64,000 nucleotides of DNA, taken from assembly GCA_012441205.1 (NCBI GenBank), contig GCA_012441205.1_4705.1. One strand, 5' to 3'. The notes below the pieces were generated by a model, which worked only from the letters and a program-made list of their open reading frames with translations, did not search any database and was not told where the DNA came from. A program made the translations under genes and the position numbers. Positions within the stretch are counted from its first letter, which is position 1, and each line of letters opens with the position of its first letter. The DNA is from a phage. Below are positions 1 through 64,000 of the stretch, in pieces.

Positions 1-18
1 GGTGGGGCGAACCCCACC
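1..18 (-). terminator. GC-rich hairpin 3' of CDS 44..469 (window-truncated)
   Basis: ggtgggg-cgaa-ccccacc palindrome; any U-tract would lie beyond the window start. Confidence 0.3.
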
Positions 19-43
19 AAAACGTCAGACACACGCGGGAAAA

Positions 44-469
44 TTAATTCAGTGATGCATATAAGGCATAACGACTGTAGATCTCAACCGCCGGTCCGTT
101 ATGCGTTAACAGACCGTCTCGGCTGTAATACTGGAAAAATGAATAACGTTTGTCGAAGTGATAAACAAAAGCAATGTCTTTGCCGTCAAAACCTGTGATG
201 CGTGGTCTGTTTTTATCTAGCAATGCTTTGACTTTTAACAGTGTTGCCGCACGTGCTTTAACGTTAGGGATCAAGCCATCACAATCGATATAAACAGTGT
301 AACCTGTTTCAGATGTTGCGACGGTCGTATTGCGATTGACGCGGAAGATTTTTGTTTCGTATGTACTATCTTCAAGAATTGGGTTTTGTTTTTCGTATTT
401 TCGTTTACGCAGAAATTCTACAACGGTGATATAGTTAGCGGTAATATGCCCGGTTATAGCTTGTAACAT
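44..469 (-). CDS. hypothetical protein (141 aa)
   Basis: ORF with AAGGA SD 7 nt upstream of ATG; preceded by conserved leader and promoter-like motif. Confidence 0.6.
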   Translation of the reverse strand: MLQAITGHITANYITVVEFLRKRKYEKQNPILEDSTYETKIFRVNRNTTVATSETGYTVYIDCDGLIPNVKARAATLLKVKALLDKNRPRITGFDGKDIAFVYHFDKRYSFFQYYSRDGLLTHNGPAVEIYSRYALYASLN

Positions 470-500
470 CTTGACATCCTTTTATATTGGATTGGTTGCA
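470..500 (-). promoter_or_regulatory. conserved 5' leader / translation-initiation region, copy 1
   Basis: about 28 of 30 nt identical to 28677..28707, immediately upstream of an unrelated start codon. Confidence 0.45.
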
Positions 501-537
501 ATTGTCTTAAATAGATGATAAGATATTTTGCTCTTAT

Positions 538-561
538 CACTAAGGTAATGTAGTCGCGAAA
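538..561 (-). promoter_or_regulatory. conserved promoter-like motif, copy 1 (TTTCGCGACTACATTACCTTAGTG on minus strand)
   Basis: 24-nt motif shared with 28742..28765 and 57488..57511, each 40-90 nt upstream of a minus-strand start. Confidence 0.45.
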
Positions 562-577
562 TAAACTGCGTTAACAC

Positions 578-640
578 GAAATAAAAAACAGCATAGAACC
601 CTCCTCCCACATCCTTCAAGAGGACGGTGGGAAGAGGGAG
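578..640 (-). terminator. putative intrinsic terminator after CDS 644..1045
   Basis: 12-bp stem CCCTCTTCCCAC/GTGGGAGGAGGG then T-rich tract on minus strand; loop is long (15 nt). Confidence 0.4.
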
Positions 641-643
641 AGA

Positions 644-1045
644 TTAAATGTCGTGGACGGCAATGCCGTTTAACCAGCAATACAGCTTAACGCGACAGGA
701 ATACCGCTTCGTTGCGGCAACCATTTCATCGCGTAAACGCTGGTATATTTCATCCTGGTGTTCACGATCAATGGGGTAATCAGCCCAACATTCGATCATG
801 ACGTCACCATTCGTCAGAATCGTCGTACGCATCCTGTCCTGGATACGGCGGTCTTTCCCGGCATTAGGGAAATACATTCCTTCAGTACGAATAAGGTCGC
901 CGCAAGGCATGACTAACCATTCGTTCGTTTTGCCGGTATTCTTATAATCCATTACAGCTTGCATTGCGGTGTCAACGCTAAAAGAAACATAATTCCAAAC
1001 GGATGTCCAACGATAGATTGCGGGTTGTTCGAGTGTTTCGTTCAT
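644..1045 (-). CDS. hypothetical protein (133 aa)
   Basis: ORF with AGGAAAAG SD upstream of ATG. Confidence 0.6.
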   Translation of the reverse strand: MNETLEQPAIYRWTSVWNYVSFSVDTAMQAVMDYKNTGKTNEWLVMPCGDLIRTEGMYFPNAGKDRRIQDRMRTTILTNGDVMIECWADYPIDREHQDEIYQRLRDEMVAATKRYSCRVKLYCWLNGIAVHDI

Positions 1046-1259
1046 GGAGTGCTTTTCCTATTTTTATTTTCTGCACAGGATAAATTCAACGGCATAAAGC
1101 CCTTCCCTGCCCTTATATGGGGCGGGAAGAGTTTATGACCGCAATGAGAATCTCTCACGACAAGCTCACGACGATTATCGCATCACCCCGCGAGTGAGGG
1201 AGATCAGGATCACCTCCTACGTCGTAACGACAGTAATCCCGTTAACGTCGCCTTAGGCA

Positions 1260-1886
1260 TTATGCGAAGCGACGCATGTAACCTGCCAGATAGTTACGTG
1301 TATCGAAGTAAGCAATTTCAGGAATTGCGATATTAAGGTCGATAGCACGGATTTCAACCTGGCGACGGCTTTCATCATAGATCGCATCCATCAGACGCAG
1401 TACTGTCAGGAAAGCCATGCGGGTATGGTAGTCCAGCGGCATGTTATCGATGCCACGATACAGATAACGGTTTGCATTAAATGCTCCTTCGCTGTTATCT
1501 TTCCAGATCTTCAGAATATCAGCAAAGGCGGTGCGGAAAACCTCAGGATTATCCACATCCAGTAACGCACGGAAGGCAGACATTAAAGACCGCTGATGGC
1601 GGATCAACGACTGCGGTGTTTGCGGCATGGTCGGACCCATTTCTTCCGCATATTTCTGGAACGGGGCAACCAGGGTTGCGGCACGAGAAGCCACGATAGA
1701 AACAGCAGGCGATTCTTTCACCGCTGGTTTCGCAGGCTTTTCTTCAACAACGGTTTCCTTCTTCTCAACAGCGACCGTTTCCGGCTGTGCTACAACATCA
1801 CCAACCGGAGCATCTGCAACGGTGGTTTCTACCGCAGTAATCTCCTCGTCCATTTTTGCAGAACGTTGGTCTTTATTCTTGCTCAT
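1260..1886 (-). CDS. hypothetical protein with acidic low-complexity N-terminal region (208 aa)
   Basis: ORF with AAGGAAA SD; E/V/A/P-rich N-terminus. Confidence 0.6.
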   Translation of the reverse strand: MSKNKDQRSAKMDEEITAVETTVADAPVGDVVAQPETVAVEKKETVVEEKPAKPAVKESPAVSIVASRAATLVAPFQKYAEEMGPTMPQTPQSLIRHQRSLMSAFRALLDVDNPEVFRTAFADILKIWKDNSEGAFNANRYLYRGIDNMPLDYHTRMAFLTVLRLMDAIYDESRRQVEIRAIDLNIAIPEIAYFDTRNYLAGYMRRFA

Positions 1887-1911
1887 GTTTATTTCCTTTC
1901 ATTTAACAAGG

Positions 1912-3213
1912 TTAACTAATATAAAGTTCGGGATCGTAAGGCGCTAACGATACACTGGCGTTATGCATTGCTTTCATCATAGTGTTCATGAAAACGTTGT
2001 TTACACCGGTGATCTCTGCCCCGATCGCGTCTGGGGTTGGAGCCATCGCGTTACCGCAACAGGTAGCACAGTATTCCAGTGGGCCTGCTTTACAACGTTG
2101 AGGATCACGTAACTTGATGGTCTGTCCTTCCAAGGAAGCAAGTAATTCAGCATCAATAAGTTTAAGCGCTGCGCCGTCGATCATGTAACGGCCGACAAGC
2201 AGCTTATCTTTGATATGATCGCGGTTTACCGTGAACAGAATATGTTCGTGGGTACCACAGTCGTCCATCGTGATTTTAAGGTTCTGTGTCGCACGTTGTG
2301 ATTCTTTCGCCGTCTGTCCCGCTAAAGCGGTCAGTGCGCCACGTGAGAACGAACCTGCACGTGCGCTGTTGTTGTACTCCGCCCAATGGTCGACACGCAT
2401 CCCTTCAGCCAGGCTGTGTGTGATAACGTTACGTTTACCAGGGTCAACGAAGTCGGCTTCAACCCCCATCATGATGTGCGTTTTCTTTCGAGTATTACCG
2501 AAACTCTTACCGGGGTTAATATAGAACCCTTCCGATTCATCACCCTTAAAGGATTCCTTATCCATTTTGGTCAGCGTGGCTTCGAGTTTGATCAGTTCTT
2601 CAGGCGTGAACTTACCTTCCTCTTGTAAGCGTGCTAACTCTTTATCGCGATAGGCAATAATATCATCATCGACCGTTAACGCTTTATCACTCATTGATGG
2701 AACAATTAAACGGTTGATAGCGGTTAACGCACTAATATTGTTGGTGAATTTCTTCACTTCGCTTGCGTACAACGGACCAATTGGACGTTCGTTAGGATCG
2801 GGTATTCCCTCTTCAGGATCGTCAGCGACGCGTGGCGCAATCAGTGACTCCAGTGTACCGCTGGTCAACCGTCCTGCCTGGTATTCAATCTGAATACCGA
2901 AAGCATCATAAAGGACGTACATATTGAACAACGCTTCACCGAAGGTTGTGGTGGTTGTATTCTTAACCGACGGTAGATCACCAGGTGCAAGCTCCAATGG
3001 CTCCCAGAAACTCAACAGGGGTTTTGTTGGCTCGGTTTCCCATTGGTGTTCTTCACCGTCGATGGTAACCGTAACGACGTTACCTTGACGACGTAATTTA
3101 GGCTGATACTTCTCAGCGCCGCCTTCCGTAAAAGCAAATGCGTCGTTAATCCATTCAAGATAACGGTAGTGCCCTTCACGCATCGCGTAAAGGAAATATT
3201 CACGAGGTGTCAT
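1912..3213 (-). CDS. hypothetical protein (433 aa)
   Basis: long ORF, AGGAG SD; no motif recognised. Confidence 0.65.
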   Translation of the reverse strand: MTPREYFLYAMREGHYRYLEWINDAFAFTEGGAEKYQPKLRRQGNVVTVTIDGEEHQWETEPTKPLLSFWEPLELAPGDLPSVKNTTTTTFGEALFNMYVLYDAFGIQIEYQAGRLTSGTLESLIAPRVADDPEEGIPDPNERPIGPLYASEVKKFTNNISALTAINRLIVPSMSDKALTVDDDIIAYRDKELARLQEEGKFTPEELIKLEATLTKMDKESFKGDESEGFYINPGKSFGNTRKKTHIMMGVEADFVDPGKRNVITHSLAEGMRVDHWAEYNNSARAGSFSRGALTALAGQTAKESQRATQNLKITMDDCGTHEHILFTVNRDHIKDKLLVGRYMIDGAALKLIDAELLASLEGQTIKLRDPQRCKAGPLEYCATCCGNAMAPTPDAIGAEITGVNNVFMNTMMKAMHNASVSLAPYDPELYIS

Positions 3214-3226
3214 GTAACAACTCCTT

Positions 3227-4105
3227 TTAAACCCGGGTCAGGTCACCGTGACATGAAACGAACTCTGATAACGCTCGGGTTGCTTCTTTGGATTCTTCAG
3301 CCATCGGGAAGTTTGCGGTAATAAGTTCTCGTAAGACAGGGACGAGTTCATTATCTTCGAGATCGGAAGCTAAGGCGAATGCAATCAGTTCTTGGGTGTA
3401 TGCATACGGTTGCTGACGTAATGCAGTAAGCTGATCCCGACACTGCGACATTAGCAGGTCCAGTGGAACCGCTATCGTACCCCCTTCATCAATATACTGG
3501 CTGAACACTGGTGGGAACGCATCGCTGATGACACGAATACGTCGACGAATATGATCCGGAATCTGGACGTTTTCTTCATCGACGACGTTTTCGCTATCTT
3601 TCTCCAGCTTCTTGGTCAGTACCTCTTGAATGCGTGGAAGTAAGCTTGAATGCACGAAACCGATTAATGGGGTTACGTTAACAGCATCAACGCCGTAAAT
3701 ATAATGCGCGCATTCCGCTAGCGCTTCAGCTGTGGTGTAGTCTTCATCTTCAACGATAGCGAGTAGAAAAGCGGTATCGTCGTGTGTTTCCAGGTCTAAT
3801 AACGTAGACGCTAGCGCATGAAGATATTTCAGGCTATCCAGAGTTAGCTGCCCTTCGTTAATTCGGATCCCGAAGGCAAGCAATTGTTGTTTATAAAGTT
3901 CGATACATCCGTTTGTTAAAATGATGTCTAATTCGTTTAAATCGTATTGTTCCCCAGCACCTGACAACATCGTACTGCAGAACGTTTCCAGTTGTTCACA
4001 TTTAAAATCTTGGTATAAACGATGTATGCAGTGCTGTAACAGCGTACGCCTTGTTTCAGGGATCTTACCTTCTAACAAAGCCAAGACGGAATCAATCATA
4101 TCCAC
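3227..4105 (-). CDS. hypothetical protein (292 aa)
   Basis: ORF with GGAGTGG SD; no motif recognised. Confidence 0.65.
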   Translation of the reverse strand: MDMIDSVLALLEGKIPETRRTLLQHCIHRLYQDFKCEQLETFCSTMLSGAGEQYDLNELDIILTNGCIELYKQQLLAFGIRINEGQLTLDSLKYLHALASTLLDLETHDDTAFLLAIVEDEDYTTAEALAECAHYIYGVDAVNVTPLIGFVHSSLLPRIQEVLTKKLEKDSENVVDEENVQIPDHIRRRIRVISDAFPPVFSQYIDEGGTIAVPLDLLMSQCRDQLTALRQQPYAYTQELIAFALASDLEDNELVPVLRELITANFPMAEESKEATRALSEFVSCHGDLTRV

Positions 4106-4195
4106 TCCGATGCGGTAAATGTCTACTAGCTCTCATAATCTATTGAAGAAACTACCAGCTTACGCCAACTTAGATTAATCAGGAGTAACCATCCC
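4106..4195. promoter_or_regulatory. divergent intergenic region between minus operon (3227..4105) and plus operon (4196..7263)
   Basis: 90-nt gap between divergent starts, each with its own SD; no canonical -35/-10 pair identified. Confidence 0.35.
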
Positions 4196-4669
4196 ATGCC
4201 AGTTTCATCCAAACCAAGAAAAAAATCCGTAGGAAACCCTAAAGCTCAGGAAACAACAGCAATTCGTTGGGACGAGTTACGTGAACCTATCGAAAACTGC
4301 GAATTGTTATTAGGTACCCTGGGTGCAGCTATTTACCAAGCGACGCAACCCTGTCGTTTACGATTAACCCAAAACAAACGTGATGAGTTCGTTGCATTAT
4401 CAACAAGCACGAATAAAGATCTGACCGAACTTCAAACCGAGTTGACGACGATCAAGAACTCCATCACGCCGATGTACGGTAAAGAAGTTGATGAACAAAG
4501 TATTCTGTTACAGTACAACTACGGGATGTCGTTAATGAACATCCTGGAACGCGCATCCGATATTCTGCGTCCTGACGTTGCACGCCTAAGCCAGCTGCGT
4601 GTCGAAGGGATGGAGAACCAGATCCGATTCGCTAACAGTGTTAAATCTCAAGGAGCCACCGAAGCATGA
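4196..4669 (+). CDS. hypothetical protein (157 aa)
   Basis: ORF with AGGAG SD; ATGA overlap with the next gene. Confidence 0.6.
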   Translation: MPVSSKPRKKSVGNPKAQETTAIRWDELREPIENCELLLGTLGAAIYQATQPCRLRLTQNKRDEFVALSTSTNKDLTELQTELTTIKNSITPMYGKEVDEQSILLQYNYGMSLMNILERASDILRPDVARLSQLRVEGMENQIRFANSVKSQGATEA

Positions 4670-6330
4670 GCGAACAAGAAAAAGAAGTCGTGACGAATCA
4701 GGAAGCCGTTGAGCGTTCAGAGTCGTCCGTTGAAACAACGATTCCGGCAAGTTCCGAGCCTGTTGGTTCCACACAGCAGGAAAGTAAAGACGAAGTAGTG
4801 GCTCCAGAAGCAACCCGTGAAGAAGAACCATCACATCCACCGCTGGTCGATTTCTCGAAGGCAACGATACGTTTCCAATGCGAAGACATTCGTCCTAAGA
4901 GTCCGAAGAAAACAAAACGTCAGCCGTTGGTGTTACCGCTGTATTCTCCACGTGTGCAGACAACGTATTACCGGGAATACATCAACGAAGCAATGGATAC
5001 CGTGCAAGCCATTGTCGCTCAACGCGGTAAACCGACAGACGAACAATTTGATAAATTCAGTAAAGCGGTGGTGCAATCGGTTGCTGATGGACAATATCAT
5101 CCGCGTGGCCCAGCTCACGATCGCGCCTTGGAACGTAAGGGCAGTCAGTGGACTAACGTACCCGTAGACTCATCGGGTGTTGGTCGCGTTATTCCTGGCA
5201 TTCCACAACCGAACCATATCCCTGATGATGTCGAAGCGCCGCTGACAGGAACCGATGCGATCTATTTTGCCATCCGTAATACGAAATCAGGTGCGCCTGC
5301 GGTAATGCCGTTATGGCATAGCGGTATTAAGCTGCAGTTTAATCCGCCGTCAAATGAACGTGTTGCAATTATGCACGAACGTATTGCACGCGATAAAATC
5401 CTGGGTGGACGTGATAGTACCGGTTTCCTGTTTTCAGCAACCTCGATTATCACCATGAAGCACGCTATCGAATTAGCATTAGAATGCTGCTACATGGCCA
5501 ACGTACCGAACCTGGATATCCAGCGTTTGAAAGACATTATTCCGGTTACCGATGTTCCAGCGTTATTGCTGAACGTGCTGGTAACCATGTACCCGTACGG
5601 ATATCCTTACGTACAGACCTGCTATCAGAATCCAGAAACCTGCGACTATCGTGTTGAAGATACCGTAAGCTTTGCAAAACTCTATCAAGTTGACAACAGC
5701 GCGATAACCAAACGTATGCGACAGATCATGACCGAAGGTCCGGTCATGACGGATGAACTTTTGCGTGAGTATGCAAACGAACTGGGTGAAACAAACTCCC
5801 GTACGCTGGATCTGTCCGACAACGGTTCTGTTATCATTGAACTTGAAGTACCGAAGATTTCACGTCAGATCGCCATGGGCGAACGCTGGTTAAGCGATAC
5901 CCTGGAAGATCTGCGTGATATTCTATCGCGTCCGTCAATGACCGAAGAAGAGCGTGATCGTGTTATTCGTGAACGTCAGTTCTATAGCTGGATGCGTCAG
6001 TATGATGCGTGGATCAAATCGATGCACGTGTCAGTAAACGGTACCATGCGTCGTGTAAGCGATGCAGATACGGCAACGGTATTAGCACAGCTGTCACGAG
6101 ACAGCGACCTTCGTGAACGTTATATTGACGGGTTGATGCAATTCATCGGTGATTCGACGATTGCGCTCGCAGCGATGCCTGCCTGGAAATGTCCGAAATG
6201 TAATGCCGATATTGCTGACAATCTGCGTGACCAGAAATACTACGATCTGATTGCTTTGGATGTACCCCAGCTTTTTTTTACCCTAAACTCCGTCCAATCT
6301 CTTCAGGAGGGGATGGACGCGGTATTCTAA
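4666..6330 (+). CDS. hypothetical protein with acidic N-terminal region (554 aa)
   Basis: long ORF; no motif recognised. Confidence 0.65.
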   Translation: MSEQEKEVVTNQEAVERSESSVETTIPASSEPVGSTQQESKDEVVAPEATREEEPSHPPLVDFSKATIRFQCEDIRPKSPKKTKRQPLVLPLYSPRVQTTYYREYINEAMDTVQAIVAQRGKPTDEQFDKFSKAVVQSVADGQYHPRGPAHDRALERKGSQWTNVPVDSSGVGRVIPGIPQPNHIPDDVEAPLTGTDAIYFAIRNTKSGAPAVMPLWHSGIKLQFNPPSNERVAIMHERIARDKILGGRDSTGFLFSATSIITMKHAIELALECCYMANVPNLDIQRLKDIIPVTDVPALLLNVLVTMYPYGYPYVQTCYQNPETCDYRVEDTVSFAKLYQVDNSAITKRMRQIMTEGPVMTDELLREYANELGETNSRTLDLSDNGSVIIELEVPKISRQIAMGERWLSDTLEDLRDILSRPSMTEEERDRVIRERQFYSWMRQYDAWIKSMHVSVNGTMRRVSDADTATVLAQLSRDSDLRERYIDGLMQFIGDSTIALAAMPAWKCPKCNADIADNLRDQKYYDLIALDVPQLFFTLNSVQSLQEGMDAVF

Positions 6331-6422
6331 TCGATCCGCGATACGGGTTACATGACGGACAACTTGTTCGTAATGATGAAAAAATCTGGGAATTGCTATT
6401 AGCCCGTAAAGGCGACGGTGGC

Positions 6423-6752
6423 ATGAAACTGAACATCGAAATGGGTATTGCGTACGATACCATGTTTGGCTTGTACGATCGTGTTAACGACTGGACGCCG
6501 TTGAAATGGGTTGCTCAGCATCCCGCTGAAGATCCCTGGGACAGATTGGGGATTAAACCCTTAATCGAAGATTATGTCCGATTCGGTATTAAAGAGTTCA
6601 TGACGCTGGATGCGTTTTTACAAGCACCGTATCCTTACGCGCAAACGGTACTCAAAATCGCACAAGACGAACTGCGGAAACGTAGTGCGGTACTGGACGA
6701 CGATGAGGACAAGTTACGACGAGAAGAAGAACGTTTACGAAACGGAAAATAA
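6423..6752 (+). CDS. hypothetical protein (about 109 aa)
   Basis: track ORF 6393..6752 begins at TTG; first ATG at 6423 has a GGTGG SD. Confidence 0.5.
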   Translation: MKLNIEMGIAYDTMFGLYDRVNDWTPLKWVAQHPAEDPWDRLGIKPLIEDYVRFGIKEFMTLDAFLQAPYPYAQTVLKIAQDELRKRSAVLDDDEDKLRREEERLRNGK

Positions 6753-6753
6753 A

Positions 6754-7263
6754 ATGGCGAGATTTACCAGTTTGATTGGGTTGGATATTTGGGAAACACC
6801 GGCTGACGTTCGGGTTATTCCTGTTAACACCGTCGGTGTGATGGGACGTGGTCTTGCCAAACAGGCAGCCGATCGTGTGCCTGGTCTTCTTGAAGCGTAC
6901 CGTAAGCAATGTCAAGATGGGTTTAAGGTGGGTGAAGTCGTGTCATATCAGCATGGCGAGAACGATCAGCTCACCTACGTGTTGTTTCCATCAAAATCGG
7001 ATTGGCGTGAAAGAACACGACGCGAGTATATCGTTAACGGTTTACTGGCGTTAAAAGCATGGTTACTGGAGCTTCAGTTCGAAAGAGACGGCTTCTCATA
7101 TCGGCGTCCGGCTGAACCGCTGATCGTTGCAATTCCTCCGGTCGGTTCTGGTTGCGGTAATATCGGTTACGGACAATCCGAAACAATCCAGCCTCAATGG
7201 GTACGCGCACAAATCAAACAGTATCTTGCCACCGTACCAAACGTTCATTTCTACTTGTTCTAA
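6754..7263 (+). CDS. macro-domain protein (ADP-ribose binding/processing family)
   Basis: VIPVNTVGVMGRGLAKQAA and IVAIPPVGSGCGNIGYG resemble the two macro-domain signatures; start set at ATG 6754 right after the upstream stop. Confidence 0.5.
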   Translation: MARFTSLIGLDIWETPADVRVIPVNTVGVMGRGLAKQAADRVPGLLEAYRKQCQDGFKVGEVVSYQHGENDQLTYVLFPSKSDWRERTRREYIVNGLLALKAWLLELQFERDGFSYRRPAEPLIVAIPPVGSGCGNIGYGQSETIQPQWVRAQIKQYLATVPNVHFYLF

Positions 7264-7278
7264 TGCAAAGGTAACATA

Positions 7279-7312
7279 ACCCTCCTCCAACCCGTAAGGG
7301 AAGGAGGAGGGC
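7279..7312. terminator. bidirectional hairpin between convergent genes
   Basis: ACCCTCCTCCAACCC-GTAA-GGGAAGGAGGAGGG hairpin; near-identical element at 12405..12434. Confidence 0.5.
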
Positions 7313-7320
7313 TTATGCTG

Positions 7321-7695
7321 TTAATGTTCGTTCCAGATGGCATCTTCCGGTGGAACAATAGGATCTTTCTTCGGCATTGACGGTACTTCATGACGATGCT
7401 TACGGAATTGCCTATCGATAACCTCACGAAGCCGGTACGCATCAACCCATGTTGATTTATTGAACAGCTCCAATGTCACAGTTAATCGTGTTCTTGACAT
7501 TGAATAGCTTTTCTTTGCAATCAAATTGGGATAATTCAGTTGAGCGAACCACGCACGTATTTGTGCTTCGGTAAAAGCGATGCTGTAATAACTAAGTTTA
7601 CCGTCATTAAAATCGTGCGCGTGGGTGTAACGTCCAGCGTAACGCCAGACAAGATGCACATTCAGATCGATCCATGGTGGGGTGGTATCAGCCAT
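7321..7695 (-). CDS. hypothetical protein (124 aa)
   Basis: ORF with GAGGGT SD. Confidence 0.6.
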   Translation of the reverse strand: MADTTPPWIDLNVHLVWRYAGRYTHAHDFNDGKLSYYSIAFTEAQIRAWFAQLNYPNLIAKKSYSMSRTRLTVTLELFNKSTWVDAYRLREVIDRQFRKHRHEVPSMPKKDPIVPPEDAIWNEH

Positions 7696-7704
7696 GTGTT
7701 ACCC

Positions 7705-8274
7705 TCAACGATTCTTCATCACTTTACCCAGGCTTTCGATATTATCCCAAAAGCGATTTTTACTTGGCGCATCGCCGACGATAACCGACATCAAATCACG
7801 ACGTTCGCGACTGATGATGCCTTGTGATTTCCAGATCACCATCGTCCAGCAAGCGGCCAGAACGAACAGATGGTTAATGCTCGGTTTGGTTTGCGCGATG
7901 AACGCAAGCCATGCCCAGATACCGGTGTATACTAGCGTCACTAAAAAGAGCGAGATTGTTGCAACGACAACAACGAAGTTTTGGACAGCGGGTTGATTAG
8001 CGTTATCATGAATAGCGGTAAGATCAGGAAGATTACCTTCAACTGAACTCGTTTCATCGATTTCCAATTCTTCGATTTCTTTTCGTGTGTCAGGAGCTAA
8101 TCCAGCATCATCGAGATGCTTTTTTAACCGCTGTATGCTTAATCGTTGACCGACAGGAATGTTGATGTTGTCGTAACTATTAAGCGCATCAACCAGGGAG
8201 CGTCCATCAACGAGAACCAAGCTCGCGGTACCCATCGTTTGCGGTTTTATTTTGTAAAGGTCTTTTACTTTCAT
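7705..8274 (-). CDS. membrane protein (189 aa, two predicted TM helices)
   Basis: GGAGGTGG SD; hydrophobic segment VVVVATISLFLVTLVYTGIWAWLAFIA. Confidence 0.6.
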   Translation of the reverse strand: MKVKDLYKIKPQTMGTASLVLVDGRSLVDALNSYDNINIPVGQRLSIQRLKKHLDDAGLAPDTRKEIEELEIDETSSVEGNLPDLTAIHDNANQPAVQNFVVVVATISLFLVTLVYTGIWAWLAFIAQTKPSINHLFVLAACWTMVIWKSQGIISRERRDLMSVIVGDAPSKNRFWDNIESLGKVMKNR

Positions 8275-8295
8275 GTAGACACCACCTCCAACGTG

Positions 8296-10908
8296 TTAAG
8301 CGTCCGGCGTAAAATCAAAAGGAATGTCCGTACGAATGATATCATAACGTTTTCCGAGGAAATAAAACTCTTCGGGAACCTGACCGGGAATAATGCTATC
8401 ACCGATGAACTGCGGATACGCCCAGATGTACTGAGTGAGTCCTTCGAACATATCCAGGTTATTTGCGTGGTTACCCATGATACGTTTCCAGAGTTCGCGT
8501 TTATACGGCGTTTTAACATCGAAACCATAAAGCGGTGCAAGATCTTCACCAGGAACAAATCCCAGGTAATAGTGAATCTGACTAACCGGGAAACCAAGCG
8601 TATCTCGCGGAATGGTGATCGCTTGCTCAGCTTTGGTGACATGCGTTTCAATAATCCAGTCGTAGCACTCTGAATAGAACCGATCGAATTTCTCTGGATT
8701 ATACCACGCTTTGGGAAGATTCAGTTTCTCCGTGAACGCATTCGACATGATCGTCGGTAAGAACGGAAGAACACCGGTTTTGATCTGCGTGTATTTCGAT
8801 TTTACCCGGTTAGCCAAATTCCAGCAACTGTATCCTAACTGTTCGTTACAAAACTCAACGTAGAGATCGTAATCACCGCCGGATAATGGGTTGTTGATAT
8901 CACCAATGTCTGCAGCGTATTTGTTGGGATATCGGTTATTGAAAGCCAGTTTGGTTTGGTAATCGTAGATACACGGTTTGTTGTTCGCTGTATTGATCCA
9001 CCACCAGGGTTCACCCACCTGTACACAAATGTCCTGGACATGAGGGTAAATAATATCGGCAAACGCGGTTAACACATCCCCTAACCACGCCATCGCCTGT
9101 TGGTTACATGGAGACAGCAACCAGGACGGTGGTGTATATCCGGTTGCTGCGATGTTTCCTTCCCAATCCTGCTGCGCCCACTCGAACGGGCAGGCTGTAC
9201 TCATCAATTCGTAACTTAAACTGATGGTGACAGAGAAATGGTGTTTTGCAGCATATGCGGCGAAAGCTTCATGCCACGCGATACAGGGTGGATTTAATAC
9301 ATCCGTGGTGTTCACCAGTAACTTACCCGCACTTGGCGTCCAGACAGTATCGTAGAAATGCGACATTCCAACATAATGCACTAATTCATCTTGATACCCC
9401 GCATAAACCAGGTTCTCAAATACACGCTCTGGCGTGATGTTGTAATGGTCATCGTAAGCGGTTATCGCACGAAGTTCGTGTGGTGTACAGTGGTGACGAT
9501 TAACCGTCATTTCCTGATACACCCCATCGATAGGAAGAATCTCGAGGGTTAAACCGAGGTCGATTGGCGTTTCCAGATAGGTCGTTTCAGTCGCACCTTC
9601 CTTATAATGTCGAGAACTCATGCTGAACATCAACGATGCTACCGATTCGAGTTCGATAGGCTCGTCAGCATAGAACCCCGCCATTGCGTCATTGAAATCG
9701 ATCGTTACGATTGCGCTTCTACCGTCTTCAGAGACATCGGTGGCGTATCGGGTTAATGAGATATACTGACGGCTATCGTCTTTGTGTACGACGGTTAAAA
9801 CCGGCGGGTTTTCGGTATCTGCAAAGTTACGCTGATCGCCAGTAAACGTGATCTTCGCTTTAAAGATCAAACCGAATAACGACGTCATGGGATCATACGC
9901 AATACAACCGTGATCCAGCGTATCCGTTGTCCGCCATTCTATCCCGACCAACCCGTTAGCGGTATGGCATCGCATATACGCATTAAGGACCATGTCTTCA
10001 CTGACAACCGCGAAGTTCTCTGTTGACTGACCGTTGATAATCCAATACATCGGTTGCCAGAGGTTACGCGTACCTTTTGCGTAGCGGTAGGTTGGTGCGC
10101 CTTTAGGGTTGCCGTTATTGAGATGGAATACGGCAGTACCTTGATAATGGTCGTTCGTATTAATCGGAACACTGTAAGCGTCACCGAGGTCCGTACGTTC
10201 CACCTTCGTGACCGTTGCGTTTTCAAATAACCCACGCAACGCTGGTAAACCGATATCTTCAGGCGCGTTTTCTCGACGAATCGCATCCGCGATGCGATGG
10301 GCTAAGGCGGGGTAAATAGCTTCACCCTGTTGTAGGTTTGCAAGACCTACAAAGCGATCAGGGTCGATACCAGCAATCAATAACTCAACATCACCCTTCG
10401 TTCTATCGTCGTTAAGATATTTCAGTCCGGTAAGGTCAAGATGCTGAATAAGCGACAACAGGTTGTATTTACGGTTTTCAACAGTTAGTACAAGATCGCC
10501 TGCCCAAACCAAACTTCCCTCATCCGCTGTTACTTTAACGGATTGTCGGCCTGTGGTAGACGTTGTTGTCGTTTTATTTAATTGTCCTTGTAGGAAGTCG
10601 GTTGCGAGGTCAAAGGCAATACCGTAACGGTCAGCGACCGCTTGCATGATTTCACGTAACTGGGTATCTTCTTCAATGATAATCTTGACAGGTATTCCCA
10701 GGAACGCTTTAGCGAGGTCTCGTTTAACCAACGAGACGAATACGGATTTGTAGTATCGGCTTCCATCTTTCCCTTTAAAAAGAATGGAGGTTGTTTCGGG
10801 TGCCGATAGAACACGTGCAAATTCAACATCGTCGAAAGTAAGAGAAAGTCCGTTTTTCTCGTTGACCAATCTTAGTATTTCATTTTGCGCGGTTTCATGT
10901 AACTTCAT
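8296..10908 (-). CDS. receptor-binding protein (tail fibre/spike) with conserved N-terminal anchor domain and large unique C-terminal domain (870 aa)
   Basis: N-terminal 150 aa align with four other proteins (17249..19003, 16563..17090, 22652..23482, 59837..61291); GAGG SD. Confidence 0.7.
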   Translation of the reverse strand: MKLHETAQNEILRLVNEKNGLSLTFDDVEFARVLSAPETTSILFKGKDGSRYYKSVFVSLVKRDLAKAFLGIPVKIIIEEDTQLREIMQAVADRYGIAFDLATDFLQGQLNKTTTTSTTGRQSVKVTADEGSLVWAGDLVLTVENRKYNLLSLIQHLDLTGLKYLNDDRTKGDVELLIAGIDPDRFVGLANLQQGEAIYPALAHRIADAIRRENAPEDIGLPALRGLFENATVTKVERTDLGDAYSVPINTNDHYQGTAVFHLNNGNPKGAPTYRYAKGTRNLWQPMYWIINGQSTENFAVVSEDMVLNAYMRCHTANGLVGIEWRTTDTLDHGCIAYDPMTSLFGLIFKAKITFTGDQRNFADTENPPVLTVVHKDDSRQYISLTRYATDVSEDGRSAIVTIDFNDAMAGFYADEPIELESVASLMFSMSSRHYKEGATETTYLETPIDLGLTLEILPIDGVYQEMTVNRHHCTPHELRAITAYDDHYNITPERVFENLVYAGYQDELVHYVGMSHFYDTVWTPSAGKLLVNTTDVLNPPCIAWHEAFAAYAAKHHFSVTISLSYELMSTACPFEWAQQDWEGNIAATGYTPPSWLLSPCNQQAMAWLGDVLTAFADIIYPHVQDICVQVGEPWWWINTANNKPCIYDYQTKLAFNNRYPNKYAADIGDINNPLSGGDYDLYVEFCNEQLGYSCWNLANRVKSKYTQIKTGVLPFLPTIMSNAFTEKLNLPKAWYNPEKFDRFYSECYDWIIETHVTKAEQAITIPRDTLGFPVSQIHYYLGFVPGEDLAPLYGFDVKTPYKRELWKRIMGNHANNLDMFEGLTQYIWAYPQFIGDSIIPGQVPEEFYFLGKRYDIIRTDIPFDFTPDA

Positions 10909-10930
10909 TAAAAACCTCAGCCCTTTAGAA

Positions 10931-11572
10931 TTAAATGTACTGCTTACCGCCCACGAAGGAAGTTAACCAGTTCCCGCTGACGAGTTGTGATACCCAGCCT
11001 GGAACGGCTCTACCATTCTGGCTCATGATGTTACCACACCAACCAGGGAATCCGGGACGGATGTAATAGAAAGTTAAATTGTAGAGATGGCAATTCCATA
11101 CCGCAACGTTATGTTTACCAGAAACCGCTTTAAAGACAAACGCGACAGGTAACGGAGACGATAACAATTCGGTCACAGGGACGGCTGACCAGTTCGCATT
11201 CGCGTTCCATGGTTGCCAGGTATGGCTGCGCGAGTCGCAATATACGTTACCGTTGTTACCGCGCCCACCCGCATTCCACCACAGCGACGGACTCATGTTC
11301 TTAAGTGAGGTAAATTGCTGCGGTGGAATATTAGGAATAATAACAGGGTTGGTACCTTGCCCATGTTTCTTTTCTTTTGCGTTCACATACCCGCTTATCG
11401 ATTCGAGGTATTTGACACCAGGATAATTATTCTGGACTTGTGTCGCAATATCACGAACATCGAACGTCCAGCAGATCATGGTGTTGTAGTAAGCATCGGT
11501 GTTGTCGTACCATGCGTTACCATCTTGTAAACGTGCGCCACTATTCGGTGTTTTATCTGTGTTTATAGCCAT
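10931..11572 (-). CDS. fibre-associated protein, paralog A (213 aa)
   Basis: C-terminal about 45 aa nearly identical to the protein at 11582..12349; lies between fibre genes. Confidence 0.6.
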   Translation of the reverse strand: MAINTDKTPNSGARLQDGNAWYDNTDAYYNTMICWTFDVRDIATQVQNNYPGVKYLESISGYVNAKEKKHGQGTNPVIIPNIPPQQFTSLKNMSPSLWWNAGGRGNNGNVYCDSRSHTWQPWNANANWSAVPVTELLSSPLPVAFVFKAVSGKHNVAVWNCHLYNLTFYYIRPGFPGWCGNIMSQNGRAVPGWVSQLVSGNWLTSFVGGKQYI

Positions 11573-11581
11573 AGTGTTGTC

Positions 11582-12349
11582 CTATACTGCGATGATTGAG
11601 ATATCGGATGCCGGATGTGTGTTGCCATCAGGTGGTACGTACAGAAACACCCACAGATAAAACAGTAGCTTCTCTAACTTCAATTTAATTGAAGTTAGAT
11701 ATTGTTTACCTCCAACAAACGACGTTAACCAATTACCTGAAACAAGTTGCGATGCCCAGCCAGGCACTGCCCTACCGTTCTGGCTCATCACGTTACCTGC
11801 CCATCCCGGAAAACCAGGTCGGAAAATATATACTTGAATATGTGTTAAAGCGTTATCATTACCACCGCCAACAGCAACGTTACGACTCCCAGATGACGGG
11901 AAATATTCTTTTAAGAACAGAGGATCGGTTGCTAATAAAGATGCGGGCCAAGGGTTCGCGGATGCATCAACATCGAATTCGGTCCATCGCCATTTACGTC
12001 CCGTGTCGAACCATGTCGATGTACCACCACCCCTCACGGCAAGATTGCGCGCATCACGGACATTATAAATTGATTCGATGTTACGCCATCCACCTTTTGC
12101 AGCGTTTGCTGCATAGCAAACCGCATTACCACCATTCTTCTTCTCGTAAACGGTTCGTTTGATATGAACACGGTCGATGAACGCTTCACCGTATTTGTTG
12201 ACGAGCGTTTGTGCGATATCACGAAGATCGTGCATGTGAAAAGCGATGTCTTCGTTATGGAACCATGTTGTCTGGTTCCAGACGGTACCGTTTGGTTCGG
12301 CACACATCGATCGGATATTGTTGCGTTGATTAATCGCGATAAAACCCAT
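11582..12349 (-). CDS. fibre-associated protein, paralog B (about 255 aa)
   Basis: homologous to 10931..11572 along its length; start set at ATG 12349 with GAGG SD (track ORF extends to 12436). Confidence 0.55.
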   Translation of the reverse strand: MGFIAINQRNNIRSMCAEPNGTVWNQTTWFHNEDIAFHMHDLRDIAQTLVNKYGEAFIDRVHIKRTVYEKKNGGNAVCYAANAAKGGWRNIESIYNVRDARNLAVRGGGTSTWFDTGRKWRWTEFDVDASANPWPASLLATDPLFLKEYFPSSGSRNVAVGGGNDNALTHIQVYIFRPGFPGWAGNVMSQNGRAVPGWASQLVSGNWLTSFVGGKQYLTSIKLKLEKLLFYLWVFLYVPPDGNTHPASDISIIAV

Positions 12350-12404
12350 TGTATACCTCGTTCCTATTCTCAAAAAGGAAATTTCATACGATGACGCCAT
12401 AGCA

Positions 12405-12434
12405 GCTCCTCCTTCCCTTACGGGTTGGAGGAGC
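12405..12434 (-). terminator. hairpin element, second copy of the 7279..7312 element
   Basis: reverse complement nearly identical to 7281..7312; no strong U-tract. Confidence 0.4.
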
Positions 12435-12442
12435 ATACTTAA

Positions 12443-12949
12443 TTACTCGCTGATAACCTCAACGGAATTGGGATCAGCGATCATCGCACGGTCAGTAGAA
12501 CAATTGAAGAAGACCATGCCGACACCATCGCCGTTCGAGTTCAGGGTTGAACTTACGTAAGACAGGGTTGGTTTATTCATGCGGTAGAAGCGTTCGCTGG
12601 TTGCGGTATTGAACCCCAGGTCAACGTAGTCTTTCACCGTGGTGTACAACTGTGTGGACTCGAAAACGGTTACCGGAGAGTCGACGGTAAATTGACTACC
12701 TTCGTCTACAACCAGAACTTTATCGTTCCAGATTTCAGTGGTTGAGAACTTCGGTTTCCAATGTTCGAATTCCTGGGTTGCACCCCAGCAAGAATACACA
12801 GCGAGATTGCTGTTCTTCTCAACAGGTTTCAACCCCACCAGTTGTGTCAGGTCTTTATCCAGGTTCGGTAAGCCTTCCAGCGTAGCACACCCACCCAGAG
12901 AAAGTACCATCAACATACCAAGAACGATCGCACAAAGTTTCTTCATCAT
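12443..12949 (-). CDS. lipoprotein (168 aa)
   Basis: signal peptide ending in lipobox LSLGGC; AAGGAAA SD; directly downstream of the long tail fibre gene. Confidence 0.65.
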   Translation of the reverse strand: MMKKLCAIVLGMLMVLSLGGCATLEGLPNLDKDLTQLVGLKPVEKNSNLAVYSCWGATQEFEHWKPKFSTTEIWNDKVLVVDEGSQFTVDSPVTVFESTQLYTTVKDYVDLGFNTATSERFYRMNKPTLSYVSSTLNSNGDGVGMVFFNCSTDRAMIADPNSVEVISE

Positions 12950-12997
12950 TAGATTTCCTTATGTGTTAACGGAAGTGACTTCCATAAGGATTGATGA

Positions 12998-15217
12998 TTA
13001 CTTTTTGAGCGCTTTAAGTTCTTCTTCCATCGCTTCCACTTTTGCCGTAAGCTTCTGTACTTGTTTGATTAATGGAACCACCAAACGTTCGTACATAACA
13101 CCTTCGGCGACGAGTCCGTTAGAAGAAACGATAGCGGGGTCATCTTCTTCGGTTGCATCACGCCAATGCACGTATTGTGGTGCGATCTCACCAACCTCTT
13201 CGGCAATCAACCCATACCAACCCCAATCCTTGTTGTCGGCTTCGCAGGTAGAACGATACCAGACAGGACGCATCTCCAATACTTTATCCGCTTGTTCATC
13301 CGTGATATTCTCGATATCTTTCTTATAGCGCCGCGACGACGTTGAACGAAACACATTGTTGATCCCAGCAGTAGGACTGATATACATATTAGCCCCGCTG
13401 GTTGTAGTGCTAATGTCCCATACCGCAAATCCGCCGTTACTCCCATTTCTCACGACCAACGTATTGGCAATAATATCCAGGTTATTGTTGTAACCGGTTA
13501 ACTGGTTTTCGGTGACAAAATCGGATAAGTTAACGGAGTAGTTCTTGCTGTTATAACAACGACGCCATCCTGGGCTGTTGGTGCTGCCATTATAGTTGTC
13601 GTAGCTATAAATGAACTCGGAGTTGGTTTTCGCACCACTGACGGAAGACGTGGTTGCGGTGGTAACACGGATAGTGTAGTTCGTCATCCCGAAGCTAACG
13701 ACCTCGATAACCGCACCAGCCAGAGGAATAATACCACATTTGGTTTCACTGTCTGGGATGTATGCGCTATCGGCAGCAGCGAAGGAGCAACGTGCGACCC
13801 AGGCACGGGTATTGAATGCACCTTGGTTCTGTAATAACGTAATAAACGATGAGGTCGTAATCGAGCTGTTATTATCACCTGTGATCAACCAGCCGGTTGG
13901 ACATGCGGTAGCACCAACGTTTTTCGCTGTTAGCGTGATGTTCTTCGATCCGTCGAAGGCTACGCCGCTGATGGTACGTGCAGTCTGTAGCTTCGTCGCC
14001 GTTGCCGCGTTCCCTGATGTGTTCTGGTTGCCTGTTGTATTCACACCCGGGATACTATCCTTAGATGTGTAGATCTGTGCCCATTCCGACCATTTCGCAT
14101 CGGTTGAATCACGACGTGAACGTAGGTAAGCTGGAGCGTGTGCACCCGAGGTACCTGACCATCCAATGAGGATTTCACCTTCGCCGACCGATGAAGCGCC
14201 TTTAAGATGAACAACGTTACCGTAGGCTGTAGGGTATCCGTTATTGTACGCTTCATACATCTGGATACCCGTATTGCTGCCCTGGGTCGCATTAGCTAAA
14301 GCGGTAACCCGTCCCTTGGAAGCGAGCACGTTAATGCTAAAGCTAATATCGGTTGTACCGTCAAAGGCGACCCCATTAATCCTCCGCGCTGTTTGGAGTT
14401 TCGTGGCAGTAGCCGCATTACCAGAGGTACTCTGATTGCCTGCTTTGTTCACACCTGGTAAATCAATGTTGGCGGTTCCATCAAAGGACACGCCCCCTAT
14501 GGTTCTCGCCGTCTGAAGTTTTGTTGCTGAACCAGCGTTTCCGGAAGTGCTTTGATTACCCGTCGCGTTGACACCTGGTAGGTTAATGCTAGCAGAACCA
14601 TCAAAAGAAACTCCACCGATCGTAATAGCTGTTCGCAACTTCGTGGCTGTCGCAGCGTTACCCGTCGTATTCTGATTACCAGCTGCATTGACGCCAGGTA
14701 ATGCGATATCAGCTGTGCCATCGAACGCGACACCTCCGATTTTACGGGCGGTTTGTAGCTTGGTTGCTGTAGCAGCATTACCGCTGGTATTTTGCGTACC
14801 GGCTTTATTTACACCAGGAAGATCGATGTTAGCAGAACCATCGAAGCTGACGCCACCTATCGTTCTTGCAGTAGCAAGTTTAGCGGCTGTAGCAGCGACG
14901 TTACCGACTTTTAACCATTCTCCCCATGGACCATCCACACCGTTCCATGATGCCGTTAAACTGCGCACGTATATGTTTCCTGTACGTACTGTGTAACGTT
15001 GTGTTCCACCGAATTGACCGGCTGGGAGCACTTCGATGTAACCTACAGCATTTGCTTCAGGGAAATTGTGGGCAGCATCGGCATTCGTTGATGTTTGTTT
15101 GGACCAAATACCCACAGACGCTTCAACCGGACCGTAGGTATCCAGATTTGCATCGGTGGGGAGCTGTCCTCGAAAACGTCGGAATAATGAAGCCGATAAC
15201 CCCAACGTTGTTTGCAT
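12998..15217 (-). CDS. long tail fibre, distal segment with tandem fibre repeats and C-terminal intramolecular-chaperone (S74-like) domain (739 aa from first ATG)
   Basis: about 40-aa repeats GNAATATKLQTARTIGGVSFDGSANIDLPGVN; C-terminal YKKDIENITDEQADKVLEMRPVWY...GLIAEEVGEIAPQYV; frame stays open upstream of the ATG to 15325. Confidence 0.8.
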   Translation of the reverse strand: MQTTLGLSASLFRRFRGQLPTDANLDTYGPVEASVGIWSKQTSTNADAAHNFPEANAVGYIEVLPAGQFGGTQRYTVRTGNIYVRSLTASWNGVDGPWGEWLKVGNVAATAAKLATARTIGGVSFDGSANIDLPGVNKAGTQNTSGNAATATKLQTARKIGGVAFDGTADIALPGVNAAGNQNTTGNAATATKLRTAITIGGVSFDGSASINLPGVNATGNQSTSGNAGSATKLQTARTIGGVSFDGTANIDLPGVNKAGNQSTSGNAATATKLQTARRINGVAFDGTTDISFSINVLASKGRVTALANATQGSNTGIQMYEAYNNGYPTAYGNVVHLKGASSVGEGEILIGWSGTSGAHAPAYLRSRRDSTDAKWSEWAQIYTSKDSIPGVNTTGNQNTSGNAATATKLQTARTISGVAFDGSKNITLTAKNVGATACPTGWLITGDNNSSITTSSFITLLQNQGAFNTRAWVARCSFAAADSAYIPDSETKCGIIPLAGAVIEVVSFGMTNYTIRVTTATTSSVSGAKTNSEFIYSYDNYNGSTNSPGWRRCYNSKNYSVNLSDFVTENQLTGYNNNLDIIANTLVVRNGSNGGFAVWDISTTTSGANMYISPTAGINNVFRSTSSRRYKKDIENITDEQADKVLEMRPVWYRSTCEADNKDWGWYGLIAEEVGEIAPQYVHWRDATEEDDPAIVSSNGLVAEGVMYERLVVPLIKQVQKLTAKVEAMEEELKALKK
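13936..14908 (-). repeat. in-frame coding repeats of the tail fibre (about 120-nt unit, about 5 tandem copies at 14344..14908 plus one distal copy at 13936..14047)
   Basis: repeats visible in both DNA and translation; copies are diverged. Confidence 0.6.
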
Positions 15218-15281
15218 CCCTTCAATGCTTGACTGCGATAGAAGCGCCCGAGCTGTCGACGTGATGGCCGCTAAAGCAACC

Positions 15282-16556
15282 TTATCCGTACCGGTAAAAA
15301 AACGGGAATTTGTTTGCTGATGTTGCTAAACCTGAAAGGGCGGTCAGTAATGCGTTAAGGGGTTGTTTCCCGGCTAGCGCGTTAGTCACAGTCGTTGCAA
15401 AGTTTGGATCATTACCTAACGCTTGAGCTAACTCGTTAAGCGTATTTAGCGCTTCTGGAGACGAGTCGATCAGCGACGCGATAGCACGCATCACAAATTC
15501 CGTGTTGGCGATCTGTTGACTGCTATCGTTCTCTGCAGCCGTAGGTGCTGCTGGGATACCGGTGAACACAGGGTTATTAAGATCCGCCTTAAGGGCGATG
15601 AGACGTCTAAGTGCTTCAACATCGACTTTCAGGTTTTCCCATCCGACGAGATAACCATCACCGGTTGTGTGATAACGGTTGTACCAAAAATCGCCATTAA
15701 CGCCAAAATAAAATATTCCCTTCTCTTCGTATTGTGGGCCAGAACTGTTCCGTGATGAGCTAATGTATTTTATTTCGATAAGGCCGTTGAATACCACTCC
15801 TGGGATAATTTTGTCGTTTCCAGACGATTGCGATACCTGGTAAGCCCCCGGTGTTGTGGCTCTAACCCAAGTCAAGAATTCTGATGTTCCAGCGTTACCG
15901 CTAAAACGCTTGACGTCGGTAAGTATCGCACCAAAACCGAACATACCGGGTAAAGCAACTCGCCCATCGGTACGGTCACGAATATCTGTTGCAACAACAG
16001 GCAACTGCTTACGAACATCATTAACTGCTTTAGGTGTCGCTGATTTTGTCTCATCGTCGCTATCGATATCACTGCTCAGGATGGTCAGTCCTCGAGTATC
16101 TGTGGTTGCATCAGGAAGAAACGCGTTATCTAACACCTTAAGCTGTATCGCATCCGTGTTATTAACAACAACATACACTTGACAGTTAAGAACGCTGGTT
16201 GCGCCTTCGGTAGGCACAGGCTTGTATCTTTCTGGTGCACTGCATACGGCGACCAGAACACCTTGATTGTCATACAGACCGATCTCACGTACCCAGAACC
16301 CACCTTGACTGGCAGGAATAATACCCTCAACAATAATCCTGGTTGTGTCGTCAACATCAATACGGATGTTGGAAACTTCCCCACGATAAACTTCGTGTAC
16401 AAGTGCTGTTTGGCTAGCATCGGGGGTTGGTGTAGAACCGTTGCCATCACCAACGGCAAAATGCGTAATTCTTAGTTTCTCACCGTCAGGAAGTAATGCT
16501 GCGGTGATACGTTCAGCGCCTTTATCGGTAATGACCGTTTTATAAGTTGTACTCAT
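15282..16556 (-). CDS. tail fibre, N-terminal segment (P2 gpH-like tail-collar fibre domain), ends prematurely at the T7 run (424 aa)
   Basis: MSTTYKTVITDKGAERITAAL...ITHFAVGDGNG...QTALVHEVYRG...GGFWVREIGLYD matches the P2 H / tail-collar fibre N-terminal domain. Confidence 0.85.
   Translation of the reverse strand: MSTTYKTVITDKGAERITAALLPDGEKLRITHFAVGDGNGSTPTPDASQTALVHEVYRGEVSNIRIDVDDTTRIIVEGIIPASQGGFWVREIGLYDNQGVLVAVCSAPERYKPVPTEGATSVLNCQVYVVVNNTDAIQLKVLDNAFLPDATTDTRGLTILSSDIDSDDETKSATPKAVNDVRKQLPVVATDIRDRTDGRVALPGMFGFGAILTDVKRFSGNAGTSEFLTWVRATTPGAYQVSQSSGNDKIIPGVVFNGLIEIKYISSSRNSSGPQYEEKGIFYFGVNGDFWYNRYHTTGDGYLVGWENLKVDVEALRRLIALKADLNNPVFTGIPAAPTAAENDSSQQIANTEFVMRAIASLIDSSPEALNTLNELAQALGNDPNFATTVTNALAGKQPLNALLTALSGLATSANKFPFFYRYG
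15296..15302 (-). other. T7 homopolymer (A7 on plus strand) at the frame change joining the two tail fibre segments
   Basis: removing one T fuses ...ANKFPFF to TGTDKVALAAITSTARALL... in frame. Confidence 0.55.
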
Positions 16557-16562
16557 GGCGTT

Positions 16563-17090
16563 TTATCCCGGGTAAATAGTGATGACATCACCGATGACAG
16601 TTGCCGCACCGACGCAAAGATACGCTGGTGATGTATCACGCTGGTTTGTCACGATAAGATCCAATTGCCCACGCCAAACCATGGAGGTATTCGCGATGGG
16701 AATCGAGATCTTCTTGGAAGTATCGTCACGAAAATTAATGGCGGTAGCAAGGGTAGCTGAATCAAAATCAACGTCGGGTTCAAAGTTGAAACCGTATTGA
16801 TCCGAAATAGCTTGAATAACCGCTCTTATGGTTGTTGTTTCAACCGACTCCAAAACGATTTTTATCGGTATTCCTAGAAATGCTTTCGCTATATCACGCC
16901 GTGTGTAAGTGATAAAACTTTCACCACACCACCTTGTTCCTTCATTTGCTGTGACGATCACTTTTGCCCTGTTAACACCAGAACTCCCATCCAGGGTTAA
17001 AGTGAGATCGGAGTTGCTGAATACACTACTGTTACGTTGGTTTATCAACGTAATAAGTTCGTCTTTCCATGGTGGGTAAAGTGAACGCAT
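16563..17090 (-). CDS. anchor-domain protein, short paralog (175 aa), immediately upstream of the tail fibre gene
   Basis: MRSLYPPWKDELITLINQRN...RRDIAKAFLGIP aligns with the conserved N-terminal domain; start set at ATG 17090 with GGAGGAGGG SD. Confidence 0.65.
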   Translation of the reverse strand: MRSLYPPWKDELITLINQRNSSVFSNSDLTLTLDGSSGVNRAKVIVTANEGTRWCGESFITYTRRDIAKAFLGIPIKIVLESVETTTIRAVIQAISDQYGFNFEPDVDFDSATLATAINFRDDTSKKISIPIANTSMVWRGQLDLIVTNQRDTSPAYLCVGAATVIGDVITIYPG

Positions 17091-17195
17091 AAGCGCACCC
17101 TCCTCCAACAATCGAATTAATATGCAAAAACGCCTCGAAACAGGAGTGCGATTCGAGGCTAACGTAAACAGTCTTAACGACCGCATAAAATTCCG

Positions 17196-17240
17196 CGCAT
17201 ATTGCCCCTCTATCCCGACAAAGCGAGATAGAGGGGAGGA
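17196..17240 (-). terminator. hairpin after CDS 17249..19003
   Basis: 10-bp stem CCCCTCTATC/GATAGAGGGG with 12-nt loop; weak U-tract. Confidence 0.35.
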
Positions 17241-17248
17241 TAATACGA

Positions 17249-19003
17249 TTATGCTGCTACATATCCAGGCCAACGTTCTCTTGGCCAGTTTGTTGCGCCC
17301 TGTCCAACGTTGTCCTTACCAGAAATTACATTACTTACGTCCCAACCACTAAGATCCTGGTTAAATGCGGTGTTGTTACGCATCATGAGGTCGATATTAC
17401 GTAATGATTGGGTATTCCAGCCGGAAATGTCTTGGTTGAATGCCGTGTTGTAAGCAAACATGTTAACAACGTTTTGTAATTTTGAAGTGTTCCAGCCGCT
17501 AATATCGCCATTGAACTGCATGCTCGAGAACATACTGCTAGCATCGATAAGACTATCTGTTTTCCAGTTAACCAGCTTGTTTTCATCAAGTGCGTTGCAA
17601 CTACTGAACATGTAACTCATGTTGTTAACTTTGGATACATCCCATTTATCTAACCCGTTACCAACGAACTCGTAACAAGCTTGGAACATCCAGCTCATGT
17701 CGGTAACCTGGCTCACATTCCATTTGCTAAAGTCGAGGTTGAGTTTTGCGCATCCGGAGAAAGTTTTATACATACTGGTGATACGACTAACATCCCATTC
17801 TTGAATGTTAGGATCATTAAGTATAGATAAGAATTGGAACAATCCGTCTAACGACGTCCATTTCTCTGGAATACGGTTTGGTACTGTACGGAGCGATGAA
17901 AGGTTATTGGTTGACGGAGAGCGGAACATACCGTTATCCCAATTTACGATTTCCGTAATGTTGTACCCACGGATCGTTTGGCGTCCATTACCATTATACA
18001 CAGACCCTGTTGCAGTTATTGTATATTCGTTTGTATCAGCATACGTATGTTCAGCCTGTGTAGGCCACTCACCTATTACATCCCTATTCCCATCACCCCA
18101 ATCGATGGAAATATTTGTCCAACCATCAAGATCTAGGGTAACGGTCCCGCCATTGGTCTTCAGGATGTATTTACCTGCATTGTCGGTATAATAACAAACG
18201 ATCATCGCACCGTACAGGTTACCAATTTGCCAATCATCCTTTTGAGTTACCGCGATATGTGCTGTGCCACGTTGTAGGAAAAGAACCGTACGGTTCTCGT
18301 CAGTCTGTAATGTGGTTAATGCTTGAGCCTTATCATCGTCGGTAATTTCACCAGCTTCCACTAAAGCACTTAACATTCTTTCGAAGTATTCGATGGGTAA
18401 TTGGTGTCCTACAGACATATCAACTGATGGAACAGCGAGATCATCCAATGCGGCGGCAGTTGCAAGCACTAATGATCCATTGGTGGTGTCTGTTTCTTGG
18501 AGGTAATGCAGTCCCGTAATCTGGTACGCTTGAATGATTGTAATCAGATCCAGCGTATCGTTAATGACCTGTACTTGTAAATGTCCAGACCAAACATAGC
18601 TGCTTTCAGCAATCGGTAATTCGACCGACTGAATACCCGATGTTTCAAAACTGATCTTCTTATTAAGATCGGCTTCCAGGAAATCAACCGCGAGGTCGAA
18701 ATTTATACCGTACTTTTCAGCGATGGAATCTATGATGTTCCTGAAAGCAACATCGGTACTTACGATGAATCGTAAAGGGATTCCTGTGAACGCATTAGCA
18801 ATATCTCGACGAACATACGTAAGTGATTGTTCGAAGAAATAGGGACTGTTATCTCCAGGTTTGATGGTTACCTGACACATTTCAGGATGTTCAGCTGGGA
18901 TGAACGATTCAAATTTAACATCGGATTCCTTCAACGAAAGCATGTTCTTCCGGTTTACCAGCGCCAGAAGATCGGCTTTCCATCCAGGATAAACAGTAGA
19001 CAT
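17249..19003 (-). CDS. receptor-binding protein: N-terminal anchor domain, PKD-like motif and C-terminal BspA/DUF285-type repeats (about 584 aa)
   Basis: anchor alignment; ISIDWGDGN...HTYADTNEYTI; repeats WDVSxVTxMxxMFxxCxxFNxDISxW; start set at ATG 19003. Confidence 0.7.
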   Translation of the reverse strand: MSTVYPGWKADLLALVNRKNMLSLKESDVKFESFIPAEHPEMCQVTIKPGDNSPYFFEQSLTYVRRDIANAFTGIPLRFIVSTDVAFRNIIDSIAEKYGINFDLAVDFLEADLNKKISFETSGIQSVELPIAESSYVWSGHLQVQVINDTLDLITIIQAYQITGLHYLQETDTTNGSLVLATAAALDDLAVPSVDMSVGHQLPIEYFERMLSALVEAGEITDDDKAQALTTLQTDENRTVLFLQRGTAHIAVTQKDDWQIGNLYGAMIVCYYTDNAGKYILKTNGGTVTLDLDGWTNISIDWGDGNRDVIGEWPTQAEHTYADTNEYTITATGSVYNGNGRQTIRGYNITEIVNWDNGMFRSPSTNNLSSLRTVPNRIPEKWTSLDGLFQFLSILNDPNIQEWDVSRITSMYKTFSGCAKLNLDFSKWNVSQVTDMSWMFQACYEFVGNGLDKWDVSKVNNMSYMFSSCNALDENKLVNWKTDSLIDASSMFSSMQFNGDISGWNTSKLQNVVNMFAYNTAFNQDISGWNTQSLRNIDLMMRNNTAFNQDLSGWDVSNVISGKDNVGQGATNWPRERWPGYVAA

Positions 19004-19041
19004 AAGCACTCCAATCATGGGGCGGTAACCGCCCCCATCAG

Positions 19042-22000
19042 TTAAATTGTCGGTTTCACGTCGCGTAATAGGGCAATATAATAGCCTAATCCTCGGAGGA
19101 TCTCCCCACTCCAGAAACCAAAATACATTCCGTCTCTGCCGAGATTAGCACTATCTGGTGCAGGACTCCACCCACCATTCATTGCGTCATCAACGGTGTA
19201 GCGGTTGATGTAGTTTTCAACGATTTCATTATAAACGTTAACGGCAACAGGATAGCCTTTATCGTTGGGATGCCCATACAACATCGCTAACGACGCACCC
19301 GCTAACCATAATCCTGCCATATGACCAGTAAAGTCATTAGGGATAAAAGCAGGGGGTTTATCCATCGGAAAATCCGTAGGAGATTGATAAGCGTTTTCCT
19401 GTTGATACGTAAACAAGAAATCGATCCAATGGCTGATGTAAGTGGTTAACTTCTCAGGGACAGCCAAACCATGATCGAGCAGTCCGGCATAAAGCCTCAC
19501 CGCTGAAAAGAAAGCCCTCGGCTGATAACCAGACCATGCTGTCTGATCGCCGAAGTGGTACATCGTAAAATCATTAACTTTCGATCCGCTTGGCGCATCC
19601 CAACGATCCCACACGTACGCACTTGCTCCTGGCCCTAAAACCCCGAATTTCTGATAATACCACTGCTGCGAGTCATACCAGAAATTCACAACATTCTGAA
19701 TCATGAGGTCACGTCGTTCAGCCGATACGTCCATATCCAGGAAGACCCATGGATGTTGGTAGCCGGGATAAGGCTGACCACGCCAGCTGTCGAACGTCGG
19801 TGCGTTAGGGATATAGTTGTTCGAGAACGGAATAATACCCGGAGTATAAGGCAATGGATCCAGACGTTGGTTGACAATCGTACAATCGCCAACACGCAAT
19901 GTGCCCTCTGCCTCAAAGATTGCTTTTAACGTAAACAGCATGGTATATCCGTCATCCGTGGTGTAAGTTGACGGTGGATTGTTGATGGCGTAAAGCTTAA
20001 ATACCCCTTCAGCGATATCGCTGTCATCAGGCAAGAACAGAATTTCAGTTGAACCGTCGCCCCACACAGGTGCGGAAGGTTTAGGGTCAGTATCAGCATG
20101 GCCAGGTTGATACCCTGAGAGCCTCCATCCGTTCGCCGAAAGCGTCAATGTATTTCTTGCTGTGGTGGCCGGTAGCATATACCACCATCGCCAACCATTT
20201 GCATCTTCTACACGAACGTTGTAGTCAATCGACGCGAAATAACTGACCTGCCTTACGATCTGTTTTGCGGTTGGATTGAATTCAAATTGTCCGCCTGCCG
20301 CAGTAAGCTGCGCTTTTAGGAACAACCCATCCCAGGAATCTTCCACTGCTTCGCTGAATTCTGTTGTGATTGCGATATCGTCTTTCCAGCCGACTTTATC
20401 AGCCGACATCAACACCGAACCTGTAACAGCATCACCGGTTGGTATTGAAGCTTCATCAACCGCATCAGCGGGAATCAACGAGCCTATTTTGAAATCCCAT
20501 CCTTTCGGTTCAACGCTGGAAGGTAATACCAGCTTGTACGTTTTGGCTTTCGCTTCGGTTTTGTCCAAAGAAAGCGATAATGAGATCTCAACCGGAATTG
20601 CAACGCCTGTCGTATCTTTACCGCCGCAGGTTACCCGAAGAATTGAATCACGATTGACGCGGAACGGAATGGCCTGCTGTTCAAGGTAAATTTGTGCTGA
20701 AGATGCTTGAATCACGATCCAACCATCGGTATCACGCGTGATTGTGAACGGCGCTTTCGACGGGTATGTATACGTGTAAGCGATACCGTCGGTGTCGTAA
20801 CGATCGGTTCCTTTTACTTGACGGAAGAACTTATCGTTAGCGTCAATACGGGTATATTCTTCAATCGTAAACAAAGACGCCTTGTACGCTTTCTGATAAC
20901 GCTCCTGCTGCGTTAAACGGTATAAGGTGTAGGCTGCTTCACAAAACCACTGTTCAGCGTCTGACGCGTTTCCCATGTAGTCTCTGGTGACTGGTACCTG
21001 GATCGGTCGGTTATGCTGACACTCGTTCGTTTTGATGAGGTATCCGCCATATTCAACAGGAACACGCGGTGCCCATGCAACCAAGTAAGAACCGTTGACG
21101 GATTTATCTTTGAGTACGATAGTACCTACTTCATCGTCAGTACACGCTTCAAGATCGTCCCCGTCAGCACTTACGTAACGTTTTGTGCGTAACGCAACTT
21201 TCTCGATAGGGAACACCGTACCCTTTGTATCCCAGTCAATCGTCCCATCATCATTGGTTTTGAACACATCCGCGTTCAAATTCTGCCAGCCGAGTTTACC
21301 TTCATAGACCTGAACAACAAGATCCATGTATTCCCCGAACGTTGGTGCCCCATGTGTTATTTTCCCGATACCGTTGGTGAATGTAACCGCTGTGTCATGG
21401 AAACCGCCATGTGTTGGGTAATCGTCTTTTGCAAGAGGATAATGGGCCAACACAGGTTGTTTACCATTAACAATCCAGTTAGCGATCCAGCGTGCCGGTG
21501 TATCCGGTGGTTCAAGGCCTGCATAGAACGCTTTTATATACGCATCGAACGATGCCTCTGCTAATGTGAGATAGTGCGCTTTAAGCTTGGTATCATCCGT
21601 TGTATGACTGAATATACCCGCACCCAGAATTAACAACGACTGTCCTTCTGTTGTTGCGTCACCATCCGGTTGTGCTTCTTGTCGTGTTGCTGCAATGAAA
21701 TGACGGTTGTTTACCATGACCCCGCTTTCATTTAACACGTAATGATCGGTTTCTGGGTCGGTAAACGTTCCTGTGTTTCGGGTTAAGAATCTTGCATGGC
21801 CATAACCAACGAAATTAACCGGCGACGCTGTAATCATCCATTTACCGATAAGTTGAGCAACATCATTATAACGCTCGGATGCGGTGATTTGTTTCACGTA
21901 CCAGTCTTTATGGTTAAATGTCCAAAGCAGGAAGTAATAAGTTGTATCGATTTCCATCACTGGGAACGTCGGCGTTAACGGCTCCAGCGTTAAGTAGTTG

Positions 22001-22638
22001 CTCCAGTCAATCTGTCCGCCAACCACCGATGGGGTAATCTCTAATAACTGACACCATTCATAACGGTCCGGTACACTACTGGACGTTGTTGGTAAAGGTA
22101 ACTTGTATACGCCAGTACGATTCAGATCGAACGCTTTTCTAGCCGATCCTAAATCAACATAAATACTCGATGATGCGCTTGCACTATATGCCCCCAAAGC
22201 ACCTAGCGTTGACCGATACATTGAGATGAACAACGTATCTTTCCAGTAAGGGTTATCCTTGGTTGGTTCTAAAGCGATTTGTGCGGAGATGCTGTTCCAT
22301 GTCCCTAACTGGTATGTCGCATTTAAAGATTCTTCTGTGAAATAACTTTCTGCAATCGTCAGATGGAACTGCTCGTTCAATAACGCGAGTGCGGCGCGGC
22401 CAGTAACATCCTCGTTACCGGTTTCTTTTTTCACGATCGCGCCGAACGGAAACAGTGTCGCGAATGACCGTTTTGGTTTATTAACCGTAACCGTCCCTGT
22501 GTAATTTCCAACACCGTCAAGTTTTTGACTATCGCCAACAGCAGTGACTGCGATACCATCAGCCGGGATATTTGTTTTATTTAGTACATTGAGTTGGTCA
22601 ACCAGATCCTGCTTATCGTCAGGTAAGAATGTCGCCAT
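19042..22638 (-). CDS. large tailspike-like protein, possible depolymerase (1198 aa)
   Basis: very long ORF directly downstream of an anchor-only gene; AAGGTGGAG SD; no catalytic motif recognised. Confidence 0.65.
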   Translation of the reverse strand: MATFLPDDKQDLVDQLNVLNKTNIPADGIAVTAVGDSQKLDGVGNYTGTVTVNKPKRSFATLFPFGAIVKKETGNEDVTGRAALALLNEQFHLTIAESYFTEESLNATYQLGTWNSISAQIALEPTKDNPYWKDTLFISMYRSTLGALGAYSASASSSIYVDLGSARKAFDLNRTGVYKLPLPTTSSSVPDRYEWCQLLEITPSVVGGQIDWSNYLTLEPLTPTFPVMEIDTTYYFLLWTFNHKDWYVKQITASERYNDVAQLIGKWMITASPVNFVGYGHARFLTRNTGTFTDPETDHYVLNESGVMVNNRHFIAATRQEAQPDGDATTEGQSLLILGAGIFSHTTDDTKLKAHYLTLAEASFDAYIKAFYAGLEPPDTPARWIANWIVNGKQPVLAHYPLAKDDYPTHGGFHDTAVTFTNGIGKITHGAPTFGEYMDLVVQVYEGKLGWQNLNADVFKTNDDGTIDWDTKGTVFPIEKVALRTKRYVSADGDDLEACTDDEVGTIVLKDKSVNGSYLVAWAPRVPVEYGGYLIKTNECQHNRPIQVPVTRDYMGNASDAEQWFCEAAYTLYRLTQQERYQKAYKASLFTIEEYTRIDANDKFFRQVKGTDRYDTDGIAYTYTYPSKAPFTITRDTDGWIVIQASSAQIYLEQQAIPFRVNRDSILRVTCGGKDTTGVAIPVEISLSLSLDKTEAKAKTYKLVLPSSVEPKGWDFKIGSLIPADAVDEASIPTGDAVTGSVLMSADKVGWKDDIAITTEFSEAVEDSWDGLFLKAQLTAAGGQFEFNPTAKQIVRQVSYFASIDYNVRVEDANGWRWWYMLPATTARNTLTLSANGWRLSGYQPGHADTDPKPSAPVWGDGSTEILFLPDDSDIAEGVFKLYAINNPPSTYTTDDGYTMLFTLKAIFEAEGTLRVGDCTIVNQRLDPLPYTPGIIPFSNNYIPNAPTFDSWRGQPYPGYQHPWVFLDMDVSAERRDLMIQNVVNFWYDSQQWYYQKFGVLGPGASAYVWDRWDAPSGSKVNDFTMYHFGDQTAWSGYQPRAFFSAVRLYAGLLDHGLAVPEKLTTYISHWIDFLFTYQQENAYQSPTDFPMDKPPAFIPNDFTGHMAGLWLAGASLAMLYGHPNDKGYPVAVNVYNEIVENYINRYTVDDAMNGGWSPAPDSANLGRDGMYFGFWSGEILRGLGYYIALLRDVKPTI

Positions 22639-22651
22639 TATTTACTCCACC

Positions 22652-23482
22652 TTAATCGTAACTAAAATAAAGTTTGCTGCTGACGCCGCTATCGGAATGA
22701 GGTTTTAACACCAGAACAGAGCTTCCGAACGACGGAAGTATTGGAACATCTAAATCGTTCGCATCGGCAACTTTTCCATTATAAACGACATTGGCTGTTG
22801 TGATGAGTTCCCAGGCTAAGGTATAACTCATTGAAATCAGCGACGAGGCTAAACGGAATGCATTGTATCCTTCTGGAGTATCTCCAACCGACATCGTACG
22901 TATCGCATCTTGCGGCGGTAAATTTAGCTTGATGCCGTAGGTGCTGAATGTGTGGAAATCCCCTTGTTTACTATCTTCTGGATAATACGAGGTTAGCGGT
23001 TCTCGCACCGTAATCAGTTCGCTAATATCGGTACTTACCGCTTTTCGGGCGAGGAATTGAAACGTACCGTACCACGATGCTGATGTATCAGAATGAACGG
23101 GAACAGCTATGGTTTTCTCGTCGCTTTCAAATTTAACCTGCGACACTAACGCTGAAGAATCAAAGATCGTTAAATCGATCTTCAACCCATACTTCTTAAA
23201 CAGCTGCGTTAAGCAGTCTGCTATCGTCGTCTTATCAGCAACGACAATAAAAGGTTGGTGTTTGATAAAGAGCTTATTAATGTCTCGACGTTGAAGATAA
23301 ACCTGTACGGGGTCTTCGATATAGTAAGCCGATTGTGGTGCGGGGACTATAGAAAGGCGTAACCGACCTGATGCACCATACCAGGCTGGCGTTAACGTAA
23401 CGTCTGACAGAGACAACGGGTGCTGGAGATAGGCGTTTATTTTAGATAACACTTCCTCCTGCCATGATGCTTCAGGATACAT
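22652..23482 (-). CDS. anchor-domain protein, divergent paralog (276 aa); first gene of the fibre operon
   Basis: W..EVL..IN...LSLSDVTL...YYIEDPVQVYLQRRDINKLF...YGLKIDL aligns with the conserved anchor domain; GAGG SD. Confidence 0.65.
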   Translation of the reverse strand: MYPEASWQEEVLSKINAYLQHPLSLSDVTLTPAWYGASGRLRLSIVPAPQSAYYIEDPVQVYLQRRDINKLFIKHQPFIVVADKTTIADCLTQLFKKYGLKIDLTIFDSSALVSQVKFESDEKTIAVPVHSDTSASWYGTFQFLARKAVSTDISELITVREPLTSYYPEDSKQGDFHTFSTYGIKLNLPPQDAIRTMSVGDTPEGYNAFRLASSLISMSYTLAWELITTANVVYNGKVADANDLDVPILPSFGSSVLVLKPHSDSGVSSKLYFSYD

Positions 23483-23540
23483 GCTGACCTCATAGATGAT
23501 CGTTGATAGGAAAGAAACCTAATTCATACCATGGGAGCCT

Positions 23541-23606
23541 CAAAAAAAAAAAAAAAAACGAAAAAATAGGAAAACGGTGTTCATCCTTTTTAGGGATGAA
23601 CACCGC
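23541..23606 (-). terminator. intrinsic terminator after CDS 23626..24201
   Basis: 11-bp stem GGTGTTCATCC/GGATGAACACC followed on minus strand by a T-rich tract including T17. Confidence 0.6.
23542..23558. repeat. A17 homopolymer (T17 on minus strand)
   Basis: read directly. Confidence 0.9.
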
Positions 23607-23625
23607 GTACCGTTATATCGAACGA

Positions 23626-24201
23626 TTAATGAGGAATCAGATCGTTAAGCTTTTCTTCTTCAATGACAAAGAAGTTGTTCTGGTCGTCTAAATCTGTTAA
23701 CAGGACTTGTCCGACAGTAAAGCACGTACCGCCCTTCTTAGGCACCCATACCGGCTCATTCGTTACCTTATCGGGATACCATTTGAAACGATTGGTATCC
23801 AAGAAGAACGCTGCTTTGTTTGCTTTATCGGTTGAACGATAGCTAACCAATGCAGGCCACTCAATCCAGGTGTTTGTGCATGGTACATGTAAAGGATACC
23901 ATGCGCGCCAGCGTTTGCCCGGACTGTTAGGATCAACCCAATACTCGGCAGTCAATACAGCATCTTTATAATGTTTCTGCATTAACATTTCGAGCACAAG
24001 CTCATTGCCTTTTGATGCGTCTAAAGTCACTTCCGTCATATAAAGAGATTTAGGTAATTCAGACTGTTTTGCGGGTGTTACAACACCGGTAACCAACGGT
24101 CTGCTCGGTTTACGTTTCTGTTCTTTCCGACGTGTGTAAAAGAATAGTCCGATAGATACAGCAACAAGTATAATAAACAACACTACCTTAATCCAATTCA
24201 T
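23626..24201 (-). CDS. membrane-anchored protein (191 aa)
   Basis: N-terminal TM helix WIKVVLFIILVAVSIGLFFY; GGAGA SD; ATGA overlap with upstream gene. Confidence 0.6.
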   Translation of the reverse strand: MNWIKVVLFIILVAVSIGLFFYTRRKEQKRKPSRPLVTGVVTPAKQSELPKSLYMTEVTLDASKGNELVLEMLMQKHYKDAVLTAEYWVDPNSPGKRWRAWYPLHVPCTNTWIEWPALVSYRSTDKANKAAFFLDTNRFKWYPDKVTNEPVWVPKKGGTCFTVGQVLLTDLDDQNNFFVIEEEKLNDLIPH

Positions 24202-24947
24202 TCGTCAATATCTCCTTCCACAAACAGAGTCAATTTGATTTCAGGATCATAGAACATGGTAATCACATCATCTTGCTCTACTGAACGCTGTGCTGTCCAT
24301 ATTAACTGTTCATCCCGAATATCAAATTTATGTCGTTCGTCACTCACCACAGCTTCCGCATCAACGTAATGGTAAACATCACCGAGAGGATTCTCAATCC
24401 AGCCGCGTACCATCAAACGTTCTTTTTGTTTACGTGTAAAGAAGCGATAGGGATCTTCGCACGTGCGCCATACGTCCCCCTTCTCGCTAACCAGTTCATC
24501 ATAAACTTTAGAGAGTTCGTCAGGCACCGGAATCAAAATGTTATCTTGATAGTTCGACCAGAAACGACGTACGTCTTGGATCAACTCATCGTCTGGGAGT
24601 TTAGTCGCTATGTTACTATAATCGATTTCAACAGTATCGATATCAAGACGGGTAAACGGAAGAGCGTCTAGGTTTCCCACCATGACCTCGATCTGATCAT
24701 GATGGACACGAATCCATCCATCGAACCATCTGTACCCATCAGCTTGATATAACGTTGTGTGATAAGTGACGACGTTAATATCCTCGAACGATTCTAATAA
24801 GGCTTTAGCGGCTAAAAGCGGTGAAAAGTTCTTCGATTGTCCTGGTTTACGTATTTCTTCTTTGATAAACAATTTACCGAGCAGTGGGTGTTCGATAACA
24901 AAACCACAGGAAAGCATGATGCTTCCTTGATAACGTGCTTCTTGCAT
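24198..24947 (-). CDS. hypothetical protein (249 aa)
   Basis: ORF with AAGGAAT SD. Confidence 0.6.
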   Translation of the reverse strand: MQEARYQGSIMLSCGFVIEHPLLGKLFIKEEIRKPGQSKNFSPLLAAKALLESFEDINVVTYHTTLYQADGYRWFDGWIRVHHDQIEVMVGNLDALPFTRLDIDTVEIDYSNIATKLPDDELIQDVRRFWSNYQDNILIPVPDELSKVYDELVSEKGDVWRTCEDPYRFFTRKQKERLMVRGWIENPLGDVYHYVDAEAVVSDERHKFDIRDEQLIWTAQRSVEQDDVITMFYDPEIKLTLFVEGDIDE

Positions 24948-25122
24948 TTTTTATTCCTTAAACAAAAGATTGTCTTTTACGCGACATGATTACAAGTACA
25001 CAGGTTACTGAATTTCTGTAAAAGTTAATTTTCGTAAACTAAAAGAAAATGTATCCGTGTTTCCTGGTTCTTCCCCTCCACAGCCTCAGGAAGAGAAGAA
25101 CCGTTTGCTAAGTTGTTATGTA

Positions 25123-25371
25123 TTAAAATGCATTGATTGGACTGTTCAACGCTTTATCACGGATTTGAATCGCCGCCAGCATTGCTTTCTGGTACGAATC
25201 GTAGGCATCGACAGAAACAGTCGTATCAACCAATTCCTTTAATGCGGATTCAGCCGCTTTTACACGGACGCGGAACTTGGTGATTGCGTTATCTTTGTTA
25301 CGATAAACCGTGATGTGGTGCAGCGGTTGAACTTTGGTTTTAACGGATTTAGTTGCTTTGATCGTTTTCAT
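25123..25371 (-). CDS. hypothetical protein (82 aa)
   Basis: ORF with AAGGAAA SD. Confidence 0.5.
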   Translation of the reverse strand: MKTIKATKSVKTKVQPLHHITVYRNKDNAITKFRVRVKAAESALKELVDTTVSVDAYDSYQKAMLAAIQIRDKALNSPINAF

Positions 25372-25464
25372 GATGATTTCCTTCTTTATTAGGATGATTA
25401 CATTTAGTCAGTTTAACAGCATAAGCCCTTCCCACCTTACGCAGGAAGGGCATACGGATTTGTT

Positions 25465-25962
25465 TTACGTGTGTCGTCGTTTACCAAAGAAAATGTGGCT
25501 ATCTACCACGGTGATATTGGTAGCATGTTTTCTGAAATGTTTAGGGCGAAGATGTTTCGCGTTAAAGAATACGGCTCCTCGTGTTGGGTCGGCTTTATGG
25601 TAAGCCGCAATGTCAGTATAACGTAATGTTGCGACCTCTCGTGCTATTGCTCTTGCTCGCTCAAAAGCAGCATGATCGCGTATGACAATACGCCTTTGTT
25701 TTGTCCAGGGGAATTGACCTCTTTGCAGTACGACGTCTCTGACGTTCGTAGGGAATCGGTAGTCCATAGATCGATTATGTATTAAAAACGCCACGGAGTA
25801 TTGCCCTTTTACAGATTCGCCTCTGGCTTCCATATACACAGCGCATGCGACGATCTCTTTCCGGCAATCGATTCTAGGTCCTGCGTTCACCGATGCTTGA
25901 CTGAACGGTGTGATAAGCAACATAACAAGCCCTAAAATCAACGTGTGTAAAATACCTTGCAT
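25465..25962 (-). CDS. secreted cell-wall hydrolase, SleB/CwlJ family (165 aa)
   Basis: signal peptide MQGILHTLILGLVMLLITPFSQA; AVYMEARGE...GQYSVAFLIHNR...FP...GQF matches the family signature. Confidence 0.6.
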   Translation of the reverse strand: MQGILHTLILGLVMLLITPFSQASVNAGPRIDCRKEIVACAVYMEARGESVKGQYSVAFLIHNRSMDYRFPTNVRDVVLQRGQFPWTKQRRIVIRDHAAFERARAIAREVATLRYTDIAAYHKADPTRGAVFFNAKHLRPKHFRKHATNITVVDSHIFFGKRRHT

Positions 25963-26215
25963 CTTAATAACCTCACGATAAGGTGCTGTCCACTGGCGTC
26001 TTGATAACGCATCCCGTCTATCGGGTTGTTCTATTCAGCGGGCAGCAGGTTAGCGTCAGATGTTTGCCCGACATCCACGACAGAAATAAACGGTACTGAA
26101 AATACGGTCTCCTCTGGTTTGGCAATAAACATAACGTTGGATAACAGAACCCATTTCCCGCATCCAACGCGGTAAAGGTGTACATCGTTTGAAGTCATAT
26201 AGTTTCTCAAAGATG

Positions 26216-26536
26216 TTAACCTCTACCGTCGAGCCATAGGTTGTATTTATCCCGAACATACGGCTCACGATAAATACGTCGATAGACTTGATGCGGTATA
26301 AACTTGCAATGTACGAGTTCGTCGCTTAATTTATGCCGTCGCTCCATACCGTTGTGAATACGACGTATCTCCCGGATATTAAAGGTTGTTTTATTCAAGA
26401 GAATAGACATAATGGCGGATCGATGATCCAGATTAAAGATCGCCATCACGCTTCGTATCTCGCGTAAAACAACTTCTCTATCGACAAGGATGCGATTAGT
26501 TAACTTAAGATTCTCCGTGATACCCATAACCTTCAT
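26216..26536 (-). CDS. hypothetical protein (about 106 aa; start uncertain)
   Basis: track ORF 26216..26620 overlaps the upstream gene; internal ATG with SD chosen. Confidence 0.35.
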   Translation of the reverse strand: MKVMGITENLKLTNRILVDREVVLREIRSVMAIFNLDHRSAIMSILLNKTTFNIREIRRIHNGMERRHKLSDELVHCKFIPHQVYRRIYREPYVRDKYNLWLDGRG

Positions 26537-26876
26537 CCTCGACACGTCGACACATCGGTAAAAATAAACACCAGCTTGTTGCACTGAGGACCGCCGTTGC
26601 GACGATATTTGCGATATCACTCAATCGAGCATCGGCTTGCCACATAACAAGCATGAAAAGAACGTACGCGAACCCATACACGACAAACCGTTTTATGTTA
26701 CGCGTCGACCATGTACAAATATACAAAAGGGGAAGCTGCCCTATAACACAAACGATGGTTCGGATAACGTAATAAACGCGTTCCGTCGTTGTTTCAAAAT
26801 CGATATTCGTTGCAGAAATCCCAATCATTATAAAAGTGAAAATGAAATAGATTTTTGCGTATGTCTTTAAACTCAT
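26505..26876 (-). CDS. integral membrane protein (123 aa, about 4 TM helices)
   Basis: hydrophobic segments; GGGAAAAG SD. Confidence 0.5.
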   Translation of the reverse strand: MSLKTYAKIYFIFTFIMIGISATNIDFETTTERVYYVIRTIVCVIGQLPLLYICTWSTRNIKRFVVYGFAYVLFMLVMWQADARLSDIANIVATAVLSATSWCLFLPMCRRVEDEGYGYHGES

Positions 26877-26892
26877 GGCTTTTCCCGATCGT

Positions 26893-27087
26893 TTATTTGT
26901 GTTTTCCTACATTCCTCAACAAGGTAACGATAACGAATACCGCTATCATCAAGAAGACGAACCATAACCCTACGTTAATTCGGGCAGCAGGTTCATCGAC
27001 CATGAAGAACATCATCCCACAAAACCCAATGACCATCCATGCTAGAACCATCCCCGTTAATCCCCGTAGTAGCATATGTCCCATCAT
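26893..27087 (-). CDS. small two-TM membrane protein, holin-like (about 64 aa)
   Basis: two hydrophobic helices and basic C-terminus; track ORF starts at TTG 27126, ATG at 27087 chosen. Confidence 0.4.
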   Translation of the reverse strand: MMGHMLLRGLTGMVLAWMVIGFCGMMFFMVDEPAARINVGLWFVFLMIAVFVIVTLLRNVGKHK

Positions 27088-27260
27088 GAACTCATTCTTA
27101 CTTTTTCTGATAAAGCGATGATTCAAATTTTAGAAACATCACTAACGCGAATGCGAGTAATAACGCACGTACCCACATACCTCCTTGACAACTGTTGTAC
27201 AACATAAAGACCAGAGCGATGCCGCCCATATGCAGGCGGCACTTATCGAACAGTGTTGGT

Positions 27261-27470
27261 TTATACATAAGAGATCAATCGTTGAATGATTTTTACTTTG
27301 CCTTTGCCTGGACCTTTCTTGCGGCGATTCAACAGACGGATACTGTTTCCAGTTACGGTGTCGCCATCATAATCAGCCCGGAACTGTGATAAAAAAGCAG
27401 GTTGTATCTGATCGACACCAGGATTGCTGTGGAAAGGATTGAGACTTAAAAGAGGGTTAGCTGGAATCAT
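27261..27470 (-). CDS. hypothetical small protein (69 aa)
   Basis: track ORF starts at TTG; ATG at 27470 with AAGGA SD. Confidence 0.4.
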   Translation of the reverse strand: MIPANPLLSLNPFHSNPGVDQIQPAFLSQFRADYDGDTVTGNSIRLLNRRKKGPGKGKVKIIQRLISYV

Positions 27471-27488
27471 CGTATTGTCCTTACTCAA

Positions 27489-27839
27489 TTATTTACCCAG
27501 ATAGAGATATTCAGCGCCCTGAACAACGCCGGTTGTTGGATCAACCAGTACGCGAACCCGTGCGTAGGTCTTGAAAGAGGGATTGAAAACTTCGAAGTCG
27601 GCCACTTTCAATTTCACGCTGGGATTGATAGGGTTCTTAACTCCTGGAAGTTCTTTCGGTAATCCGAAGTCGACTCCATATTCTTCAAGGTCTGCTGGCG
27701 TCATGCTCTCCATGGCCATGTAGACCGCTTTTGCTTTATCGTAAACTTCCGGGCTATCCAACAATCCAGCCTGCGCTGAACCGACAACACTACCGAACAG
27801 AATAGCAACAGCAACAAACAATTTAGTTAACGTTTTCAT
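27489..27839 (-). CDS. secreted protein (116 aa)
   Basis: signal peptide MKTLTKLFVAVAILFGSVVGSAQA. Confidence 0.55.
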   Translation of the reverse strand: MKTLTKLFVAVAILFGSVVGSAQAGLLDSPEVYDKAKAVYMAMESMTPADLEEYGVDFGLPKELPGVKNPINPSVKLKVADFEVFNPSFKTYARVRVLVDPTTGVVQGAEYLYLGK

Positions 27840-27877
27840 GATCGTTTCCTTAATAACTTAAATAAACCAATTTAGTA

Positions 27878-28300
27878 TTAACGTACGGCCGCTACACTGT
27901 TAGCGCATGCCTGAATATCATCGGTATTTACGATGATGGTTTCGTTAAACGCACGAATACGCGCACGACGTGCTTCTTTAAGGCTGGCGATTGCGTTAGC
28001 AGCTTGATCTGTATTCGCAAGGCTAATAACTGGGATCAAGCGCATGTCCGGACTGCAGATATTCAATGCCTGGTATACACGTCCATTGATTCCTACGGTA
28101 TCAGACATCGGATAGTGCGCACGGCATTGAAATTGACCCATGACAACAAGCGAACGATCTGAGATACCAATCTGATAACGACCATCTTCACTGTAGGCGT
28201 AGCAGTTATTCCCACGAGCCATCCAGTTAGCCTGTGCTTGCGTGCTAACAAAAGCCAGGGTGGTGACGATAGCGAATACGATATTTTTGAACAGTTTCAT
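27878..28300 (-). CDS. secreted cysteine-containing protein (140 aa)
   Basis: signal peptide MKLFKNIVFAIVTTLAFVSTQAQA; start set at ATG 28300 with AAGGA SD. Confidence 0.55.
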   Translation of the reverse strand: MKLFKNIVFAIVTTLAFVSTQAQANWMARGNNCYAYSEDGRYQIGISDRSLVVMGQFQCRAHYPMSDTVGINGRVYQALNICSPDMRLIPVISLANTDQAANAIASLKEARRARIRAFNETIIVNTDDIQACANSVAAVR

Positions 28301-28358
28301 GATAAAGATCCTTATTGAAATAAAATCGGTATAAAGGCCCCCATTTAGGGGGACCTGA

Positions 28359-28676
28359 TTAGTTTGCACGTAAGAAATGACCTAGAACCGTTACAATTGG
28401 AAACAGTCCTGTAACCGTATTATCACCAGAAAACATCATCTTTGAGTCGTTAACGGTGATGAAACGGATGTCGGTTGCGGATCCGTCGATAGCGACAAAA
28501 CGCATTGAGTTCGGTGGAAGATCCTCAACAACTTCCACGAGGTGTTCACGATTTTCAAAGGCTTCTTTAACACGACGCATGAAACGAATCAATGTTCCTT
28601 CAGCGTCGGCTTCCAAATGACCTAAGATATCGCGATTATTGCGAATAGCGAATACAGACATTTTAAACATACACAT
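28359..28676 (-). CDS. hypothetical protein (105 aa)
   Basis: ORF preceded by conserved leader and promoter-like motif. Confidence 0.5.
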   Translation of the reverse strand: MCMFKMSVFAIRNNRDILGHLEADAEGTLIRFMRRVKEAFENREHLVEVVEDLPPNSMRFVAIDGSATDIRFITVNDSKMMFSGDNTVTGLFPIVTVLGHFLRAN

Positions 28677-28707
28677 CTTGACATCCTCTTATATTGGATT
28701 GATTGCT
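28677..28707 (-). promoter_or_regulatory. conserved 5' leader / translation-initiation region, copy 2
   Basis: near-identical to 470..500. Confidence 0.45.
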
Positions 28708-28741
28708 AATAATTCAAGGTGAAGCTGATTACTGCATTGCT

Positions 28742-28765
28742 TCACCTAGGTAATATAGCCGTGAA
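28742..28765 (-). promoter_or_regulatory. conserved promoter-like motif, copy 2 (TTTCACGGCTATATTACCTAGGTG on minus strand)
   Basis: matches copies at 538..561 and 57488..57511; followed by an 8-bp hairpin. Confidence 0.45.
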
Positions 28766-28784
28766 AATTAATGCATTAATTTAT

Positions 28785-29738
28785 TCACGACTTCGCCATG
28801 TAGGGTTGAATCGCATGGAAGCGTTTAACCACAACTTCAGGAAAAAGTTTGATGATTTCATCAGGCGGTGCTGCACCTTCTGTCCAACGATAGCGTTCAA
28901 CCTTCTCGATGCGTGGACTCCCTCCGACGTCAGCGATACGAAAGATACAGGCGATGCCTAAATCAAAACACACGCTGTAAATATCTTCCGTGCCTCCTTT
29001 ATCAGCAAGTATTTTCGCAAAATGCTCGTTATCAGGAAGAATGGCTAAATTACGTATACGCCAAACATTATTACCCATTTCTTCAAGGATTGGGTATGTT
29101 AAAGTGTGTCCGTGTCGTGTTAACCATCGATGATTTTCGAGGTAGAAGTCCTTATCCCCTGGCCGGTAACCCATAATCACTCCCGTGTAGAAGAGATTGG
29201 GCATATCGAGCAGTTCTTGAATCGTTGGGCCGGTATACTCCCAGAGACAGATTTGTTTGCGGTCTATATCGTAATCTGTAACGTTACTCACCTCCCAACT
29301 TATCGTAAGTTCGTCGATAACATGCCAACCTAAAGTGTGTTCGCAACAAAATAGATTAACAATGGCTGATATCTCATACTTGTCAAATACCCCCAAATTA
29401 CACGGTGGTTGCATCGTACGTAACGGCTCCCATAACGCACTGTAATCATAGAGCAAGTGCCGACACAAACTTTTTGTTAGTGGTGTCTGTTCAGTAAACA
29501 GTGGAAGAATCACCTTATCCAATAACAGACGTAACGGATGGTCGTCTGGTGGTAGAGGAGCAACTAGACGACCTCCTTCTTTAGGGTAATCAGGGCCAAA
29601 CCCGTAACGCTCCGAAATGAGTGCAATCAACACTTTTGCTACGCGATTACGTAGCATGCGATGGATATCATCACTGTAACTGAATTTCGGTTTATTTCCG
29701 CAAACGAAGGTGAAGTATCTAGGTGATAGCTTAACCAT
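28785..29738 (-). CDS. hypothetical protein (about 317 aa)
   Basis: start set at ATG 29738 with AAGGA SD (track ORF extends to 29810, overlapping the upstream gene). Confidence 0.6.
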   Translation of the reverse strand: MVKLSPRYFTFVCGNKPKFSYSDDIHRMLRNRVAKVLIALISERYGFGPDYPKEGGRLVAPLPPDDHPLRLLLDKVILPLFTEQTPLTKSLCRHLLYDYSALWEPLRTMQPPCNLGVFDKYEISAIVNLFCCEHTLGWHVIDELTISWEVSNVTDYDIDRKQICLWEYTGPTIQELLDMPNLFYTGVIMGYRPGDKDFYLENHRWLTRHGHTLTYPILEEMGNNVWRIRNLAILPDNEHFAKILADKGGTEDIYSVCFDLGIACIFRIADVGGSPRIEKVERYRWTEGAAPPDEIIKLFPEVVVKRFHAIQPYMAKS

Positions 29739-29748
29739 AATCTTTTCC

Positions 29749-30195
29749 TTAATCCAAATAGTACGTGATGGATAGGTCTTTTCCATTGAATACAATATCC
29801 GTACAGTCATGGATCGTCGGTAATACCATTTTGGCGGCTATCGGAACATACGCCTGCAACTCCATGAAGTTATCCATACGGAATGCACGACGCACCATCA
29901 ACGGTGTTAGTGTAAACGTTACGCTGACGTTACCGCCCGGAGTCAAGTGCATTATCGCATGCCCATGATCGCACCAACAATGGTTTTCGATCCATCCAGT
30001 GTAAATCAGAATATTTTTATCCTCATCGTAATAAGCAATGCCAGTCTGCTTTAAACGGCTGGTAAATCGAGAGGCCTGCTCATAGCCCGCACGCAACATT
30101 CGAGCAACCAGGCGAGTGTTGTTAGCGATTCGATTCTGTTCGTTGGTTTTTGTGGTTTTGAAAAGTTCGATACGTTCTGCTTTTGTAATTTGCAT
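29749..30195 (-). CDS. hypothetical protein (148 aa)
   Basis: ORF. Confidence 0.55.
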   Translation of the reverse strand: MQITKAERIELFKTTKTNEQNRIANNTRLVARMLRAGYEQASRFTSRLKQTGIAYYDEDKNILIYTGWIENHCWCDHGHAIMHLTPGGNVSVTFTLTPLMVRRAFRMDNFMELQAYVPIAAKMVLPTIHDCTDIVFNGKDLSITYYLD

Positions 30196-30200
30196 GATTA

Positions 30201-30614
30201 CTAACCTAATGAATTGCGTTTAAATAATTGGATGTATGGGGTACCAAATAAAGGACTGTATGAATGTATTCGGTTCTCCTCTGATTCGTAATACTCGATA
30301 GGCCACGATATTGGTTTAGGTAAACGATCTAACGCTTGCAACACGGCGAGTTTAACGCTATTACTTTCGATCGGATACGGAAGTACCGTTGACGAACAGA
30401 ACACACGTGTTCGATGTAAATAAATGAGATGCTGCTGTAGCTTAGACAAACGCCTACGCTTGATTAAGAAACCAGTTACGCGGCAATCGGAGTGATCGTA
30501 GTGATAACGTGCGCTATCGAAATAAACCTGTTCTCCTCTAACAATGAGATACTTTATCGCTTGCATGAAAGAGTAACGGCGTAATTCTCCATTAGCCAAC
30601 ATGACACGAATCAT
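30201..30614 (-). CDS. hypothetical protein (137 aa)
   Basis: ORF; start abuts upstream stop. Confidence 0.5.
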   Translation of the reverse strand: MIRVMLANGELRRYSFMQAIKYLIVRGEQVYFDSARYHYDHSDCRVTGFLIKRRRLSKLQQHLIYLHRTRVFCSSTVLPYPIESNSVKLAVLQALDRLPKPISWPIEYYESEENRIHSYSPLFGTPYIQLFKRNSLG

Positions 30615-31213
30615 TACTTATGTTCCAGTGTTGGTCCAAACAACCAGAATGTCAGGCGCTGATAGACCTGTTCGCTGACCGCGGCTTCTGTTTGCTCTTC
30701 TAGTGATTTCCCTTTTTTATGCTGTATTTCTGGCGGGATGTCGCCCGTGTAAACATACCCTGTTGAGAAGTCCCACGCCAGCCGTTTACCGAATGTGGGT
30801 AAGAATACCTCTTCGAATCGGAACGCTTTCGAATTCCAATGAAGCAGCTGATCGGATTCAACACGTAATGCTTTATTACGTTTGCTTGGCATGTTTCCGA
30901 AGTACTGAACGATGGCTGACTTCATAACCCGATCAGCGAAGTCTTTGGCTTCGGTCTCATCGAGGGGAGGCAGGCGATGCGATAGATTCAGCTTGCGTTG
31001 TTCAACATCAATCTTACGCATCGCTTTAATCAAATCACTAGGGACGATTTTACCCTTATGTCCTTCCTGTCGGTGTATGAAACACCCCTGGAATAACACG
31101 CAAAGTTCTTGAGGTGCGGTACTTTCCATTCGTCCGTAAGCAACGATCACCGAACGGCGACGGTCGATAACTTCGCGGATAAACCGCGGCTCAGTAATAC
31201 TCACCACTGTCAT
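30614..31213 (-). CDS. hypothetical protein (199 aa)
   Basis: ORF. Confidence 0.55.
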   Translation of the reverse strand: MTVVSITEPRFIREVIDRRRSVIVAYGRMESTAPQELCVLFQGCFIHRQEGHKGKIVPSDLIKAMRKIDVEQRKLNLSHRLPPLDETEAKDFADRVMKSAIVQYFGNMPSKRNKALRVESDQLLHWNSKAFRFEEVFLPTFGKRLAWDFSTGYVYTGDIPPEIQHKKGKSLEEQTEAAVSEQVYQRLTFWLFGPTLEHK

Positions 31214-31257
31214 TTAAAGCCCTCTTTATCTTTTTCCATTTCTCTTTACATAACCAC

Positions 31258-31944
31258 TTAAGACGTTGCCATCTTATCTTCCAGAGACTTCTTCGGTAAA
31301 CCATGGATAACTCCTTCCGGGGTTAAGAACACACAGTCTGGATTCTGCGTTCGCGAACGGTCGTCTGGAGTGTTCAACGAGAACAACAACGCAGAAATAC
31401 CTTTCGTCCGGTTTAACGTCGCTACGATCACGTCAAGCTGCCGTAGTGCATCCGATACCGTTCGATGAGGAACGATACGTGACTGTTTGAAGCTGGCTAA
31501 CCGCCAAGTCTCGAACAAACAACGCAGTTTAAACACGTCAGACGGAACAGCAGTAGATCCCTGTTCGATAACCTCAACCCGATCAGCTTCAGGATAACCT
31601 ACGGCAACCGCACTAAAGTGTCTTACCCCATTATGAAAATCATCGATAGATGCTTCAGCGTATTTACATACCGTGCCAGAAACGACCATCACTTTTGCTA
31701 AACCGCGATAATTGATCGTCAACGGAATACGAAATACACGTAAAGCATGTTCCGGATTTAATGAGACGTCGTTAACCTTCGTTGCGGTCAGCTTACCACG
31801 CTCGTAACGTGCGGTGAACGGCAGCCCGTCATAAACGGGATTGATTACAACGCCCCCTGGGGAGGCGTTAGCGTTAAGATGGACATTAAGCCAATCGGAT
31901 ACTTCCTGTCTACTAGTTACGATTAACATAAAACGGTCCTCCAT
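31258..31944 (-). CDS. hypothetical protein (about 228 aa)
   Basis: start set at ATG 31944 with AAGGA SD (track ORF to 31983). Confidence 0.5.
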   Translation of the reverse strand: MEDRFMLIVTSRQEVSDWLNVHLNANASPGGVVINPVYDGLPFTARYERGKLTATKVNDVSLNPEHALRVFRIPLTINYRGLAKVMVVSGTVCKYAEASIDDFHNGVRHFSAVAVGYPEADRVEVIEQGSTAVPSDVFKLRCLFETWRLASFKQSRIVPHRTVSDALRQLDVIVATLNRTKGISALLFSLNTPDDRSRTQNPDCVFLTPEGVIHGLPKKSLEDKMATS

Positions 31945-31954
31945 TTCTTTTCCT

Positions 31955-32605
31955 TTATTCATGACGAGTATCTTCCAAATCATCCCTTTGTTTTGTAAAT
32001 TCTGATTGCTTGCGATAAACCGTCCACGAATCGTATATGCCGTGAAAGTTCAAATGACGTGCATTTAAGTTAACGGTGAATTCTTCCACAGAGGAGAAAT
32101 CCGAACGAAGCATCGAATGGAAGGCGTCATCTCCGGTGCAGCCCCCGTATCCCTCACCCTGATAGATCAAAAGCTGATGTGGTTGAATACGCGCGGCAAC
32201 CAGCGCAGCTTGTGGTTCGCAGTAAGGCGGCCACGACAGTAAAATAACATCGTACTGTGAAAGATCGATGTTCGTGTAGTCGACCTGCTGAATGTCCTCG
32301 ATAAACGGGTGGGGATGTAATTCCGTATCGTAGGCGGTAACGTCCTCAACACCAAGTTTACGTAGTACATAAGTCAGGTAACCTGTCCCACAACCCAAAT
32401 CAGCGACACGTCGCCCGTAACAGATATTCGCTAACTGGAGCGCGGTATCCATGGTTAACAACGACCATCCAATGTGCTGGGTACATTCTTCACGCACACT
32501 CCATTGTTGATGGTACGTCATGGGTTCTATGATACTAGCAAGCTGCTGGTACGGCAATGGCATTCTGGTTTCGCCTTGCGTGAGTAATGCAATAACGTTG
32601 TTCAT
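31955..32605 (-). CDS. SAM-dependent methyltransferase-like protein (216 aa)
   Basis: motif I-like VADLGCGTGYLT and SWPPY resembling the (S/N/D)PPY amino-methyltransferase motif; substrate unknown. Confidence 0.4.
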   Translation of the reverse strand: MNNVIALLTQGETRMPLPYQQLASIIEPMTYHQQWSVREECTQHIGWSLLTMDTALQLANICYGRRVADLGCGTGYLTYVLRKLGVEDVTAYDTELHPHPFIEDIQQVDYTNIDLSQYDVILLSWPPYCEPQAALVAARIQPHQLLIYQGEGYGGCTGDDAFHSMLRSDFSSVEEFTVNLNARHLNFHGIYDSWTVYRKQSEFTKQRDDLEDTRHE

Positions 32606-32631
32606 TTTGTTTCCTTTTTTATCAGCATAAA

Positions 32632-32650
32632 CCCTCCCGTGCCGGGAGGG
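32632..32650 (-). terminator. hairpin after CDS 32656..33084
   Basis: CCCTCCCG-tgc-CGGGAGGG; TTTAT follows on minus strand. Confidence 0.4.
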
Positions 32651-32655
32651 TACGA

Positions 32656-33084
32656 TTATTCATTTTCAATAACTTTAAGATTCGGCGTACCGAGTGTTTT
32701 CTTGACCAACGCCTCAGCAACGCGTTTCTCGATGAAATCGGTCGCATTGCTTCCGTCTATCGTGCGCATGTCACCACGGAAGTTATTGAAGACCATAAAC
32801 AAGTCGCAACCGTCGATAGGTATCGCAAGATCATAACTGACTTGTGATGCCGTGAAATGGACACCGACGACAACGGCGGGAACGAATTTAACCGCTGCGT
32901 TATCTCCTTCTTCTCCGGTTCCGAACGGAAGCTCAACCCGATCACCGATAGAAAATTGCGCAACATCACCAATGATGCGAGTTAATGCTGCTCGTTGCAT
33001 GTCGGCGATATTTTCCTTATTCGCGTCGCAAGGTAGGTCTAAGACTTCTTCCAACGTGAAGAATTTACGATCGAACCAGCTCAT
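32656..33084 (-). CDS. hypothetical protein (142 aa)
   Basis: ORF. Confidence 0.55.
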   Translation of the reverse strand: MSWFDRKFFTLEEVLDLPCDANKENIADMQRAALTRIIGDVAQFSIGDRVELPFGTGEEGDNAAVKFVPAVVVGVHFTASQVSYDLAIPIDGCDLFMVFNNFRGDMRTIDGSNATDFIEKRVAEALVKKTLGTPNLKVIENE

Positions 33085-33085
33085 G

Positions 33086-33619
33086 TTAAGCTCCTTTCTG
33101 TTTGATTGATGATGTTAACCACGATGATCTTACCGTGAAACCCTCGGACTCGTAGAACGCCTGGGCTTCGTCGTTATCAGCACGAACATCCAGGCCGATA
33201 GAATGCCCGCCGCATCGGTAAGCGATGTTACGTGCTTCGTTCATCAAGGCGTGGCCGATCCCGCGTCCACGGTATTCCGGTTTTACAACAATCGATGTAA
33301 CATCATGAATGCCCATATGGCTCTCTGTATTCACTTCCAAGAGGCCTACCGGTATCGAAGCGATGGTGTCGATCATAACGACCAACTTTGCGGTGTCCGG
33401 TAAACGCTTCTCTAATTCTAAGGCATCGTACTCGCGTTTTAAATCGGGGATATTCTCAAACATAAACGTGGTTGCCCATGCCTCTGATTCTACATCATCG
33501 AGAATACGGTACAGCTCACGAATCTGTCGTTTATGTGGGTAAAGGTGTGGATCGGCAGCCGTTGAGGCGATAACGCAATAGAACGGCCGTTCATTAATAA
33601 CTACTGTTTTGATGCTCAT
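33086..33619 (-). CDS. GNAT-family N-acetyltransferase (177 aa)
   Basis: VKPEYRGRGIGHALMNEA ... FYESEGF acetyl-CoA-binding signature. Confidence 0.6.
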   Translation of the reverse strand: MSIKTVVINERPFYCVIASTAADPHLYPHKRQIRELYRILDDVESEAWATTFMFENIPDLKREYDALELEKRLPDTAKLVVMIDTIASIPVGLLEVNTESHMGIHDVTSIVVKPEYRGRGIGHALMNEARNIAYRCGGHSIGLDVRADNDEAQAFYESEGFTVRSSWLTSSIKQKGA

Positions 33620-34122
33620 GCTAAAATTCCCTCATTACCTAACAGTCGATTACGGTGACGTCGGTACATTTGACAAAGTGTTGTGATTTGATAAAGTTTG
33701 TTATAACGTAATTCGATACGTTTTTGCACCTCTTTCCATGAAAGTTTATCATATTGCCGATAACGATGGATTTCATTCAACATCCGAAGACGCGTAGGAT
33801 CGGTATTCTTTATTGTTACGAGCTTCACGCGTTGGTATCCGCGCTGCAACCCCGATTCAGAATACGTAATGCCGAACTCATCCTGAATGATAGTAATGAT
33901 CTCCCGCCATCGGCGCTTCTCGCCGTCACGTAAATGGACAACCCGCGATAAGATATCGTTCCGATTACGATGACTCAGTTTAATGTTAAGCATTGAAGCA
34001 ATCGCGCTAATTGCTCTCTGACTCCGCCCTAACGCCTCACCGATCTCTTTCGATGTCATGACGCCAGCGTTTCGACGTATGAATGCGATTTCGGTTGTTG
34101 TGTATTCTTTACCTGCCGCCAT
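33616..34122 (-). CDS. HTH DNA-binding protein, paralog 6 of tandem array (168 aa)
   Basis: TEIAFIRRNAGVMTSKEIGEALGRSQRAISAIASMLNI and a second HTH-like repeat. Confidence 0.55.
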   Translation of the reverse strand: MAAGKEYTTTEIAFIRRNAGVMTSKEIGEALGRSQRAISAIASMLNIKLSHRNRNDILSRVVHLRDGEKRRWREIITIIQDEFGITYSESGLQRGYQRVKLVTIKNTDPTRLRMLNEIHRYRQYDKLSWKEVQKRIELRYNKLYQITTLCQMYRRHRNRLLGNEGILA

Positions 34123-34586
34123 TTCTTACCACGCGTGTTATAATAGTAACGTTGACAAAGATGTGTGTGATGGTACTCCCGTTTGAACTCGACATTGATA
34201 ATGCGAGCAACTTCTCTCCAGCTAACCCCTTCATGTCGAAGTGTCGTGATACGGTCTGAAATTTTGCACCATTCACCAGGATCGTATCGTCGCAGTTTAT
34301 GACGTCGTATTACGGAGGCGACGCTCGCTTTCGAGCGACCAAGATGATTCGACATTCGTTTAATCGAGTATCTATGGATATTATCGCGAATATAGGAAAG
34401 CTCGTTGTCTGTATACGTCGCGTTGGTTCTCGGCGAAGGGAACAATACGTATAACTTATTCTTAATCGCGCTTTCCGTGCGTTGAAACACGGTAACCAGT
34501 TCACTAATCGATGGTCTAGGTATTTGATACGCGTAATTCTCGAGGCGTGAGAGTTCCTCATCTGTCCAGCGGCGGTATTTGCGCAT
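34056..34586 (-). CDS. double-HTH protein, paralog 5 (about 176 aa)
   Basis: WTDEELSRLENYAY...ISELVTVFQRTESAIKNKL and YTDNELSYIRDNI...IKRMSNHLGRSKASVASVIRRHKL; start set at ATG 34586 with AAGGAG SD. Confidence 0.6.
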   Translation of the reverse strand: MRKYRRWTDEELSRLENYAYQIPRPSISELVTVFQRTESAIKNKLYVLFPSPRTNATYTDNELSYIRDNIHRYSIKRMSNHLGRSKASVASVIRRHKLRRYDPGEWCKISDRITTLRHEGVSWREVARIINVEFKREYHHTHLCQRYYYNTRGKKWRQVKNTQQPKSHSYVETLAS

Positions 34587-35052
34587 GGGCAACTCCTTTG
34601 TTTTTCGTGTAATAACACCAACGTTGATACAACGCATGTTTATTCGTTGTAATCCCAAATTTAACAACAACGTCGTATGTGATAATATTCCAATTTTGGG
34701 TGACGTTAAGTCGTTCCGCGATAATCGCTTCCCGTTCTTGCTTGGTTAACGCACGACGAATTCCATTAAGCCGTATAAACTGACGAACCGAGTCATACGA
34801 ACGGTTTAAATCATACGCAATCTCCCTCAGCGATTTTTGTTTGATTACGGACTTGATGTACGCACGTTCTTCTTCCGTATACGGTCGATGCTTCTGGCGT
34901 TGACGTATTCCCAAACGCCCCAGACACGCGTCGATGCTGGCGTATGTTCGTCCTGTCCGTTGTGCGATTTCATCAATCGTCAGCGGCGTGTTCAAGTACA
35001 TGTGTGTAACATCTTTTAACTCATCGTTACGCCACGGCCGAGGTCGTCCCAT
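34558..35052 (-). CDS. double-HTH protein, paralog 4 (164 aa)
   Basis: WRNDELKDVTHMYLNTPLTIDEIAQRTGRTYASIDACLGRLGI and YTEEERAYIKSVI...LREIAYDLNRSYDSVRQFIRLNGI. Confidence 0.6.
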   Translation of the reverse strand: MGRPRPWRNDELKDVTHMYLNTPLTIDEIAQRTGRTYASIDACLGRLGIRQRQKHRPYTEEERAYIKSVIKQKSLREIAYDLNRSYDSVRQFIRLNGIRRALTKQEREAIIAERLNVTQNWNIITYDVVVKFGITTNKHALYQRWCYYTKNKGVAHAQIPPLDR

Positions 35053-35530
35053 CTTGTATCCCTCTTTTCTTTCTATGATGCCACCAACGCTGATAAACAG
35101 CTTGCTTCGTCCGTGTTATGCCAAAATGCGCATTAACCCGTTCAGCAATGTGGTACCAATCCTGCGTTTCTTCTAACAATGCATCAACGAAGGCTATGAA
35201 GATCTTAGTATCATCCTCGCTTAACCGCTTGAAGCCATGGCGGTGTGCTATTGTTCGAATACTGTTTGGATCTCTGTTTAAATCGCGTGCGAGCTGTTTG
35301 TAACTTTTGTGCTTACAGTGTAGTCTGATATGTTCTAATTCATCGACGCTGAAACGTTTATGCGGTTTACGGCGTTCGACGTTTAAGTACCTCAACCTTG
35401 ATTCGATTGCACCGTACGTCGTTTCCATGATTTCCGCGATTTCACGGATTTTTAATTTCGGGCGACGATCGTATAGTTTCAGCAACTGCTCATCGTACTT
35501 ACGATTCCATCGTCGTACTGGGGGTTTCAC
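35027..35530 (-). CDS. double-HTH protein, paralog 3 (167 aa, GTG start)
   Basis: WNRKYDEQLLKLYDRRPKLKIREIAEIMETTYGAIESRLRYL and FSVDELEHIRLHC...YKQLARDLNRDPNSIRTIAHRHGF; AGGAGAAA SD before GTG. Confidence 0.55.
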   Translation of the reverse strand: MKPPVRRWNRKYDEQLLKLYDRRPKLKIREIAEIMETTYGAIESRLRYLNVERRKPHKRFSVDELEHIRLHCKHKSYKQLARDLNRDPNSIRTIAHRHGFKRLSEDDTKIFIAFVDALLEETQDWYHIAERVNAHFGITRTKQAVYQRWWHHRKKRGIQDGTTSAVA

Positions 35531-35532
35531 AA

Positions 35533-36012
35533 CTAGATTTCTCCTGTTCTACGCGTTTTTAATGCTTGAGTGTAGTAAAGGGTATGAACACCGCTTAACG
35601 TGTAATGGGTGTTAAATTCGTTATTGATGATATTCTGTATTCTCTCCCAGGTTTTCTTCTCTTTTCTAAGAGTATGTATTCGGTGATAGATCATCTCTCG
35701 ACGTTGCGCTTTGCACGCGATAATACCGTAGCGGTAGCAGAGTTTAGCGATCGCATCCACGCTACGATTGAACATTACCGCGGCTTCTTTCACGCTGTGC
35801 GTCTTGAGATAATCGGCTAACATCACGCGTTCTTCGAAACAACAATAGCGGTGACGCGACGTGAGTTTCCAGCGCTTGCGATTACGGTTAATTCGACCTT
35901 GAACCGAACCTTCCGTTCGGCCAAGTCGTACCGCAATATCTTGCATCGGTATACCGTTTCGGTACAGGGTAATCAACATCGCATCTTCTTCGGGTGTCCA
36001 GTCCTTGACCAT
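35533..36012 (-). CDS. double-HTH protein, paralog 2 (159 aa)
   Basis: WTPEEDAMLITLYRNGIPMQDIAVRLGRTEGSVQGRINR (SANT/Myb- or GcrA-like) plus second repeat; GGGGTGG SD. Confidence 0.6.
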   Translation of the reverse strand: MVKDWTPEEDAMLITLYRNGIPMQDIAVRLGRTEGSVQGRINRNRKRWKLTSRHRYCCFEERVMLADYLKTHSVKEAAVMFNRSVDAIAKLCYRYGIIACKAQRREMIYHRIHTLRKEKKTWERIQNIINNEFNTHYTLSGVHTLYYTQALKTRRTGEI

Positions 36013-36024
36013 AATGCCACCCCA

Positions 36025-38688
<2,664 letters not shown>

Positions 38689-38795
38689 GTTGTCGTTTCC
38701 TCCATACGAAACCAAAAAATTGTCAAAATGTACATCGGCATAACGCCCGTGCCCGCCCGTGATGGGAGGGACACAGGCAATACGCTTTTATTTCA

Positions 38796-39404
38796 TCAAG
38801 ACTTCACAACGCATTCGACTTCGTCGTTCATATAGGCTTCGTATAAAGACAGTACTTCCTTCATTTTAATTTCAGGTAACGCAACAGAACGAATCGCTTT
38901 CAGGATATTCCGTGTCTGATGATGTTTAACCTTCGCTTCACGTAGTTTACAGAATTGACGGATGCAGGTATTAACTTTACCACCTTCCGCACGTTCGAGG
39001 GCGACGTGCAGTTTCAGATCCAGTAATACTTCCGTGAGTTCCTGGGTGGCAGGATCGTTACGAATAAGTCGCACCGTCCGTTCATCCGGATTCAACATCG
39101 TGAGGAACTGAAGCTTGATCTGTTCAGGTACGGGTTTCGTGTTCATCATGATGGCGTCAAACTGTTCCTTAACATCCAACTCATTGAACACATAACGTTC
39201 GATGTGTACGACGTGTGCTTTTCCCGACTCACCGTAAATCGCCATCGCACGATAGTCATCGAACAACACGACATACATCAGATCTTGTTCCGGTCCGATG
39301 GTACCATCCATGAGCTTCGGGGCGTGTTTCCTAAAGAAGCCGTAGCGAACCGCTTCATCCGGCATGAGCGTCCACGCATTAACGGGCTGTTTTACGAGTT
39401 CCAT
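38796..39404 (-). CDS. hypothetical protein (about 202 aa)
   Basis: start set at ATG 39404 with GAGGTG SD (track ORF to 39428). Confidence 0.5.
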   Translation of the reverse strand: MELVKQPVNAWTLMPDEAVRYGFFRKHAPKLMDGTIGPEQDLMYVVLFDDYRAMAIYGESGKAHVVHIERYVFNELDVKEQFDAIMMNTKPVPEQIKLQFLTMLNPDERTVRLIRNDPATQELTEVLLDLKLHVALERAEGGKVNTCIRQFCKLREAKVKHHQTRNILKAIRSVALPEIKMKEVLSLYEAYMNDEVECVVKS

Positions 39405-39687
39405 GTAACACCTCATCAAGATTATCACTTACGCCAGGCGGTACCACAATACCGGTACGAATCACAGCAGCAACTTCCTGCATGCCCTTACCCTTCAACG
39501 CATAGGTTTCATGTACCACATTACGTCGAGTCGTTAATCCAACAAATTTACATACAACCATGTTGTTTTCTGAAAGATAAGCGGTGTCGAGTTCACCGTG
39601 CAACAATTCTTTTTCTTTGGTATCAATACCTAATAACGCAATTTGATAAGCAGAAAGTTTCCAATAACGCATAATCGTCCTATTCAT
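39379..39687 (-). CDS. hypothetical protein (102 aa)
   Basis: ORF; start overlaps the dam stop. Confidence 0.45.
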   Translation of the reverse strand: MNRTIMRYWKLSAYQIALLGIDTKEKELLHGELDTAYLSENNMVVCKFVGLTTRRNVVHETYALKGKGMQEVAAVIRTGIVVPPGVSDNLDEVLHGTRKTAR

Positions 39688-40507
39688 AAACTATCAAATA
39701 TTCTGAAACCAAGTTTCTTGTTTCTACTTTTGCCGAAATCGTTCTTCGTACAGTTACAGGGTACAATTTTGTCGCCGAACTATAAATCTCTTCAGTCAAC
39801 GCACAAGCACTGTTGCTAATGATTGTAGGAATTCCCCGCGAGCGCAAGTTGTCAGCCTTTTCTGCAAGATAACGATGATCGTCTAATGTAAACCCCTCTT
39901 GAGTATAGCCCGTAAACGATGCGGTGGGGGAAATGGGAATATAAGGAGGGTCGCAATAAACGACGTCACCCGGAACCACCTTTTCAAGATGCTTCTGGAA
40001 CCCACCACTTACAATTTCTACCCCCCCCCCCTCGACGAAGGCAGCCTGAAGATGGTTCGCTGCCAGACGCAATTCCTGTTTCGGGAAATAGACGGTCTTA
40101 TACCGCCCATGCGCAACATTAAATAAACCATCACGATTATAACGACATAAGCCATTGAAACCGTAACGGTTTAAATACATGAAGCAAACTGCGCGTTCCC
40201 ACGGATCTTCAGCGCGGTTAAAACGTTCACGTATCTCGTAGTAGCTTCTGACGTCGGTAGGATCCGTTTGAAAAAGACGTTCCACTTCTTCGATGAAAGA
40301 TTCTGGACGCGCTAGCAACGCAGACCATACTGAGAGAATATCCTCATTCGCATCACCTATCGAATACGCTGGGTACTTAAGAGCAAGCGTAACAGCGCCG
40401 GAACCAACGAATGGTTCAACAAGACGCTTTCCTTTAGGTAACACTTTTTCAATCTCAGGGATAAGCCTGGTTTTGTTCCCAAGCCATTTAAGAAATGTTC
40501 TGCTCAT
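39680..40507 (-). CDS. dam: Dam-type DNA N6-adenine methyltransferase (275 aa)
   Basis: WLGNKTRL, SAM-binding EPFVGSGAV, catalytic DPPY. Confidence 0.85.
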   Translation of the reverse strand: MSRTFLKWLGNKTRLIPEIEKVLPKGKRLVEPFVGSGAVTLALKYPAYSIGDANEDILSVWSALLARPESFIEEVERLFQTDPTDVRSYYEIRERFNRAEDPWERAVCFMYLNRYGFNGLCRYNRDGLFNVAHGRYKTVYFPKQELRLAANHLQAAFVEGGGVEIVSGGFQKHLEKVVPGDVVYCDPPYIPISPTASFTGYTQEGFTLDDHRYLAEKADNLRSRGIPTIISNSACALTEEIYSSATKLYPVTVRRTISAKVETRNLVSEYLIVYE

Positions 40508-40922
40508 CGATTGGCGTTCCGATAATGTTGATGACTATTTCCGTTCGAACCGGATTGGTCAGTACGGCCTGCATGCATTCAAGCATTGTTGGGTTATCCG
40601 TAACCACCACATCGGCGTAACACAACGGATGGCTTTCGAACGCTTCGGTATCACTTACTAACAGAACACCCATCACATTTACGTATTGCGGTATGCGACC
40701 ACGAATGCGTTGCCACATGTCTTGAGTAAGGTCCTCGCTTTCTAATGCAACCACAACAACAGGACTGATATTTACCGGAAAACGCGGATGCACCGTACGA
40801 CGAAATGTTATCCAGTTTTCGATGTGGGATAATGCAAGTTCGAGAGAACAGCATTTTGGAGAAATCTGTATGTTTATTTGTTGAATCAATGAAAGGGGGT
40901 TTTGTACAGTCGCTTCAGCCAT
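40488..40922 (-). CDS. hypothetical protein (144 aa)
   Basis: ORF. Confidence 0.5.
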   Translation of the reverse strand: MAEATVQNPLSLIQQINIQISPKCCSLELALSHIENWITFRRTVHPRFPVNISPVVVVALESEDLTQDMWQRIRGRIPQYVNVMGVLLVSDTEAFESHPLCYADVVVTDNPTMLECMQAVLTNPVRTEIVINIIGTPIDEQNIS

Positions 40923-41900
40923 TTACTTTTTCCTGAAAATTAATGTTGGTAAGCCGTTTCTTACAGCATAATACAACACTAAGAGGTTAATCTTACCTGC
41001 GGATACCGTAAGCATTTTACGACGACGTGGTAAACTAACCGGTACGGTAGATGCCATCGTTGCGCTGTTCTTGAACGTTTGGGAATAACGTCGCAGCGAC
41101 GCTTCACCTAACAATGGAAGGAACAGATCCTCAGTAAGAATATCATCGCAGATATACGTAATCGCAAGTAACGGTGGATTCCACTCGTTCAGGAACTCGA
41201 AAATCTCGTTTGCGATACCCAGCGCGTTATTGGGAAGCGGAACCTCACGAACGTATTTCTGATTGCCTTTATCCAGCAGGATTCTTGACATACAGTAATC
41301 GTGGATTATACCCGCAACATCATCCGCTGTTTCTGCGTTCTGCATCAACGCCCGTGCTTCTTCCCAGGTCAGCTGACGTTTTGTTTCGTAGTAGGTTGGT
41401 TTCAAAACCGCGTAAAAATCGTGGATTAAGCGACCAACATCCCCACGGGTTTTCTCTGCCAACGCGATCGCGTACGCTTTCTTCTCCGCATCCGTTAAGA
41501 TCTGATTACGCCACAGTTCGTATTCGTCTAACAGCTCGGTGTATTTGGCTGTCCATTCAGAGGAAAGATAATAACCAATACTGTCAATCAATGCGTGCGT
41601 TAAAACACCCAGACGCTCGCGTTTTGGATCGACTGACGGCTCATAGACAAAAGGTAGCTTCGGTTTTTCAAAGCCGCTGGCTACGACGGTATCTGAAAAA
41701 GCGTTAGCGAAAACACCCATCGGTTTCCATGACGTAAGGAGATCCTGATATAGCATCGGATGAACGTTATTAATCGCTGTGAGTTTATCATCGAAAAGAC
41801 TCACGCTTGGATGTTCAGCATTCGCAAGCTCAAAATAAATTCTTTCGAGCAACGCCTTTACCGCATCGCGTGTCTTATCGATTGGGCCAATAGAAGCCAT
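40923..41900 (-). CDS. hypothetical protein (325 aa)
   Basis: ORF. Confidence 0.6.
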   Translation of the reverse strand: MASIGPIDKTRDAVKALLERIYFELANAEHPSVSLFDDKLTAINNVHPMLYQDLLTSWKPMGVFANAFSDTVVASGFEKPKLPFVYEPSVDPKRERLGVLTHALIDSIGYYLSSEWTAKYTELLDEYELWRNQILTDAEKKAYAIALAEKTRGDVGRLIHDFYAVLKPTYYETKRQLTWEEARALMQNAETADDVAGIIHDYCMSRILLDKGNQKYVREVPLPNNALGIANEIFEFLNEWNPPLLAITYICDDILTEDLFLPLLGEASLRRYSQTFKNSATMASTVPVSLPRRRKMLTVSAGKINLLVLYYAVRNGLPTLIFRKK

Positions 41901-41914
41901 GTAAATTATCCTCG

Positions 41915-42181
41915 TTAAAAAGTACCCATGATCGATAGGGCAATATGGTCTTTGTTCACACGCGCATTTAACGACATATCGAGACCGTTTTTCTTAATAT
42001 GCCAGCGTGCCACCAGTTCCGGTTGGTCAACGGAATACAGCCCTTCTCGATGTTGATTCAACCATTTAGCAATTGGATGCAGTTTATCGGGATTGACCAC
42101 ACCCAATTCCAACCCACCGGGTGTTAATGGTTTAGAATAAAAGTCAAGTGCGTTCCGTAAAAAGTCATCCTCGATGCTCAT
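41915..42181 (-). CDS. hypothetical protein (88 aa)
   Basis: ORF; ATGA overlap with upstream small ORF. Confidence 0.5.
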   Translation of the reverse strand: MSIEDDFLRNALDFYSKPLTPGGLELGVVNPDKLHPIAKWLNQHREGLYSVDQPELVARWHIKKNGLDMSLNARVNKDHIALSIMGTF

Positions 42182-42294
42182 CGTAGCATACCTACCATGC
42201 CGATTACAGCAAACAGTACGCCGACAGCGCTATACGCAAGCAGCGCTTTAGCAACCCAAGATTTTATTTCCGTATACTCTTCATTATTCACCAT
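42178..42294 (-). CDS. small single-TM peptide (38 aa), not in the ORF track
   Basis: ATG preceded by GAGGTGAGAC; encodes MVNNEEYTEIKSWVAKALLAYSAVGVLFAVIGMVGMLR; stop overlaps next start. Confidence 0.3.
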   Translation of the reverse strand: MVNNEEYTEIKSWVAKALLAYSAVGVLFAVIGMVGMLR

Positions 42295-42371
42295 GTCTCA
42301 CCTCGTTCGGTTATTGTCTGATCTCATACCTTTACTTAAGCGTATCCCCCGTCATTAAGACGGGGTGTTTA

Positions 42372-42746
42372 TCACCAGAGACGATTACCTTCCTCGTCCC
42401 ACCAAGCAATCGCTCGTGTCGACTCGAATGTGTTAGGGCGTAACGTCATGCCCTTGCGGTCAACGATTAACCGCAACTCAGTACCGAACCACTCAATCGA
42501 GATAAACAAACCCTTCCGAATGATTGCTTGATAACCTGATAGCCGCTCAAAGAGTCGTTGAAAGATCTCATCATGCCCACACGACACTAATGCTTCTGAA
42601 TAGCGTCGCATCGATTTTGCATCGCTAGGTAAACGTGTTTTACAATCCCACCATAACACAGCGTACATCAGTGCAGCATTACGCAATCGTAACGATTGAA
42701 CTGGTGTTAGCTGTCGTCCTTCAACATCATCGATAATGACATACAT
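42372..42746 (-). CDS. hypothetical protein (124 aa)
   Basis: ORF. Confidence 0.55.
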   Translation of the reverse strand: MYVIIDDVEGRQLTPVQSLRLRNAALMYAVLWWDCKTRLPSDAKSMRRYSEALVSCGHDEIFQRLFERLSGYQAIIRKGLFISIEWFGTELRLIVDRKGMTLRPNTFESTRAIAWWDEEGNRLW

Positions 42747-42979
42747 CGCATCTTATTCCGCGCTTGTTTCCTTAACATGGACACATTCCGCATCGATAGT
42801 CACACCGGTAGAACGATGGGTCTCGTTGGTAGAATCAAATCCGCTGTTGAACAACACTGCGAATGTGTTATTATCCATACGAGCAAAGGTCTCCGCAATA
42901 CGATCGGGATGAAAATCAGTGCGGCTGATGGTCGATTTCACAAAAACTCCTATAAACAATTTAATTATTGGTATTAAGA

Positions 42980-43465
42980 TTAAAGCAGGATCTGCGGACA
43001 GCAGCATGATTCGTAACCACCTTCATGTGGTAACGTATTGCTGGTGTCAGGCCAAACGAGCTGAATACCCGCAACCTTTTTACCATATCGAGCGAAAGCC
43101 GCTATCGCATACACTTCGTTGAAGGATTCAATATCCTCTATTTCACGCACGTCAAGACGCAAGGTTTCACCCGTACCTTTCAGAGTTAGATTGCCATCGA
43201 ACGCGCCTAACGGGATGGTCTTTGCCTTCACCATGAAGTTACCCAGTTTGTTGATTGCTGAACCGAGAGCAGGGCAATAACCGGATACGAAGATTTCCGG
43301 CATTCCGTGTTCGGTTAGACCAACAGTATACATAAAGCCAGGCTCGTCGCTTCCCTCATCAGGAGCGACACTGATAATAGCCCATTGCTTTTTCTCGATA
43401 TATTCTTCGATAAAATCGTCCAGTTTTGAAAAATTGTTTTCATTAAGTTTAACTGTGTTACTCAT
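42980..43465 (-). CDS. hypothetical protein (161 aa)
   Basis: ORF with AAAGGA SD. Confidence 0.55.
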   Translation of the reverse strand: MSNTVKLNENNFSKLDDFIEEYIEKKQWAIISVAPDEGSDEPGFMYTVGLTEHGMPEIFVSGYCPALGSAINKLGNFMVKAKTIPLGAFDGNLTLKGTGETLRLDVREIEDIESFNEVYAIAAFARYGKKVAGIQLVWPDTSNTLPHEGGYESCCCPQILL

Positions 43466-43751
43466 GTTCTTTATCCTTTAATGCGTTTTCTAACCAGCGG
43501 ACATAACTTTCACGATAAAGGTGAATATGTCTTTTACCGTCGCGAAAGTTAGGGTCAATAAGATGAATCGCAGCATGGGTTGAGGTCGTCGCATGCTGTA
43601 AATGTTTTCGTGTTAATCGCCCAAGTTTTACCCAACGTTGAATATACCGTGCGTCTGCCGCTAAACAGGTACGTTCATCGATGAAAGGTACCAATACCTG
43701 AACGATACTACCGTAATACACCATCGAACTGTTGAACATCTGCGTCTCCAT
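43458..43751 (-). CDS. hypothetical protein (97 aa)
   Basis: ORF. Confidence 0.5.
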   Translation of the reverse strand: METQMFNSSMVYYGSIVQVLVPFIDERTCLAADARYIQRWVKLGRLTRKHLQHATTSTHAAIHLIDPNFRDGKRHIHLYRESYVRWLENALKDKEHE

Positions 43752-43769
43752 GCAAATGGATGGGGCGGA

Positions 43770-44078
43770 TTAGTGAAGAATTACCGTTTGCGATCCGTTC
43801 TCGTATTCGGTAAGTAACTCGTCATACCGACGATCGACTACCTTGATTGCATTATCGATCTCTGTCGTGTCTGATACAACAGATCGTTTCGCTTCCAGTC
43901 GATATACTAACGCATCACGCATACCCTCGGCTGCAGCGAGTTCACAGGTTGCTTGATGTTTATTATCCGAAAAGACGAAGAATGGTTTGTTCTCTTCATC
44001 GGCCAGGAAGTAGTTACGAATCTCAACCAACCTTTCATCTGGAACCAGTTCACATTTGTTTTCGTTCATTTTCATCAT
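43770..44078 (-). CDS. hypothetical protein (102 aa)
   Basis: ORF. Confidence 0.5.
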   Translation of the reverse strand: MMKMNENKCELVPDERLVEIRNYFLADEENKPFFVFSDNKHQATCELAAAEGMRDALVYRLEAKRSVVSDTTEIDNAIKVVDRRYDELLTEYENGSQTVILH

Positions 44079-44083
44079 CTCTC

Positions 44084-44416
44084 TTAAAGTTTTAACGTAT
44101 TGACGCCGCTTATAAAGGCGTTGATTTCATTGTCAATATTACCAGTTTGCTCGATAATCTTCTCCACGGTCAATCTTGGTTTGTTGTAAGCGATACATAC
44201 AGCATCGGGACCATTTCCATACATGCTCGCGACGTAAATTCGAAGTTCTTTTAAACGATCAAGTAACAACTGTGTGATATCCAGAACTTCTTCTGTGGCG
44301 GTCTGTGTGTTGCATTCGCGTAACTTGTGTTCTAACAGCGAAGTCGCAGCATCGAGCATGGATGTGTATTTACGGTAGTTATAAATATCAATTATAGCTG
44401 TCTGATTCATATACAC
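44084..44416 (-). CDS. hypothetical protein (110 aa)
   Basis: ORF. Confidence 0.5.
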   Translation of the reverse strand: MYMNQTAIIDIYNYRKYTSMLDAATSLLEHKLRECNTQTATEEVLDITQLLLDRLKELRIYVASMYGNGPDAVCIAYNKPRLTVEKIIEQTGNIDNEINAFISGVNTLKL

Positions 44417-44421
44417 GTTAT

Positions 44422-44790
44422 TTATTTATCGGGGTCTGGAAAATAGTAAAATCGCCAATGCAACATAGAAATCGCATTTCTTATTCGATTCGCACGAACA
44501 CGGCGTCCGAGAAAGGACTTGTAGCAAGAATCGCAATCCATAAACAACTCATGGCTCGATTTCATCAGAACCACGATATCTCTTATATACGAATTGCAGT
44601 ACTCGATAAACGGGTCTGTATCGTACGTATATTTCCTCGCACTACCTATCCCCAACCCTCTATTTAACTCACGACAATTTATCATGAGCTTCACATAACG
44701 GATAAGCCGAACGAAGTCACGTAAATTACGATTAAACCAATATCGATACCAAAATGACTGTATACTCCGAACAGTTCTATTTAACTTCAT
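44422..44790 (-). CDS. hypothetical basic protein (122 aa), in AT-rich island
   Basis: ORF; R/K/Y-rich. Confidence 0.45.
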   Translation of the reverse strand: MKLNRTVRSIQSFWYRYWFNRNLRDFVRLIRYVKLMINCRELNRGLGIGSARKYTYDTDPFIEYCNSYIRDIVVLMKSSHELFMDCDSCYKSFLGRRVRANRIRNAISMLHWRFYYFPDPDK

Positions 44791-45418
44791 TGATACCTTC
44801 TATTAGTTGTACAGCAACTTCTTTTTCGGTGCTATAAAAGAACTTGCGATGGAACTGAACAAGAAGTTTTTCGAATTTACATTGAACGATCTTTTTGCGT
44901 TCGATATGACCCAGGGAGAGCAAAGCACCCATGCAACGTACCGCTTGTTCGAGAACTTGTTTCGCGGTATCGTGATCGTCCGGTAACGGTAAATCTTCCT
45001 CATCGTCTTTAGCGATAAGGCGTCTGATGATGTTATCGATACGTATCTCATCACCGTTAATAAAAGCCCCCTTCTCCCAGTCATCGAATCGTTGATGGAT
45101 TCGACGTTGTAAGTTGGCCCTGTCTTCCATTAACTCTTTCAACTGGCTTTCTAAATGGGATACGGTACGGCGGTCGGTTTCAGTGAAGTTTTCCGATTCT
45201 TTGTACCACCAATCATTACGCGATAGTAAATCGTTAACGCGCGAAATCGTCCGACGACACTCACTAACAAGCCCGTCACCATTCGGTAGCTCTGTACCAA
45301 AATAGCATTTGTATTTATAACGCATAACACGGATTAAACGTTTCGCTAGAAAACCTTGCCTTTCCAGTTTCTTCTTCAGTTGTGTGTATTTCTCTTCTTT
45401 TGTTTCCATTAATTCCAT
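44777..45418 (-). CDS. hypothetical protein (213 aa), in AT-rich island
   Basis: ORF. Confidence 0.5.
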   Translation of the reverse strand: MELMETKEEKYTQLKKKLERQGFLAKRLIRVMRYKYKCYFGTELPNGDGLVSECRRTISRVNDLLSRNDWWYKESENFTETDRRTVSHLESQLKELMEDRANLQRRIHQRFDDWEKGAFINGDEIRIDNIIRRLIAKDDEEDLPLPDDHDTAKQVLEQAVRCMGALLSLGHIERKKIVQCKFEKLLVQFHRKFFYSTEKEVAVQLIEGINEVK

Positions 45419-45807
45419 GATGTTGTACCTCGTTCAGCAATCAGGAGAGTCGTGGTTGTGCTTTTCACTAATCTATTAAAGTCTTGATATATCCGCCTGA
45501 GGGATGATTTCAAATCACAATAACGGCTGAAATAAACCTTCAAGTCATCTTTTGTCACAGTCTCCGTATTTATTTTCGTAGAAACACCGAGATCGATAAA
45601 CTCTTTTCTTAATTGGGATAATTCATCAAGAAGTCGATGATGGCTTAGATAAATAACAGATTTATCGGATAACAACTCGCCGGTTATCCGGCTCTGGCGT
45701 TCATCGAAATATTGGAGCCGCCATTCAATTCGCTTACGTAATTTATCAAGTAAATCAACAAAAGCGGTATAGCTGTTAACGGCTAGGTTAACTTGACTCG
45801 TTATCAT
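45409..45807 (-). CDS. hypothetical protein (132 aa), in AT-rich island
   Basis: ORF. Confidence 0.45.
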   Translation of the reverse strand: MITSQVNLAVNSYTAFVDLLDKLRKRIEWRLQYFDERQSRITGELLSDKSVIYLSHHRLLDELSQLRKEFIDLGVSTKINTETVTKDDLKVYFSRYCDLKSSLRRIYQDFNRLVKSTTTTLLIAERGTTSWN

Positions 45808-46154
45808 TCCACTTTCTCCGTTATATGCTTTAAACTGTTACGTATACTTTTCAATCGATGGTTAAATCCGGAACGATAACATTTCCGTACATCCCGTGCT
45901 GATCGCGCTTTATTCGCCTGATTAAGCTGCTCATTCACCTGCGACGCTATACGTAAACGCTCTAATAAAGACCTCAACCGAACGACAACCAACGGCTGTT
46001 CTTTCACCTTCTCTAGTTTGAGTAAAGAGTCAATATGAAACTTTATTTCGATAATCTGATTCCTGTTTTTGCGGTACTGATGAATATACCAACATCGACG
46101 AAAATAGGCGATGTTTAGCATCGGGTAGATCCTTTTCAACGCTACCTCCAACAA
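45804..46154 (-). CDS. hypothetical basic protein (116 aa), in AT-rich island
   Basis: ORF. Confidence 0.4.
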   Translation of the reverse strand: MLEVALKRIYPMLNIAYFRRCWYIHQYRKNRNQIIEIKFHIDSLLKLEKVKEQPLVVVRLRSLLERLRIASQVNEQLNQANKARSARDVRKCYRSGFNHRLKSIRNSLKHITEKVE

Positions 46155-46339
46155 TACATCGGATTAGGCGCTTTATGGTATTTATAGATACCTACTTTCT
46201 TCTGTCTGCCTTTACCCGGGCCTCGTTTAATACGTTTGTTATAAACACGATCCAAATATCGATCAACGATAAATCGGGATAAATACACCGGATCGATATA
46301 AGCCAGGGTACCCGCTTCTGTTTCTTCGAGACATTGCAT
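46142..46339 (-). CDS. hypothetical small basic protein (65 aa); possibly a fragment
   Basis: short ORF; next ORFs follow in shifted frames. Confidence 0.3.
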   Translation of the reverse strand: MQCLEETEAGTLAYIDPVYLSRFIVDRYLDRVYNKRIKRGPGKGRQKKVGIYKYHKAPNPMYCWR

Positions 46340-46365
46340 GCGTAACCTCTCTTTCCTCTAAAAAG

Positions 46366-46572
46366 TCAGTCCAACATAAGCCATGGCATCGCTTTCGCGA
46401 TAGAATCCACCGCAGCATTTGCGATCCTTCGTTCGGTGGTTGGTACCACATGCGCCACGAACCGTTTTCCTTTATTGCAACCTTTCTTGTGTTTTCCTTT
46501 GACTAAACGAACACCAATCATGTCGTTGATAACATGATTTAGTATATGGCGCTGTAGAGAATTAATCATCAC
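46366..46572 (-). CDS. hypothetical small basic protein (68 aa); possibly a fragment
   Basis: short ORF. Confidence 0.3.
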   Translation of the reverse strand: MMINSLQRHILNHVINDMIGVRLVKGKHKKGCNKGKRFVAHVVPTTERRIANAAVDSIAKAMPWLMLD

Positions 46573-46738
46573 TTTTACTCCAGGCCGAGAAGATTCTCGG
46601 TTTTAGTTCTATCTGTCCGCATATCCAGGTGTATCTCCATTTACCTTTACGAGGACCTTTCTTATTTTTAACACCTATCAGAATACGATAGGGATATGAC
46701 CAAGCCATTCTAAACTCCTAAAATAAATCTCGATATTC

Positions 46739-47032
46739 TTAATGCAGTTGCTTCTTAAAACCTAATTTAAGAAGCGTCATTCTCTTGTCGATGGTATCTA
46801 ATGCTTCCAGCAAGGATTCACGCTGTTCTTTCGTAAGCATATCGACGCGTAGACGTTCGTTAATTTCCGCTTTAAGCTGTATAGGAAGGGTTTGTGTAAG
46901 TATGCTATCAGCCTCCATCTCGTAACTATTTTTCGGTGTGGGTAATGCTTCAGTAACACCAGTGAGATAAAAACCGATAGTGGTTACTCGTTCATCCATT
47001 GCTTCTAGCAGTTCAGAACTTACCTCATCCAC
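46739..47032 (-). CDS. hypothetical protein (about 97 aa, GTG start)
   Basis: track ORF start lies inside the thyA terminator hairpin; GTG at 47032 has GGAGAA SD. Confidence 0.45.
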   Translation of the reverse strand: MDEVSSELLEAMDERVTTIGFYLTGVTEALPTPKNSYEMEADSILTQTLPIQLKAEINERLRVDMLTKEQRESLLEALDTIDKRMTLLKLGFKKQLH

Positions 47033-47048
47033 GATAGTTCTCCGTATT

Positions 47049-47068
47049 AGGGTGGGCGTACCCACCCT
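47049..47068 (-). terminator. hairpin after thyA
   Basis: AGGGTGGG-cgta-CCCACCCT. Confidence 0.4.
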
Positions 47069-47079
47069 CAGTTGTTAAT

Positions 47080-48099
47080 TTACACCGCCACCTTAGCCTT
47101 GATAGCGGGGTGTGATTGATATCCGACGAACACAAAGTCTTCGTAACGGTAATCCGTAATACTTTCTGGTTTACGTACGATTGTTAGCTTCGGTAATGGA
47201 TACGGCTCACGACTAAGTTGTTCTTTAACCTGTTCGAAATGGTTGTGATAGATATGACAATCTCCACCTGTCCACACGAACTCACCAACGTCCATATTCA
47301 GCTGTTGGGCAAGCATATGTGTTAACAACGAGTATGATGCGACGTTAAAGCTCCAACCCAAGAGCGTGTCGCACGAACGTTGATAAAGCTGACAGGATAA
47401 AGCACGTGTTGGTACGTTATGCGCATTCAACCAGAGTTCTGTTTCACTGTGTCGTACATCATCCGTAACCCACTGGGTTCTTAGTACGTCATTGCGCTGG
47501 ACATAATCAACGCGTTCATCGATCGTGAGTTCGTGGGTATAGAACTGATAGAATGAATGGCACGGAGCGAGATGCATATCGTCTAAATCACCTACGTTCC
47601 ACGCGCTAACGATGATTCGTCGAGAATCAGGATCTTCTTTGAGTTGACGCATCATGTTTGCGATTTGGTCGTGGTGTTTAACATACAAGAGATGTTTGAC
47701 CATACCGGCGTCAACAACACCGCAATACTCATAGCCGCGTTGCATCAACTCACGAGTACGTTCTGTATCATGCGGAACAACCACTTTGTAGTCAATCCAT
47801 TCTCGCCATTGTCTGCCGTAAATCGGTCCTAGATTCCCTTCCTTATCAGCCCATTCATTCCAAATACGAACACCGTTATCTTGAAGATAAGCAACGTTTG
47901 TGTCGCCGTTAAGAAACCAGAGCAGTTCGTGGATAACGCTCTTAAGGTGAATCTTCTTGGTGGTTACCAGCGGAAATCCTTTCTTCAAGTCAAAACGCAT
48001 CTGACGCCCGAATACCGAACGGGTCCCGGTGCCCGTGCGGTCGGCCTTATCGCGACCGTTATCCATGATGTCTTGCAAAAGGTCCAAATACTGTTTCAT
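47080..48099 (-). CDS. thyA: thymidylate synthase (339 aa)
   Basis: active-site PCH motif and [11 protein letters not shown]...[14 protein letters not shown] signature. Confidence 0.9.
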
Positions 48100-48299
48100 T
48101 TTAATCCTCTAAGTGTTTCGAGTAGTTCCTGAAATTTATAACGATATTTAGGATTGCTTAACGTGTAACAGCAGCCATGTAACACGTTATACGCGTAATC
48201 AACTTGTAAACCATGAACCTTCGGATCCGATGATAGATTCAATGGCACATCATCAAAAATCCACGCTTCAATGTTCTTCTTAGATTCCTTCGTTAACAT
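48096..48299 (-). CDS. hypothetical protein (about 67 aa)
   Basis: track ORF starts at GTG 48308; ATG at 48299 has GAGGTGA SD. Confidence 0.45.
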
Positions 48300-48372
48300 C
48301 GTTTTCACCTCGTAGTAAAAATAAATAGAGTTTTTGTCGAGACGCCCTAATTACTTACAACGTAGGTTATCC

Positions 48373-49257
48373 TCAATAACGACCGTAGCGTTCCTCGAGC
48401 CGTTTTGGTTTTCTCAGAAGGCTATCTTTAAGTGGTACGACGTCGATATCAACACTCTCTGAGTAATAGCCGTTAGAACTACCATACCAACGGATAACAA
48501 CACAACCCTTTGCAGTACGGATATGGTAAAATGTCCATTGTATACGTTCGCTGTAATAACCGTAGTTATCGGTTCTTTCCTCGGTTCTTTCTTCAGCACT
48601 GAGTATCTTTTCACCGATGATATCATTAATATCGCCGTCAATGTCTTCAAGATACACCTCTTCGCAGCAATCCTGCTGATGACAGAATTCGACAACGTTT
48701 CCATCACCACGATAGAAAAGAAGGGCGATACCGTTTCGTAATTGCTCGCTCGTTACATCAGACACACAATGCAAACTTTTATCGTCGGTAATCACCAAGA
48801 CGTTGTTGATTACATGTCCGGCAAGCGCTCCGATCTTATTTACCGTGATAATCGGACGAACCGGTTCAGATTGAACGATAGGAATACGGACACAACCAAT
48901 TAAAGCCATCCGTCCTTTCTTTGGTCTAACCGCAAGGTAAGGTGATTTTCTTGGGTGGTTATGCAGACGTATTTCTAATTCGTCAAATTTAATCCCGTAT
49001 ATACCTAAGAAACGATCGAACAACCGATGAAACTCATCTGTTGCTTCTTCCAACGTTATGGTGTCTACCGTGAGTTTATGTCCCCTGAACACCCGGGTTA
49101 TATCGATAACGTCCAGTGTTTTAAAATGTATTTCCGTAAGGGGGTGATTTGTATTTTCCAGGTAAGTAATTGTTCTTTGAACCACGATTTTAGGTTGCGC
49201 ACCTTTAAAACGTTTCAGGTATTTAACACGATAGCGTGTATGATCTGATGTTAACAT
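48373..49257 (-). CDS. hypothetical protein (about 294 aa)
   Basis: track ORF start lies inside an upstream terminator hairpin; ATG at 49257 has GGAGAGGAG SD. Confidence 0.55.
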   Translation of the reverse strand: MLTSDHTRYRVKYLKRFKGAQPKIVVQRTITYLENTNHPLTEIHFKTLDVIDITRVFRGHKLTVDTITLEEATDEFHRLFDRFLGIYGIKFDELEIRLHNHPRKSPYLAVRPKKGRMALIGCVRIPIVQSEPVRPIITVNKIGALAGHVINNVLVITDDKSLHCVSDVTSEQLRNGIALLFYRGDGNVVEFCHQQDCCEEVYLEDIDGDINDIIGEKILSAEERTEERTDNYGYYSERIQWTFYHIRTAKGCVVIRWYGSSNGYYSESVDIDVVPLKDSLLRKPKRLEERYGRY

Positions 49258-49319
49258 TTTAATCTCCTCTCCCGACTTCAGAGAATTCTTAAAATCCGTT
49301 AGTTTTGATAGATAGGGTA

Positions 49320-49353
49320 AGACGGCATAAAAGCCTCCCATTACGGGAGGCTT
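49320..49353 (-). terminator. intrinsic terminator after CDS 49365..49634
   Basis: AAGCCTCCC-GTAAT-GGGAGGCTT followed by TTTTAT on minus strand. Confidence 0.5.
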
Positions 49354-49364
49354 CATTAATCAGC

Positions 49365-49634
49365 TTATTTCACGTTAGAATCGAGAACCTCACGAACGGT
49401 TTTATCCGTACAACCACGAGCGATGTATGCATTAAGATCATCACGTAATTTACGCATCGTTGTTTTATCCGCATCAGAAACATCTGACTTGGTAAGACGG
49501 AATGCGATTGCATCGCGAATTTTATTCAACGTTGCTGGGTTATTACGCTGTTCTGCAAATACCGCTTTGATGAACTTATCGCTATCTTTCGAAGCAATAG
49601 CAGCATCAAGAATCTCAATATGCTTTTCAGACAT
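49365..49634 (-). CDS. hypothetical protein (89 aa)
   Basis: ORF. Confidence 0.5.
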   Translation of the reverse strand: MSEKHIEILDAAIASKDSDKFIKAVFAEQRNNPATLNKIRDAIAFRLTKSDVSDADKTTMRKLRDDLNAYIARGCTDKTVREVLDSNVK

Positions 49635-49685
49635 CTTCTTTCCTTTATTAAACGATCATCGTCATATTCATTGCGCGTGACGTCG

Positions 49686-50915
49686 TCACTTCAGAAGCTT
49701 AGACATCGCCATGCTTCGCGCCTTCGCAACGTCATACGCATCCATGATCGCGTCACCGATAGCGGTATGACGGATCAACGGAATACCCATATCTGGATAC
49801 TCTTTGGTACCTAAGATGGATACCGGTTTGTCTTGATATGCGGCAATCATCGAACGGATATCCTGAACCTGGTTATAACGACAAACTGGCTTAAAGCCTG
49901 CTTTACGGAACCAATGCTCTAATTGAGGCCAATCTGTTTCACCGCGAGCAAGATAATAGAAGGTATCCTTACCGTAGTAATCAGTAAACACTTCACGAAT
50001 TGTGTTAATAAACTCGTTTACTTCGGCGATGGCTTCTTTATAATCCATCACTTTACTATGTTGAAAACAATAGTCACGCGCTTCCTTCGGTGCTTTGGTT
50101 TGCCACCATTCTACCGTTGATTCACTGATACGACCACCGTCGGCGATTTGACCGTGAACGTCAGGGAAGATATCTATACGTGGACCGTTAGCGATGGATT
50201 CCGGATTAGCTAGATCAAAGAACACCATACCGATTTCCAGCAGTACCCCGTTCTTTTCCAGACTGAGATTCTCAACATCCAGACAAAAAGCGGGTTTCTC
50301 TACCGTTGAAAGATCAAAACGTCCCTCATATCGTGGTGCTGGCTCGGCACCAAGGAACGTCTCTCGGATGAACTGTGAGAATGTTATATTCTCTGCTACT
50401 AAATCAATACCCAATTTACTTAACAAAGGTATAAGTTCACGATCGTTCTGCTGAATTAGCAACATTACTTGGTCGTTGACACAACAACTAATTGAGTAAA
50501 AGAGATGAACGATATCTAACGGTTTGTACGGAGCCTCAAAAATATGTGTCCGGAACGATTGGGCTAGCGCCTTATGCGTTTCTTCGCGATGATTCATCAG
50601 TCGGTAAATAGCGCAGCGCAGATAATGTCGAAGTGTTATCTCGTGAAGATGTGACGTATCTTCTTGAAATAACGTCATGAAACCGTGATATGTATAATAC
50701 TCTCCTCTTTTAATTTCTTCGTGGAGTTCTTTGTTCCCCTTTATTTCTTCTGGTGTTATCGGGTCGATCTGATCATGGATAACGTTGAGTAGATCATCGC
50801 CGTGTACCTTAAACAGTTTTTCAACGTCAAGATTAGGTAATGTCGCAATCGCCGCGTACATTAATGTTTCTGCGGGATTAAGTTCTTTATTGTCGATTGT
50901 GATGGTTAAAGCCAT
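49686..50915 (-). CDS. protein with C-terminal DEDDh-type 3'-5' exonuclease domain (about 409 aa)
   Basis: FCLDVENLSLEKNG (Exo I-like D..E) and HTAIGDAIMDAYDV (Exo III H-x-A-x-x-D); N-terminal half unassigned. Confidence 0.5.
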   Translation of the reverse strand: MALTITIDNKELNPAETLMYAAIATLPNLDVEKLFKVHGDDLLNVIHDQIDPITPEEIKGNKELHEEIKRGEYYTYHGFMTLFQEDTSHLHEITLRHYLRCAIYRLMNHREETHKALAQSFRTHIFEAPYKPLDIVHLFYSISCCVNDQVMLLIQQNDRELIPLLSKLGIDLVAENITFSQFIRETFLGAEPAPRYEGRFDLSTVEKPAFCLDVENLSLEKNGVLLEIGMVFFDLANPESIANGPRIDIFPDVHGQIADGGRISESTVEWWQTKAPKEARDYCFQHSKVMDYKEAIAEVNEFINTIREVFTDYYGKDTFYYLARGETDWPQLEHWFRKAGFKPVCRYNQVQDIRSMIAAYQDKPVSILGTKEYPDMGIPLIRHTAIGDAIMDAYDVAKARSMAMSKLLK

Positions 50916-50959
50916 TTTATTATACCTCATCGAAATCAAATTAGTTCAGTTCTGGTTTA

Positions 50960-51295
50960 TCATTCCGGTCTATCAGCAGCCAGACCAAGTCCAGTCAGCA
51001 TCACGTAGTCGTACCAAGCTTTTACTTTTGCTTTCGCCTCATCTAAACTGAATGCGTTGATGTGCGGAAACTCATCGTTGACCGGGAAAGGTAAATCGCA
51101 GTCGTAGCTTGTATAGTCTTTCCAACCTTTCCATTCGATAGTTAGAGAACCAAAAACGGTCTCAGCGACAACATGGTTATAGCGACATTCTTCACACGGC
51201 GAGCGCTCTTCCGACCAAACAAGCTCATGCTGCGCTAAAAGTTGTTGTATGACCGATAACGGCTGCTCTTCATTAAGTTCGATGCTGTCTATCAT
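50960..51295 (-). CDS. hypothetical protein (111 aa)
   Basis: ORF. Confidence 0.5.
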   Translation of the reverse strand: MIDSIELNEEQPLSVIQQLLAQHELVWSEERSPCEECRYNHVVAETVFGSLTIEWKGWKDYTSYDCDLPFPVNDEFPHINAFSLDEAKAKVKAWYDYVMLTGLGLAADRPE

Positions 51296-51888
51296 CGTAT
51301 ACCCTCCTTTTCCTTATCGTAATCGCTGCAAATATTGACAAACGCAGTATTATCAGACAGCGTGGCGACCATCTGACGGATTGCGTCCAACGGTTCAAGT
51401 TTAGGATTGATTGATTCACCGGTCAACGCGCTTATTGCTCGTGTGATCTCAACCAAATCAACGTTCGGGTCATTATCATCGATGATGAGCAGACTCTTCG
51501 CCGGTTTCTGACGACGTTTGACGATCAACAAATACGTGATGAGGTTCTCACGCCAAGCGTCAGAATCCAGATTGCGTATTACGGTTAACGCACGACGCTC
51601 TTCCGCCCATGATGGTTTCTCACGGATAACAGGCATGTAAGATAACTGCTCAGCAAGTCCTTTCAAACTGACACGGTTGGTACCACCAGGATGCTCACTA
51701 ATCCGCAACATCTCGGTTAACAGACGGACATAGGCGGCTGTTGTCGAAACACCCCTCAACGGCAGGAACACATTATATCCTGGGACACCATCGTGACTCA
51801 GCGGTGCGATATACGCCATGAATCGCCGAATATCATCATCGGTCTGTTCTCCAGCAACGAACTTAAACGCTTCACGTAAAACGCTCAC
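51292..51888 (-). CDS. hypothetical protein (198 aa)
   Basis: ORF; ATGA overlap. Confidence 0.5.
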   Translation of the reverse strand: MSVLREAFKFVAGEQTDDDIRRFMAYIAPLSHDGVPGYNVFLPLRGVSTTAAYVRLLTEMLRISEHPGGTNRVSLKGLAEQLSYMPVIREKPSWAEERRALTVIRNLDSDAWRENLITYLLIVKRRQKPAKSLLIIDDNDPNVDLVEITRAISALTGESINPKLEPLDAIRQMVATLSDNTAFVNICSDYDKEKEGIR

Positions 51889-52174
51889 TATGAAGTCTCC
51901 TTAATGTTTCTTGTATACGCAGTCTCTCCGGCAGGTACAGACGTTTGTATAGATCAATTAACAGATAACGCATAACGGAAGCAACCACCAGGTATTCACC
52001 TTCAGCTTCCGAATAACGTATCATGTTAATTGGGTAGTTCAAATAAGAATAAGAAAAGAGATCATCGTTGGTAAGGTGATGATCTTCAAGATACTGACGA
52101 AACAATTTTGCTAAGGCATCGTACTCCATTCCGTAGTAACACAACGACACCTGTCTTGCAGATAGTCGTTTCAT
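51872..52174 (-). CDS. hypothetical protein (100 aa)
   Basis: ORF. Confidence 0.45.
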   Translation of the reverse strand: MKRLSARQVSLCYYGMEYDALAKLFRQYLEDHHLTNDDLFSYSYLNYPINMIRYSEAEGEYLVVASVMRYLLIDLYKRLYLPERLRIQETLRRLHSERFT

Positions 52175-53013
52175 GCTGGGTTACCTTTTAGTTTTCCACG
52201 TATCATGTCGACAACGCGTGAGGGATCAGAAATAACATTGGCGATAAGATGATCGATAGGTAGGTCGAGAATGATATTCTTCAGCTGGAAAGCCGTATCT
52301 TTACGACGCACGCCGTAGAACACGCCATCTTTAAACACAACCTCGTACGAAATGGGGAGCTGGCTAATAACCGTGTTAGCGTAATCACCCAACCACATCG
52401 ACCCCGCCATCAGATGCGCACAAACCGCATGACTAATACGCACATCTTTGTTCTTCCGGCTAACGTCTTTGGTTTTCGACATGGTAACCAGAAGCTCACC
52501 GATCTTACTCAGCATATCGTCGTATACCCCAAAGAACTTAATCAGTTGTCGGGCACCTAACGATATATATGTTTCTCGTGGTAAGACACAACACACCTGC
52601 GGTAACGTTCCAACCCCATAGACACAACTGTGTGGCGATAATGGGAGCAAATCAGCAACCGCGTTCTTGATGTTGTTATACTCAACGATATCGTTGAACG
52701 GTGAAAGGCCTTTCGTAATCGGTTTATCGAGCGTTACATCAAACTCCGCGAATGTCCATGCTGCTTTACGGGTTTCCCCCTTCTGGTACGGTGGAGCCAA
52801 TACCGCAACAACGCGAAGCCGATATTCGTGGGTATCACGTAGCTTAAGTTGTATACCATCATCGTCGCCTTTACGCACCAGTAGGTAGCGGCTCGCACAA
52901 CCATCGCAGACCACCGTTGGTTCATGTTGACCGTATGCTGCAAGCATCGGTTTACTAAGATCTTTATCGCAATGACCGCAGCGATGATCCTGTTCCTGAT
53001 AACTGATTTTCAC
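52171..53013 (-). CDS. zinc-ribbon protein (280 aa)
   Basis: N-terminal CGHC...CDGC. Confidence 0.55.
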   Translation of the reverse strand: MKISYQEQDHRCGHCDKDLSKPMLAAYGQHEPTVVCDGCASRYLLVRKGDDDGIQLKLRDTHEYRLRVVAVLAPPYQKGETRKAAWTFAEFDVTLDKPITKGLSPFNDIVEYNNIKNAVADLLPLSPHSCVYGVGTLPQVCCVLPRETYISLGARQLIKFFGVYDDMLSKIGELLVTMSKTKDVSRKNKDVRISHAVCAHLMAGSMWLGDYANTVISQLPISYEVVFKDGVFYGVRRKDTAFQLKNIILDLPIDHLIANVISDPSRVVDMIRGKLKGNPA

Positions 53014-53029
53014 GTTGTCAACTCCCTTA

Positions 53030-53992
53030 TTAGTGAAGTACGCGATTGGTAGGAACGGTCACCGAACCGCAAGGGTTCAGATTCGTTGTTTCACGATCTG
53101 GGCTGAAACGGCGACTATTTTCTTCGTGATGTTTAACCGGATCGTCTTGCATCACGATTTCGATAGCTTCCTCAAACGACAGTTCCCGGTATCCGGCACG
53201 ATACAAGAACAACGGCCCGTCGGTTTCCAAACCCTCCACAAAACCCTTCGATAACCAAACACTACCATCGGCACTGTAAAGAATGGGTTCGACATCATAA
53301 TCGAAAACGTATTGGTACCAGTAATTAAACAGTTGGGCGATCCAACGATTGCGCAATAAATAATCGATTACTACAGCACTTTGTAGAATATGACTCCAGA
53401 TTATCTTTTCATTTTCCGTCTTCTGTAATAGCACACCACTTGTTGCTTGATGTACAGTGTACTTAAACAACCAAGCAAGGTTGGTGGCAAAAGCTGCAGC
53501 CAGATTTATATCTGGGAAATAACGTGCGGGTAAAACCAGATGTGGACGGTAAGCAGCAATCAGCGCTTCGTTAACTTCATCGCCTTCGACACAGATAACT
53601 CCATTTGTGGTCAGATGCCCCTGGTTCAATGATTGATCGATATAAAGATTACCTATCATTTCAACATGTTCAGTGCTTCCTAGAGGCAGTTCCGACATAA
53701 ATCGATCAAGGTCGACCTCTAACGTCGTGTTTACGACAAACGGATTGACCGGCCGGTTTAAATTAGGAAAAGTAATCGACCAAACCGCCTCGTGCTTCTC
53801 ATCAGCACTAACAAAGGAAACCCGGCGTTCAGCGTCACAATCGAGAACATAAGGTCTTAGTGTTTGATGACAATTCGAACAAACGTAACGGGCATCACGG
53901 ATAGGTGTGCTCGATATTACTTCGTAACGAATGGATGAAAGCGGGATTTCACATTCACAATGCGGGCACTCATTTTTGATGGTTATTTTCAT
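53030..53992 (-). CDS. zinc-ribbon protein (320 aa)
   Basis: N-terminal CPHC...CSNC. Confidence 0.55.
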   Translation of the reverse strand: MKITIKNECPHCECEIPLSSIRYEVISSTPIRDARYVCSNCHQTLRPYVLDCDAERRVSFVSADEKHEAVWSITFPNLNRPVNPFVVNTTLEVDLDRFMSELPLGSTEHVEMIGNLYIDQSLNQGHLTTNGVICVEGDEVNEALIAAYRPHLVLPARYFPDINLAAAFATNLAWLFKYTVHQATSGVLLQKTENEKIIWSHILQSAVVIDYLLRNRWIAQLFNYWYQYVFDYDVEPILYSADGSVWLSKGFVEGLETDGPLFLYRAGYRELSFEEAIEIVMQDDPVKHHEENSRRFSPDRETTNLNPCGSVTVPTNRVLH

Positions 53993-54222
53993 TGTTGAAT
54001 TCCTTTTGATAAGAATAACTGAATATCGGTAAATTGTTCTTCAGGAACATCGTCGGCAGCCGTTAGAACCTTAGGGCCATGTTCGTTGAGGTAAGCTTCC
54101 CGTTGAAGATGATAAAGTCGATTGGCTTCTTGGAACTCAGTGTCTATCATGTAAACCAGCGTAAACTTCGAACGTTTATTCGGATTATATCTCTTATTAC
54201 GTTTCTTTGGTTTCTTCGTCAT
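53989..54222 (-). CDS. small basic protein (about 77 aa)
   Basis: track ORF start lies inside a hairpin; ATG at 54222 has ACGAGG SD. Confidence 0.4.
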   Translation of the reverse strand: MTKKPKKRNKRYNPNKRSKFTLVYMIDTEFQEANRLYHLQREAYLNEHGPKVLTAADDVPEEQFTDIQLFLSKGIQQ

Positions 54223-54233
54223 AATAGCCTCGT

Positions 54234-54263
54234 GAAGGTGGATGGGTACACCCATCCACCTTC
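54234..54263 (-). terminator. hairpin after CDS 54271..54792
   Basis: 13-bp stem GAAGGTGGATGGGT/CCCATCCACCTTC; no U-tract. Confidence 0.35.
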
Positions 54264-54270
54264 CTCCATG

Positions 54271-54792
54271 TTAAAGTGCGTTCAATTCTTCAGGTGTACG
54301 TACGGTACGCGTGTTGGGATCAACCATTGCTGGCACACCCGCTGGACATTTACGGACATCGATCCGCATCTCCGGCTCGATCGGACGAACGCGATACGTT
54401 TTGCCGTCATCGGTTAACACCGAAATGGTCAACGCTTGGTTCAATTCACTAACGAAGTTCACCAAACGCTGTTGTCCGCCCTTCGACCAGAAGTTAAGAT
54501 CGGTTTCTCCATTGAAATAACTGATTCCTTCCGCGGTTCCAATCGTGATTTTAACGATACCCGGATAGTCACGAAGAAGAGGTGCCTGATAACCTTCATC
54601 TTCCGTATCCAGTTTTACCCACGCGCCTCCCGTAGACAAACAGTTAACTTCCAAGGCGGTTGGTGCGCTGACTTCCGCCGATGACCAGGTATACATCGTG
54701 CCTAGTTTAGCGTGTCCGGTTTCCAGCTCGCTGTAATCCCAAGCATGTGCTGATGCCGTAATAAATAAAGCCGCAAGAAACAACTTTTTCAT
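54271..54792 (-). CDS. secreted protein (173 aa)
   Basis: signal peptide MKKLFLAALFITASAHA. Confidence 0.55.
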   Translation of the reverse strand: MKKLFLAALFITASAHAWDYSELETGHAKLGTMYTWSSAEVSAPTALEVNCLSTGGAWVKLDTEDEGYQAPLLRDYPGIVKITIGTAEGISYFNGETDLNFWSKGGQQRLVNFVSELNQALTISVLTDDGKTYRVRPIEPEMRIDVRKCPAGVPAMVDPNTRTVRTPEELNAL

Positions 54793-54847
54793 TCTTTTCG
54801 ATTCCTATTAAAAGTGACCGATTTCTGTGGTCGAGATTGCTAATAAA

Positions 54848-55309
54848 TTAATTCCGGTTTTGTTTCCGTATTGCACGGTTACGTTTACGTTCTTGGTCTT
54901 TGATGGCACCAAGAAACTTCTTTAATTCCGACGGTTCAAGCGTACCCTCACGTACCACACCGTTTTGTTCGATATGGTACGACCAATAACCAACTTCAGC
55001 CGTTAAGGATAACGTTGTCGGCTGCTCATCGGGTAACGATCGGGGTGAGAAAATAAAGAGTAATTCAAAAGGCGTTTCTCGGCTGATGATGGGACGGATA
55101 CTAACATCAAGCCCCTCCCATCGCTGAGGTTTAAATATTCCTCCAGCCGCGACGATTGTCTCCGAGCGTTGTTCTACAAGCTCGGCTAATTCACGATCGT
55201 CATTGAAATAAATATCGTGAAGGATATCCGTATCGATAAAAAACCCGCGATCCGAATCGTGACGAACAATGGAATTCTTCATTCTAACGCCTTTGTTGTT
55301 TGTTTTCAT
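54848..55309 (-). CDS. hypothetical protein (153 aa; start uncertain)
   Basis: ORF. Confidence 0.5.
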   Translation of the reverse strand: MKTNNKGVRMKNSIVRHDSDRGFFIDTDILHDIYFNDDRELAELVEQRSETIVAAGGIFKPQRWEGLDVSIRPIISRETPFELLFIFSPRSLPDEQPTTLSLTAEVGYWSYHIEQNGVVREGTLEPSELKKFLGAIKDQERKRNRAIRKQNRN

Positions 55310-55358
55310 GTCCTATACGAACATGAAAAACCGTTAATTTTTACCATAGCCGCATGCG

Positions 55359-55634
55359 TTAAAATTCCACACCGCGACCTGTCATCGACGAAGGAACCGC
55401 TCGATAATAGAAGTAGATGTAATGGTCACGATGGCTAAAATAGTTTTTGCAAGCATAGAACTCTCCAGATCCAATGAATGATTTAATACGTGTAACTTGA
55501 GGGTGTCGTGCGATTAACGCCTGTATGACGATTTCCATTTGGTGTGCGCTCAAGCCTGGTCGAGCTGCAACATGATAATGAAGCTCCCTAAGAAATTGTT
55601 TCCAGGGGTCGTGGTGTGTCGATGATCGAGACAT
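55359..55634 (-). CDS. hypothetical protein (91 aa)
   Basis: ORF with AAGGAG SD. Confidence 0.5.
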   Translation of the reverse strand: MSRSSTHHDPWKQFLRELHYHVAARPGLSAHQMEIVIQALIARHPQVTRIKSFIGSGEFYACKNYFSHRDHYIYFYYRAVPSSMTGRGVEF

Positions 55635-55664
55635 CTTTATCTCCTTAACATGTGTTGGTAACGC

Positions 55665-55690
55665 AGCATAAACCCTCCCCGAAGGGAGGG
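55665..55690 (-). terminator. intrinsic terminator after CDS 55701..56258
   Basis: CCCTCCC-TTCG-GGGAGGG followed by TTTAT on minus strand. Confidence 0.5.
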
Positions 55691-55700
55691 TGGTTGACGA

Positions 55701-56258
55701 TTACTCCATCCATACTTCTTCGTCGTAATGATTTTCTATCGCATTACGCCAAAAACGTACGGTGTCCAAACTAATCGGTGCGTAAAAATGTTGGTCAACG
55801 CCGACGTTAAGTCCGTTGGCCTTCGCTAACATACAACGATGAATATGCCCGAATAGATTAAAGTAGCCTGGGTTTCTTTCGCTGGGTTTATGGCATAGCC
55901 AGTAGGATTCGTCATTGCTAATCGGCAACACCAACGGATGTTCATAAACAGCAGCAAACCCCATACCGAGCAGTTTATCACGCCACGCTTCGAAGCTTAA
56001 TCCTGTCGCTTTGTATGCGTCTTCGTCCCAATTCCCCATTACCAATTGAACCTGGATATCAGAACGAATGGCTTCAATGAACTCGAACTTGCCCCAATCA
56101 CCCAGATGCCATAACACACTGTTCTTTGGAAGATTGTTGATGGCTTTCAGCATATGCTGGTTCATATCGGCGACGCTTGCGAACGGACGGCGTGAATACG
56201 TCCATGTACGCTCGCTATCAAAATGGGTATCCGACATAAAGAAGATGGGTGGGGTCAT
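55701..56258 (-). CDS. calcineurin-like metallophosphoesterase (185 aa)
   Basis: motifs SDTHFD, GDWG, GNWDE, GHIH. Confidence 0.7.
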   Translation of the reverse strand: MTPPIFFMSDTHFDSERTWTYSRRPFASVADMNQHMLKAINNLPKNSVLWHLGDWGKFEFIEAIRSDIQVQLVMGNWDEDAYKATGLSFEAWRDKLLGMGFAAVYEHPLVLPISNDESYWLCHKPSERNPGYFNLFGHIHRCMLAKANGLNVGVDQHFYAPISLDTVRFWRNAIENHYDEEVWME

Positions 56259-56737
56259 TGATCTAATTGCTCCAGAAATGCACGACCCGATTTACTTGCT
56301 TTTAAATGCTGTTCTGCGGAAATAAGCAGAAGATCGGTTGGCGTGAACGCAGCGCTACCTTTCCACTCTGTTTTCAGTTTACCCTCTTCGATACTGAACT
56401 GAATCAGTTGTTGGGTACCGAAGTTAAGCGTGTTCGTCGCGGCGCTAAATACGCCACCCATCATGCTGTAACCAAAGACTTTCACGTTTTCCGTGTAGAA
56501 GTCATTGTCGATCAATTTGTTCTGGAGCTCGAGTTGGTCGGACGGCAGCAATCCTCCGTCAAAGACACTTAAAATACCAGCCAGGCGATACATACTCACC
56601 TTTCCTGAAACGCCCACCACGTAATTGCCGTACAGTGTTTCTTCCAGTTTAGCAACAACGGTGCGATCGTCGGAGGTTTTCATCGAAACCTCAATACCAT
56701 CACCAACTTCTGTTAACGTTAAATCAACGATACTCAT
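56255..56737 (-). CDS. hypothetical protein (160 aa)
   Basis: ORF; ATGA overlap. Confidence 0.5.
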   Translation of the reverse strand: MSIVDLTLTEVGDGIEVSMKTSDDRTVVAKLEETLYGNYVVGVSGKVSMYRLAGILSVFDGGLLPSDQLELQNKLIDNDFYTENVKVFGYSMMGGVFSAATNTLNFGTQQLIQFSIEEGKLKTEWKGSAAFTPTDLLLISAEQHLKASKSGRAFLEQLDQ

Positions 56738-56759
56738 TCATTATTCTCCGCTTTCATGT

Positions 56760-57446
56760 TTAACACATGATTTCACCATGTTTCTTTTCAACATACGTAT
56801 AAACATCATCCAAATAAGCAATGAGTTTATCACGATCCGCACAGAGCGATTTAATCATCGCAATCTCTTTCATATAAAGCTGCTGACCTAACGCCGGATA
56901 GGTAATCCAAGCGTAGCCGTCAGGCGCAAATTTAGAAATAAGATAATCGGCGGTTTCCTGTAATGCGAACTCTTTGCTCATCTGGCCGTAACGATGTTCG
57001 ATTGCACGGATACCAAAACGTTCGCTATCGAGACGGCCCATATCCGCCAGACGAAGCACTTGAGAGGCAACCGAACTACGTGGACCAGAATACGAGGCAC
57101 GATGTTCAGCAATAAGTACGCGTATCTCCTCGATGTCTTCCGGTGTGAAAATATGCTGCTCGTTACGAAGCAGGATAACCGATGCACGAATACCCCCGAT
57201 AAGGTGGTGGTATGTTCTGTTTTCGTGGCAAGCGATATCATGCATAAATGCAGCGGTTAATAGACGACGACGTTCCGTGGGTCTGATGATCCCAACCACA
57301 TCAGCAAGTTCATTTGCCAGTTCAACAACGGCAAGCACATGTTCTTCTTGATGTGCAAGATCGTTCTTCCGAATATTTTCAATTACTTCAGCGCGAGTTT
57401 CCCGAGATAAGAAATTTAAACAATCCAACGAATATAAAGATTTCAT
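56760..57446 (-). CDS. HD-domain phosphohydrolase (228 aa)
   Basis: H...HD motif (EEHVLAV...FMHDIACHE). Confidence 0.6.
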   Translation of the reverse strand: MKSLYSLDCLNFLSRETRAEVIENIRKNDLAHQEEHVLAVVELANELADVVGIIRPTERRRLLTAAFMHDIACHENRTYHHLIGGIRASVILLRNEQHIFTPEDIEEIRVLIAEHRASYSGPRSSVASQVLRLADMGRLDSERFGIRAIEHRYGQMSKEFALQETADYLISKFAPDGYAWITYPALGQQLYMKEIAMIKSLCADRDKLIAYLDDVYTYVEKKHGEIMC

Positions 57447-57487
57447 TGCACGTACCTCTTTGAATCTATTAATAAATTTTCTTTACT

Positions 57488-57511
57488 CACGTAAGTAATA
57501 TAGCCGTGAAA
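57488..57511 (-). promoter_or_regulatory. conserved promoter-like motif, copy 3 (TTTCACGGCTATATTACTTACGTG on minus strand)
   Basis: 22 of 24 nt identical to copy 2; 42-65 nt upstream of the HD-domain gene start. Confidence 0.4.
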
Positions 57512-57590
57512 GGATTTGTGTTGGTCCGTTTCGATACCCATCGTATTTTATGGATTGTCGAATGACGTCATTTTAAGGGACATCCCCGGC

Positions 57591-57626
57591 CTCCTCCCCA
57601 GGAAAGGTGTGGGGAGGAGTTTTTAT
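57591..57626 (+). terminator. hairpin plus T-run on plus strand, in the divergent intergenic region
   Basis: CTCCTCCCCA-ggaaaggtg-TGGGGAGGAG then TTTTTA. Confidence 0.35.
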
Positions 57627-57654
57627 CATACATTCTATTAAATCGAGCGCGATT

Positions 57655-59736
57655 ATGTTGGATAGAATCAATCGTTTAATGAACCGAATAGCGGTTAAAA
57701 ATCAGAGTAACAATACCGTGCATATCGGGGGTATCGATGCCTGGCGTCTTTCAGATGACATTCAGCGAATATGGGGTACCTCCCGATTTATGAAACACAT
57801 GTTTCGTAATTTCTCTTCCAGTGGTCTCAGTCTCCACAACTTTTACCTTCCCGATTTCGTTTATATTCTCGAAACGATCATCGAGGCAAAGAATACTCGC
57901 AGTAATAAACGCATGCTGAAACACCTTATTGAGGTACTGCTGCAGGAAACCTGGTTGCAAAATACCACAATCGAGCAACCTGCAATCCTCGATAAAGCAC
58001 GCATGAACAAAATGCTAACGCTCTCCCTGTTCGATTATCAAGATGAGTTTATCGACATCTATAACCGTAACGTACCTAAATATCGACTGAAAGGATACGT
58101 GTGTGCGATGGGTGCGGGTGCCGGTAAAACAATCACCGCGTTGGCTTTAAGCGCCGCAATGAACGTCGACGTATTTGTGGTCTGCTGTCCTAAGAACACC
58201 ATGCGTTCAGCATGGCAATCCGATGTAAACAAAGCCATCGTTGACCCCGCAACAGAAACCGCATTCTGGTCAGATACAATGCCACCGTCACAGCTGCAGA
58301 AAAGCGATAAGTATTATTTTCTGCATTACGAGTCGATGGGTTTATTAAACGATGTAATGATCAAGCATAAACGCACCGCGAAGCGCGTGTTGATCGTGGT
58401 TGATGAAAGCCATAACTTCAACGACAAGAACAGCCAACGTTCCCAACGACTGGTTGATCTCGTACAGACGATGCGTCAGACCATGAATGCGGATGTGCAT
58501 GTCTTGTTTATGTCGGGTACGCCCGTTAAACAGATGGGTTCTGAGATGATCCCCTGTTTAGGTTGTATTGACCCGATGTTCCAAGGACAGGTGGTCGATA
58601 GCTTCAAAGCAATTTACGGTTTAACCAGCAGCCGCGCTAACGATATCCTCAGACATCGTCTTGGGTTCATGATGCATGTTGTACCTAAAGAGGCTTATCG
58701 TAAAACCCGGCCGGAAGTTCAGGACGTTTACGTGAAGCTCCCTAACGGTAGCGATTATACCATCTCGAGTATCCGCGACGACATGGCGATATTCGTACGC
58801 GATCGGGCGAAGTATTACAAGGATAACTGGGGGCATTACAGAAAGATTTTTGATGACGCCTTGGACTACTATCGTAAGACTATTCGTACCGATGGTGAAC
58901 GTAAAGAGCTATCTCGATACGAATCGATTGTTGCTCGTTTCCAGAAAGGTTACGACCCCGTCAGAGACAAAGAAGATGCGATGTTCTGCAACGCGTTTGA
59001 AAAACGTTCTATTATGCCGGTTCTTCCTTCTGATTTAAGGGTTGCTTTCAAAGACGCCAAGAGCGTCATCAAGTACGTTGGGTTGAAAATTCAGGGTGAA
59101 GCGTTGGCGCGTGTTCTAGGTGCAGCCCGCATTCGGTGTCATGTCGACATGGTGGAGTACATCGACTTCGAAGGGTACATCAATAACGCTGAAGCCAAGG
59201 TGTTGATCTTCACGTCGTACGTTCAGGTGGTTGAGCGTGTCGACAACATGCTTCGCGATGCCGGTTTCTTACCGGAACCCATTTACGGGAAGACCAACAA
59301 GAACATCAACCAGATACTTGCTCGCTTACGCGATGATCCTGACAGCGGTCCCGCTATCGCAACATTTGATAGCTTAGCCGAAGGGGTTCCGATGTTGATG
59401 TGTAACGTGGGTCTCTTCTTGAACAACCCATGGCGTTCATCCGATGAAATCCAAGCCATCAGCCGTCTCGATCGTGTAGGGCAAACGCAACCTGTTCGGA
59501 TTTATCGTTTCATGTTAGATACAGGAAGCGAGGGTAACGTTTCTACACGTAGCCACGAAATCATGGAGTTAAGTCGACAGCTTGTTGAAGAAATCACAGG
59601 CGTCAAATACGTGGTGAACAAGCAAGATGCTGTTAACTTGCAGGAAACGTTGGCGATGGAAGGATACGATCAATACGTTACCGTAAACACCACGGAATAC
59701 GATATTAAACCACGACCTGCGTTCTTGGAATGGTGA
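57655..59736 (+). CDS. SF2 helicase (DESH-box, about 693 aa)
   Basis: Walker A GAGAGKT, Walker B VVDESH, motif III MSGTP, motif VI QAISRLDRVGQ; track ORF begins at GTG 57607 inside the hairpin, ATG 57655 preferred. Confidence 0.7.
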   Translation: MLDRINRLMNRIAVKNQSNNTVHIGGIDAWRLSDDIQRIWGTSRFMKHMFRNFSSSGLSLHNFYLPDFVYILETIIEAKNTRSNKRMLKHLIEVLLQETWLQNTTIEQPAILDKARMNKMLTLSLFDYQDEFIDIYNRNVPKYRLKGYVCAMGAGAGKTITALALSAAMNVDVFVVCCPKNTMRSAWQSDVNKAIVDPATETAFWSDTMPPSQLQKSDKYYFLHYESMGLLNDVMIKHKRTAKRVLIVVDESHNFNDKNSQRSQRLVDLVQTMRQTMNADVHVLFMSGTPVKQMGSEMIPCLGCIDPMFQGQVVDSFKAIYGLTSSRANDILRHRLGFMMHVVPKEAYRKTRPEVQDVYVKLPNGSDYTISSIRDDMAIFVRDRAKYYKDNWGHYRKIFDDALDYYRKTIRTDGERKELSRYESIVARFQKGYDPVRDKEDAMFCNAFEKRSIMPVLPSDLRVAFKDAKSVIKYVGLKIQGEALARVLGAARIRCHVDMVEYIDFEGYINNAEAKVLIFTSYVQVVERVDNMLRDAGFLPEPIYGKTNKNINQILARLRDDPDSGPAIATFDSLAEGVPMLMCNVGLFLNNPWRSSDEIQAISRLDRVGQTQPVRIYRFMLDTGSEGNVSTRSHEIMELSRQLVEEITGVKYVVNKQDAVNLQETLAMEGYDQYVTVNTTEYDIKPRPAFLEW

Positions 59737-59740
59737 TTAA

Positions 59741-59785
59741 GAAGCTCTGCCTGATGTCAGGCAGAGCTTTATGCTGTATTTGTTG
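59741..59785 (+). terminator. intrinsic terminator after the helicase gene
   Basis: 12-bp perfect palindrome AGCTCTGCCTGA/TCAGGCAGAGCT followed by TTATGCTGTATTTGTTG. Confidence 0.6.
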
Positions 59786-59836
59786 CAAGATCGTATGACG
59801 TATATGCGTCGTAATTATTAAAATAGGGCAAAATAC

Positions 59837-61291
59837 ATGAAACTCAAACAAAGCTGGAAAGACGAACTTCTCGCGTTAGTAAACAGCAAAAACAGTTTAC
59901 AACTGACATTAGACGATGTAAAATTTGAACTAACGGCACCGGTAAGCGAAGTGCCTGGAACGGTCGTTGTTACAATCAAACCGAACGATAATAGTCGCTA
60001 CTTTAACGAGCAGTCTCTGACCTACATCCGTCGAGACATCGCTAAAAACTTCACCGGGATCCCGTTACGGGTTATCGTTAAGCAAGATACCGCTGTAAGG
60101 GATATCATCAATACGATTGCTGAACGTTACGGATTGGTATTTGACACAGCCGTCGACTTCCTCGAATCCGAGCTGAATAAACAAATTACGTTCGCAGACA
60201 CCGGTATTAAAGACATTACGGTTCCGGTTGCAAACACGTCTTATGTTTGGGCGGGTAATCTTCAGTTCAATATTGCTAACGATACGTTAAGCTTGATTAC
60301 TATCATCAAGAAAACCGATCTTACGAATCTGGTTTATCTGGATGGTGTTGAAGCTGACACATCTGGTTCGTTACTATTAGCAACCGCAGCACTTGTTAAC
60401 GAACACGTAAATGAACCGATGGTTGAAAACGAAGATATCGTTAATGAATTTATTAACGTTCTTAATACTCTAGCCAAATATGGTGACATAACCGGCGATG
60501 AATTAGATGCCGCCTTACAAGCGTACGATGAAGCAGAAAACAGGAATAAAACCACGGTAATAACTCTTGGTGATATCCAGTGTGTTGCAACAGAAAAAGA
60601 CGATTGGGAAATTGGACGTTTACGCGGTCAGATGGTTCTCGCGCTCAAATCCGATAAATACCCGGAGCCCGATAACACGTTCAGGTTGTTTACGAATGGT
60701 GGTGACGTATCGCTAACGTTAAACACAATGAAAGATATAAGTATCGATTGGGGTGATGGGAATAAAGTAACGTTGGATGCTGAAGAAAGATACGCGCACC
60801 ACACATACGCCGACAATAACCAGTACCAAATCGAAATTGTGTCTCGTACGGACCCAGATGTGCTGCGACCAAATTATATTTCTGGGAGTGAGATAACCGA
60901 AGTAATTCACTGGGCTACTACTTCAACAATAGCTCTGAATTTTGTTGGATGCGATAATTTAGCGACTGTTCCAGATGAGATCCCAACTTCGTGGACAACG
61001 TTGGACAGCATGTTTGAAAGTTGTACGAATTTGAATGATCCGTCTATCTCTAACTGGAATACAAGTAACATCACATCAATGAATGGTATGTTCGGCGGAT
61101 GCACTAAATTTAACCAACCTTTAGCTGCCTGGGATGTCAGCTCAGTAACTGACATTGGTGGTATGTTTAACGGATGCAACAGTTTTAACCAAGATTTAAG
61201 TGGGTGGCGATTACCGTCAGGAGTAACCCACGACAATTACGATAGTGGTGCTTTCTCGTGGCAGACGGAACATAAACCGACGTTCCAGTAA
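59837..61291 (+). CDS. receptor-binding protein: N-terminal anchor domain, PKD-like motif and C-terminal BspA/DUF285-type repeats (484 aa)
   Basis: anchor domain aligns with 17249..19003 and others; ISIDWGDGNKVT...HHTYADNNQYQI; repeats NWNTSNITSMNGMFGGCTKFNQPLAAWDVSSVTDIGGMF. Confidence 0.7.
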   Translation: MKLKQSWKDELLALVNSKNSLQLTLDDVKFELTAPVSEVPGTVVVTIKPNDNSRYFNEQSLTYIRRDIAKNFTGIPLRVIVKQDTAVRDIINTIAERYGLVFDTAVDFLESELNKQITFADTGIKDITVPVANTSYVWAGNLQFNIANDTLSLITIIKKTDLTNLVYLDGVEADTSGSLLLATAALVNEHVNEPMVENEDIVNEFINVLNTLAKYGDITGDELDAALQAYDEAENRNKTTVITLGDIQCVATEKDDWEIGRLRGQMVLALKSDKYPEPDNTFRLFTNGGDVSLTLNTMKDISIDWGDGNKVTLDAEERYAHHTYADNNQYQIEIVSRTDPDVLRPNYISGSEITEVIHWATTSTIALNFVGCDNLATVPDEIPTSWTTLDSMFESCTNLNDPSISNWNTSNITSMNGMFGGCTKFNQPLAAWDVSSVTDIGGMFNGCNSFNQDLSGWRLPSGVTHDNYDSGAFSWQTEHKPTFQ

Positions 61292-61352
61292 AAAAAAAAA
61301 TAGTTAGCATATCTTCCTCCCTACCCATAACGGGCGGGGAGGAAGGTTTTAT
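61292..61352. terminator. bidirectional terminator between convergent genes
   Basis: A-run after the plus-gene stop, 9-bp stem CTTCCTCCC/GGGAGGAAG, then GTTTTA. Confidence 0.5.
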
Positions 61353-61363
61353 GGCGTTATGAC

Positions 61364-61702
61364 TTAGAACCAGAGTTCTTTCATGAAGTAGGCTTCCGTA
61401 TCGTAGATAAGCCACCCATCGGGGATTTCTAAAGGATCGTCTTCGGTTAAGGTGAGCATGTGCAGGGCGAACGCACGCTTAATATCTTCCAACAGCTTAT
61501 CATCACCGTAACCTTCGGGTAGTTTACGGTCAGCCAGCTGAGTTTGTTTATAGACATCGCGGAACGCTTCAGGATTATGTTTATCCATCGGGAATTGTTC
61601 AGCAGCCTGAACCATCGAAAGCGTCCAGCTTACAACATTGTAACGCTCACCGTTAATTTCACTGAACTGATCATCGATTAAACAGATTTGTTGTATATTC
61701 AT
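61364..61702 (-). CDS. hypothetical protein (112 aa)
   Basis: ORF. Confidence 0.5.
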   Translation of the reverse strand: MNIQQICLIDDQFSEINGERYNVVSWTLSMVQAAEQFPMDKHNPEAFRDVYKQTQLADRKLPEGYGDDKLLEDIKRAFALHMLTLTEDDPLEIPDGWLIYDTEAYFMKELWF

Positions 61703-62592
61703 TCATTTTCTCCATTCTTATCTTGGTCGCAATCACACTCTTCGACGTCTTTCTTACTTAAACGTAAGACACCGAGTGCGGCATGCTTGAGTTCTTGCAA
61801 CGCGCTTTTCAGCTGACCTTCTTCATCGAAATCAAAATACTTCTCGTTGTAGCTTAATGCTGGAATCATATTTACGAGAGGCTCGATGGCAGGCATCAAC
61901 ATTTCGATGACGACCTTAGGATCAACAAAGCGATCGAACCCTTCAGGAAGTTTGCTCGCTACAACCTTATCGTTCTTGATGAAGAATTTGTTCTTGAACA
62001 AATCGTCAAGAATAGCGTTCTCTTCATCCGTACGTTTTGCGTGGGGACGATCGATCATCTGAACGAAAACACCACTCAACGCTTCAGGCAAAGTCGGATT
62101 TTCACGAAGAGAAGTTCCAGCCGGAATTTCAATATCGATCTTTGCCCACTCAACAACCTGGTGATCTCGTGTGTAGATAACGTCTACTTCCCACGCCAGG
62201 CCGTCCGGACTTTCCACGGTGTAACGTGTTTTCGCTTGACCTTCCGGAGCCATACGCTCAATGGCATCAAACATCTCGACTGGAATTTCTACCTCGCTTT
62301 CCGTTGCATCACCTGGACCACGATACACCTTCGTGGTCATGATGTATTTCGGTTCTTCGTTATCGATCTGTATAGCTCGTGCTCGTACTTGACCTTTCAC
62401 ACCACCAACGGCCGTGTTATCAAACAACCATTGATGTTGCACCATATGTTCAATTTTTGATGCTACTTGACGAAGACGTTCAACACCATCCTCAGCCAGT
62501 TTGCCAAAGAAGACCAACTCACGTTCCTGCTGTGTCTCACCACTTAACATCATTAAATTGGCGATTTGTTTCACGCCTCTTACTTTTGACAT
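61699..62592 (-). CDS. hypothetical protein (297 aa)
   Basis: ORF with GGAG SD; ATGA overlap downstream. Confidence 0.55.
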   Translation of the reverse strand: MSKVRGVKQIANLMMLSGETQQERELVFFGKLAEDGVERLRQVASKIEHMVQHQWLFDNTAVGGVKGQVRARAIQIDNEEPKYIMTTKVYRGPGDATESEVEIPVEMFDAIERMAPEGQAKTRYTVESPDGLAWEVDVIYTRDHQVVEWAKIDIEIPAGTSLRENPTLPEALSGVFVQMIDRPHAKRTDEENAILDDLFKNKFFIKNDKVVASKLPEGFDRFVDPKVVIEMLMPAIEPLVNMIPALSYNEKYFDFDEEGQLKSALQELKHAALGVLRLSKKDVEECDCDQDKNGENE

Positions 62593-62607
62593 ACATGCTC
62601 CGGTTAT

Positions 62608-62629
62608 AAGGGCCTGCTTCGAGGCCCTT
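62608..62629. other. GC-rich hairpin in intergenic region
   Basis: AAGGGCCT-gcttcg-AGGCCCTT. Confidence 0.3.
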
Positions 62630-62660
62630 CATTGATTTTTGATTCCACCAAACGCTATCG

Positions 62661-63968
62661 TTACAATTCAAAATCTTCATCGATAACGCGCTGGGTAAGC
62701 ACTTTGTCGCTGAAGAACTCCACCTTGCGCTGATGGTATTTACGATGTGCTTCTATCGAAGTACATACCAGATACCAGAACGTTGGTGTCATTCCTTCAA
62801 ACTTCCCTTTCAGCTGACGTAGCCGTCCCAACACCTGAATGTTACCGGTTCGTGACCCCATCGCTAACGTCATGAACGTCATCACCAAGTCAGGAAGGTC
62901 GATGCCCGTACCTGCCGATTTCACGGTTGTAACGCTAATATCGTTATCCAACAAGACCATGAAATCTTCTTCAGCAGTATAAGGACCAATCTCTAACTCA
63001 GGAATACGTTCACTGAGATAATGCGACAACGACTTACACATATCGACGGTTGCACAATACACCAGCATCTTCATACCTTCCTGATACTGGTTCATGAAAC
63101 CTTTGATTATAACGGTATAGATGAAGTTAAAGTACGCGAGTTTGAGTTGCTTGTTCTTCATGATAGACTGTTCGAATATCGTGTGAGAATAAGAACCCCC
63201 AAAGCCTTTGTATCTGACTTTATCTGTACTGCGTAGTCGATACGTCACGGCATTTACCGCAATGTATTTCTTGTATTCGCATTTCGCATAACGTGCTTCT
63301 TTCGGATACATCAAATACAACATCCGCTCGATGAACGGATCGTCGGACACCGCCGTTGCTGACAGATAGATGATTTCCGGAATATTCGCGTAGCACTTCA
63401 CTTTGAACAAGAAATGCAAAGCTTCGTGACATTCGTCATGGATTAACAACCCAATGCCTGTTTTCTCCCAGAACTCGACTGGATGGAAAACATACGGTGC
63501 GACACAGTTGTTCTTTTCATAATCGGTTATGTATCTCTGAAACATGTTCAGTGAGAATAACGCAATTTTGAAATCCAGCTCACCTTGTTCCACCAACATC
63601 TGGAATTCCAGCATGCTGTAACGAGGAATGTCGGGATGCGGTGGGTCAGATTGGGCTGTACCGCGTATCTCGATAACATCACCTGGTTCCATACCGAAGA
63701 AACTTAGCAACGAGCTGCGCCATCCAGGCATGTATCTCGGTGACAGAATAATGCCCGTCCGTACACCACGTCGGAAAGTGATCTCCTGCGACATGGCTGT
63801 TTTACCACTGCCCGTGCCTGCGGTGTTTAGGCTCATTCTGAAGGGGGTATCCTTACCCCCGTCCATGTACTCCAACCATTCTTGCTGATCTTGACGCCAT
63901 GGAAACTTCCATTTCTTTACGAACTCCACTTCTTTACCTGGTACCGGATCGTGATAGACGATTTCCAA
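62661..63968 (-). CDS. SF2 helicase (DECH-box, 435 aa)
   Basis: Walker A AGTGSGKT, Walker B HDECH, motif III SAT, motif VI QVLGRLRQ. Confidence 0.7.
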   Translation of the reverse strand: MEIVYHDPVPGKEVEFVKKWKFPWRQDQQEWLEYMDGGKDTPFRMSLNTAGTGSGKTAMSQEITFRRGVRTGIILSPRYMPGWRSSLLSFFGMEPGDVIEIRGTAQSDPPHPDIPRYSMLEFQMLVEQGELDFKIALFSLNMFQRYITDYEKNNCVAPYVFHPVEFWEKTGIGLLIHDECHEALHFLFKVKCYANIPEIIYLSATAVSDDPFIERMLYLMYPKEARYAKCEYKKYIAVNAVTYRLRSTDKVRYKGFGGSYSHTIFEQSIMKNKQLKLAYFNFIYTVIIKGFMNQYQEGMKMLVYCATVDMCKSLSHYLSERIPELEIGPYTAEEDFMVLLDNDISVTTVKSAGTGIDLPDLVMTFMTLAMGSRTGNIQVLGRLRQLKGKFEGMTPTFWYLVCTSIEAHRKYHQRKVEFFSDKVLTQRVIDEDFEL

Positions 63969-64000
63969 CCACTCTTTTCGTATCCCTCGAGAAAAGATAA

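Follow-up and report, generated by a model that had tools for sequence, protein, structure and literature searches.

Putative phiKZ-type early promoters of a Goslar-like jumbo phage, with predicted 5′-terminal hairpins and a leader shared by two genes

Three copies of a conserved minus-strand motif in the window (the whole 64,000-nucleotide stretch of phage DNA analyzed here) are probably early promoters read by the virion multisubunit RNA polymerase of a chimallivirus, a reading to which we assign a probability of about 0.85 on the basis of sequence comparison. The promoter class is already known in the phiKZ family, and the motif represents its form in the Goslar group. In the first-pass annotation, the motif had been described as a phage-specific promoter class distinct from sigma70 promoters, and this part of the description holds; the accompanying analogy with promoters of single-subunit phage RNA polymerases does not, the motif being of the multisubunit type of the phiKZ family.

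Over its first 3 kb, the window showed 95.7% identity to Escherichia phage vB_EcoM_Goslar, with window position 1 corresponding to Goslar position ~86,155. Goslar is a 237-kb chimallivirus, that is, a nucleus-forming jumbo phage of Escherichia coli, and its annotation includes chimallin (the nuclear shell protein), PhuZ, and several split beta/beta′ RNA polymerase genes. Goslar possesses virion and non-virion multisubunit RNA polymerases, and chimallivirus early genes are read by the virion-packaged enzyme (PMC7598289, PMC12908238). In the window, the ORF at 1912..3213 matches PHROG 2962 (E=5.8e-106), and its Goslar counterpart, gp078, is annotated as a beta subunit; the ORF is thus a beta-subunit fragment, indicating that the phage carries the multisubunit polymerase type of jumbo phages. 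A search for a phage RNA polymerase gene in the genome had been suggested earlier, and such a gene is indeed present, in multisubunit form, both here and as the split beta/beta′ genes of Goslar. No single-subunit (T7-, SP6-, or N4-type) RNA polymerase was found in the Goslar annotation, nor any T7-like polymerase among the 12 scanned window ORFs of at least 292 aa. A scan of the entire window at gathering thresholds yielded no Rfam families.

Motif sites and predicted promoter architecture

The motif sites, the predicted promoters extending from them, and the surrounding genes and terminators are as follows.

561..538, minus strand: motif copy 1, TTTCGCGACTACATTACCTTAGTG
28766..28743, minus strand: motif copy 2, TTTCACGGCTATATTACCTAGGTG
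57511..57488, minus strand: motif copy 3, TTTCACGGCTATATTACTTACGTG
537..574, minus strand: putative early promoter copy 1 (-36 to +2), predicted start G at 538, matrix score 48.2 bits
28742..28779, minus strand: putative early promoter copy 2 (-36 to +2), predicted start G at 28743, matrix score 47.6 bits
57487..57524, minus strand: putative early promoter copy 3 (-36 to +2), predicted start G at 57488, matrix score 45.4 bits
44..469, minus strand: orphan gene encoding 141 aa, homologue of Goslar gp075, no PHROG or Pfam match, found in Goslar-like phages only
1..18, minus strand: terminator closing the copy-1 unit (terminator 86155-86172 of the Goslar annotation)
583..640, minus strand: terminator of the upstream gene, just before promoter 1, CTCCCTCTTCCCAC...GTGGGAGGAGGG then TTCTATGCTGTTTTTT
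28359..28676, minus strand: orphan gene encoding 105 aa, homologue of Goslar gp105, no PHROG or Pfam match, found in Goslar-like phages only
56760..57446, minus strand: HD-domain gene (PF01966), homologue of Goslar gp159, the first gene after promoter 3
1912..3213, minus strand: split RNA polymerase beta-subunit fragment gene

All three minus-strand copies that had been annotated are present, with the coordinates of copy 2 corrected by 1 nt. Searching with a degenerate 19-mer and allowing up to 3 mismatches gave 4 matches in the window against 0.23 expected, the fourth match (18501-18519) having 3 mismatches and lying within an ORF. Three 19-mer matches elsewhere and one match to the 42-nt element described below, in unrelated contigs, were dismissed as chance. 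An untargeted repeat search of the window recovered the motif as family D3 and the leader described below as family D5. With a 41-nt weight matrix trained on 10 Goslar sites, the next-best site in the window after the three copies scored 9.5 bits, and the top score in 20 shuffled sequences was 13.7 bits. A weight-matrix scan of this kind had been proposed as a check, and its outcome, 45-48 bits for three sites and no more than 9.5 bits for the rest of the window, means that the window contains exactly three sites, well apart from the background.

Transcription start sites were assigned by analogy with the phages AR9 and phiKZ, in which the start lies 6 nt past the core. The G of an invariant TGA was found exactly 6 nt past TAYATTAC, as in these two phages. 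From the predicted starts, the distances to the start codons are 69 nt (ATG at 469), 67 nt (ATG at 28676), and 42 nt (ATG at 57446), in agreement with the earlier statement that the motif lies 40-90 nt upstream of minus-strand start codons; the Goslar counterparts of the predicted starts 538, 28743, and 57488 are positions 86,691, 113,783, and 142,786, respectively, and a further Goslar start is predicted at 172,964. The aligned Goslar sites give the consensus TTAAy.CA-N5-TTTCACGR-CTAYATTACYT-N3-TGA, with seven sites carrying this long form and three only the core and an A-rich upstream stretch. In promoter copy 1, the corresponding blocks are TTAAC.CA (-36..-29), TTTCGCGA (-23..-16), CTACATTACCT (-15..-5), and TGA (-1..+2). 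In the mechanism that we propose, the virion polymerase, injected with the DNA, would recognize about 38 bp through blocks near -35, -20, and -10; transcription would begin 6 nt past the core, with the G of the invariant TGA as the first nucleotide, a position predicted by homology.

The three predicted promoters stand in different surroundings. Copy 1 apparently drives a single-gene early unit, with terminators on either side (583-640 and 1-18), the upstream one being similar to the published phiKZ terminator motif; homology to some relatives stops just upstream of this terminator-promoter junction. Promoter copy 2 directly follows the stop codon of the ORF at 28785-29810, and the gp105 homologue that it precedes opens a multi-gene minus-strand unit, along which a strong terminator-like site is first encountered at 23606-23574. 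Promoter copy 3 is located in a divergent intergenic region, facing a plus-strand helicase gene.

Distribution in Goslar and relation to known early promoters

The exact core CTAYATTACYT was found to occur 10 times in the Goslar genome, and each copy lies on the minus strand, shortly before a gene of the same strand. A relaxed core, TAYATTACYTNNNTGA, occurs 12 times, with about 0.03 sites expected under uniform base frequencies, and the two additional sites precede gp040 and chmA. Each of the 3 window sites and of the 12 Goslar sites falls between genes and is oriented toward the gene that follows. The chmA gene has been described as an early gene transcribed by the virion polymerase (PMC12908238). 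No promoter annotation and no map of start sites was found among published sources for Goslar, whose GenBank record contains terminators only. These predictions, 3 in the window and 12 in Goslar including that for chmA, supply candidate early promoters and starts for a phage group that serves as an E. coli model for nucleus-forming phages, and elements specific to the virion polymerase may be usable for engineering or reporter design.

A Goslar RNA-seq preprint reports 175 genes as being on at 5 min (bioRxiv 10.1101/2023.09.20.558163). A legend concerning the chmA start is ambiguous, and perhaps refers only to a displayed sequence starting 91 nt upstream.

Early-promoter strings have been published for phiKZ (TATATTAC), EL (WTTTYAAACCTACATTATY), and 201phi2-1 (TTAWTAVAA_HYWTTTRARR_BTATATTACDWHDGTG) (PMC7058600, Table 2). 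The early promoter of AR9 is AAATATATATTAT-(6N)-G+1, and the start in phiKZ is likewise 6 nt past the element (PMC5312081). The early promoters of 201phi2-1 and phiKZ show conservation at -10, -20, and -30 (PMC11512511); when +1 is placed at the G of TGA, the three Goslar-type blocks fall at these same positions. More generally, jumbo phages with their own polymerases carry, upstream of early operons, a bioinformatically recognizable AT-rich motif centred near -10, from which the virion polymerase transcribes (PMC7598289). A low-stringency BLAST search with the 40-nt motif returned weak matches, nearly all in unannotated stretches of other chimalliviruses. The four that were inspected, in PhiPA3 (TTTTCACATCTATATTACCTATCTGA), Erwinia phage EarlPhillipIV (TTTTCAGATATATATTACCTACGTGA), Erwinia phage Huxley, and E. 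coli phage Lh1B, are all intergenic and aimed at the following gene. The same core is present in PhiPA3 and in jumbo phages of Erwinia, Salmonella, and E. coli.

The Goslar-group motif resembles the early promoters of phiKZ, 201phi2-1, PhiPA3, EL, and OBP/N1M2 in having the core TAYATTAC at -14..-7 and a GTG at equal distance, in preceding chmA and operons of mostly hypothetical genes, and in belonging to the same phage family with the same polymerase genes. It differs in the -20 block, which contains G+C in the Goslar group (TTTCACGR) but is T/A-rich in the others. Bacillus phage AR9 shares the AT-rich TATATTAY core, the 6-nt spacer, and the G start, and its early transcription is carried out by an injected multisubunit polymerase without new protein synthesis (PMC5312081). 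Unlike the Goslar group, AR9 has uracil-containing DNA, no nucleus, and different upstream blocks.

Two other polymerases might be considered as readers of the motif. A host sigma70 holoenzyme could read the sites as promoters of unusual sequence, with TAYATT serving as the -10 element and a weak -35 element, TTAAyn, lying 16 nt upstream of it, and by our own count each site then has 8 of 12 consensus positions with a 16-nt spacer. This remains below the 9/12 threshold of the consensus scan, in which the sites were hence not reported, and sigma70-like matches are in any case depleted in the window relative to shuffled sequence (10 vs 18; 19 vs 29.5). Conservation extends over about 38 nt, spacer and +1 included, with positions irrelevant to sigma70 (the TTTCACGR spacer, ACCT, and TGA) being invariant, and the core is common to phages of Pseudomonas, Erwinia, and Salmonella. 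In addition, phiKZ-family development proceeds without the host polymerase, and the injected Goslar DNA is transcribed in a vesicle carrying the virion polymerase (PMC7598289). We consider a sigma70 reading very unlikely. Still less credible, to the point of being nearly negligible, is a promoter for a single-subunit polymerase of the T7, SP6, or N4 kind. The length (more than 24 nt) and strong conservation of the motif do recall T7-class promoters, and a promoter-adjacent hairpin is reminiscent of the promoters for the phage N4 virion polymerase, N4 also having early genes that are read by an injected virion polymerase (PMC4496689). However, the N4 enzyme is a single-subunit one that recognizes a DNA hairpin upstream of +1, whereas at the present sites the double-strand sequence is conserved and a hairpin of variable sequence lies downstream of +1. 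Also against this reading, the phage belongs to the chimalliviruses and has split genes for multisubunit beta/beta′, neither the Goslar annotation nor the large window ORFs scanned contain a polymerase of the single-subunit kind, and the motif is homologous to the early promoters of phiKZ, 201phi2-1, EL, and AR9.

Hairpins at the predicted transcript 5′ end

The first-pass annotation had placed a hairpin after motif copies 1 and 2, and both were recovered (539..516 and 28746..28718).

516..539, minus strand: hairpin copy 1, palindrome TGATAAGA-GCAAAATA-TCTTATCA; RNA stem of 7 bp from the predicted +1
28718..28746, minus strand: hairpin copy 2, GGTGAAGC-AATGCAGTAATCA-GCTTCACC; DNA palindrome of 8 bp, RNA stem from +1 of 5 bp

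At copy 3, with its 42-nt 5′ UTR, only a weak AU/GU stem was found. RNA folding predicted a stem-loop beginning at the predicted +1 or +2 in 7 of the 10 Goslar promoters. Under a stricter definition (Watson-Crick stem of at least 5 bp, beginning at nt 1-3, with a loop of 3-16 nt), such a stem is present at 4/10 Goslar promoters, compared with 5.2% of the control sites, the 2287 TGA trinucleotides of the window (p=0.0012). Among TATATTACCTNNGTGA sites in IMG/VR jumbo contigs of at least 180 kb, 14 of 28, which are not phylogenetically independent, carry the stem (p=2e-11), and the same pattern in small contigs, where matches are mostly due to chance, is accompanied by a stem in 16% of cases. 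The positional profile of the 28 sites displays an abrupt onset of stems at +1/+2 and practically none further upstream; this onset in related phages is consistent with a start about 6 nt past the core. The folding energy of the first 30-40 nt was not exceptional within the Goslar set alone.

The hairpins are not accidental. A form with GAGATT-loop-AATCTY at +1 is common to many phages of the Erwinia, Salmonella, and E. coli types. In the Goslar group, the stem sequence varies from promoter to promoter with pairing retained, and in a comparison of at least 9 genomes recovered from IMG/VR and metagenomes, loops have been replaced but stems retained: copy 1 carries GCAAAATA, GCAAGATA, or CATCGGGT, and copy 2 carries AATGCAGTAATCA or AATGGGGTCATTA, the copy-2 stem being invariant in relatives. 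One C-to-T change in a stem among orthologues yields a G.U pair.

A hairpin located within 0-2 nt of a 5′ end blocks 5′-end-dependent attack by RNase E and RppH. By such a route, a 5′-terminal stem-loop (from +1 to +3) would shield the cytoplasmic early mRNAs of the phage from RppH/RNase E decay. Protection of E. coli mRNAs by a hairpin of this geometry, at the very 5′ end, was described by Emory, Bouvet and Belasco (1992, cited in PMC3997798). Given the predicted start, the hairpins described here resemble the stabilizers of the ompA/papA type in being 0-2 nt from the 5′ end; in comparison with these, the stems have few pairs (5-8 bp) and are rich in AU, and a stabilizing role, the reading that we prefer, is suggested by position and enrichment.

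Whether the hairpin acts at the RNA level is close to an even question, with the balance slightly against it. Several Goslar-group palindromes start 1-7 nt upstream of the predicted start, so that the RNA hairpin is shorter than the DNA palindrome, as in the case of copy 2, and at Goslar gp200 and gp225 the RNA hairpin is nearly gone. These shorter RNA stems leave room for a role in the DNA or for a purely mutational origin. The palindromes may, then, have no RNA function and instead assist promoter melting or polymerase escape, or be by-products of a replication or recombination hot spot, which we regard as possible but rather improbable. Such an origin accords with arms that often reach -1, -3, or -7 in Goslar-like phages, and with the observation that X-X′-X palindromic inserts, with direct repeats of 10-12 nt, arise and move exactly here. 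It accords less well with the wider chimallivirus sample, in which the stems set in sharply at +1/+2 rather than upstream, with the persistence of stems through loop replacement, and with the many stems closed by a G.U pair, which corresponds to an A.C mismatch on the opposite strand. A comparison of G.U with A.C revealed no strand asymmetry and did not separate selection at the RNA level from selection at the DNA level.

Two further roles were tried for the hairpin and rejected. As a promoter-proximal terminator, it would be followed by TTTT, which is seen after the stem at some Erwinia-type sites but is absent at Goslar-group sites. Pairing of the copy-1 3′ arm with the ribosome-binding region (z=-2.5), considered as a switch shared by the two leader-bearing transcripts, has no equivalent at copy 2. 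By reading of the sequence, this alternative pairing of copy 1 is weakened in IMG/VR contig 3300045988_173921.

The enrichment of 5′-terminal hairpins and the exchange of promoter-proximal DNA described below are modest observations that may be new; in the literature surveyed, 5′-end hairpin enrichment across chimalliviruses was not found stated as a hypothesis. The enrichment bears on how early mRNAs made in the vesicle survive in the host cytoplasm.

The shared leader and exchange between early promoters

Downstream of the hairpins, promoters 1 and 2 are followed by a common leader.

466..499, minus strand: leader copy 1, GCAACCAATCCAATATAAAAGGATGTCAAGATGT, with the ATG at 469; repeat family D5
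28673..28706, minus strand: leader copy 2, GCAATCAATCCAATATAAGAGGATGTCAAGATGT, with the ATG at 28676; repeat family D5

The two copies, for which no third was found in the window, consist of an A/U-rich tract, the Shine-Dalgarno sequence AAGGA, a 7-nt spacer, and the ATG. Their similarity stops precisely at the ATG, while the stretch from promoter to leader, which holds the hairpin, differs between the copies. The earlier description of a near-identical leader upstream of unrelated genes was borne out, with 94% identity over 34 nt and no similarity detected by BLASTP between the two proteins (141 aa and 105 aa). The leader core CAATCCAATATAArAGGATGTCrAGATG is found solely at gp075 and gp105 orthologues, as two copies per genome, and is present at both genes in at least 9 Goslar-like genomes, including Goslar, two from IMG/VR, and at least five metagenomic ones; the search pattern used for the metagenomes fixed the leader core, and its invariance there is thus uninformative. 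Among orthologues, the leader was not clearly better conserved than the adjacent DNA. No secondary structure is shared by the two UTRs (z=-2.5 for copy 1 and +0.4 for copy 2). A second promoter within the leader, for the non-virion polymerase, was also considered and rejected, no late motif of the TATG type being seen by eye.

Promoter-proximal DNA is demonstrably exchanged between early promoters in the Goslar group. A 42-nt palindromic insert, GTTCATGATGCCATGCATCATGAACGCGACGCGTAAGCGTTAC, was found directly after the TATATTAC core, at the gp021 promoter in one genome and at the gp075 promoter in another. An identical insert at two promoters means that promoter-proximal DNA has passed between them, and duplication or ectopic exchange consequently explains the leader at least as well as a regulatory operator does.

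The leader is accordingly somewhat better regarded as a plain ribosome-binding cassette than as an operator, and we hold the former to be the probable case. Most likely, a cassette from promoter to ATG would have been duplicated or exchanged between early promoters, giving rise to the leader at two genes, where it may have been maintained by selection for efficient translation. A translational operator, that is, an RNA site through which a phage or host regulator of the T4 RegA or gp32 type co-controls the two genes, seems unlikely. In its favor can be cited the 94% identity over 34 nt up to the start codon alongside a diverged hairpin region, the retention of the leader at both genes in the 9 or more genomes, and the binding of the chimallivirus RNA-binding protein ChmC near start codons. 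Nevertheless, there are two copies only and no regulon, the UTRs have no structure in common, no ChmC motif is known, and the variable leader positions differ freely between orthologues; moreover, the exchange of cassettes between early promoters is directly observed.

Taken with the hairpins, the exchange raises the tentative and somewhat doubtful idea that chimallivirus early promoters are composite cassettes, in which the polymerase motif is joined to a selected stem-loop beginning at the first transcribed nucleotide and such cassettes are passed between promoters. If so, the stem-loop, which keeps the form GAGATT...AATCTY among jumbo phages of Erwinia, Salmonella, and E. coli and whose sequence varies within the Goslar group, would mark or protect the mRNAs of the infection vesicle, through resistance to RppH/RNase E or through export handling, and the exchanged palindromic modules and ribosome-binding leaders would drive gene shuffling, as do the promoter-early stem-loops (PeSLs) of T4-type phages. 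The recombining cassettes bear on how orphan early genes are shuffled. Like the PeSLs (PMC2839356, PMC4122927), which offer the closest analogy to the exchanged leader, the elements described here are repeated cassettes of early promoter and stem-loop that flank small orphan genes, lie at mosaic junctions, and have sequence exchanged between copies. In PeSLs, the promoter is of the sigma70 type and the stem-loop is a terminator, whereas here the promoter is predicted to be one for the phage polymerase and the stem-loop comes after the start.

Terminators and the junction at promoter 1

The early promoters are preceded by terminators, in which a C-rich/G-rich stem is followed by TTCTATGCyGT, as at two minus-strand sites:

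Window 583-640, minus strand: terminator preceding an early promoter
Goslar ~43,300-43,345, minus strand: terminator preceding an early promoter

These terminators closely resemble the conserved terminator motif of phiKZ, BCCYCCCCHWWDGGGRRGGBYTTATKYYGT (PMC10914365), and because of this close match the terminator signal, too, seems to be common to the whole family.

The gene upstream of promoter 1 was compared with the corresponding loci of two related genomes, L150 and L151:

Window ~600-1045, minus strand: region containing the gene upstream of promoter 1 (ORF 644-1045)

This ORF is also present in Goslar; in L150 and L151, unrelated sequence is found in its place, and homology to the window picks up again at the terminator (GGGTTCTATGCTG). 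Judged from sequence comparison, a mosaic junction is marked by the terminator-promoter cassette of promoter 1.

Palindromic inserts within early promoters

Small palindromic inserts of 39-56 nt were found in early promoters, exactly at the point where the TATATTAC core would meet the native -6..+3 (relative to the predicted transcription start), at related-genome loci (L handles) and in Goslar, with 0 in the window itself:

L016 ~3036-3130, plus strand: palindromic promoter insert
L014 ~4362-4500, plus strand: palindromic promoter insert
L161, minus strand (leader match at 10023-10044, insert ~90 nt upstream of it): palindromic promoter insert
Goslar ~226,640-226,700, minus strand: palindromic promoter insert

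In order, each insert comprises X, a loop, X', CGA, a small GC hairpin and X again; X is a copy of the ACCTnnnTGA of the promoter in which it sits and is flanked by a direct repeat of 10-12 nt. The gp021 promoter of IMG/VR contig 3300011560 and the gp075 promoter of metagenome contig OGZS01000006 carry one identical 42-nt insert, which implies movement from promoter to promoter.

Transcript 5' ends and sigma70-like matches

GAGATT is conserved as the first transcribed bases, counted from the predicted start, in Erwinia-, Salmonella- and E. coli-type chimalliviruses (IMG/VR jumbo contigs L045, L061, L073, L074, L092, L100, L101 and L132), and pairs with AATCTY located 6-8 nt further on, often with TTTT next. 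This stem could act both as an attenuator close to the promoter and as a 5' cap-like hairpin.

Sigma70-like matches were fewer than in dinucleotide shuffles, both in window 20000-29000 (10 vs 18.0±5.2) and in window 44000-57700 (19 vs 29.5±5.9), a scarcity that fits a phage independent of the host polymerase.

Gene annotation and other window features

One annotated Goslar gene is overlapped by an early promoter with a predicted start at ~49,718:

Goslar 49,584-49,772 (L002, a Goslar piece), outside the window: gp047, annotated as a 62-aa gene

A good Shine-Dalgarno sequence and ATG lie ~50 nt downstream, and the gp047 annotation is probably mistaken.

Within the window, a 124-nt direct repeat (10938-11061 and 11700-11823; 74% identical, spacing 762 nt) spans the adjacent minus-strand ORFs 10931-11572 and 11582-12436, which are probably paralogous genes. 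The window phage also appears to be unlike Goslar in the tail-fibre region, with the minus-strand tail-fibre ORF at 12998-15217 encoding 739 aa vs ~1324 aa for Goslar gp090.

Follow-up and report, generated by a model that had tools for sequence, protein, structure and literature searches.

Several proteins encoded by one phage begin with similar sequences and continue into diverse ones, which raises the question of what the common part does in the virion and what it carries. The window, i.e. the whole stretch of 64,000 nucleotides analysed here, shares 93.6-96% (about 94-96%) DNA identity with Escherichia phage Goslar and, judging from its sequence, belongs to a close relative of this nucleus-forming jumbo phage, a chimallivirus (Chimalliviridae). 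A reading made from the sequence only had described five such proteins, here called A to E, and had interpreted them as a branched tail-fibre apparatus. All five ORFs were found where it had placed them, and a sixth member, F (19042-22638), had been overlooked. The window thus codes for A (gp93-like), F (gp92-like), B (new), C (gp91-like), D (gp86-like) and E (gp161-like). The relevant features are as follows.

23574..23606, minus strand: strong hairpin resembling a terminator (stem of 13 bp, then a T-rich tail)
7321-23482, minus strand: all-minus-strand block containing A, F, B, C, the fibre gene, the gp88 orthologue and D
22652..23482, minus strand: A, stand-alone complete DUF7941 protein of 276 residues, with N-terminal domain (NTD), diverged linker and C-terminal domain (CTD)
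19042..22638, minus strand: F, 1198 residues, DUF7941 NTD and phrog_2871 body
17249..19003, minus strand: B, 584 residues, DUF7941 (1-275), PKD-like segment (~286-338) and DUF285/BspA-type repeats (383-560)
16563..17090, minus strand: C, 175 residues, DUF7941 NTD (Pfam E 7.9e-17) and a 23-residue tail
12998..16556, minus strand: tail-fibre gene, counterpart of Goslar gp90 (PF12571 E 2.2e-42, PF03406, PF13884)
12443..12949, minus strand: orthologue of Goslar gp88 (97.6% identity; phrog_9559 E 2.4e-21)
8296..10908, minus strand: D, 870 residues, DUF7941 (1-277; nt 10078-10908), NCTSP_N domain (285-450) and TIM barrel (476-837; nt 8398-9483)
59837..61291, plus strand: E, 484 residues, complete DUF7941, PKD-like segment and DUF285 repeats (Pfam)

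The hairpin lies directly upstream of A and marks the start of the minus-strand block; its palindrome is kept in Goslar (blastn). Neither the fibre nor the gp88 orthologue inside the cluster is a DUF7941 protein. In Goslar, gp88 is abundant in the virion (~737 copies).

The DUF7941 module and its carriers

A common N-terminal domain in A to E is borne out by BLASTP, by Pfam and by a profile of the five proteins. Pairwise E values are 2e-14 (A-E), 8e-12 (A-C), 1e-7 (A-B), 2e-119 (B-E), 1e-34 (B-D), 2e-25 (B-C), 9e-30 (C-E), 4e-22 (C-D) and 1e-40 (D-E), A-D being the only weak pair (0.025). All five proteins exceed the gathering score of PF25613 (DUF7941), and, of 320 six-frame ORFs, the HMM built from them matches no others. 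The motifs quoted earlier (W.DELL..., RRDIA and others) are present in the multiple alignment, in which N16, D27, R66, D67, F72, Y98, G99, F108, L113, S135, W138 and G140 (E numbering) are invariant. At the level of sequence, a similarity far above chance is thereby confirmed.

The length of about 150 residues first given for the domain holds for the alpha/beta NTD. In A, B, D and E, however, homology extends over ~275 residues, as the NTD is followed by a linker with the motif L-x3-I-x4-L-x-G-L-x-Y and by a CTD of ~95 residues. According to the HMM alignment, linker and CTD are absent from F and from C, where the alignment ends after the NTD. Protein A, an orthologue of Goslar gp93 (95.3% amino acid identity, BLASTP), matches PF25613 over residues 56-275 (E 1.4e-9) and phrog_1037, annotated 'virion structural protein' (E 1.9e-11).

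F, the orthologue of Goslar gp92 (97.6%), had been taken for a separately encoded spike devoid of an anchor. Its residues 1-144 (nt 22207-22638) are in fact a diverged DUF7941 NTD, which is detected by a broadened DUF7941 HMM (residues 8-139, E 2.5e-8) and by hhalign (probability 95.4%, E 1.7e-8); the Pfam match is below threshold (E 8.6e-4) yet in register. In an AF2 model, residues 1-140 have pLDDT values of 76-96, mostly about 90, and a Foldseek search of the PDB with this NTD matches only 9xqd_0 (E 1.6e-4). Because the input alignment of the model included DUF7941 sequences, this fold match partly depends on the sequence evidence. The remainder of F consists of a phrog_2871 'tail protein' body (residues 279-1190, E 1.5e-296). 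Since F carries its own NTD, A cannot simply be regarded as a detachable anchor for it.

The model of E residues 1-285 (pLDDT 90) likewise has 9xqd_0, phiKZ gp127, as its only significant Foldseek match in the PDB (E 1.7e-6). The family profile recovers PHIKZ127 by sequence (E 9.6e-16), the only PDB protein found, and the fold matches in BFVD stem from phiKZ-like phages. Among 150 family representatives, 13 have more than one NTD-matching stretch, and in ~8 of these two to three complete NTDs follow each other with a period of ~170 residues; to judge from these sequences, a bead-on-string arrangement is plausible. Salmonella phage pSal-SNUABM-04 has 11 paralogues within 15 kb. Distal domains in the 97 longer representatives include DUF285 (n=12), a GP38 adhesin (n=1) and a BspA LRR domain (n=1).

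Distal domains and exchanged segments

The distal parts had been called unrelated. They are diverse, but those of B and E are alike, with a common PKD-like segment and DUF285 repeats at 36-40% identity. In B, the Pfam E values are 2.7e-21 for DUF7941, 1.3e-44 for DUF285 and 0.009, below threshold, for the PKD-like segment. The large domain of D, described as unique, belongs to the sheath family of phage N4 gp64/gp65: its TIM barrel is of the gp64/gp65 type, and D matches PF25613 (E 1.4e-44), PF23844 (E 1.3e-10), PF23845 (E 3.9e-85) and N4 Gp64 (PDB 9lc0_M, E 2.4e-30). D is 99.1% identical to its Goslar orthologue, gp86.

E is the orthologue of Goslar gp161, with 61% identity overall. Identity between the two proteins amounts to 97% over the NTD and 93% over the linker (nt 59837-60384 together), in contrast to 33-48% distal to it; DNA homology stops at 60384 and restarts at 61259 (blastn), delimiting a cassette at 60385-61258 (residues about 183-474). 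E has undergone a clean natural cassette swap, which is new here. An exchange just after NTD and linker is as expected of an anchor with an exchangeable receptor-binding part. Other alleles with the NTD of E are found in proteins P0001, P0003 and P0005. The swapped cassette includes the CTD, which would not be expected if docking of the CTD onto a conserved partner NTD had to be preserved.

B is a paralogue with no counterpart in Goslar. Relative to Goslar (blastn), its gene lies in 1.75 kb of cleanly inserted DNA (17261-19007), flanked by the orthologues of gp91 and gp92. The ORF has an alternative upstream ATG at 19018; the start at 19003 agrees with the paralogue alignment and with the start of P0009, a relative from elsewhere that is 82% identical to B.

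Protein C corresponds to Goslar gp91, its orthologue of equal length (85.1%). In the neighbouring fibre, a P2 gpH-type N-terminus is combined with collagen-like fibre repeats and an S74 intramolecular chaperone at the C-terminus. A +1 frameshift within a T7 run (15296-15302) divides the gene into two ORFs, 15282-16556 and 12998-15217; deletion of one T yields an ORF of 1185 residues collinear with gp90. The separate P2 gpH-like fibre reported earlier (15282-16556) is therefore only the front half of a gp90-like gene. C and the N-terminus of the fibre are both ~85% identical to Goslar, compared with 96-99% for the flanking genes. Their common divergence is explained by the replacement of a single block (12986-19007) that also brought in B.

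Attachment at the baseplate

That the proteins are virion components agrees with mass spectrometry of purified Goslar virions, in which gp86, gp91, gp92, gp93 and gp161 are present (Basu et al., April 2026, bioRxiv 10.64898/2026.04.21.720040, Table S4). The Goslar DUF7941 family comprises these five proteins as well as gp22, gp23, gp31, gp33 and gp34. Estimated copies per virion are ~4.5 for gp86, ~4.9 for gp92, equimolar with gp93 (~4.8), ~1.2 for gp91, ~111 for gp161 and ~43 for the fibre gp90 (Basu et al. 2026). At about one copy, gp91 may be marginally structural at most. The values of about five for gp86, gp92 and gp93 fit fixed six-fold sites better than long filaments.

The same authors predicted head-to-tail docking of DUF7941 proteins with AlphaFold 3, observed gp22 filaments in vitro by negative stain, gp22 being the only one shown to polymerise, and proposed that head-to-tail DUF7941 filaments at the peripheral baseplate recognise the host. 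DUF7941 density is not seen in their Goslar map because the peripheral baseplate is not resolved there (Basu et al. 2026).

We consider it probable that the DUF7941 virion proteins attach through their NTDs at the baseplate periphery, directly or head to tail, and carry distal host-recognition cargo. The NTD would be the plug, fitted either directly or to a second DUF7941 subunit, at the linker and CTD of the latter. The C-terminal cargo would face outward and recognise the host surface: an N4-sheath-type TIM barrel in D, PKD-like segments and DUF285/BspA repeats in B and E, and a tail-protein body in F. Devoid of linker and CTD, C and F could join such a chain only as its last unit. With NTD and linker kept constant, the distal parts evolve as cassettes that can be exchanged. 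The earlier notion of a conserved anchor on diverse distal parts thus holds as regards the shared domain and the resemblance of the distal parts to host-recognition domains; for the six proteins, we infer the NTD attachment, its polarity and the host-recognition role.

It is possible, if doubtful, that D, F and A are instead each confined to a single defined site in every baseplate lobe (six per virion), with the NTD held directly on the end of the gp32 spoke, as phiKZ gp127 is on gp139, or via one DUF7941 partner, and that only the abundant small paralogues encoded outside the window polymerise. The copy numbers of gp86, gp92 and gp93 (4.5-4.9, range 3-8), the single gp127 per star lobe in phiKZ and the lack of the donor linker and CTD in F and C argue for such sites. 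However, gp161, the orthologue of E, is too abundant for six sites, label-free quantification is imprecise at low abundance, and the AlphaFold 3 pair predictions of the preprint point to DUF7941-DUF7941 contacts that form a network.

A classical branched apparatus, in which A and C would be adaptors each carrying the next downstream product, F and the P2-type fibre, respectively, is rather improbable. A does adjoin F, and C the fibre; the equimolarity of gp93 and gp92 would fit a 1:1 A-F complex, a heterodimer of that kind is predicted for the phiKZ neighbours gp127 and gp126 (Basu et al. 2026), and C and the fibre N-terminus have diverged alike. Nevertheless, binding of A to F would be unit-on-unit docking rather than the only anchor of F, and the replaced block accounts for the divergence of C and the fibre. 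C, moreover, lacks the proposed donor interface and, given about one gp91 for ~43 gp90, makes an unconvincing adaptor of the fibre. Searches with Pfam and Foldseek detected no T4 gp10-type branching or XD domains, and the published model is one of head-to-tail filaments.

Finally, it is very improbable that these proteins are internal to the virion or ejected from it, or are contaminants that co-purify, with the domain having another role: the non-virion chimallin and PhuZ assemblies also occur in the Goslar preparation, gp91 is present at ~1 copy and the Goslar map is devoid of DUF7941 density in its unresolved periphery, but the NTD of phiKZ gp127 is modelled in baseplate density, the cargo is adhesin-like or glycan-enzyme-like, the genes share a minus-strand block with the tail fibre, and cassette swapping is typical of receptor-binding proteins.

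Comparison with known systems

Phages of the CBA120, G7C and PhiK64-1 type carry several receptor-binding proteins per virion via conserved N-terminal modules, and their branched tailspikes are trimeric spikes with T4 gp10-like XD domains. In contrast, DUF7941 proteins are proposed to polymerise head to tail.

Residues 285-837 of D share their families (PF23844 and PF23845) with N4 gp64/gp65 (PDB 9lc0, 9yf4), of which gp65 serves as receptor-binding protein and recognises NfrA. In D, however, this domain forms one polypeptide with DUF7941 and is borne by a contractile-tailed jumbo phage, where it cannot build the non-contractile sheath of N4.

phiKZ gp127 (PDB 9xqd) shares the NTD fold (target-normalised TM-score with E, 0.62) and is the only family member whose position is known from experiment: it closes a band of five gp139 dimers and caps the end of the gp139 spoke at the outer peripheral baseplate (PMC13250141). 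It differs by its low sequence identity (10-22%), its lack of a distal cargo domain and its single copy per lobe. The phiKZ fibre paralogues gp131-gp135 are also clustered and combine a conserved N-terminal baseplate-docking segment with divergent distal domains (PMC13250141), but they form an unrelated family whose N-termini make up a six-helix bundle in a hetero-hexamer.

The closest system is Goslar, in whose virions the DUF7941 family has already been described (Basu et al. 2026). A, C, D and F have direct orthologues there at 85-99% amino acid identity, and the NTD-linker-CTD architecture, cargo types, gene order and Pfam family are the same. The phage analysed here differs from Goslar by the additional paralogue B, inserted next to the gp91 orthologue and before that of gp92, by an exchanged distal cassette in the gp161 orthologue, by an additional gp87 paralogue, and by the C-terminus of its fibre, which is an S74 chaperone, whereas fibre assembly in Goslar is assisted by gp89.

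DUF7941 proteins of the window and the extent of their shared module

All five ORFs for which the sequence-only reading had proposed a common N-terminal domain (A to E below) are present, and the motifs quoted for them are recovered in an alignment of their N-termini. The similarity is significant, with BLASTP E-values of 1e-7 to 2e-119 and a sole weak pair, A-D (0.025), and chance is excluded as its source by these sequence comparisons. The scores of all five proteins exceed the gathering score of PF25613 (DUF7941), which is 27 bits, and they also match phrog_1037 and phrog_2935, each labelled 'virion structural protein'. The DUF7941 proteins and the fibre gene of the same block are as follows; the orthologues in Escherichia phage Goslar were assigned from position and identity.

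A, 22652-23482 (-), 276 aa: 38.3 bits with PF25613; orthologue of Goslar gp93 (95.3% amino acid identity)
F, 19042-22638 (-), 1198 aa: diverged sixth member, described below; orthologue of gp92 (97.6%)
B, 17249-19003 (-), 584 aa: 76.7 bits; no Goslar counterpart found by blastn
C, 16563-17090 (-), 175 aa: 62.1 bits; orthologue of gp91 (85.1%)
Fibre gene, 12998-16556 (-): counterpart of gp90
D, 8296-10908 (-), 870 aa: 153.1 bits; orthologue of gp86 (99.1%)
E, 59837-61291 (+), 484 aa: 89.4 bits; orthologue of gp161 (61.2%)

An HMM of A to E retrieves these five proteins alone among the 320 six-frame ORFs of the window. A possible seventh member at 48373-49356, with a weak HMM match (E 0.14), was ruled out as a DUF7448 protein.

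F had been regarded as a separately encoded spike; HMM searches, hhalign and an AF2 model indicate instead that it bears its own, diverged DUF7941 N-terminal domain (NTD). PF25613 aligns in register with residues 45-142 of F, below threshold (19.3 bits, E 8.6e-4), and the HMM from the five paralogues alone missed it; F was recovered once the profile had been broadened with 150 database representatives. When 1.84 billion representatives were searched exhaustively by HMMER with the NTD alignment as query, 376 family clusters were retrieved at E <= 0.001, and the HMM rebuilt from the best 150 of these 376 matches residues 8-139 of F (E 2.5e-8). Similarly, hhalign of the F N-terminus with the family alignment gave a probability of 95.4% (E 1.7e-8, residues 1-144). 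In the AF2 model of F residues 1-300, the pLDDT per 10 residues is 76-96, mostly ~90, over residues 1-140, the order of helices and strands is the same as in E, and the sole significant Foldseek match in the PDB is 9xqd_0, phiKZ gp127 (E 1.6e-4, target-normalised TM-score 0.57). Word-indexed homologue searches gave no more than five matches for the E NTD and two for the F N-terminus, numbers that do not suffice to align F independently; hence, the alignment behind the F model included family sequences. The body of F corresponds to the phrog_2871 'tail protein' (residues 279-1190, E 1.5e-296); a Pfam search of this body found no family, and phmmer of F against PDB sequences gave no match.

When residues 1-285 of E were modelled with AF2 (pLDDT 90, pTM 0.68), an alpha/beta NTD (1-150) was followed by a linker (150-178) and then by a C-terminal domain (CTD) of three helices and a sheet (179-275). 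HMM alignment located the linker motif and the CTD, which together are the proposed donor side of head-to-tail docking, in A, B, D and E. Thus, the shared domain of ~150 aa described initially is indeed a domain, but it represents the NTD of a module of ~275 aa rather than its full extent. In C, the alignment ends after the NTD, with a 23-aa tail and neither a linker motif nor a CTD; in F, the family match also ends after the NTD, and neither linker motif nor CTD is detectable. The Goslar family likewise has members without a CTD, e.g. gp23 (10.64898/2026.04.21.720040). The E model has one significant Foldseek match in the PDB, again 9xqd_0 (E 1.7e-6, target-normalised TM-score 0.62), and the NTD fold of the E and F models is that of phiKZ gp127 residues 1-150. 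The 150-sequence family profile reaches the same chain by sequence (9.6e-16); with the five-sequence profile, phiKZ gp127 was missed in the PDB. Among predicted viral structures (BFVD), the E-model fold has 74 matches, and all the named ones come from phiKZ-like jumbo phages. In phiKZ, gp127 lies at the outer peripheral baseplate, with one copy per star lobe that ends a band of five gp139 dimers (PMC13250141).

Comparison with Goslar and a cassette swap in E

Identity between the window and Goslar, a nucleus-forming chimallivirus, is 93.6-96%. The block 8296-23482 shows 93.6% identity across 75% of its length, and finer blastn gave 95-97% over most genes. The Goslar virion has been analysed by cryo-EM and quantitative mass spectrometry (Basu et al., bioRxiv April 2026, 10.64898/2026.04.21.720040), and ten DUF7941 proteins were described: gp22, gp23, gp31, gp33, gp34, gp86, gp91, gp92, gp93 and gp161 (10.64898/2026.04.21.720040). 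The family, first recognised in 2026 and with a mostly predicted function, its architecture and the proposed mechanism are therefore already in the preprint, and a Pfam family exists; what is new in the window is one extra paralogue, B, and a well-defined natural cassette swap in E. The structural nature proposed for these proteins agrees with the mass spectrometry data, in which the Goslar orthologues are virion-associated, gp91 marginally; B is without an orthologue there. The estimated copies per virion (Table S4 of 10.64898/2026.04.21.720040) are ~2140 for gp23, ~580 for gp22, ~111 for gp161, ~43 for the tail fibre gp90, 4.9 for gp92, 4.8 for gp93, 4.5 for gp86 and 1.2 for gp91.

E and gp161 are 97.3% identical in the NTD and 93.3% in the linker, and identity falls to 33% in the CTD, 37% in the PKD-like segment and 48% in the DUF285 repeats. 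At the DNA level, homology to gp161 (96.7%) ends at 60384 and restarts at 61259, some ten codons short of the stop. The database relatives P0001 and P0003 (276 aa) have the same NTD and end after the CTD, and P0005 combines that NTD with yet another DUF285 part. As judged from sequence, the pattern between E and gp161 is that expected of a constant anchor and an exchangeable receptor-binding cassette. Goslar-like phages thus show a series of alleles at the gp161 locus (P0001, P0003, P0004 and P0005), with NTDs 92-96% identical. Two database relatives of E begin within the linker ('MITIIKK...'), which suggests that the genes are split or frameshifted in some assemblies.

B lies within a clean 1.75-kb insertion (17261-19007, blastn against Goslar) between the gp91 and gp92 orthologues. 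A relative in public data is 82% identical, and an exact-sequence look-up with either start codon returned no record. Compared with Goslar, the segment 12986-19007, from the fibre gene through B, looks like a single replaced block: identity is ~85% in C and the fibre N-terminus and 96-99% in the flanking genes, and the fibre repeats are mosaic. The shared ~85% identity of C and the fibre N-terminus was rejected as a sign of functional coupling, as the single replaced block suffices to account for it.

The swap in E is precisely bounded, leaves the NTD and linker constant and affects the orthologue of the abundant gp161, and the DUF7941-DUF285 paralogue B is an additional natural variation; both make the DUF7941 model testable. 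A host-range comparison between Goslar and the window phage would bear directly on the cargo, i.e. the part distal to the module, as a host-range determinant.

Cargo domains, the fibre gene and neighbouring ORFs

The distal part of D, initially thought to be unique, belongs to the non-contractile sheath family of phage N4 (gp64/gp65 type). It contains NCTSP_N (PF23844, E 1.3e-10) and TIM-barrel_NCTSP (PF23845, E 3.9e-85) domains, and D matches 9lc0_M (N4 Gp64, E 2.4e-30) and 9lc0_I (E 5e-7) in the PDB. N4 gp65 is the NfrA-binding receptor protein of that phage. Both B and E have a weakly matching PKD-like segment (E about 0.01) and DUF285/BspA-type repeats (Pfam). The view that the distal parts are unrelated to one another thus holds only in part, since those of B and E share 36-40% identity. 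Among 97 family representatives of at least 210 aa, DUF7941 is detected in 95, DUF285 in 12, and a GP38 adhesin and a BspA LRR domain in one each.

A P2 gpH-like fibre had been proposed at 15282-16556. The P2 gpH-type domain was found, but this ORF probably forms one gene with 12998-15217, their reading frame being continuous only after removal of one T. The fibre matches PF12571, a tail-collar fibre N-terminal domain (E 2.2e-42), and PF03406, and a +1 frameshift at a T7 run (15296-15302, -) splits it into ORFs of 424 and 739 aa. Removal of one T restores an ORF of 1185 aa, collinear with Goslar gp90 residues 1-852. Goslar has T4 at the same site, in contrast with T7 in the window; the frameshift may reflect an error in sequencing, a genuine inactivating mutation or slippage at this run. 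The fibre C-termini also differ, with an S74 intramolecular chaperone in the window and the separate gp89 assembly protein in Goslar.

The block 7321-23482 is wholly on the minus strand and begins just after a strong terminator-like hairpin (23574-23606). A sigma-70 promoter scan was uninformative, with 19 sites for 33 expected. Chimalliviruses use their own RNA polymerases.

Additional ORFs accompany the DUF7941 genes. The 284-aa ORF 11582-12436 (-), absent from Goslar and without a match in Pfam or PHROG, is a paralogue of the neighbouring gp87 orthologue (10931-11572), with 36% identity; Goslar gp87 is present at about 19 copies per virion (Table S4, 10.64898/2026.04.21.720040). In the middle of the receptor-protein cluster, 12443-12949 (-) codes for a non-DUF7941 protein orthologous to Goslar gp88 (97.6%), which is among the most abundant unmodelled virion proteins (~737 copies; 10.64898/2026.04.21.720040). 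By position and length, the 160-aa product of 56255-56737 (-), devoid of Pfam matches, is probably the orthologue of Goslar gp158, a high-copy virion protein (~926 copies per virion; Table S4, 10.64898/2026.04.21.720040).

Proposed assembly at the baseplate and the family in other systems

In Goslar, the module was divided into NTD, linker and CTD (10.64898/2026.04.21.720040), and AlphaFold 3 predicted that a subunit docks through its linker and CTD onto the NTD of the next (10.64898/2026.04.21.720040). Purified gp22, the one member for which there is filament evidence, forms filaments in negative stain (10.64898/2026.04.21.720040), and a 'fibre cloud' that recognises the host was proposed at the peripheral baseplate (10.64898/2026.04.21.720040). 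Nucleus-forming jumbo phages escape many bacterial defences, which makes them attractive for phage therapy, and DUF7941 proteins may be what they chiefly use to recognise the host.

The homology, the fold, the occurrence of the orthologues in virions, the gp127 position and filament formation by gp22 are established. Beyond these, we infer that the NTD would anchor each protein at the baseplate rim, either by direct contact, as for gp127 and gp139, or by docking onto the previous DUF7941 subunit at its linker and CTD. Facing outward, the cargo would bind or degrade host surface structures. C and F could join a chain only as the accepted subunit, and would terminate it.

Another possibility to be taken seriously is that, instead of forming long filaments, the low-copy members occupy one fixed site per baseplate lobe, which their abundance of about five per virion favours. 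Goslar gp85, gp86, gp92 and gp93 are all present at 4.5-4.9 copies per virion, near six (Table S4). Applied to the window, these counts concern 7705-8274, 8296-10908, 19042-22638 and 22652-23482, and they hint that the products of two pairs of adjacent genes, gp93-gp92 and gp86-gp85, occur as one pair of each kind per baseplate lobe. An A-F heterodimer, as a docking of DUF7941 on DUF7941, is plausible given that gp92 and gp93 are equally abundant, that their genes are adjacent and that phiKZ gp127-gp126 offers a precedent. The idea of stand-alone adaptors encoded ahead of their distal partners thus survives in part for A and F, in that form, but not for C and the fibre: gp91 is present at 1.2 copies versus 43 for gp90, and C is without a donor part.

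A bolder reading of the sequences, which we consider rather unlikely, is that the constant unit is the NTD with the linker, and that the CTD moves with the cassette, as in E compared with gp161, and selects the partner instead of serving as a general surface for polymerisation, giving rise to ordered, genetically programmable heteropolymers. For example, A would dock specifically onto F, with one pair per lobe, and B or E would cap or branch filaments. A cassette swap would then alter both the receptor specificity of a protein and its place in the assembly. A classical branched tail-fibre apparatus, as first envisaged, is not supported, as gp10-like adaptor or branching domains are absent from the Pfam and PHROG matches and Foldseek against the PDB returned gp127 alone.

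The wider family includes natural tandem arrangements. More than one NTD-matching stretch occurs in 13 of 150 representatives, about eight of which have two to three complete tandem NTDs with a period of ~170 aa (the metagenomic proteins P0045, P0056, P0104, P0102, P0147, P0128, P0064 and P0076). These proteins look like covalent versions of the proposed head-to-tail chain, and their sequences are compatible with a beads-on-a-string assembly. In the three that we read, P0045, P0056 and P0104, the linker motif immediately precedes the next NTD; P0156 has two N-terminal NTDs.

DUF7941 also occurs outside the chimalliviruses. One case is P0065, a lipoprotein of Mollicutes type that has a lipobox signal and six partial repeats of the NTD, and Spaid-like proteins of Spiroplasma were reported to carry DUF7941 (PMC13375240). 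DUF285, found in the cargo of B and E, is also a repeat of Mycoplasma and Spiroplasma surface proteins.

Among phages, Serratia phage 2050HW has three DUF7941 ORFs in a row. In Salmonella phage pSal-SNUABM-04 (locus L004, 7451-22297), a putative EPS depolymerase gene is directly followed downstream by 11 such ORFs within 15 kb, of which eight are consecutive, and this array of paralogues is much larger than that of Goslar.

Follow-up and report, generated by a model that had tools for sequence, protein, structure and literature searches.

Two adjacent genes in the 64-kb stretch of phage DNA analysed here (the window) may bear on host recognition by chimalliviruses such as Goslar: what do their products, p1 and p2, do? 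The window comes from a close relative of the E. coli chimallivirus Goslar, with the surrounding synteny at 96% nucleotide identity. A preliminary description placed the genes between a long fibre and an 870-aa spike and proposed that they encode tip adhesins or fibre assembly chaperones with a shared docking module. Their position in this cluster is confirmed (Table 1), except that a lipoprotein-like gene separates the fibre from p2. The spike label was mistaken: the 870-aa protein is the ortholog of Goslar gp86, with the domains listed in Table 1.

Table 1. Features of the p1/p2 locus in window coordinates.
Feature	Coordinates	Strand	Description	Basis
870-aa DUF7941 + NCTSP_N + TIM-barrel protein	8296..10908	minus	gp86 ortholog directly downstream of p1	Pfam, E = 1.4e-44, 1.3e-10, 3.9e-85
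p1	10931..11572	minus	213 aa; Goslar gp87 ortholog (Goslar_00087 / HOV27_gp087)	ORF list
p1 module	10934..11059	minus	residues 172-213, RPGFPGWCGNIMSQNGRAVPGWVSQLVSGNWLTSFVGGKQYI	38/42 identity to p2, DNA 72%
p1 body	11060..11572	minus	residues 1-171; variable; predicted beta-sandwich similar to carbohydrate-binding modules	
p2	11582..12349	minus	255-aa paralog; alternative starts 12400, 12436	ORF list, cluster P0004
p2 read-through tail	11585..11695	minus	37 residues	ancestral stop codon lost, L002 comparison
Perfect palindrome	11673..11699	.	12-bp arms, CTAACTTCAATT-A-AATTGAAGTTAG	sequence, L002/L003 alignment, stem-loop scan
p2 module	11696..11821	minus	RPGFPGWAGNVMSQNGRAVPGWASQLVSGNWLTSFVGGKQYL	tblastn E = 1e-24, codon alignment
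p2 body	11822..12349	minus	variable cassette, about 24% identity to p1 body	
168-aa lipobox protein	12443..12949	minus	Goslar gp88 ortholog	ORF list, phrog_9559 match

Both ORFs are present as first described, and their homology along the full length stands (BLASTP, 38% identity, E = 2e-34). The two N-terminal bodies still align when the C-terminal module is removed (26% identity over 142 aa, E = 1e-6), and P0003 is an intermediate relative with 46% identity to p1. The p2 start at 12349 agrees with the p1 N-terminus and with the database gene call P0004 (255 aa). Both proteins are basic (pI 9.0-9.3) and rich in tryptophan, with 11 in each. p1 is 95.8% identical to Goslar gp87 (QBO63880.1 / YP_009820772.1), an uncharacterised protein recorded as hypothetical, which occupies the same place between gp88 and gp86; unlike the window, Goslar has this single family copy.

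p1 and p2 belong to a small orphan protein family, of which about a dozen to twenty clusters turn up among billions of proteins. Genomic context, where available, places the members in chimallivirus or chimallivirus-like jumbo phages, and the known hosts of these phages (E. coli, Salmonella and Serratia) are all Enterobacterales. Neither p1 nor p2 matches a Pfam family at E ≤ 0.1, a PHROG at E ≤ 0.01 or an NCBIfam family at E ≤ 1. A Pfam scan of eight distant homologs yielded nothing significant, and PDB sequence searches with the family profile and with the extra C-terminal domain of long homologs returned nothing below an E-value of about 1.

The shared C-terminal motif quoted in the preliminary description is exact, with 38 of 41 residues identical between the paralogs (38 of 42 counting the last residue). 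This module is present just twice in the window (tblastn E = 1e-26 and 1e-24; next match E = 0.05). The preliminary description also held that the module DNA is diverged and that selection acts on the protein, and both claims are borne out. Module DNA is 72% identical between p1 and p2, and Nei-Gojobori estimates in the module are pS = 0.93 and pN = 0.08. Synonymous sites are thus saturated, and selection therefore acts on the protein. The same codon is used at 9 of the 34 identical residues with degenerate codons, versus 11.6 expected from independent draws. Since shared codons are not in excess, we reject recent gene conversion between p1 and p2 in the window genome and attribute the module match to purifying selection on the protein. 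The p1 modules of Goslar and of a related genome, L002, do contain conversion patches; the Goslar gp87 module includes a patch of p2-type codons (19 of 32 the same, versus 10.8 expected). We also considered excess synonymous divergence of the modules, of the kind expected from selection against recombination between tandem copies. Module pS is high (NG86, 0.93-0.98), but the count of 9 in 34 against 11.6 gives P = 0.21, and this idea was rejected.

Conservation of the module extends across the family. N-terminal bodies are 16-37% identical and C-terminal modules 43-100%; for identity to the distant clade, the corresponding values are 16-19% and 43-64%. Distant homologs, which come from Serratia phage PCH45, Salmonella phage SPLA10 and metagenomic jumbo phages, are best conserved in this Gly/Trp/Pro-rich module, whose invariant columns (p1 numbering) are F175, P176, G177, P191, G192, Q196, L197 and L203. 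The clades that share it at 43-64% identity have neighbouring structural proteins that give no BLAST match to each other. In longer homologs the module is internal, and another domain comes after it. A shared docking role, as first proposed, may account for this pattern of conservation.

The bodies, by contrast, are variable. Within flanks that are 93-100% identical, the bodies of p1 and p2 form islands of divergence whose edge coincides exactly with the module start. When p2 is compared with its counterpart in L002, which has a P0003-type body, nucleotide identity is 25-50% from about 12345 to 11841 and recovers at the module. The p1 body varies while gp86 remains about 95% identical. The bodies thus behave like exchanged cassettes, a frequent trait of host-range determinants. 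Comparison of the p1 body with Goslar gives dN 0.020 and dS 0.224, which places this body under purifying selection; for the p2 body against L003, dN is 0.007 and dS 0.193. Two different bodies are thus maintained under purifying selection within one genome.

Two independent AF2 runs predict the same β-sandwich for the body, and it is superposable on the CBM96/DNRLRE structures 7VBO (alginate-binding, PMC9971899) and 8WAB (chondroitin-sulfate-binding). Modules of this type bind polysaccharide in a basic groove. Identity of these modules to p1 and p2 is just 6-10%, and membership of CBM96/DNRLRE by sequence (NF033679 or the Pfam equivalent) was not detected. CBM96/DNRLRE modules are moreover enzyme domains, whereas p1 and p2 are stand-alone proteins whose 42-residue module has no counterpart in CBMs of the 7VBO/8WAB type. 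Foldseek matches among BFVD predicted structures, all weak, include tail-protein domains and one CBM96-annotated phage protein. The modelled fold suggests that the variable body may bind glycans. CBM-like β-sandwiches are, as folds go, very common. We also aligned the family profile by hhalign with two neighbouring proteins, of 870 and 1198 aa, and rejected their homology to the body (probability <1%).

Our leading interpretation, which we hold tentatively, is that p1 and p2 are accessory glycan-binding host-recognition subunits of the virion, anchored through the conserved module. They would be low-copy virion proteins of the host-recognition apparatus, situated in the peripheral baseplate, the fibre or the DUF7941-filament region. 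The variable body would bind a bacterial surface glycan, and the constant module would attach the protein to a conserved virion partner or join copies of it into an oligomer. Module DNA would double as the stretch of homology where phages trade bodies. With two different bodies, this phage would have two binding specificities; either copy would be dispensable, but one always retained. We infer both a virion location and an effect on host range. A more specific form of this proposal is possible but doubtful: the module may be a universal plug by which interchangeable glycan-binding heads are fastened to the peripheral baseplate or DUF7941 filament cloud of these chimalliviruses, with the same sequence acting as the recombination joint for head swaps.

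Patterns of loss among relatives are in line with the view that either copy can be dispensed with. Goslar, L011 and L013 lack p2, and Goslar retains a 24-codon remnant of it. L017 has an 88-aa p2 remnant on a contig that holds just the first 147 residues of its p1. The p1 gene of L002 is interrupted by a stop codon, and L016 has a p2-type copy only. An intact family copy is nevertheless kept in every genome with readable context. Recombination between the two modules was considered as the cause of p2 loss in Goslar and ruled out, because an inter-module deletion cannot explain a genome that retains the p1 body together with an in-frame remnant of the start and tail of p2.

The division of labour between body and module could also be reversed. 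The invariant Gly/Trp/Asn/Gln-rich module would then be the functional site, for a common envelope sugar or of a catalytic type, and the body mostly scaffold. A conserved ligand or catalytic-type site fits at least as well as docking, because the module outlasts neighbouring structural proteins between clades; it is far more conserved there than any neighbouring protein. Its content of Trp, Asn, Gln and Ser is typical for sugar-binding sites, its internal place in long homologs is not that of a terminal tail, and the restriction of known hosts to one bacterial order would suit a common ligand. In the models the module is a surface excursion whose last strand (207-212) returns to the body sandwich. 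The module nevertheless has no confident fold in the AF2 monomer (pLDDT <50 with a 6-sequence MSA, 56-70 with 15 sequences), and both of its conserved Trp are replaced in the short SPLA10-type members. A reversed polarity also leaves unexplained the sharp-edged exchange of bodies and the maintenance of two bodies under purifying selection in one genome. We consider it decidedly unlikely.

Mass spectrometry of purified Goslar virions bears on the virion location that our leading interpretation assigns to the family. gp87 was detected at about 19 copies (range 13-30) from 4 peptides with 28.6% coverage (Basu et al., 2026, bioRxiv 10.64898/2026.04.21.720040, Table S4), and a molecular-weight check confirms its identity in that table. 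Neck and baseplate components that are present in 12 copies score in this range (Basu et al., 2026). In the same table thymidylate synthase is listed at about 20 copies, and chimallin and PhuZ co-purify (Basu et al., 2026). Likely contaminants thus match the gp87 copy values in Table S4, which makes the virion signal weak evidence. In the Goslar cryoEM structure, the peripheral baseplate and fibres were left unmodelled, and gp87 is absent from the model and undiscussed (Basu et al., 2026). The main text of a PCH45 Tn-seq/proteomics preprint does not mention the family homolog of that phage, QFP93093.1 / YP_011108444.1.

These data leave some room for p1 and p2 as non-structural intracellular proteins, for example in host takeover or anti-defence, that lie in the fibre cluster by chance and reach virion preparations by carry-over. 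The low abundance of gp87, its place outside the cryoEM model and the similar copy numbers of obvious non-virion proteins would all fit, and conflict genes, too, typically show paralog turnover and hypervariability. On one distant phage contig, L014, a homolog follows thymidylate synthase amid metabolic and small, non-structural-looking genes, not in a fibre cluster. We nonetheless regard a non-structural role as unlikely. The predicted fold is CBM-like, and phage tail-protein domains are among the weak BFVD matches. A PADLOC scan of p1 and p2 found no family and matched no defence or anti-defence-related models. At least one copy is retained wherever context is readable, and the genes are co-oriented in structural clusters in three lineages. 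In Goslar-like phages they are co-oriented within the host-recognition cluster, and in the PCH45/SPLA10 clade the family gene is directly downstream of a Peptidase_S74 fibre-like protein.

Proximity to the gp86 ortholog suggests another role, in which p1 and p2 are detachable carbohydrate-binding subunits of this DUF7941/TIM-barrel glycosidase-like protein and dock to it via the module. A gap of 22 bp separates the end of p1 from the gp86-like gene, and the two share a strand. Goslar gp86 has been assigned to a DUF7941 filament family, with predicted carbohydrate-binding and glycoside hydrolase domains, and the gp87 to gp86 mass-spectrometry ratio is about 19 to 4.5 (Basu et al., 2026). Pfam finds DUF7941 in the 870-, 236- and 589-aa neighbours; it was not detected in p1 or p2. 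The role is improbable, as L016 has a family member and no gp86-like gene at the locus, and no gp86 homolog is detectable near the loci of the PCH45/SPLA10 clade. That the p1 body changes while gp86 stays nearly constant also argues against a joint function, but is neutral for docking via the module.

Fibre assembly chaperones, the second function first proposed for the pair, find least support. Their genes do lie downstream of fibre genes, and p2 type loosely follows the fibre, with the P0004 type beside an S74 fibre (the window and L003) and the P0003 type beside a TAP fibre (L002 and Goslar). Caudo_TAP/Tfa proteins such as Goslar gp89 are likewise small, their genes also follow fibre genes, and some remain with the virion; gp89 was also detected in virion preparations (Basu et al., 2026). 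Against this, p1 and p2 match neither the Caudo_TAP models (PF02413, PF28596 and related models) nor any other chaperone family, and their predicted CBM-like sandwich is a different fold. The window fibre already carries its own Peptidase_S74 intramolecular chaperone domain at its end, and Goslar has gp89 as a separate Caudo_TAP assembly protein, as L002 has a separate Caudo_TAP gene. Nor is pairing with a fibre constant: in L013 and L016 a family member persists at a locus that has no long fibre gene, and p1 is the same protein beside different fibres. We therefore regard a chaperone function as very improbable.

The proposal of tip adhesins fares better in part. A CBM-like predicted fold, cassette swapping and the detection of gp87 in purified virions are indirect evidence that suits an adhesin, though not one at the fibre tip in particular. 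gp38 of the T2/T6/S16 type, which binds the distal tip of the long tail fibre and determines the receptor, offers a comparison. Like p1 and p2, gp38 is a small separate protein encoded beside a fibre gene, with Gly-rich conserved sequence, mosaic exchange and a division into a constant part, presumably for virion attachment, and a variable part, presumably for receptor binding. The polarity is opposite, however: in gp38 the conserved attachment domain is N-terminal and the variable receptor-binding segments are C-terminal, whereas here the N-terminal body varies and the C-terminal module is constant. A search for gp38-type adhesins gave no match to a curated family model (Pfam E ≤ 0.1, PHROG E ≤ 0.01).

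In phage T5, the receptor-binding protein gene adjoins a lipoprotein gene (pb5/oad with llp). The window has a similar arrangement, in which the lipobox gene adjoins the putative receptor-binding genes p1 and p2. In each examined Goslar-like genome whose flank is readable, the gp88 ortholog is the gene directly upstream of the family member, and it is highly conserved compared with the variable p1/p2 bodies. In contrast to the T5-type arrangement, gp88 is abundant in Goslar virion preparations, at an estimated 740 or so copies per virion (Basu et al., 2026, Table S4), and also occurs in phages that lack the p1/p2 family. Co-occurrence of gp88 with the family was rejected, since gp88 homologs are found in family-less SPN3US-like and Erwinia phages and were not detected in PCH45 or SPLA10.

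The family bears on chimallivirus host recognition through an exchangeable sugar-binding-like head, a constant module, natural single- and double-copy variants, mapped cassette boundaries and a published virion association. With these in hand, it is feasible to test directly for a modular determinant of host range in jumbo phages, and head swaps at the module junction would be a compact handle for host-range engineering. If the module were a plug, these jumbo phages would tune their host range with a small system of plug-in adhesins distinct from the classical fibres, and p1 and p2 would be two heads carried simultaneously. If the proteins were non-structural, they would still form an orphan family whose 42-residue motif is unusually constrained.

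In the window, p2 continues beyond its module into a short read-through tail (Table 1). The p2-type gene of L002 stops after GGKRYLNAI, and the equivalent downstream DNA is intergenic there; P0003, P0005 and P0006 all terminate in YL(N/T)A(I/L). Alignment with L002 and L003 associates the perfect palindrome at this junction with a 9-bp insertion that removed the p2 stop codon.

The adjacent genes p1 (213 aa, ortholog of Goslar gp87) and p2 (255 aa) encode paralogs that align over their full length with 38% identity (E=2e-34). Their bodies still align once the shared 42-residue C-terminal module is removed (E=1e-6), and the module itself is identical at 38/42 residues. Within the 64-kb window, the module is present only at these two sites. 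Its DNA is 72% identical between the paralogs (pS 0.93, pN 0.08), and the same codon is used at 9 of the 34 identical residues with degenerate codons, against a chance expectation of 11.6. This divergence, without an excess of shared codons, indicates that protein-level selection keeps the similarity, and the preliminary description was thus right to propose selection on the protein. The codon and DNA divergence also rules out a recent copy event in the window genome as the cause. By sequence comparison, p1 and p2 are each under purifying selection (dN/dS ~0.09 for p1 versus Goslar and ~0.04 for p2 versus the relative L003).

The flanks of the region share ~96% nucleotide identity with Escherichia phage vB_EcoM_Goslar, a chimallivirus, one of the nucleus-forming jumbo phages. 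The genes at the p1/p2 locus, from the tail fibre to the gp86 ortholog, are all on the minus strand.

Coordinates of p1, p2 and associated features (window positions, except for contig L014)
Feature	Coordinates	Strand	Position or remark
Tail fibre	16556..12998	-	first in coding-strand order
Fibre ORFs of split gene	15282..16556 and 12998..15217	-	frameshift between
168-aa lipobox protein, gp88 ortholog	12949..12443	-	second, after tail fibre
p2	12349..11582	-	third, after lipobox protein
p1, gp87 ortholog	11572..10931	-	fourth, after p2
870-aa DUF7941 + NCTSP_N + TIM-barrel protein, gp86 ortholog	10908..8296	-	fifth, after p1
DUF7941 proteins	8296..10908, 16563..17273, 17249..19018	-	shared N-terminal module
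Weaker DUF7941 matches	22652..23482, 59837..61291	-, +	
L014 family member, 218 aa (P0006)	8001..8657		after thymidylate synthase, before P-loop protein and many small genes

Neither p1 nor p2 matches any Pfam, PHROG, NCBIfam or PADLOC model. We identified four family clusters among 5.8 billion proteins with a word-indexed search, 11 matches among 1.84 billion representatives with a full HMMER profile search, and 13 with a second profile search. In the annotated phage collection, homologs occur only in Goslar, Serratia phage PCH45 and Salmonella phage SPLA10, all as 'hypothetical protein'. The C-terminal module is the best-conserved block across all homologs: in the distant clade its identity to p1 is 43-64%, versus 16-19% for the body. 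F175, P176, G177, P191, G192, Q196, L197 and L203 are invariant across the family. In the longer homologs (344-369 aa), a further domain of ~150 residues comes after the block and makes it internal; the block is therefore a family signature, more than a tail common to two paralogs. Such an invariant segment could itself be a ligand site or active site, which we consider rather unlikely.

Sliding identity comparisons with two relatives (L002 and L003) reveal sharply bounded cassettes. Between the window and L003, the flanks are 93-100% identical and the p1 body (~11540..11061) 52-83%, with identity back to 98-100% exactly at the p1 module. Between the window and L002, the p2 body (~12345..11841) is 25-50% identical and identity recovers at the module. 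Differences among p1 orthologs cluster in residues 10-36 and 83-107. The Goslar gp87 module (9230..9360 in Goslar, compared with window 11695..11823) has the same codon as p2 at 19/32 positions versus 10.8 expected, and the p2-type codons form a central patch of 18 codons. This patch indicates that gene conversion between the paralogs does occur; the codon pattern points to a donor paralog that Goslar has since lost.

Both genes are intact in the window and L003. Goslar and L013 carry p1 and a 24-codon in-frame remnant of p2 of the type in database cluster P0003; in Goslar, the remnant (MAIARTIGFTSSTHPISATSTTNI) lies within the 'intergenic' gp88-gp87 stretch (9872..10048). L011 has p1 only, and L017 has an 88-aa p2 remnant (87..353), likewise from the P0003-type gene, beside a p1 gene cut by the contig end. 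The Goslar and L017 remnants are independent deletions at one shared locus. In L002 the p2-type gene is intact, and the p1 ortholog (2441..3082) starts with GTG and is interrupted in frame by a stop at codon 98 (the Trp98 position); outside these defects it is 94% identical, and it could be either a pseudogene or the product of an assembly error. L016 has a p2-type gene only; p1, gp86 and the long fibre are all missing from its locus. These scattered losses imply that each locus is dispensable. All genomes whose context is readable keep an intact family copy.

Window p2 ends in a derived hydrophobic tail of 37 residues. A 9-bp insertion replaced the TAA stop codon (still present in L002) and created a perfect palindrome with 12-bp arms (11673..11699), and the p2 frame now runs on through former intergenic DNA. 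This state is also found in L003 and in P0004, the database cluster of p2. The change resembles a templated mutation, mediated by a hairpin.

From an alignment of 6 sequences, AlphaFold2 gave a model at pLDDT 74.5, with a beta-sandwich body and a module (175-207) at <50. With 15 sequences, mean pLDDT is 80.0 and that of the module 56-70; here, residues 179-185 form a short helix and the last strand (207-212) returns to the sandwich. In a Foldseek search of predicted viral structures (BFVD), Goslar gp87 and the PCH45 homolog came first, followed by weak matches to tail proteins, one annotated CBM96. The ligand of CBM96 is acidic polysaccharide, held in a basic groove (PMC9971899). p1 and p2 have pI values of 9.0-9.3 and 11 Trp each. 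The likeness to CBM96 is a resemblance of the predicted fold only, and Pfam and NCBIfam models do not place p1 or p2 in CBM96 by sequence.

In the PCH45/SPLA10 clade, a single homolog directly follows a 575-aa Peptidase_S74-domain protein, encoded last in a series of large genes that look structural. Window ORFs other than p1 and p2 have no BLAST match in the PCH45 or SPLA10 loci. The gene context is exceptional in the distant contig L014, in which the homolog follows thymidylate synthase among small genes and a weak DUF7941-like gene lies ~5 kb away. L014 is an unrelated jumbo-phage-like contig, with its family member outside any obvious fibre cluster.

The Goslar virion has been solved and its proteins quantified (Basu et al., bioRxiv 10.64898/2026.04.21.720040, April 2026). 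gp87 is absent from the model and text of that study. In its Table S4, gp87 is represented by 4 peptides (28.6% coverage) and its abundance is estimated at 19 copies per virion (13-30); the listed mass (23,641 Da) agrees with Goslar_00087. In the same table, known 12-copy components score 12-20, gp86 ~4.5, the assembly protein gp89 ~52 and the fibre gp90 ~43. Because thymidylate synthase scores ~20 and chimallin and PhuZ co-purify, the gp87 figure is suggestive of a virion protein and not proof. We consider it unlikely that p1 and p2 are non-structural. The published structure does not resolve the peripheral baseplate or the fibres. gp86 belongs to the DUF7941 family, for which the authors propose a filament cloud for host recognition (Basu et al., 2026). 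That p1 and p2 are detachable subunits of gp86 seems improbable.

The CBM-like exchanged body, the invariant bounding segment, the host-recognition clusters, the persistence of one or more copies and the virion detection lead us to favor, tentatively and at a little under an even chance, a role for p1 and p2 as a small, modular subunit for host recognition. In this reading, the variable head would bind a surface glycan, and the constant segment would hold it in the virion. The preliminary description's alternative of fibre chaperones fares worst and is very improbable: p1 and p2 have no family match and a different fold, fibres carry or possess their own chaperones, and family members persist without an adjacent fibre gene. 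Accessory receptor-binding proteins that pair a constant anchor with a variable binding part are already known, whereas the p1/p2 family itself is previously undescribed. Its polarity is opposite to that of gp38-type adhesins, and it is set apart as stand-alone, CBM-like and, in the window, a tandem pair. The family would be useful for work on chimallivirus host recognition and is directly testable, if not yet surprising.

The window long tail fibre is a single gene broken by a +1 frameshift in a seven-T run (15290..15305, minus strand). The corresponding sequence is TTTTTC in L003 and TATTTT in Goslar, which encode the fibre as a single protein of 1009 and 1324 aa, respectively. Candidate causes of the window frameshift are an error in sequencing or assembly, a genuine inactivating mutation and a slippery site. 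Several window proteins share DUF7941, an N-terminal module specific to chimalliviruses, and differ in their C-terminal parts (TIM barrel, DUF285 repeats); among these neighbors, the ORFs of 589 and 236 aa have a 25-bp overlap.

The gp88 ortholog carries both a signal peptide and a lipobox (LSLGGC). In L016, the lipobox is retained (LLTGC) despite a diverged signal peptide, and the mature part is ~90-97% identical. Goslar gp88 is estimated at ~740 copies per virion in the virion preparation (bioRxiv 10.64898/2026.04.21.720040, Table S4), an abundance that might reflect membrane carry-over. Homologs are present in SPN3US-like and Erwinia jumbo phages, one annotated DUF2846. Directly past the stop codon of the gene lies a hairpin with an 8-bp stem (GCTCCTCC...GGAGGAGC; 12403..12435, minus strand) that is conserved in Goslar, and its GGAGGA arm resembles a ribosome-binding site for an ATG at 12400.

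Follow-up and report, generated by a model that had tools for sequence, protein, structure and literature searches.

The long tail fibre locus

Two successive open reading frames (ORFs) on the minus strand of the window, the 64,000-nucleotide stretch of phage DNA analysed here, together make up the length of a long tail fibre gene. Read on the minus strand, the sequence at their boundary is GCA AAC AAA TTC CCG TTT TTT TAC CGG TAC GGA TAA. The features of the locus, all on the minus strand, are:

12998–16556: the whole long tail fibre gene, encoding 1185 aa with one T deleted; orthologue of Goslar_00090.
15282–16556: proximal ORF, 424 aa, comprising the tail-collar N-terminal domain and proximal shaft, with the out-of-frame end ...ANKFPFF-YRYG-stop.
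16134–16556: tail-collar N-terminal domain (Phage_tail_fib, PF12571), residues 1–141, Pfam E value 8.7e-42.
15296–15302: T7 run of the coding strand, which the plus strand shows as A7; the intact alleles L002 and L019 have T6, one base fewer.
15282–15284: premature TAA, four codons (Y R Y G) past the T7 run.
15326–15328: TAG, the upstream limit of the distal reading frame.
12998–15325: distal open frame, with shaft repeats, receptor-binding region and S74 chaperone.
12998–15217: the distal ORF as delimited by its ATG, 739 aa.
14357–14887: five consecutive 40-aa fibre repeats with core motif ATKLQTARTIGGVSFDG, found by protein-level search.
13949–13999: a sixth, isolated copy of the 40-aa repeat.
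13169–13339: Peptidase_S74 intramolecular chaperone (PF13884), residues 1073–1129, beginning SSRRYKKDIENI, from Pfam.

As a sequence-only reading of the window had claimed, the proximal ORF stops four codons past the T7 run, which the minus-strand sequence and the TAA at 15282–15284 bear out, and the frame of the distal ORF is open upstream to 15325, where the TAG at 15326–15328 closes it. Owing to these two stop codons, the frame change joining both ORFs is confined to positions 15285–15325. Removal of one T fuses the ORFs at the junction that the same reading had predicted (...SANKFPFFTGTDKVALAAITSTARALLSQSSIEG...), giving a protein of 1185 aa, for which about 1190 aa had been estimated. As read, the window encodes no single polypeptide extending from the collar to the receptor-binding tip; with one T removed, it does.

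The order of collar domain, repeats and chaperone expected of such a fibre was recovered by Pfam in the repaired protein. At the N terminus, PF12571 scores 143.1 bits against a gathering cut-off of 23, in agreement with the earlier proposal of a P2 gpH-like N-terminal domain; a Phage_fiber_2 (PF03406) repeat lies between the collar and S74 domains, and PF13884 occupies the extreme C terminus (34.1 bits, cut-off 22). Single PHROG tail fibre profiles, phrog_454 among them, match both halves, and in colinear order. The repeats are visible in the protein only, as Tandem Repeats Finder detected no DNA-level tandem repeat array in the fibre gene. A C-terminal chaperone of the S74 type is needed for trimer folding, which proceeds from the C terminus, and SSRRYKKDIENI at the start of the domain resembles the cleavage-site pattern of endosialidase-type chaperones and may contain an autoproteolytic Ser...Lys dyad.

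Over 85% of their length, positions 1–25000 of the window align with Escherichia phage vB_EcoM_Goslar, the identity being 94.7%, and about 85 Goslar genes are colinear along the whole window. By this nucleotide identity and synteny, the window is assigned to a Goslar-like (Goslarvirus) jumbo phage, Goslarvirus being described in the literature as a genus of the nucleus-forming Chimalliviridae. The phage encodes its own RNA polymerase subunit genes.

The orthologue in the equivalent genomic position, the Goslar tail fibre repeat protein Goslar_00090 (gp90), is a single ORF of 1324 aa; its N-terminal 420 aa are about 85–90% identical to those of the window protein and its 40-aa repeats are of the same type. 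Goslar gp90 reads through ...ANKLPYFTG... uninterrupted, with TAT TTT (T4) at the site where the window has T7, and its alignment with the repaired window protein stays colinear through the junction (Goslar ANKLPYFTGRNQ, window ANKFPFFTGTDK). The two proteins differ in their distal parts: gp90 has more repeats and a glycine-rich C terminus, followed by a separate Caudo_TAP assembly gene, whereas the window protein has an S74 tip and no TAP gene is present.

Intact and broken fibre alleles of Goslar-like phages

Relatives were gathered by protein search with the N-terminal 552 aa of the repaired protein, supplemented by the DNA of further metagenome loci. Among the 22 distinct Goslar-like fibre alleles, 18 are single intact ORFs, of 836–1324 aa, and four are broken. 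At the site of the break, the sequences read as follows:

Goslar and L022: CCT TAT TTT ACT (T4).
L003 and L004: CCA TTT TTC ACC (T5).
L002 and L019: CCG TTT TTT ACC (T6), with flanks identical to those of the window and an uninterrupted ORF.
Window: CCG TTT TTT T ACC (T7).

T4 is also found at the site in L023, and L018 and L020 resemble L003 in having T5 or an interrupted run, reached through ordinary codon changes. Comparison with related phage genomes, which the sequence-only reading had suggested, upholds its central claim that one fibre gene is split inside a T homopolymer: the T6 alleles with the same flanks, L002 and L019, are intact homologues with an uninterrupted ORF, and the others are in frame with T5 or T4.

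Relative to L002, the extra T is the sole indel within the fibre gene. The repaired protein is 95.7% identical to the intact 1265-aa fibre of L019 and aligns with it free of gaps over residues 1–879, the S74 tip being common to both, and a further intact protein (P0002) is identical to it across the junction. The break cuts through a motif that 64 of the 120 retrieved homologues share, with the pattern (K/T)(L/F)P(Y/F)F(T/S)(G/A/D). Because the repaired protein follows Goslar gp90 colinearly through the junction, is identical to P0002 there and has no gaps against L019 over residues 1–879, the T7 split and its one-base repair are, as judged from these alignments, a genuine feature of the sequence and no chance coincidence of frames.

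The same split at this site occurs in no other record among the relatives found by protein search. One candidate, P0009 (425 aa), was rejected as an instance of the same frameshift, its lesion being a different one, an out-of-frame deletion. Exact-protein look-ups with both ORFs and two neighbouring proteins gave no match in the collections searched, and a second assembly of the window's strain was therefore not found. Exact scans for the junction pattern in viral, genome and metagenome collections were likewise empty; these scans missed L019, which bears the pattern, in its own collection, and their outcome is therefore no evidence of absence. Goslar-like DNA was absent from the complete E. 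coli genomes and the plasmid collection searched.

Three other Goslar-like lineages have independently broken fibre genes, all known from automated metagenome or run assemblies. The first is represented by contigs of five sequencing runs (L008–L012) that are 100% identical over 2752 nt and constitute one strain; here G5, where Goslar has G4, splits the fibre into ORFs of 260 aa and 663 aa. In L013, a T5 run within the glycine-rich distal domain stands where L001, L002 and L008 have T6, and in L007 about 420 nt are deleted out of frame immediately behind FTGTDK; each of these two alleles was seen once, in a single automated assembly. No frameshifts were detected in other genes on the broken-allele contigs and the longer intact loci examined. 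The Goslar-like copies of a neighbouring 1198-aa tail protein fall into one 90% cluster of 442 members, which gives no usable truncation rate for comparison.

Origin and consequence of the extra T

What splits the gene is an ordinary homopolymer frameshift that is not programmed and is possibly a sequencing artefact, and as such a new instance of a well-known lesion; in annotation, both ORFs are to be treated as one frameshifted tail fibre gene, neither as two genes nor as a recoding site. We consider it probable that the insertion of one base (T6 to T7) is real and recent and arose by replication slippage. A Tyr-to-Phe codon change in a sub-lineage, TAT TTT to TTT TTT, would have created a T6 warm spot, and slippage of the DNA polymerase on this run during replication would recently have added one T.

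Translation would then stop four codons on, after ...FPFF-YRYG, and the main product would be the 424-aa proximal fragment, which keeps the baseplate-docking collar but would be without the shaft repeats, receptor-binding tip and S74 chaperone. The distal 739 codons, having no start signals of their own, would probably be untranslated to any useful extent. The particle would consequently carry no long fibre, save for full-length protein arising from slippage on U7; RNA polymerase or ribosome slippage may incidentally supply a few per cent of it. Provided that the extra T is present in the DNA, the allele is most likely a null or strongly hypomorphic fibre allele, and the phage would probably show altered adsorption or host range, which is relevant to the use and typing of Goslar-like phages.

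Among neighbouring candidate host-recognition proteins are three that have an N-terminal DUF7941 in common, of 175 aa, 589 aa (with DUF285 repeats) and 870 aa (with a TIM barrel). Given these candidates, loss of the one fibre may be tolerated.

A close parallel is the stf gene of lambda PaPa, in which a single-base frameshift likewise gives two ORFs of which the distal one is intact, and whose wild relatives (Ur-lambda) are intact; at the window locus, too, a one-base indel splits a gene that is whole in close relatives. According to the passage of PMC12617516 that cites Hendrix and Duda 1992, the stf frameshift blocks side-fibre synthesis in lambda PaPa, plating is unaffected and the phage is fully viable, Ur-lambda being fibred. 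The parallel has its bounds: lambda PaPa is a temperate siphovirus whose lesion, in an accessory fibre, comes from laboratory stocks, whereas the window belongs to a nucleus-forming jumbo myovirus, with a putative extra base in a fibre that may be dispensable.

A sequencing or assembly error, in which a homopolymer was miscounted in the consensus of a genome truly carrying T6 and an intact 1185-aa fibre gene, is possible but on balance unlikely, and we favour a real mutation. No consensus error is commoner than the gain of one base in a homopolymer, the flanks match those of the T6 alleles L002 and L019 exactly, and the empty exact-protein look-ups leave T7 with no second assembly of the strain to confirm it. 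The distal ORF is fully preserved, with a dN/dS of 0.08 (0.09–0.17 for the proximal part), as would equally be expected of an artefact; owing to this absence of decay, the change is either recent or artefactual.

Against an error stands the accuracy of the assembly elsewhere. The fibre gene is the only one to change frame among the about 85 mapped Goslar genes, the others being intact, and of the 104 coding homopolymers of at least 5 nt in mapped genes one breaks the frame, namely the fibre T7. Another run of seven and two longer, far more error-prone runs stay in frame:

4219–4225: coding A7, in frame.
6272–6279: coding T8, in frame.
39680–40507: intact 275-aa ORF of a D12-class methyltransferase with a G11 run inside it, in frame.

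That A7, T8 and G11 are all in frame speaks for reliable homopolymer counts in this assembly; a platform prone to such errors should have miscounted these runs first. The chance of a random error falling in this 3.56-kb gene of the 64-kb window is about 5.6%, and a real disruption of the same gene in a related strain was assembled five times.

Selection, switching, recoding or two genes

The recurrence of broken alleles could have a cause beyond chance. Goslar-like phages, of which about 237 Goslarvirus assemblies have been published (PMC12768965), have been reported nearly exclusively from assemblies of bacterial isolates, in which they form persistent or carrier-state infections (PMC12768965; bioRxiv 10.1101/2024.12.31.630880). 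Broken alleles in 4 of 22 hint at relaxed or fluctuating selection on the adsorption apparatus in phages that persist in culture. That fibre loss by small frameshifts is both recurrent and selected in these jumbo phages, weaker adsorption favouring coexistence with the host culture, is a speculative proposal that we hold to be rather doubtful; short homopolymers in the gene would then be the places where such mutations enter, and slippage on them would make expression leaky and reversible.

More doubtful still is an adaptive ON/OFF contingency locus, in which slipped-strand changes of tract length would keep both fibred and fibreless particles in being, for example to moderate adsorption in carrier-state infections. 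The same tract is ON as T6 in L002 and L019 and OFF as T7 in the window, other short homopolymers of the fibre gene are OFF in other lineages, and the recovery of these phages almost only from bacterial isolates would suit such a switch. Known contingency tracts are, however, typically 8 nt or longer and conserved, whereas the run here has 7 nt, that of L002 and L019 has 6 nt, and elsewhere it is shorter or interrupted (T4 in Goslar, L022 and L023; T5 or interrupted in L003, L018 and L020). Moreover, 18 of the 22 alleles are ON, and no two lineages are disrupted at the same site, a pattern expected of chance hits at mutational warm spots and not of a dedicated switch.

Hypermutable polyG tracts in receptor-binding genes of Campylobacter phages are a known strategy of this kind, a change in homopolymer length switching the receptor-binding protein on or off (Sorensen et al. 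2021, Cell Rep 35:109214, as cited in a passage of PMC10877375). The run of 6–7 T considered here is absent from most relatives. In the Campylobacter phages, by contrast, the tracts reportedly comprise about 9 G or more, are conserved and vary in length within single lysates. Slipped-strand phase variation, one of the options raised by the sequence-only reading, is thus weakly supported at best, the tract being short and not conserved.

Programmed recoding, by which +1 (or −2) ribosomal frameshifting or transcriptional slippage on U7 would set the ratio of short to long product, we regard as having next to no likelihood. On UUU UUU U, tRNA-Phe could re-pair in the +1 frame, and in a reporter for E. 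coli RNA polymerase T7 is the shortest T run with detectable rescue, of about 5%, no slippage being detected below seven T (PMC6260861). In Citrobacter rodentium, slippage does rescue a split gene, tssM1, in which a homopolymer is likewise closely followed by a premature stop and the domain beyond it is in the +1 frame; its A11 run gives about 20–25% frameshifting, both products are required and the arrangement recurs in Yersinia (PMC4256274). In the window, by contrast, the run has 7 nt, the site is not conserved and rescue of no more than a few per cent would be expected (PMC6260861).

No relative has the T7 run; at this site, each of the 18 intact alleles keeps the frame, with T4, T5 or T6. 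Neither a conserved site nor a stimulator (an A-site stop or rare codon, an upstream Shine–Dalgarno (SD)-like element, downstream structure) was found: the shift site is followed by TAC, a common codon, the stop comes four codons later, and the 123 nt starting at the run show no significant RNA structure (minimum free energy z-score −0.30, with 74 of 200 shuffles folding as well). Programmed +1 frameshifting, which the earlier reading had also listed, was rejected on these grounds, and so was designed transcriptional slippage, the run being short and not conserved in comparison with the conserved runs of 9–11 nt in known slippage-dependent genes.

A genuine two-gene fibre, with separate proximal and distal half-fibres assembling non-covalently as do T4 gp34 to gp37, is equally far-fetched: both ORFs are long and intact and the ATG at 15217 lies 64 nt past the stop, but the break falls inside a conserved motif, the nearest alleles differ by one base only, and no connector proteins are present. 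The ATG at 15217 encodes a methionine that is internal (EGMQTTLGL; E/Q/S-G/S-M-QTTLGL) in every intact relative, and the sole SD-like element, GAAGGG, abuts it with zero spacing and has a duplex energy of −4.3 kcal/mol, whereas the median over 72 mapped gene starts is −6.25 kcal/mol. With its start at an internal methionine and so poorly placed a ribosome-binding site, the distal ORF is therefore no evolved second gene, and a bona fide two-gene fibre was rejected.

Exchange of the distal fibre module, and neighbouring genes

The distal fibre module of the window (10931-16556) is swapped relative to that of Escherichia phage vB_EcoM_Goslar (97104-102861). At its end is a Peptidase_S74 chaperone domain without a Caudo_TAP gene, an arrangement shared with the related fibre protein P0001 and with three related loci (L018, L019 and L020). 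In Goslar and L002, a related locus with an intact fibre allele, the fibre instead has a glycine-rich domain at its end, and the next gene is a separate one for tail fibre assembly. The swap is a typical host-range cassette exchange.

Genes and open reading frames neighbouring the fibre gene of the window

8296-10908: DUF7941 N-terminal domain with a C-terminal NCTSP TIM barrel (870 aa)
10931-11572, minus strand: 213-aa open reading frame, no family match
11582-12436, minus strand: 284-aa open reading frame, no family match
16566-17090: DUF7941 N-terminal domain with no further C-terminal part (175 aa)
17249-19018: DUF7941 N-terminal domain with C-terminal DUF285 repeats (589 aa)

The adjacent 213-aa and 284-aa frames have in common a near-identical C-terminal stretch of about 40 residues (RPGFPGW.GN.MSQNGRAVPGW.SQLVSGNWLTSFVGGKQY) and are therefore paralogues; the 284-aa frame has no Goslar counterpart and is found in the related locus L003. 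Also absent from Goslar is the 589-aa gene, and a further DUF7941 N-terminal domain is present in a 276-aa gene of L002. As one N-terminal domain is fused to differing C-terminal parts in several neighbouring tail-module genes, it is suggested that a number of host-recognition proteins share DUF7941 as their attachment domain.

Tail-module lesions in other Goslar-like strains

Lesions in the fibre gene and tail module occur in other Goslar-like strains. One such strain, represented in five runs (L008, Logan SRR29582122; L009, Logan SRR29581958; and L010-L012), has a fibre gene frameshifted by expansion of a G4 run to G5. Missing from it, as seen in the whole contigs of L008 and L009, is about 5.3 kb of L002; in that segment lie two tail genes, of 276 aa and 1198 aa, together with the part of the DUF7941-DUF285 gene that encodes its N-terminal half. 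Owing to the frameshift and the missing segment together, the tail module of this strain carries several lesions, and the strain may be defective. Independent fibre-gene lesions are found in two different assemblies: in L013 (4825-4870), T5 replaces T6 in the glycine-rich distal domain, and L007 (2690-2720) lacks about 420 nt, a deletion that is out of frame and joins ...FTGTDK to the first fibre repeat.

An exact-pattern scan of metagenome_contigs for TTTTTTACCGGTACGGATAAGGTTGC gave zero matches, although L019, from the same collection, holds the exact string; negative pattern scans are therefore not evidence of absence.

Methyltransferase insert, missing Goslar genes and A runs

Homopolymer runs and the methyltransferase gene of the window

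23542-23558: A17 run, intergenic, between the Goslar_00093 and Goslar_00094 homologues
39680-40507, minus strand: D12-class N6-adenine DNA methyltransferase, intact, 275 aa (PF02086, E 2.3e-60)
40021-40031, minus strand: G11 run in the methyltransferase gene (coding strand), in frame and translated as ...VEGGGVEIV...
61290-61300: A11 run, a few bases 3' of the stop of the Goslar_00161 homologue

Inserted between the Goslar_00124 and Goslar_00125 homologues is a segment of about 850 bp, absent from Goslar, that carries the methyltransferase gene. The G11 run, as so long a homopolymer within a methyltransferase, is a candidate phase-variable switch.

When the Goslar genes were mapped onto the window, 00096, 00120 and 00143 to 00145 had no counterpart; at the corresponding sites (about 24950-25120, 36345 and 48300-49370), compared with Goslar, small segments are replaced or deleted.

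The A17 tract has 5 nt fewer in L002 and is reduced further in L003, and its length thus differs among strains. Adjoining the A11 run is a GC-rich inverted repeat (GGAAGGTTT... / ...CCTCCC), which together with the run forms a terminator-like context after the Goslar_00161 homologue.
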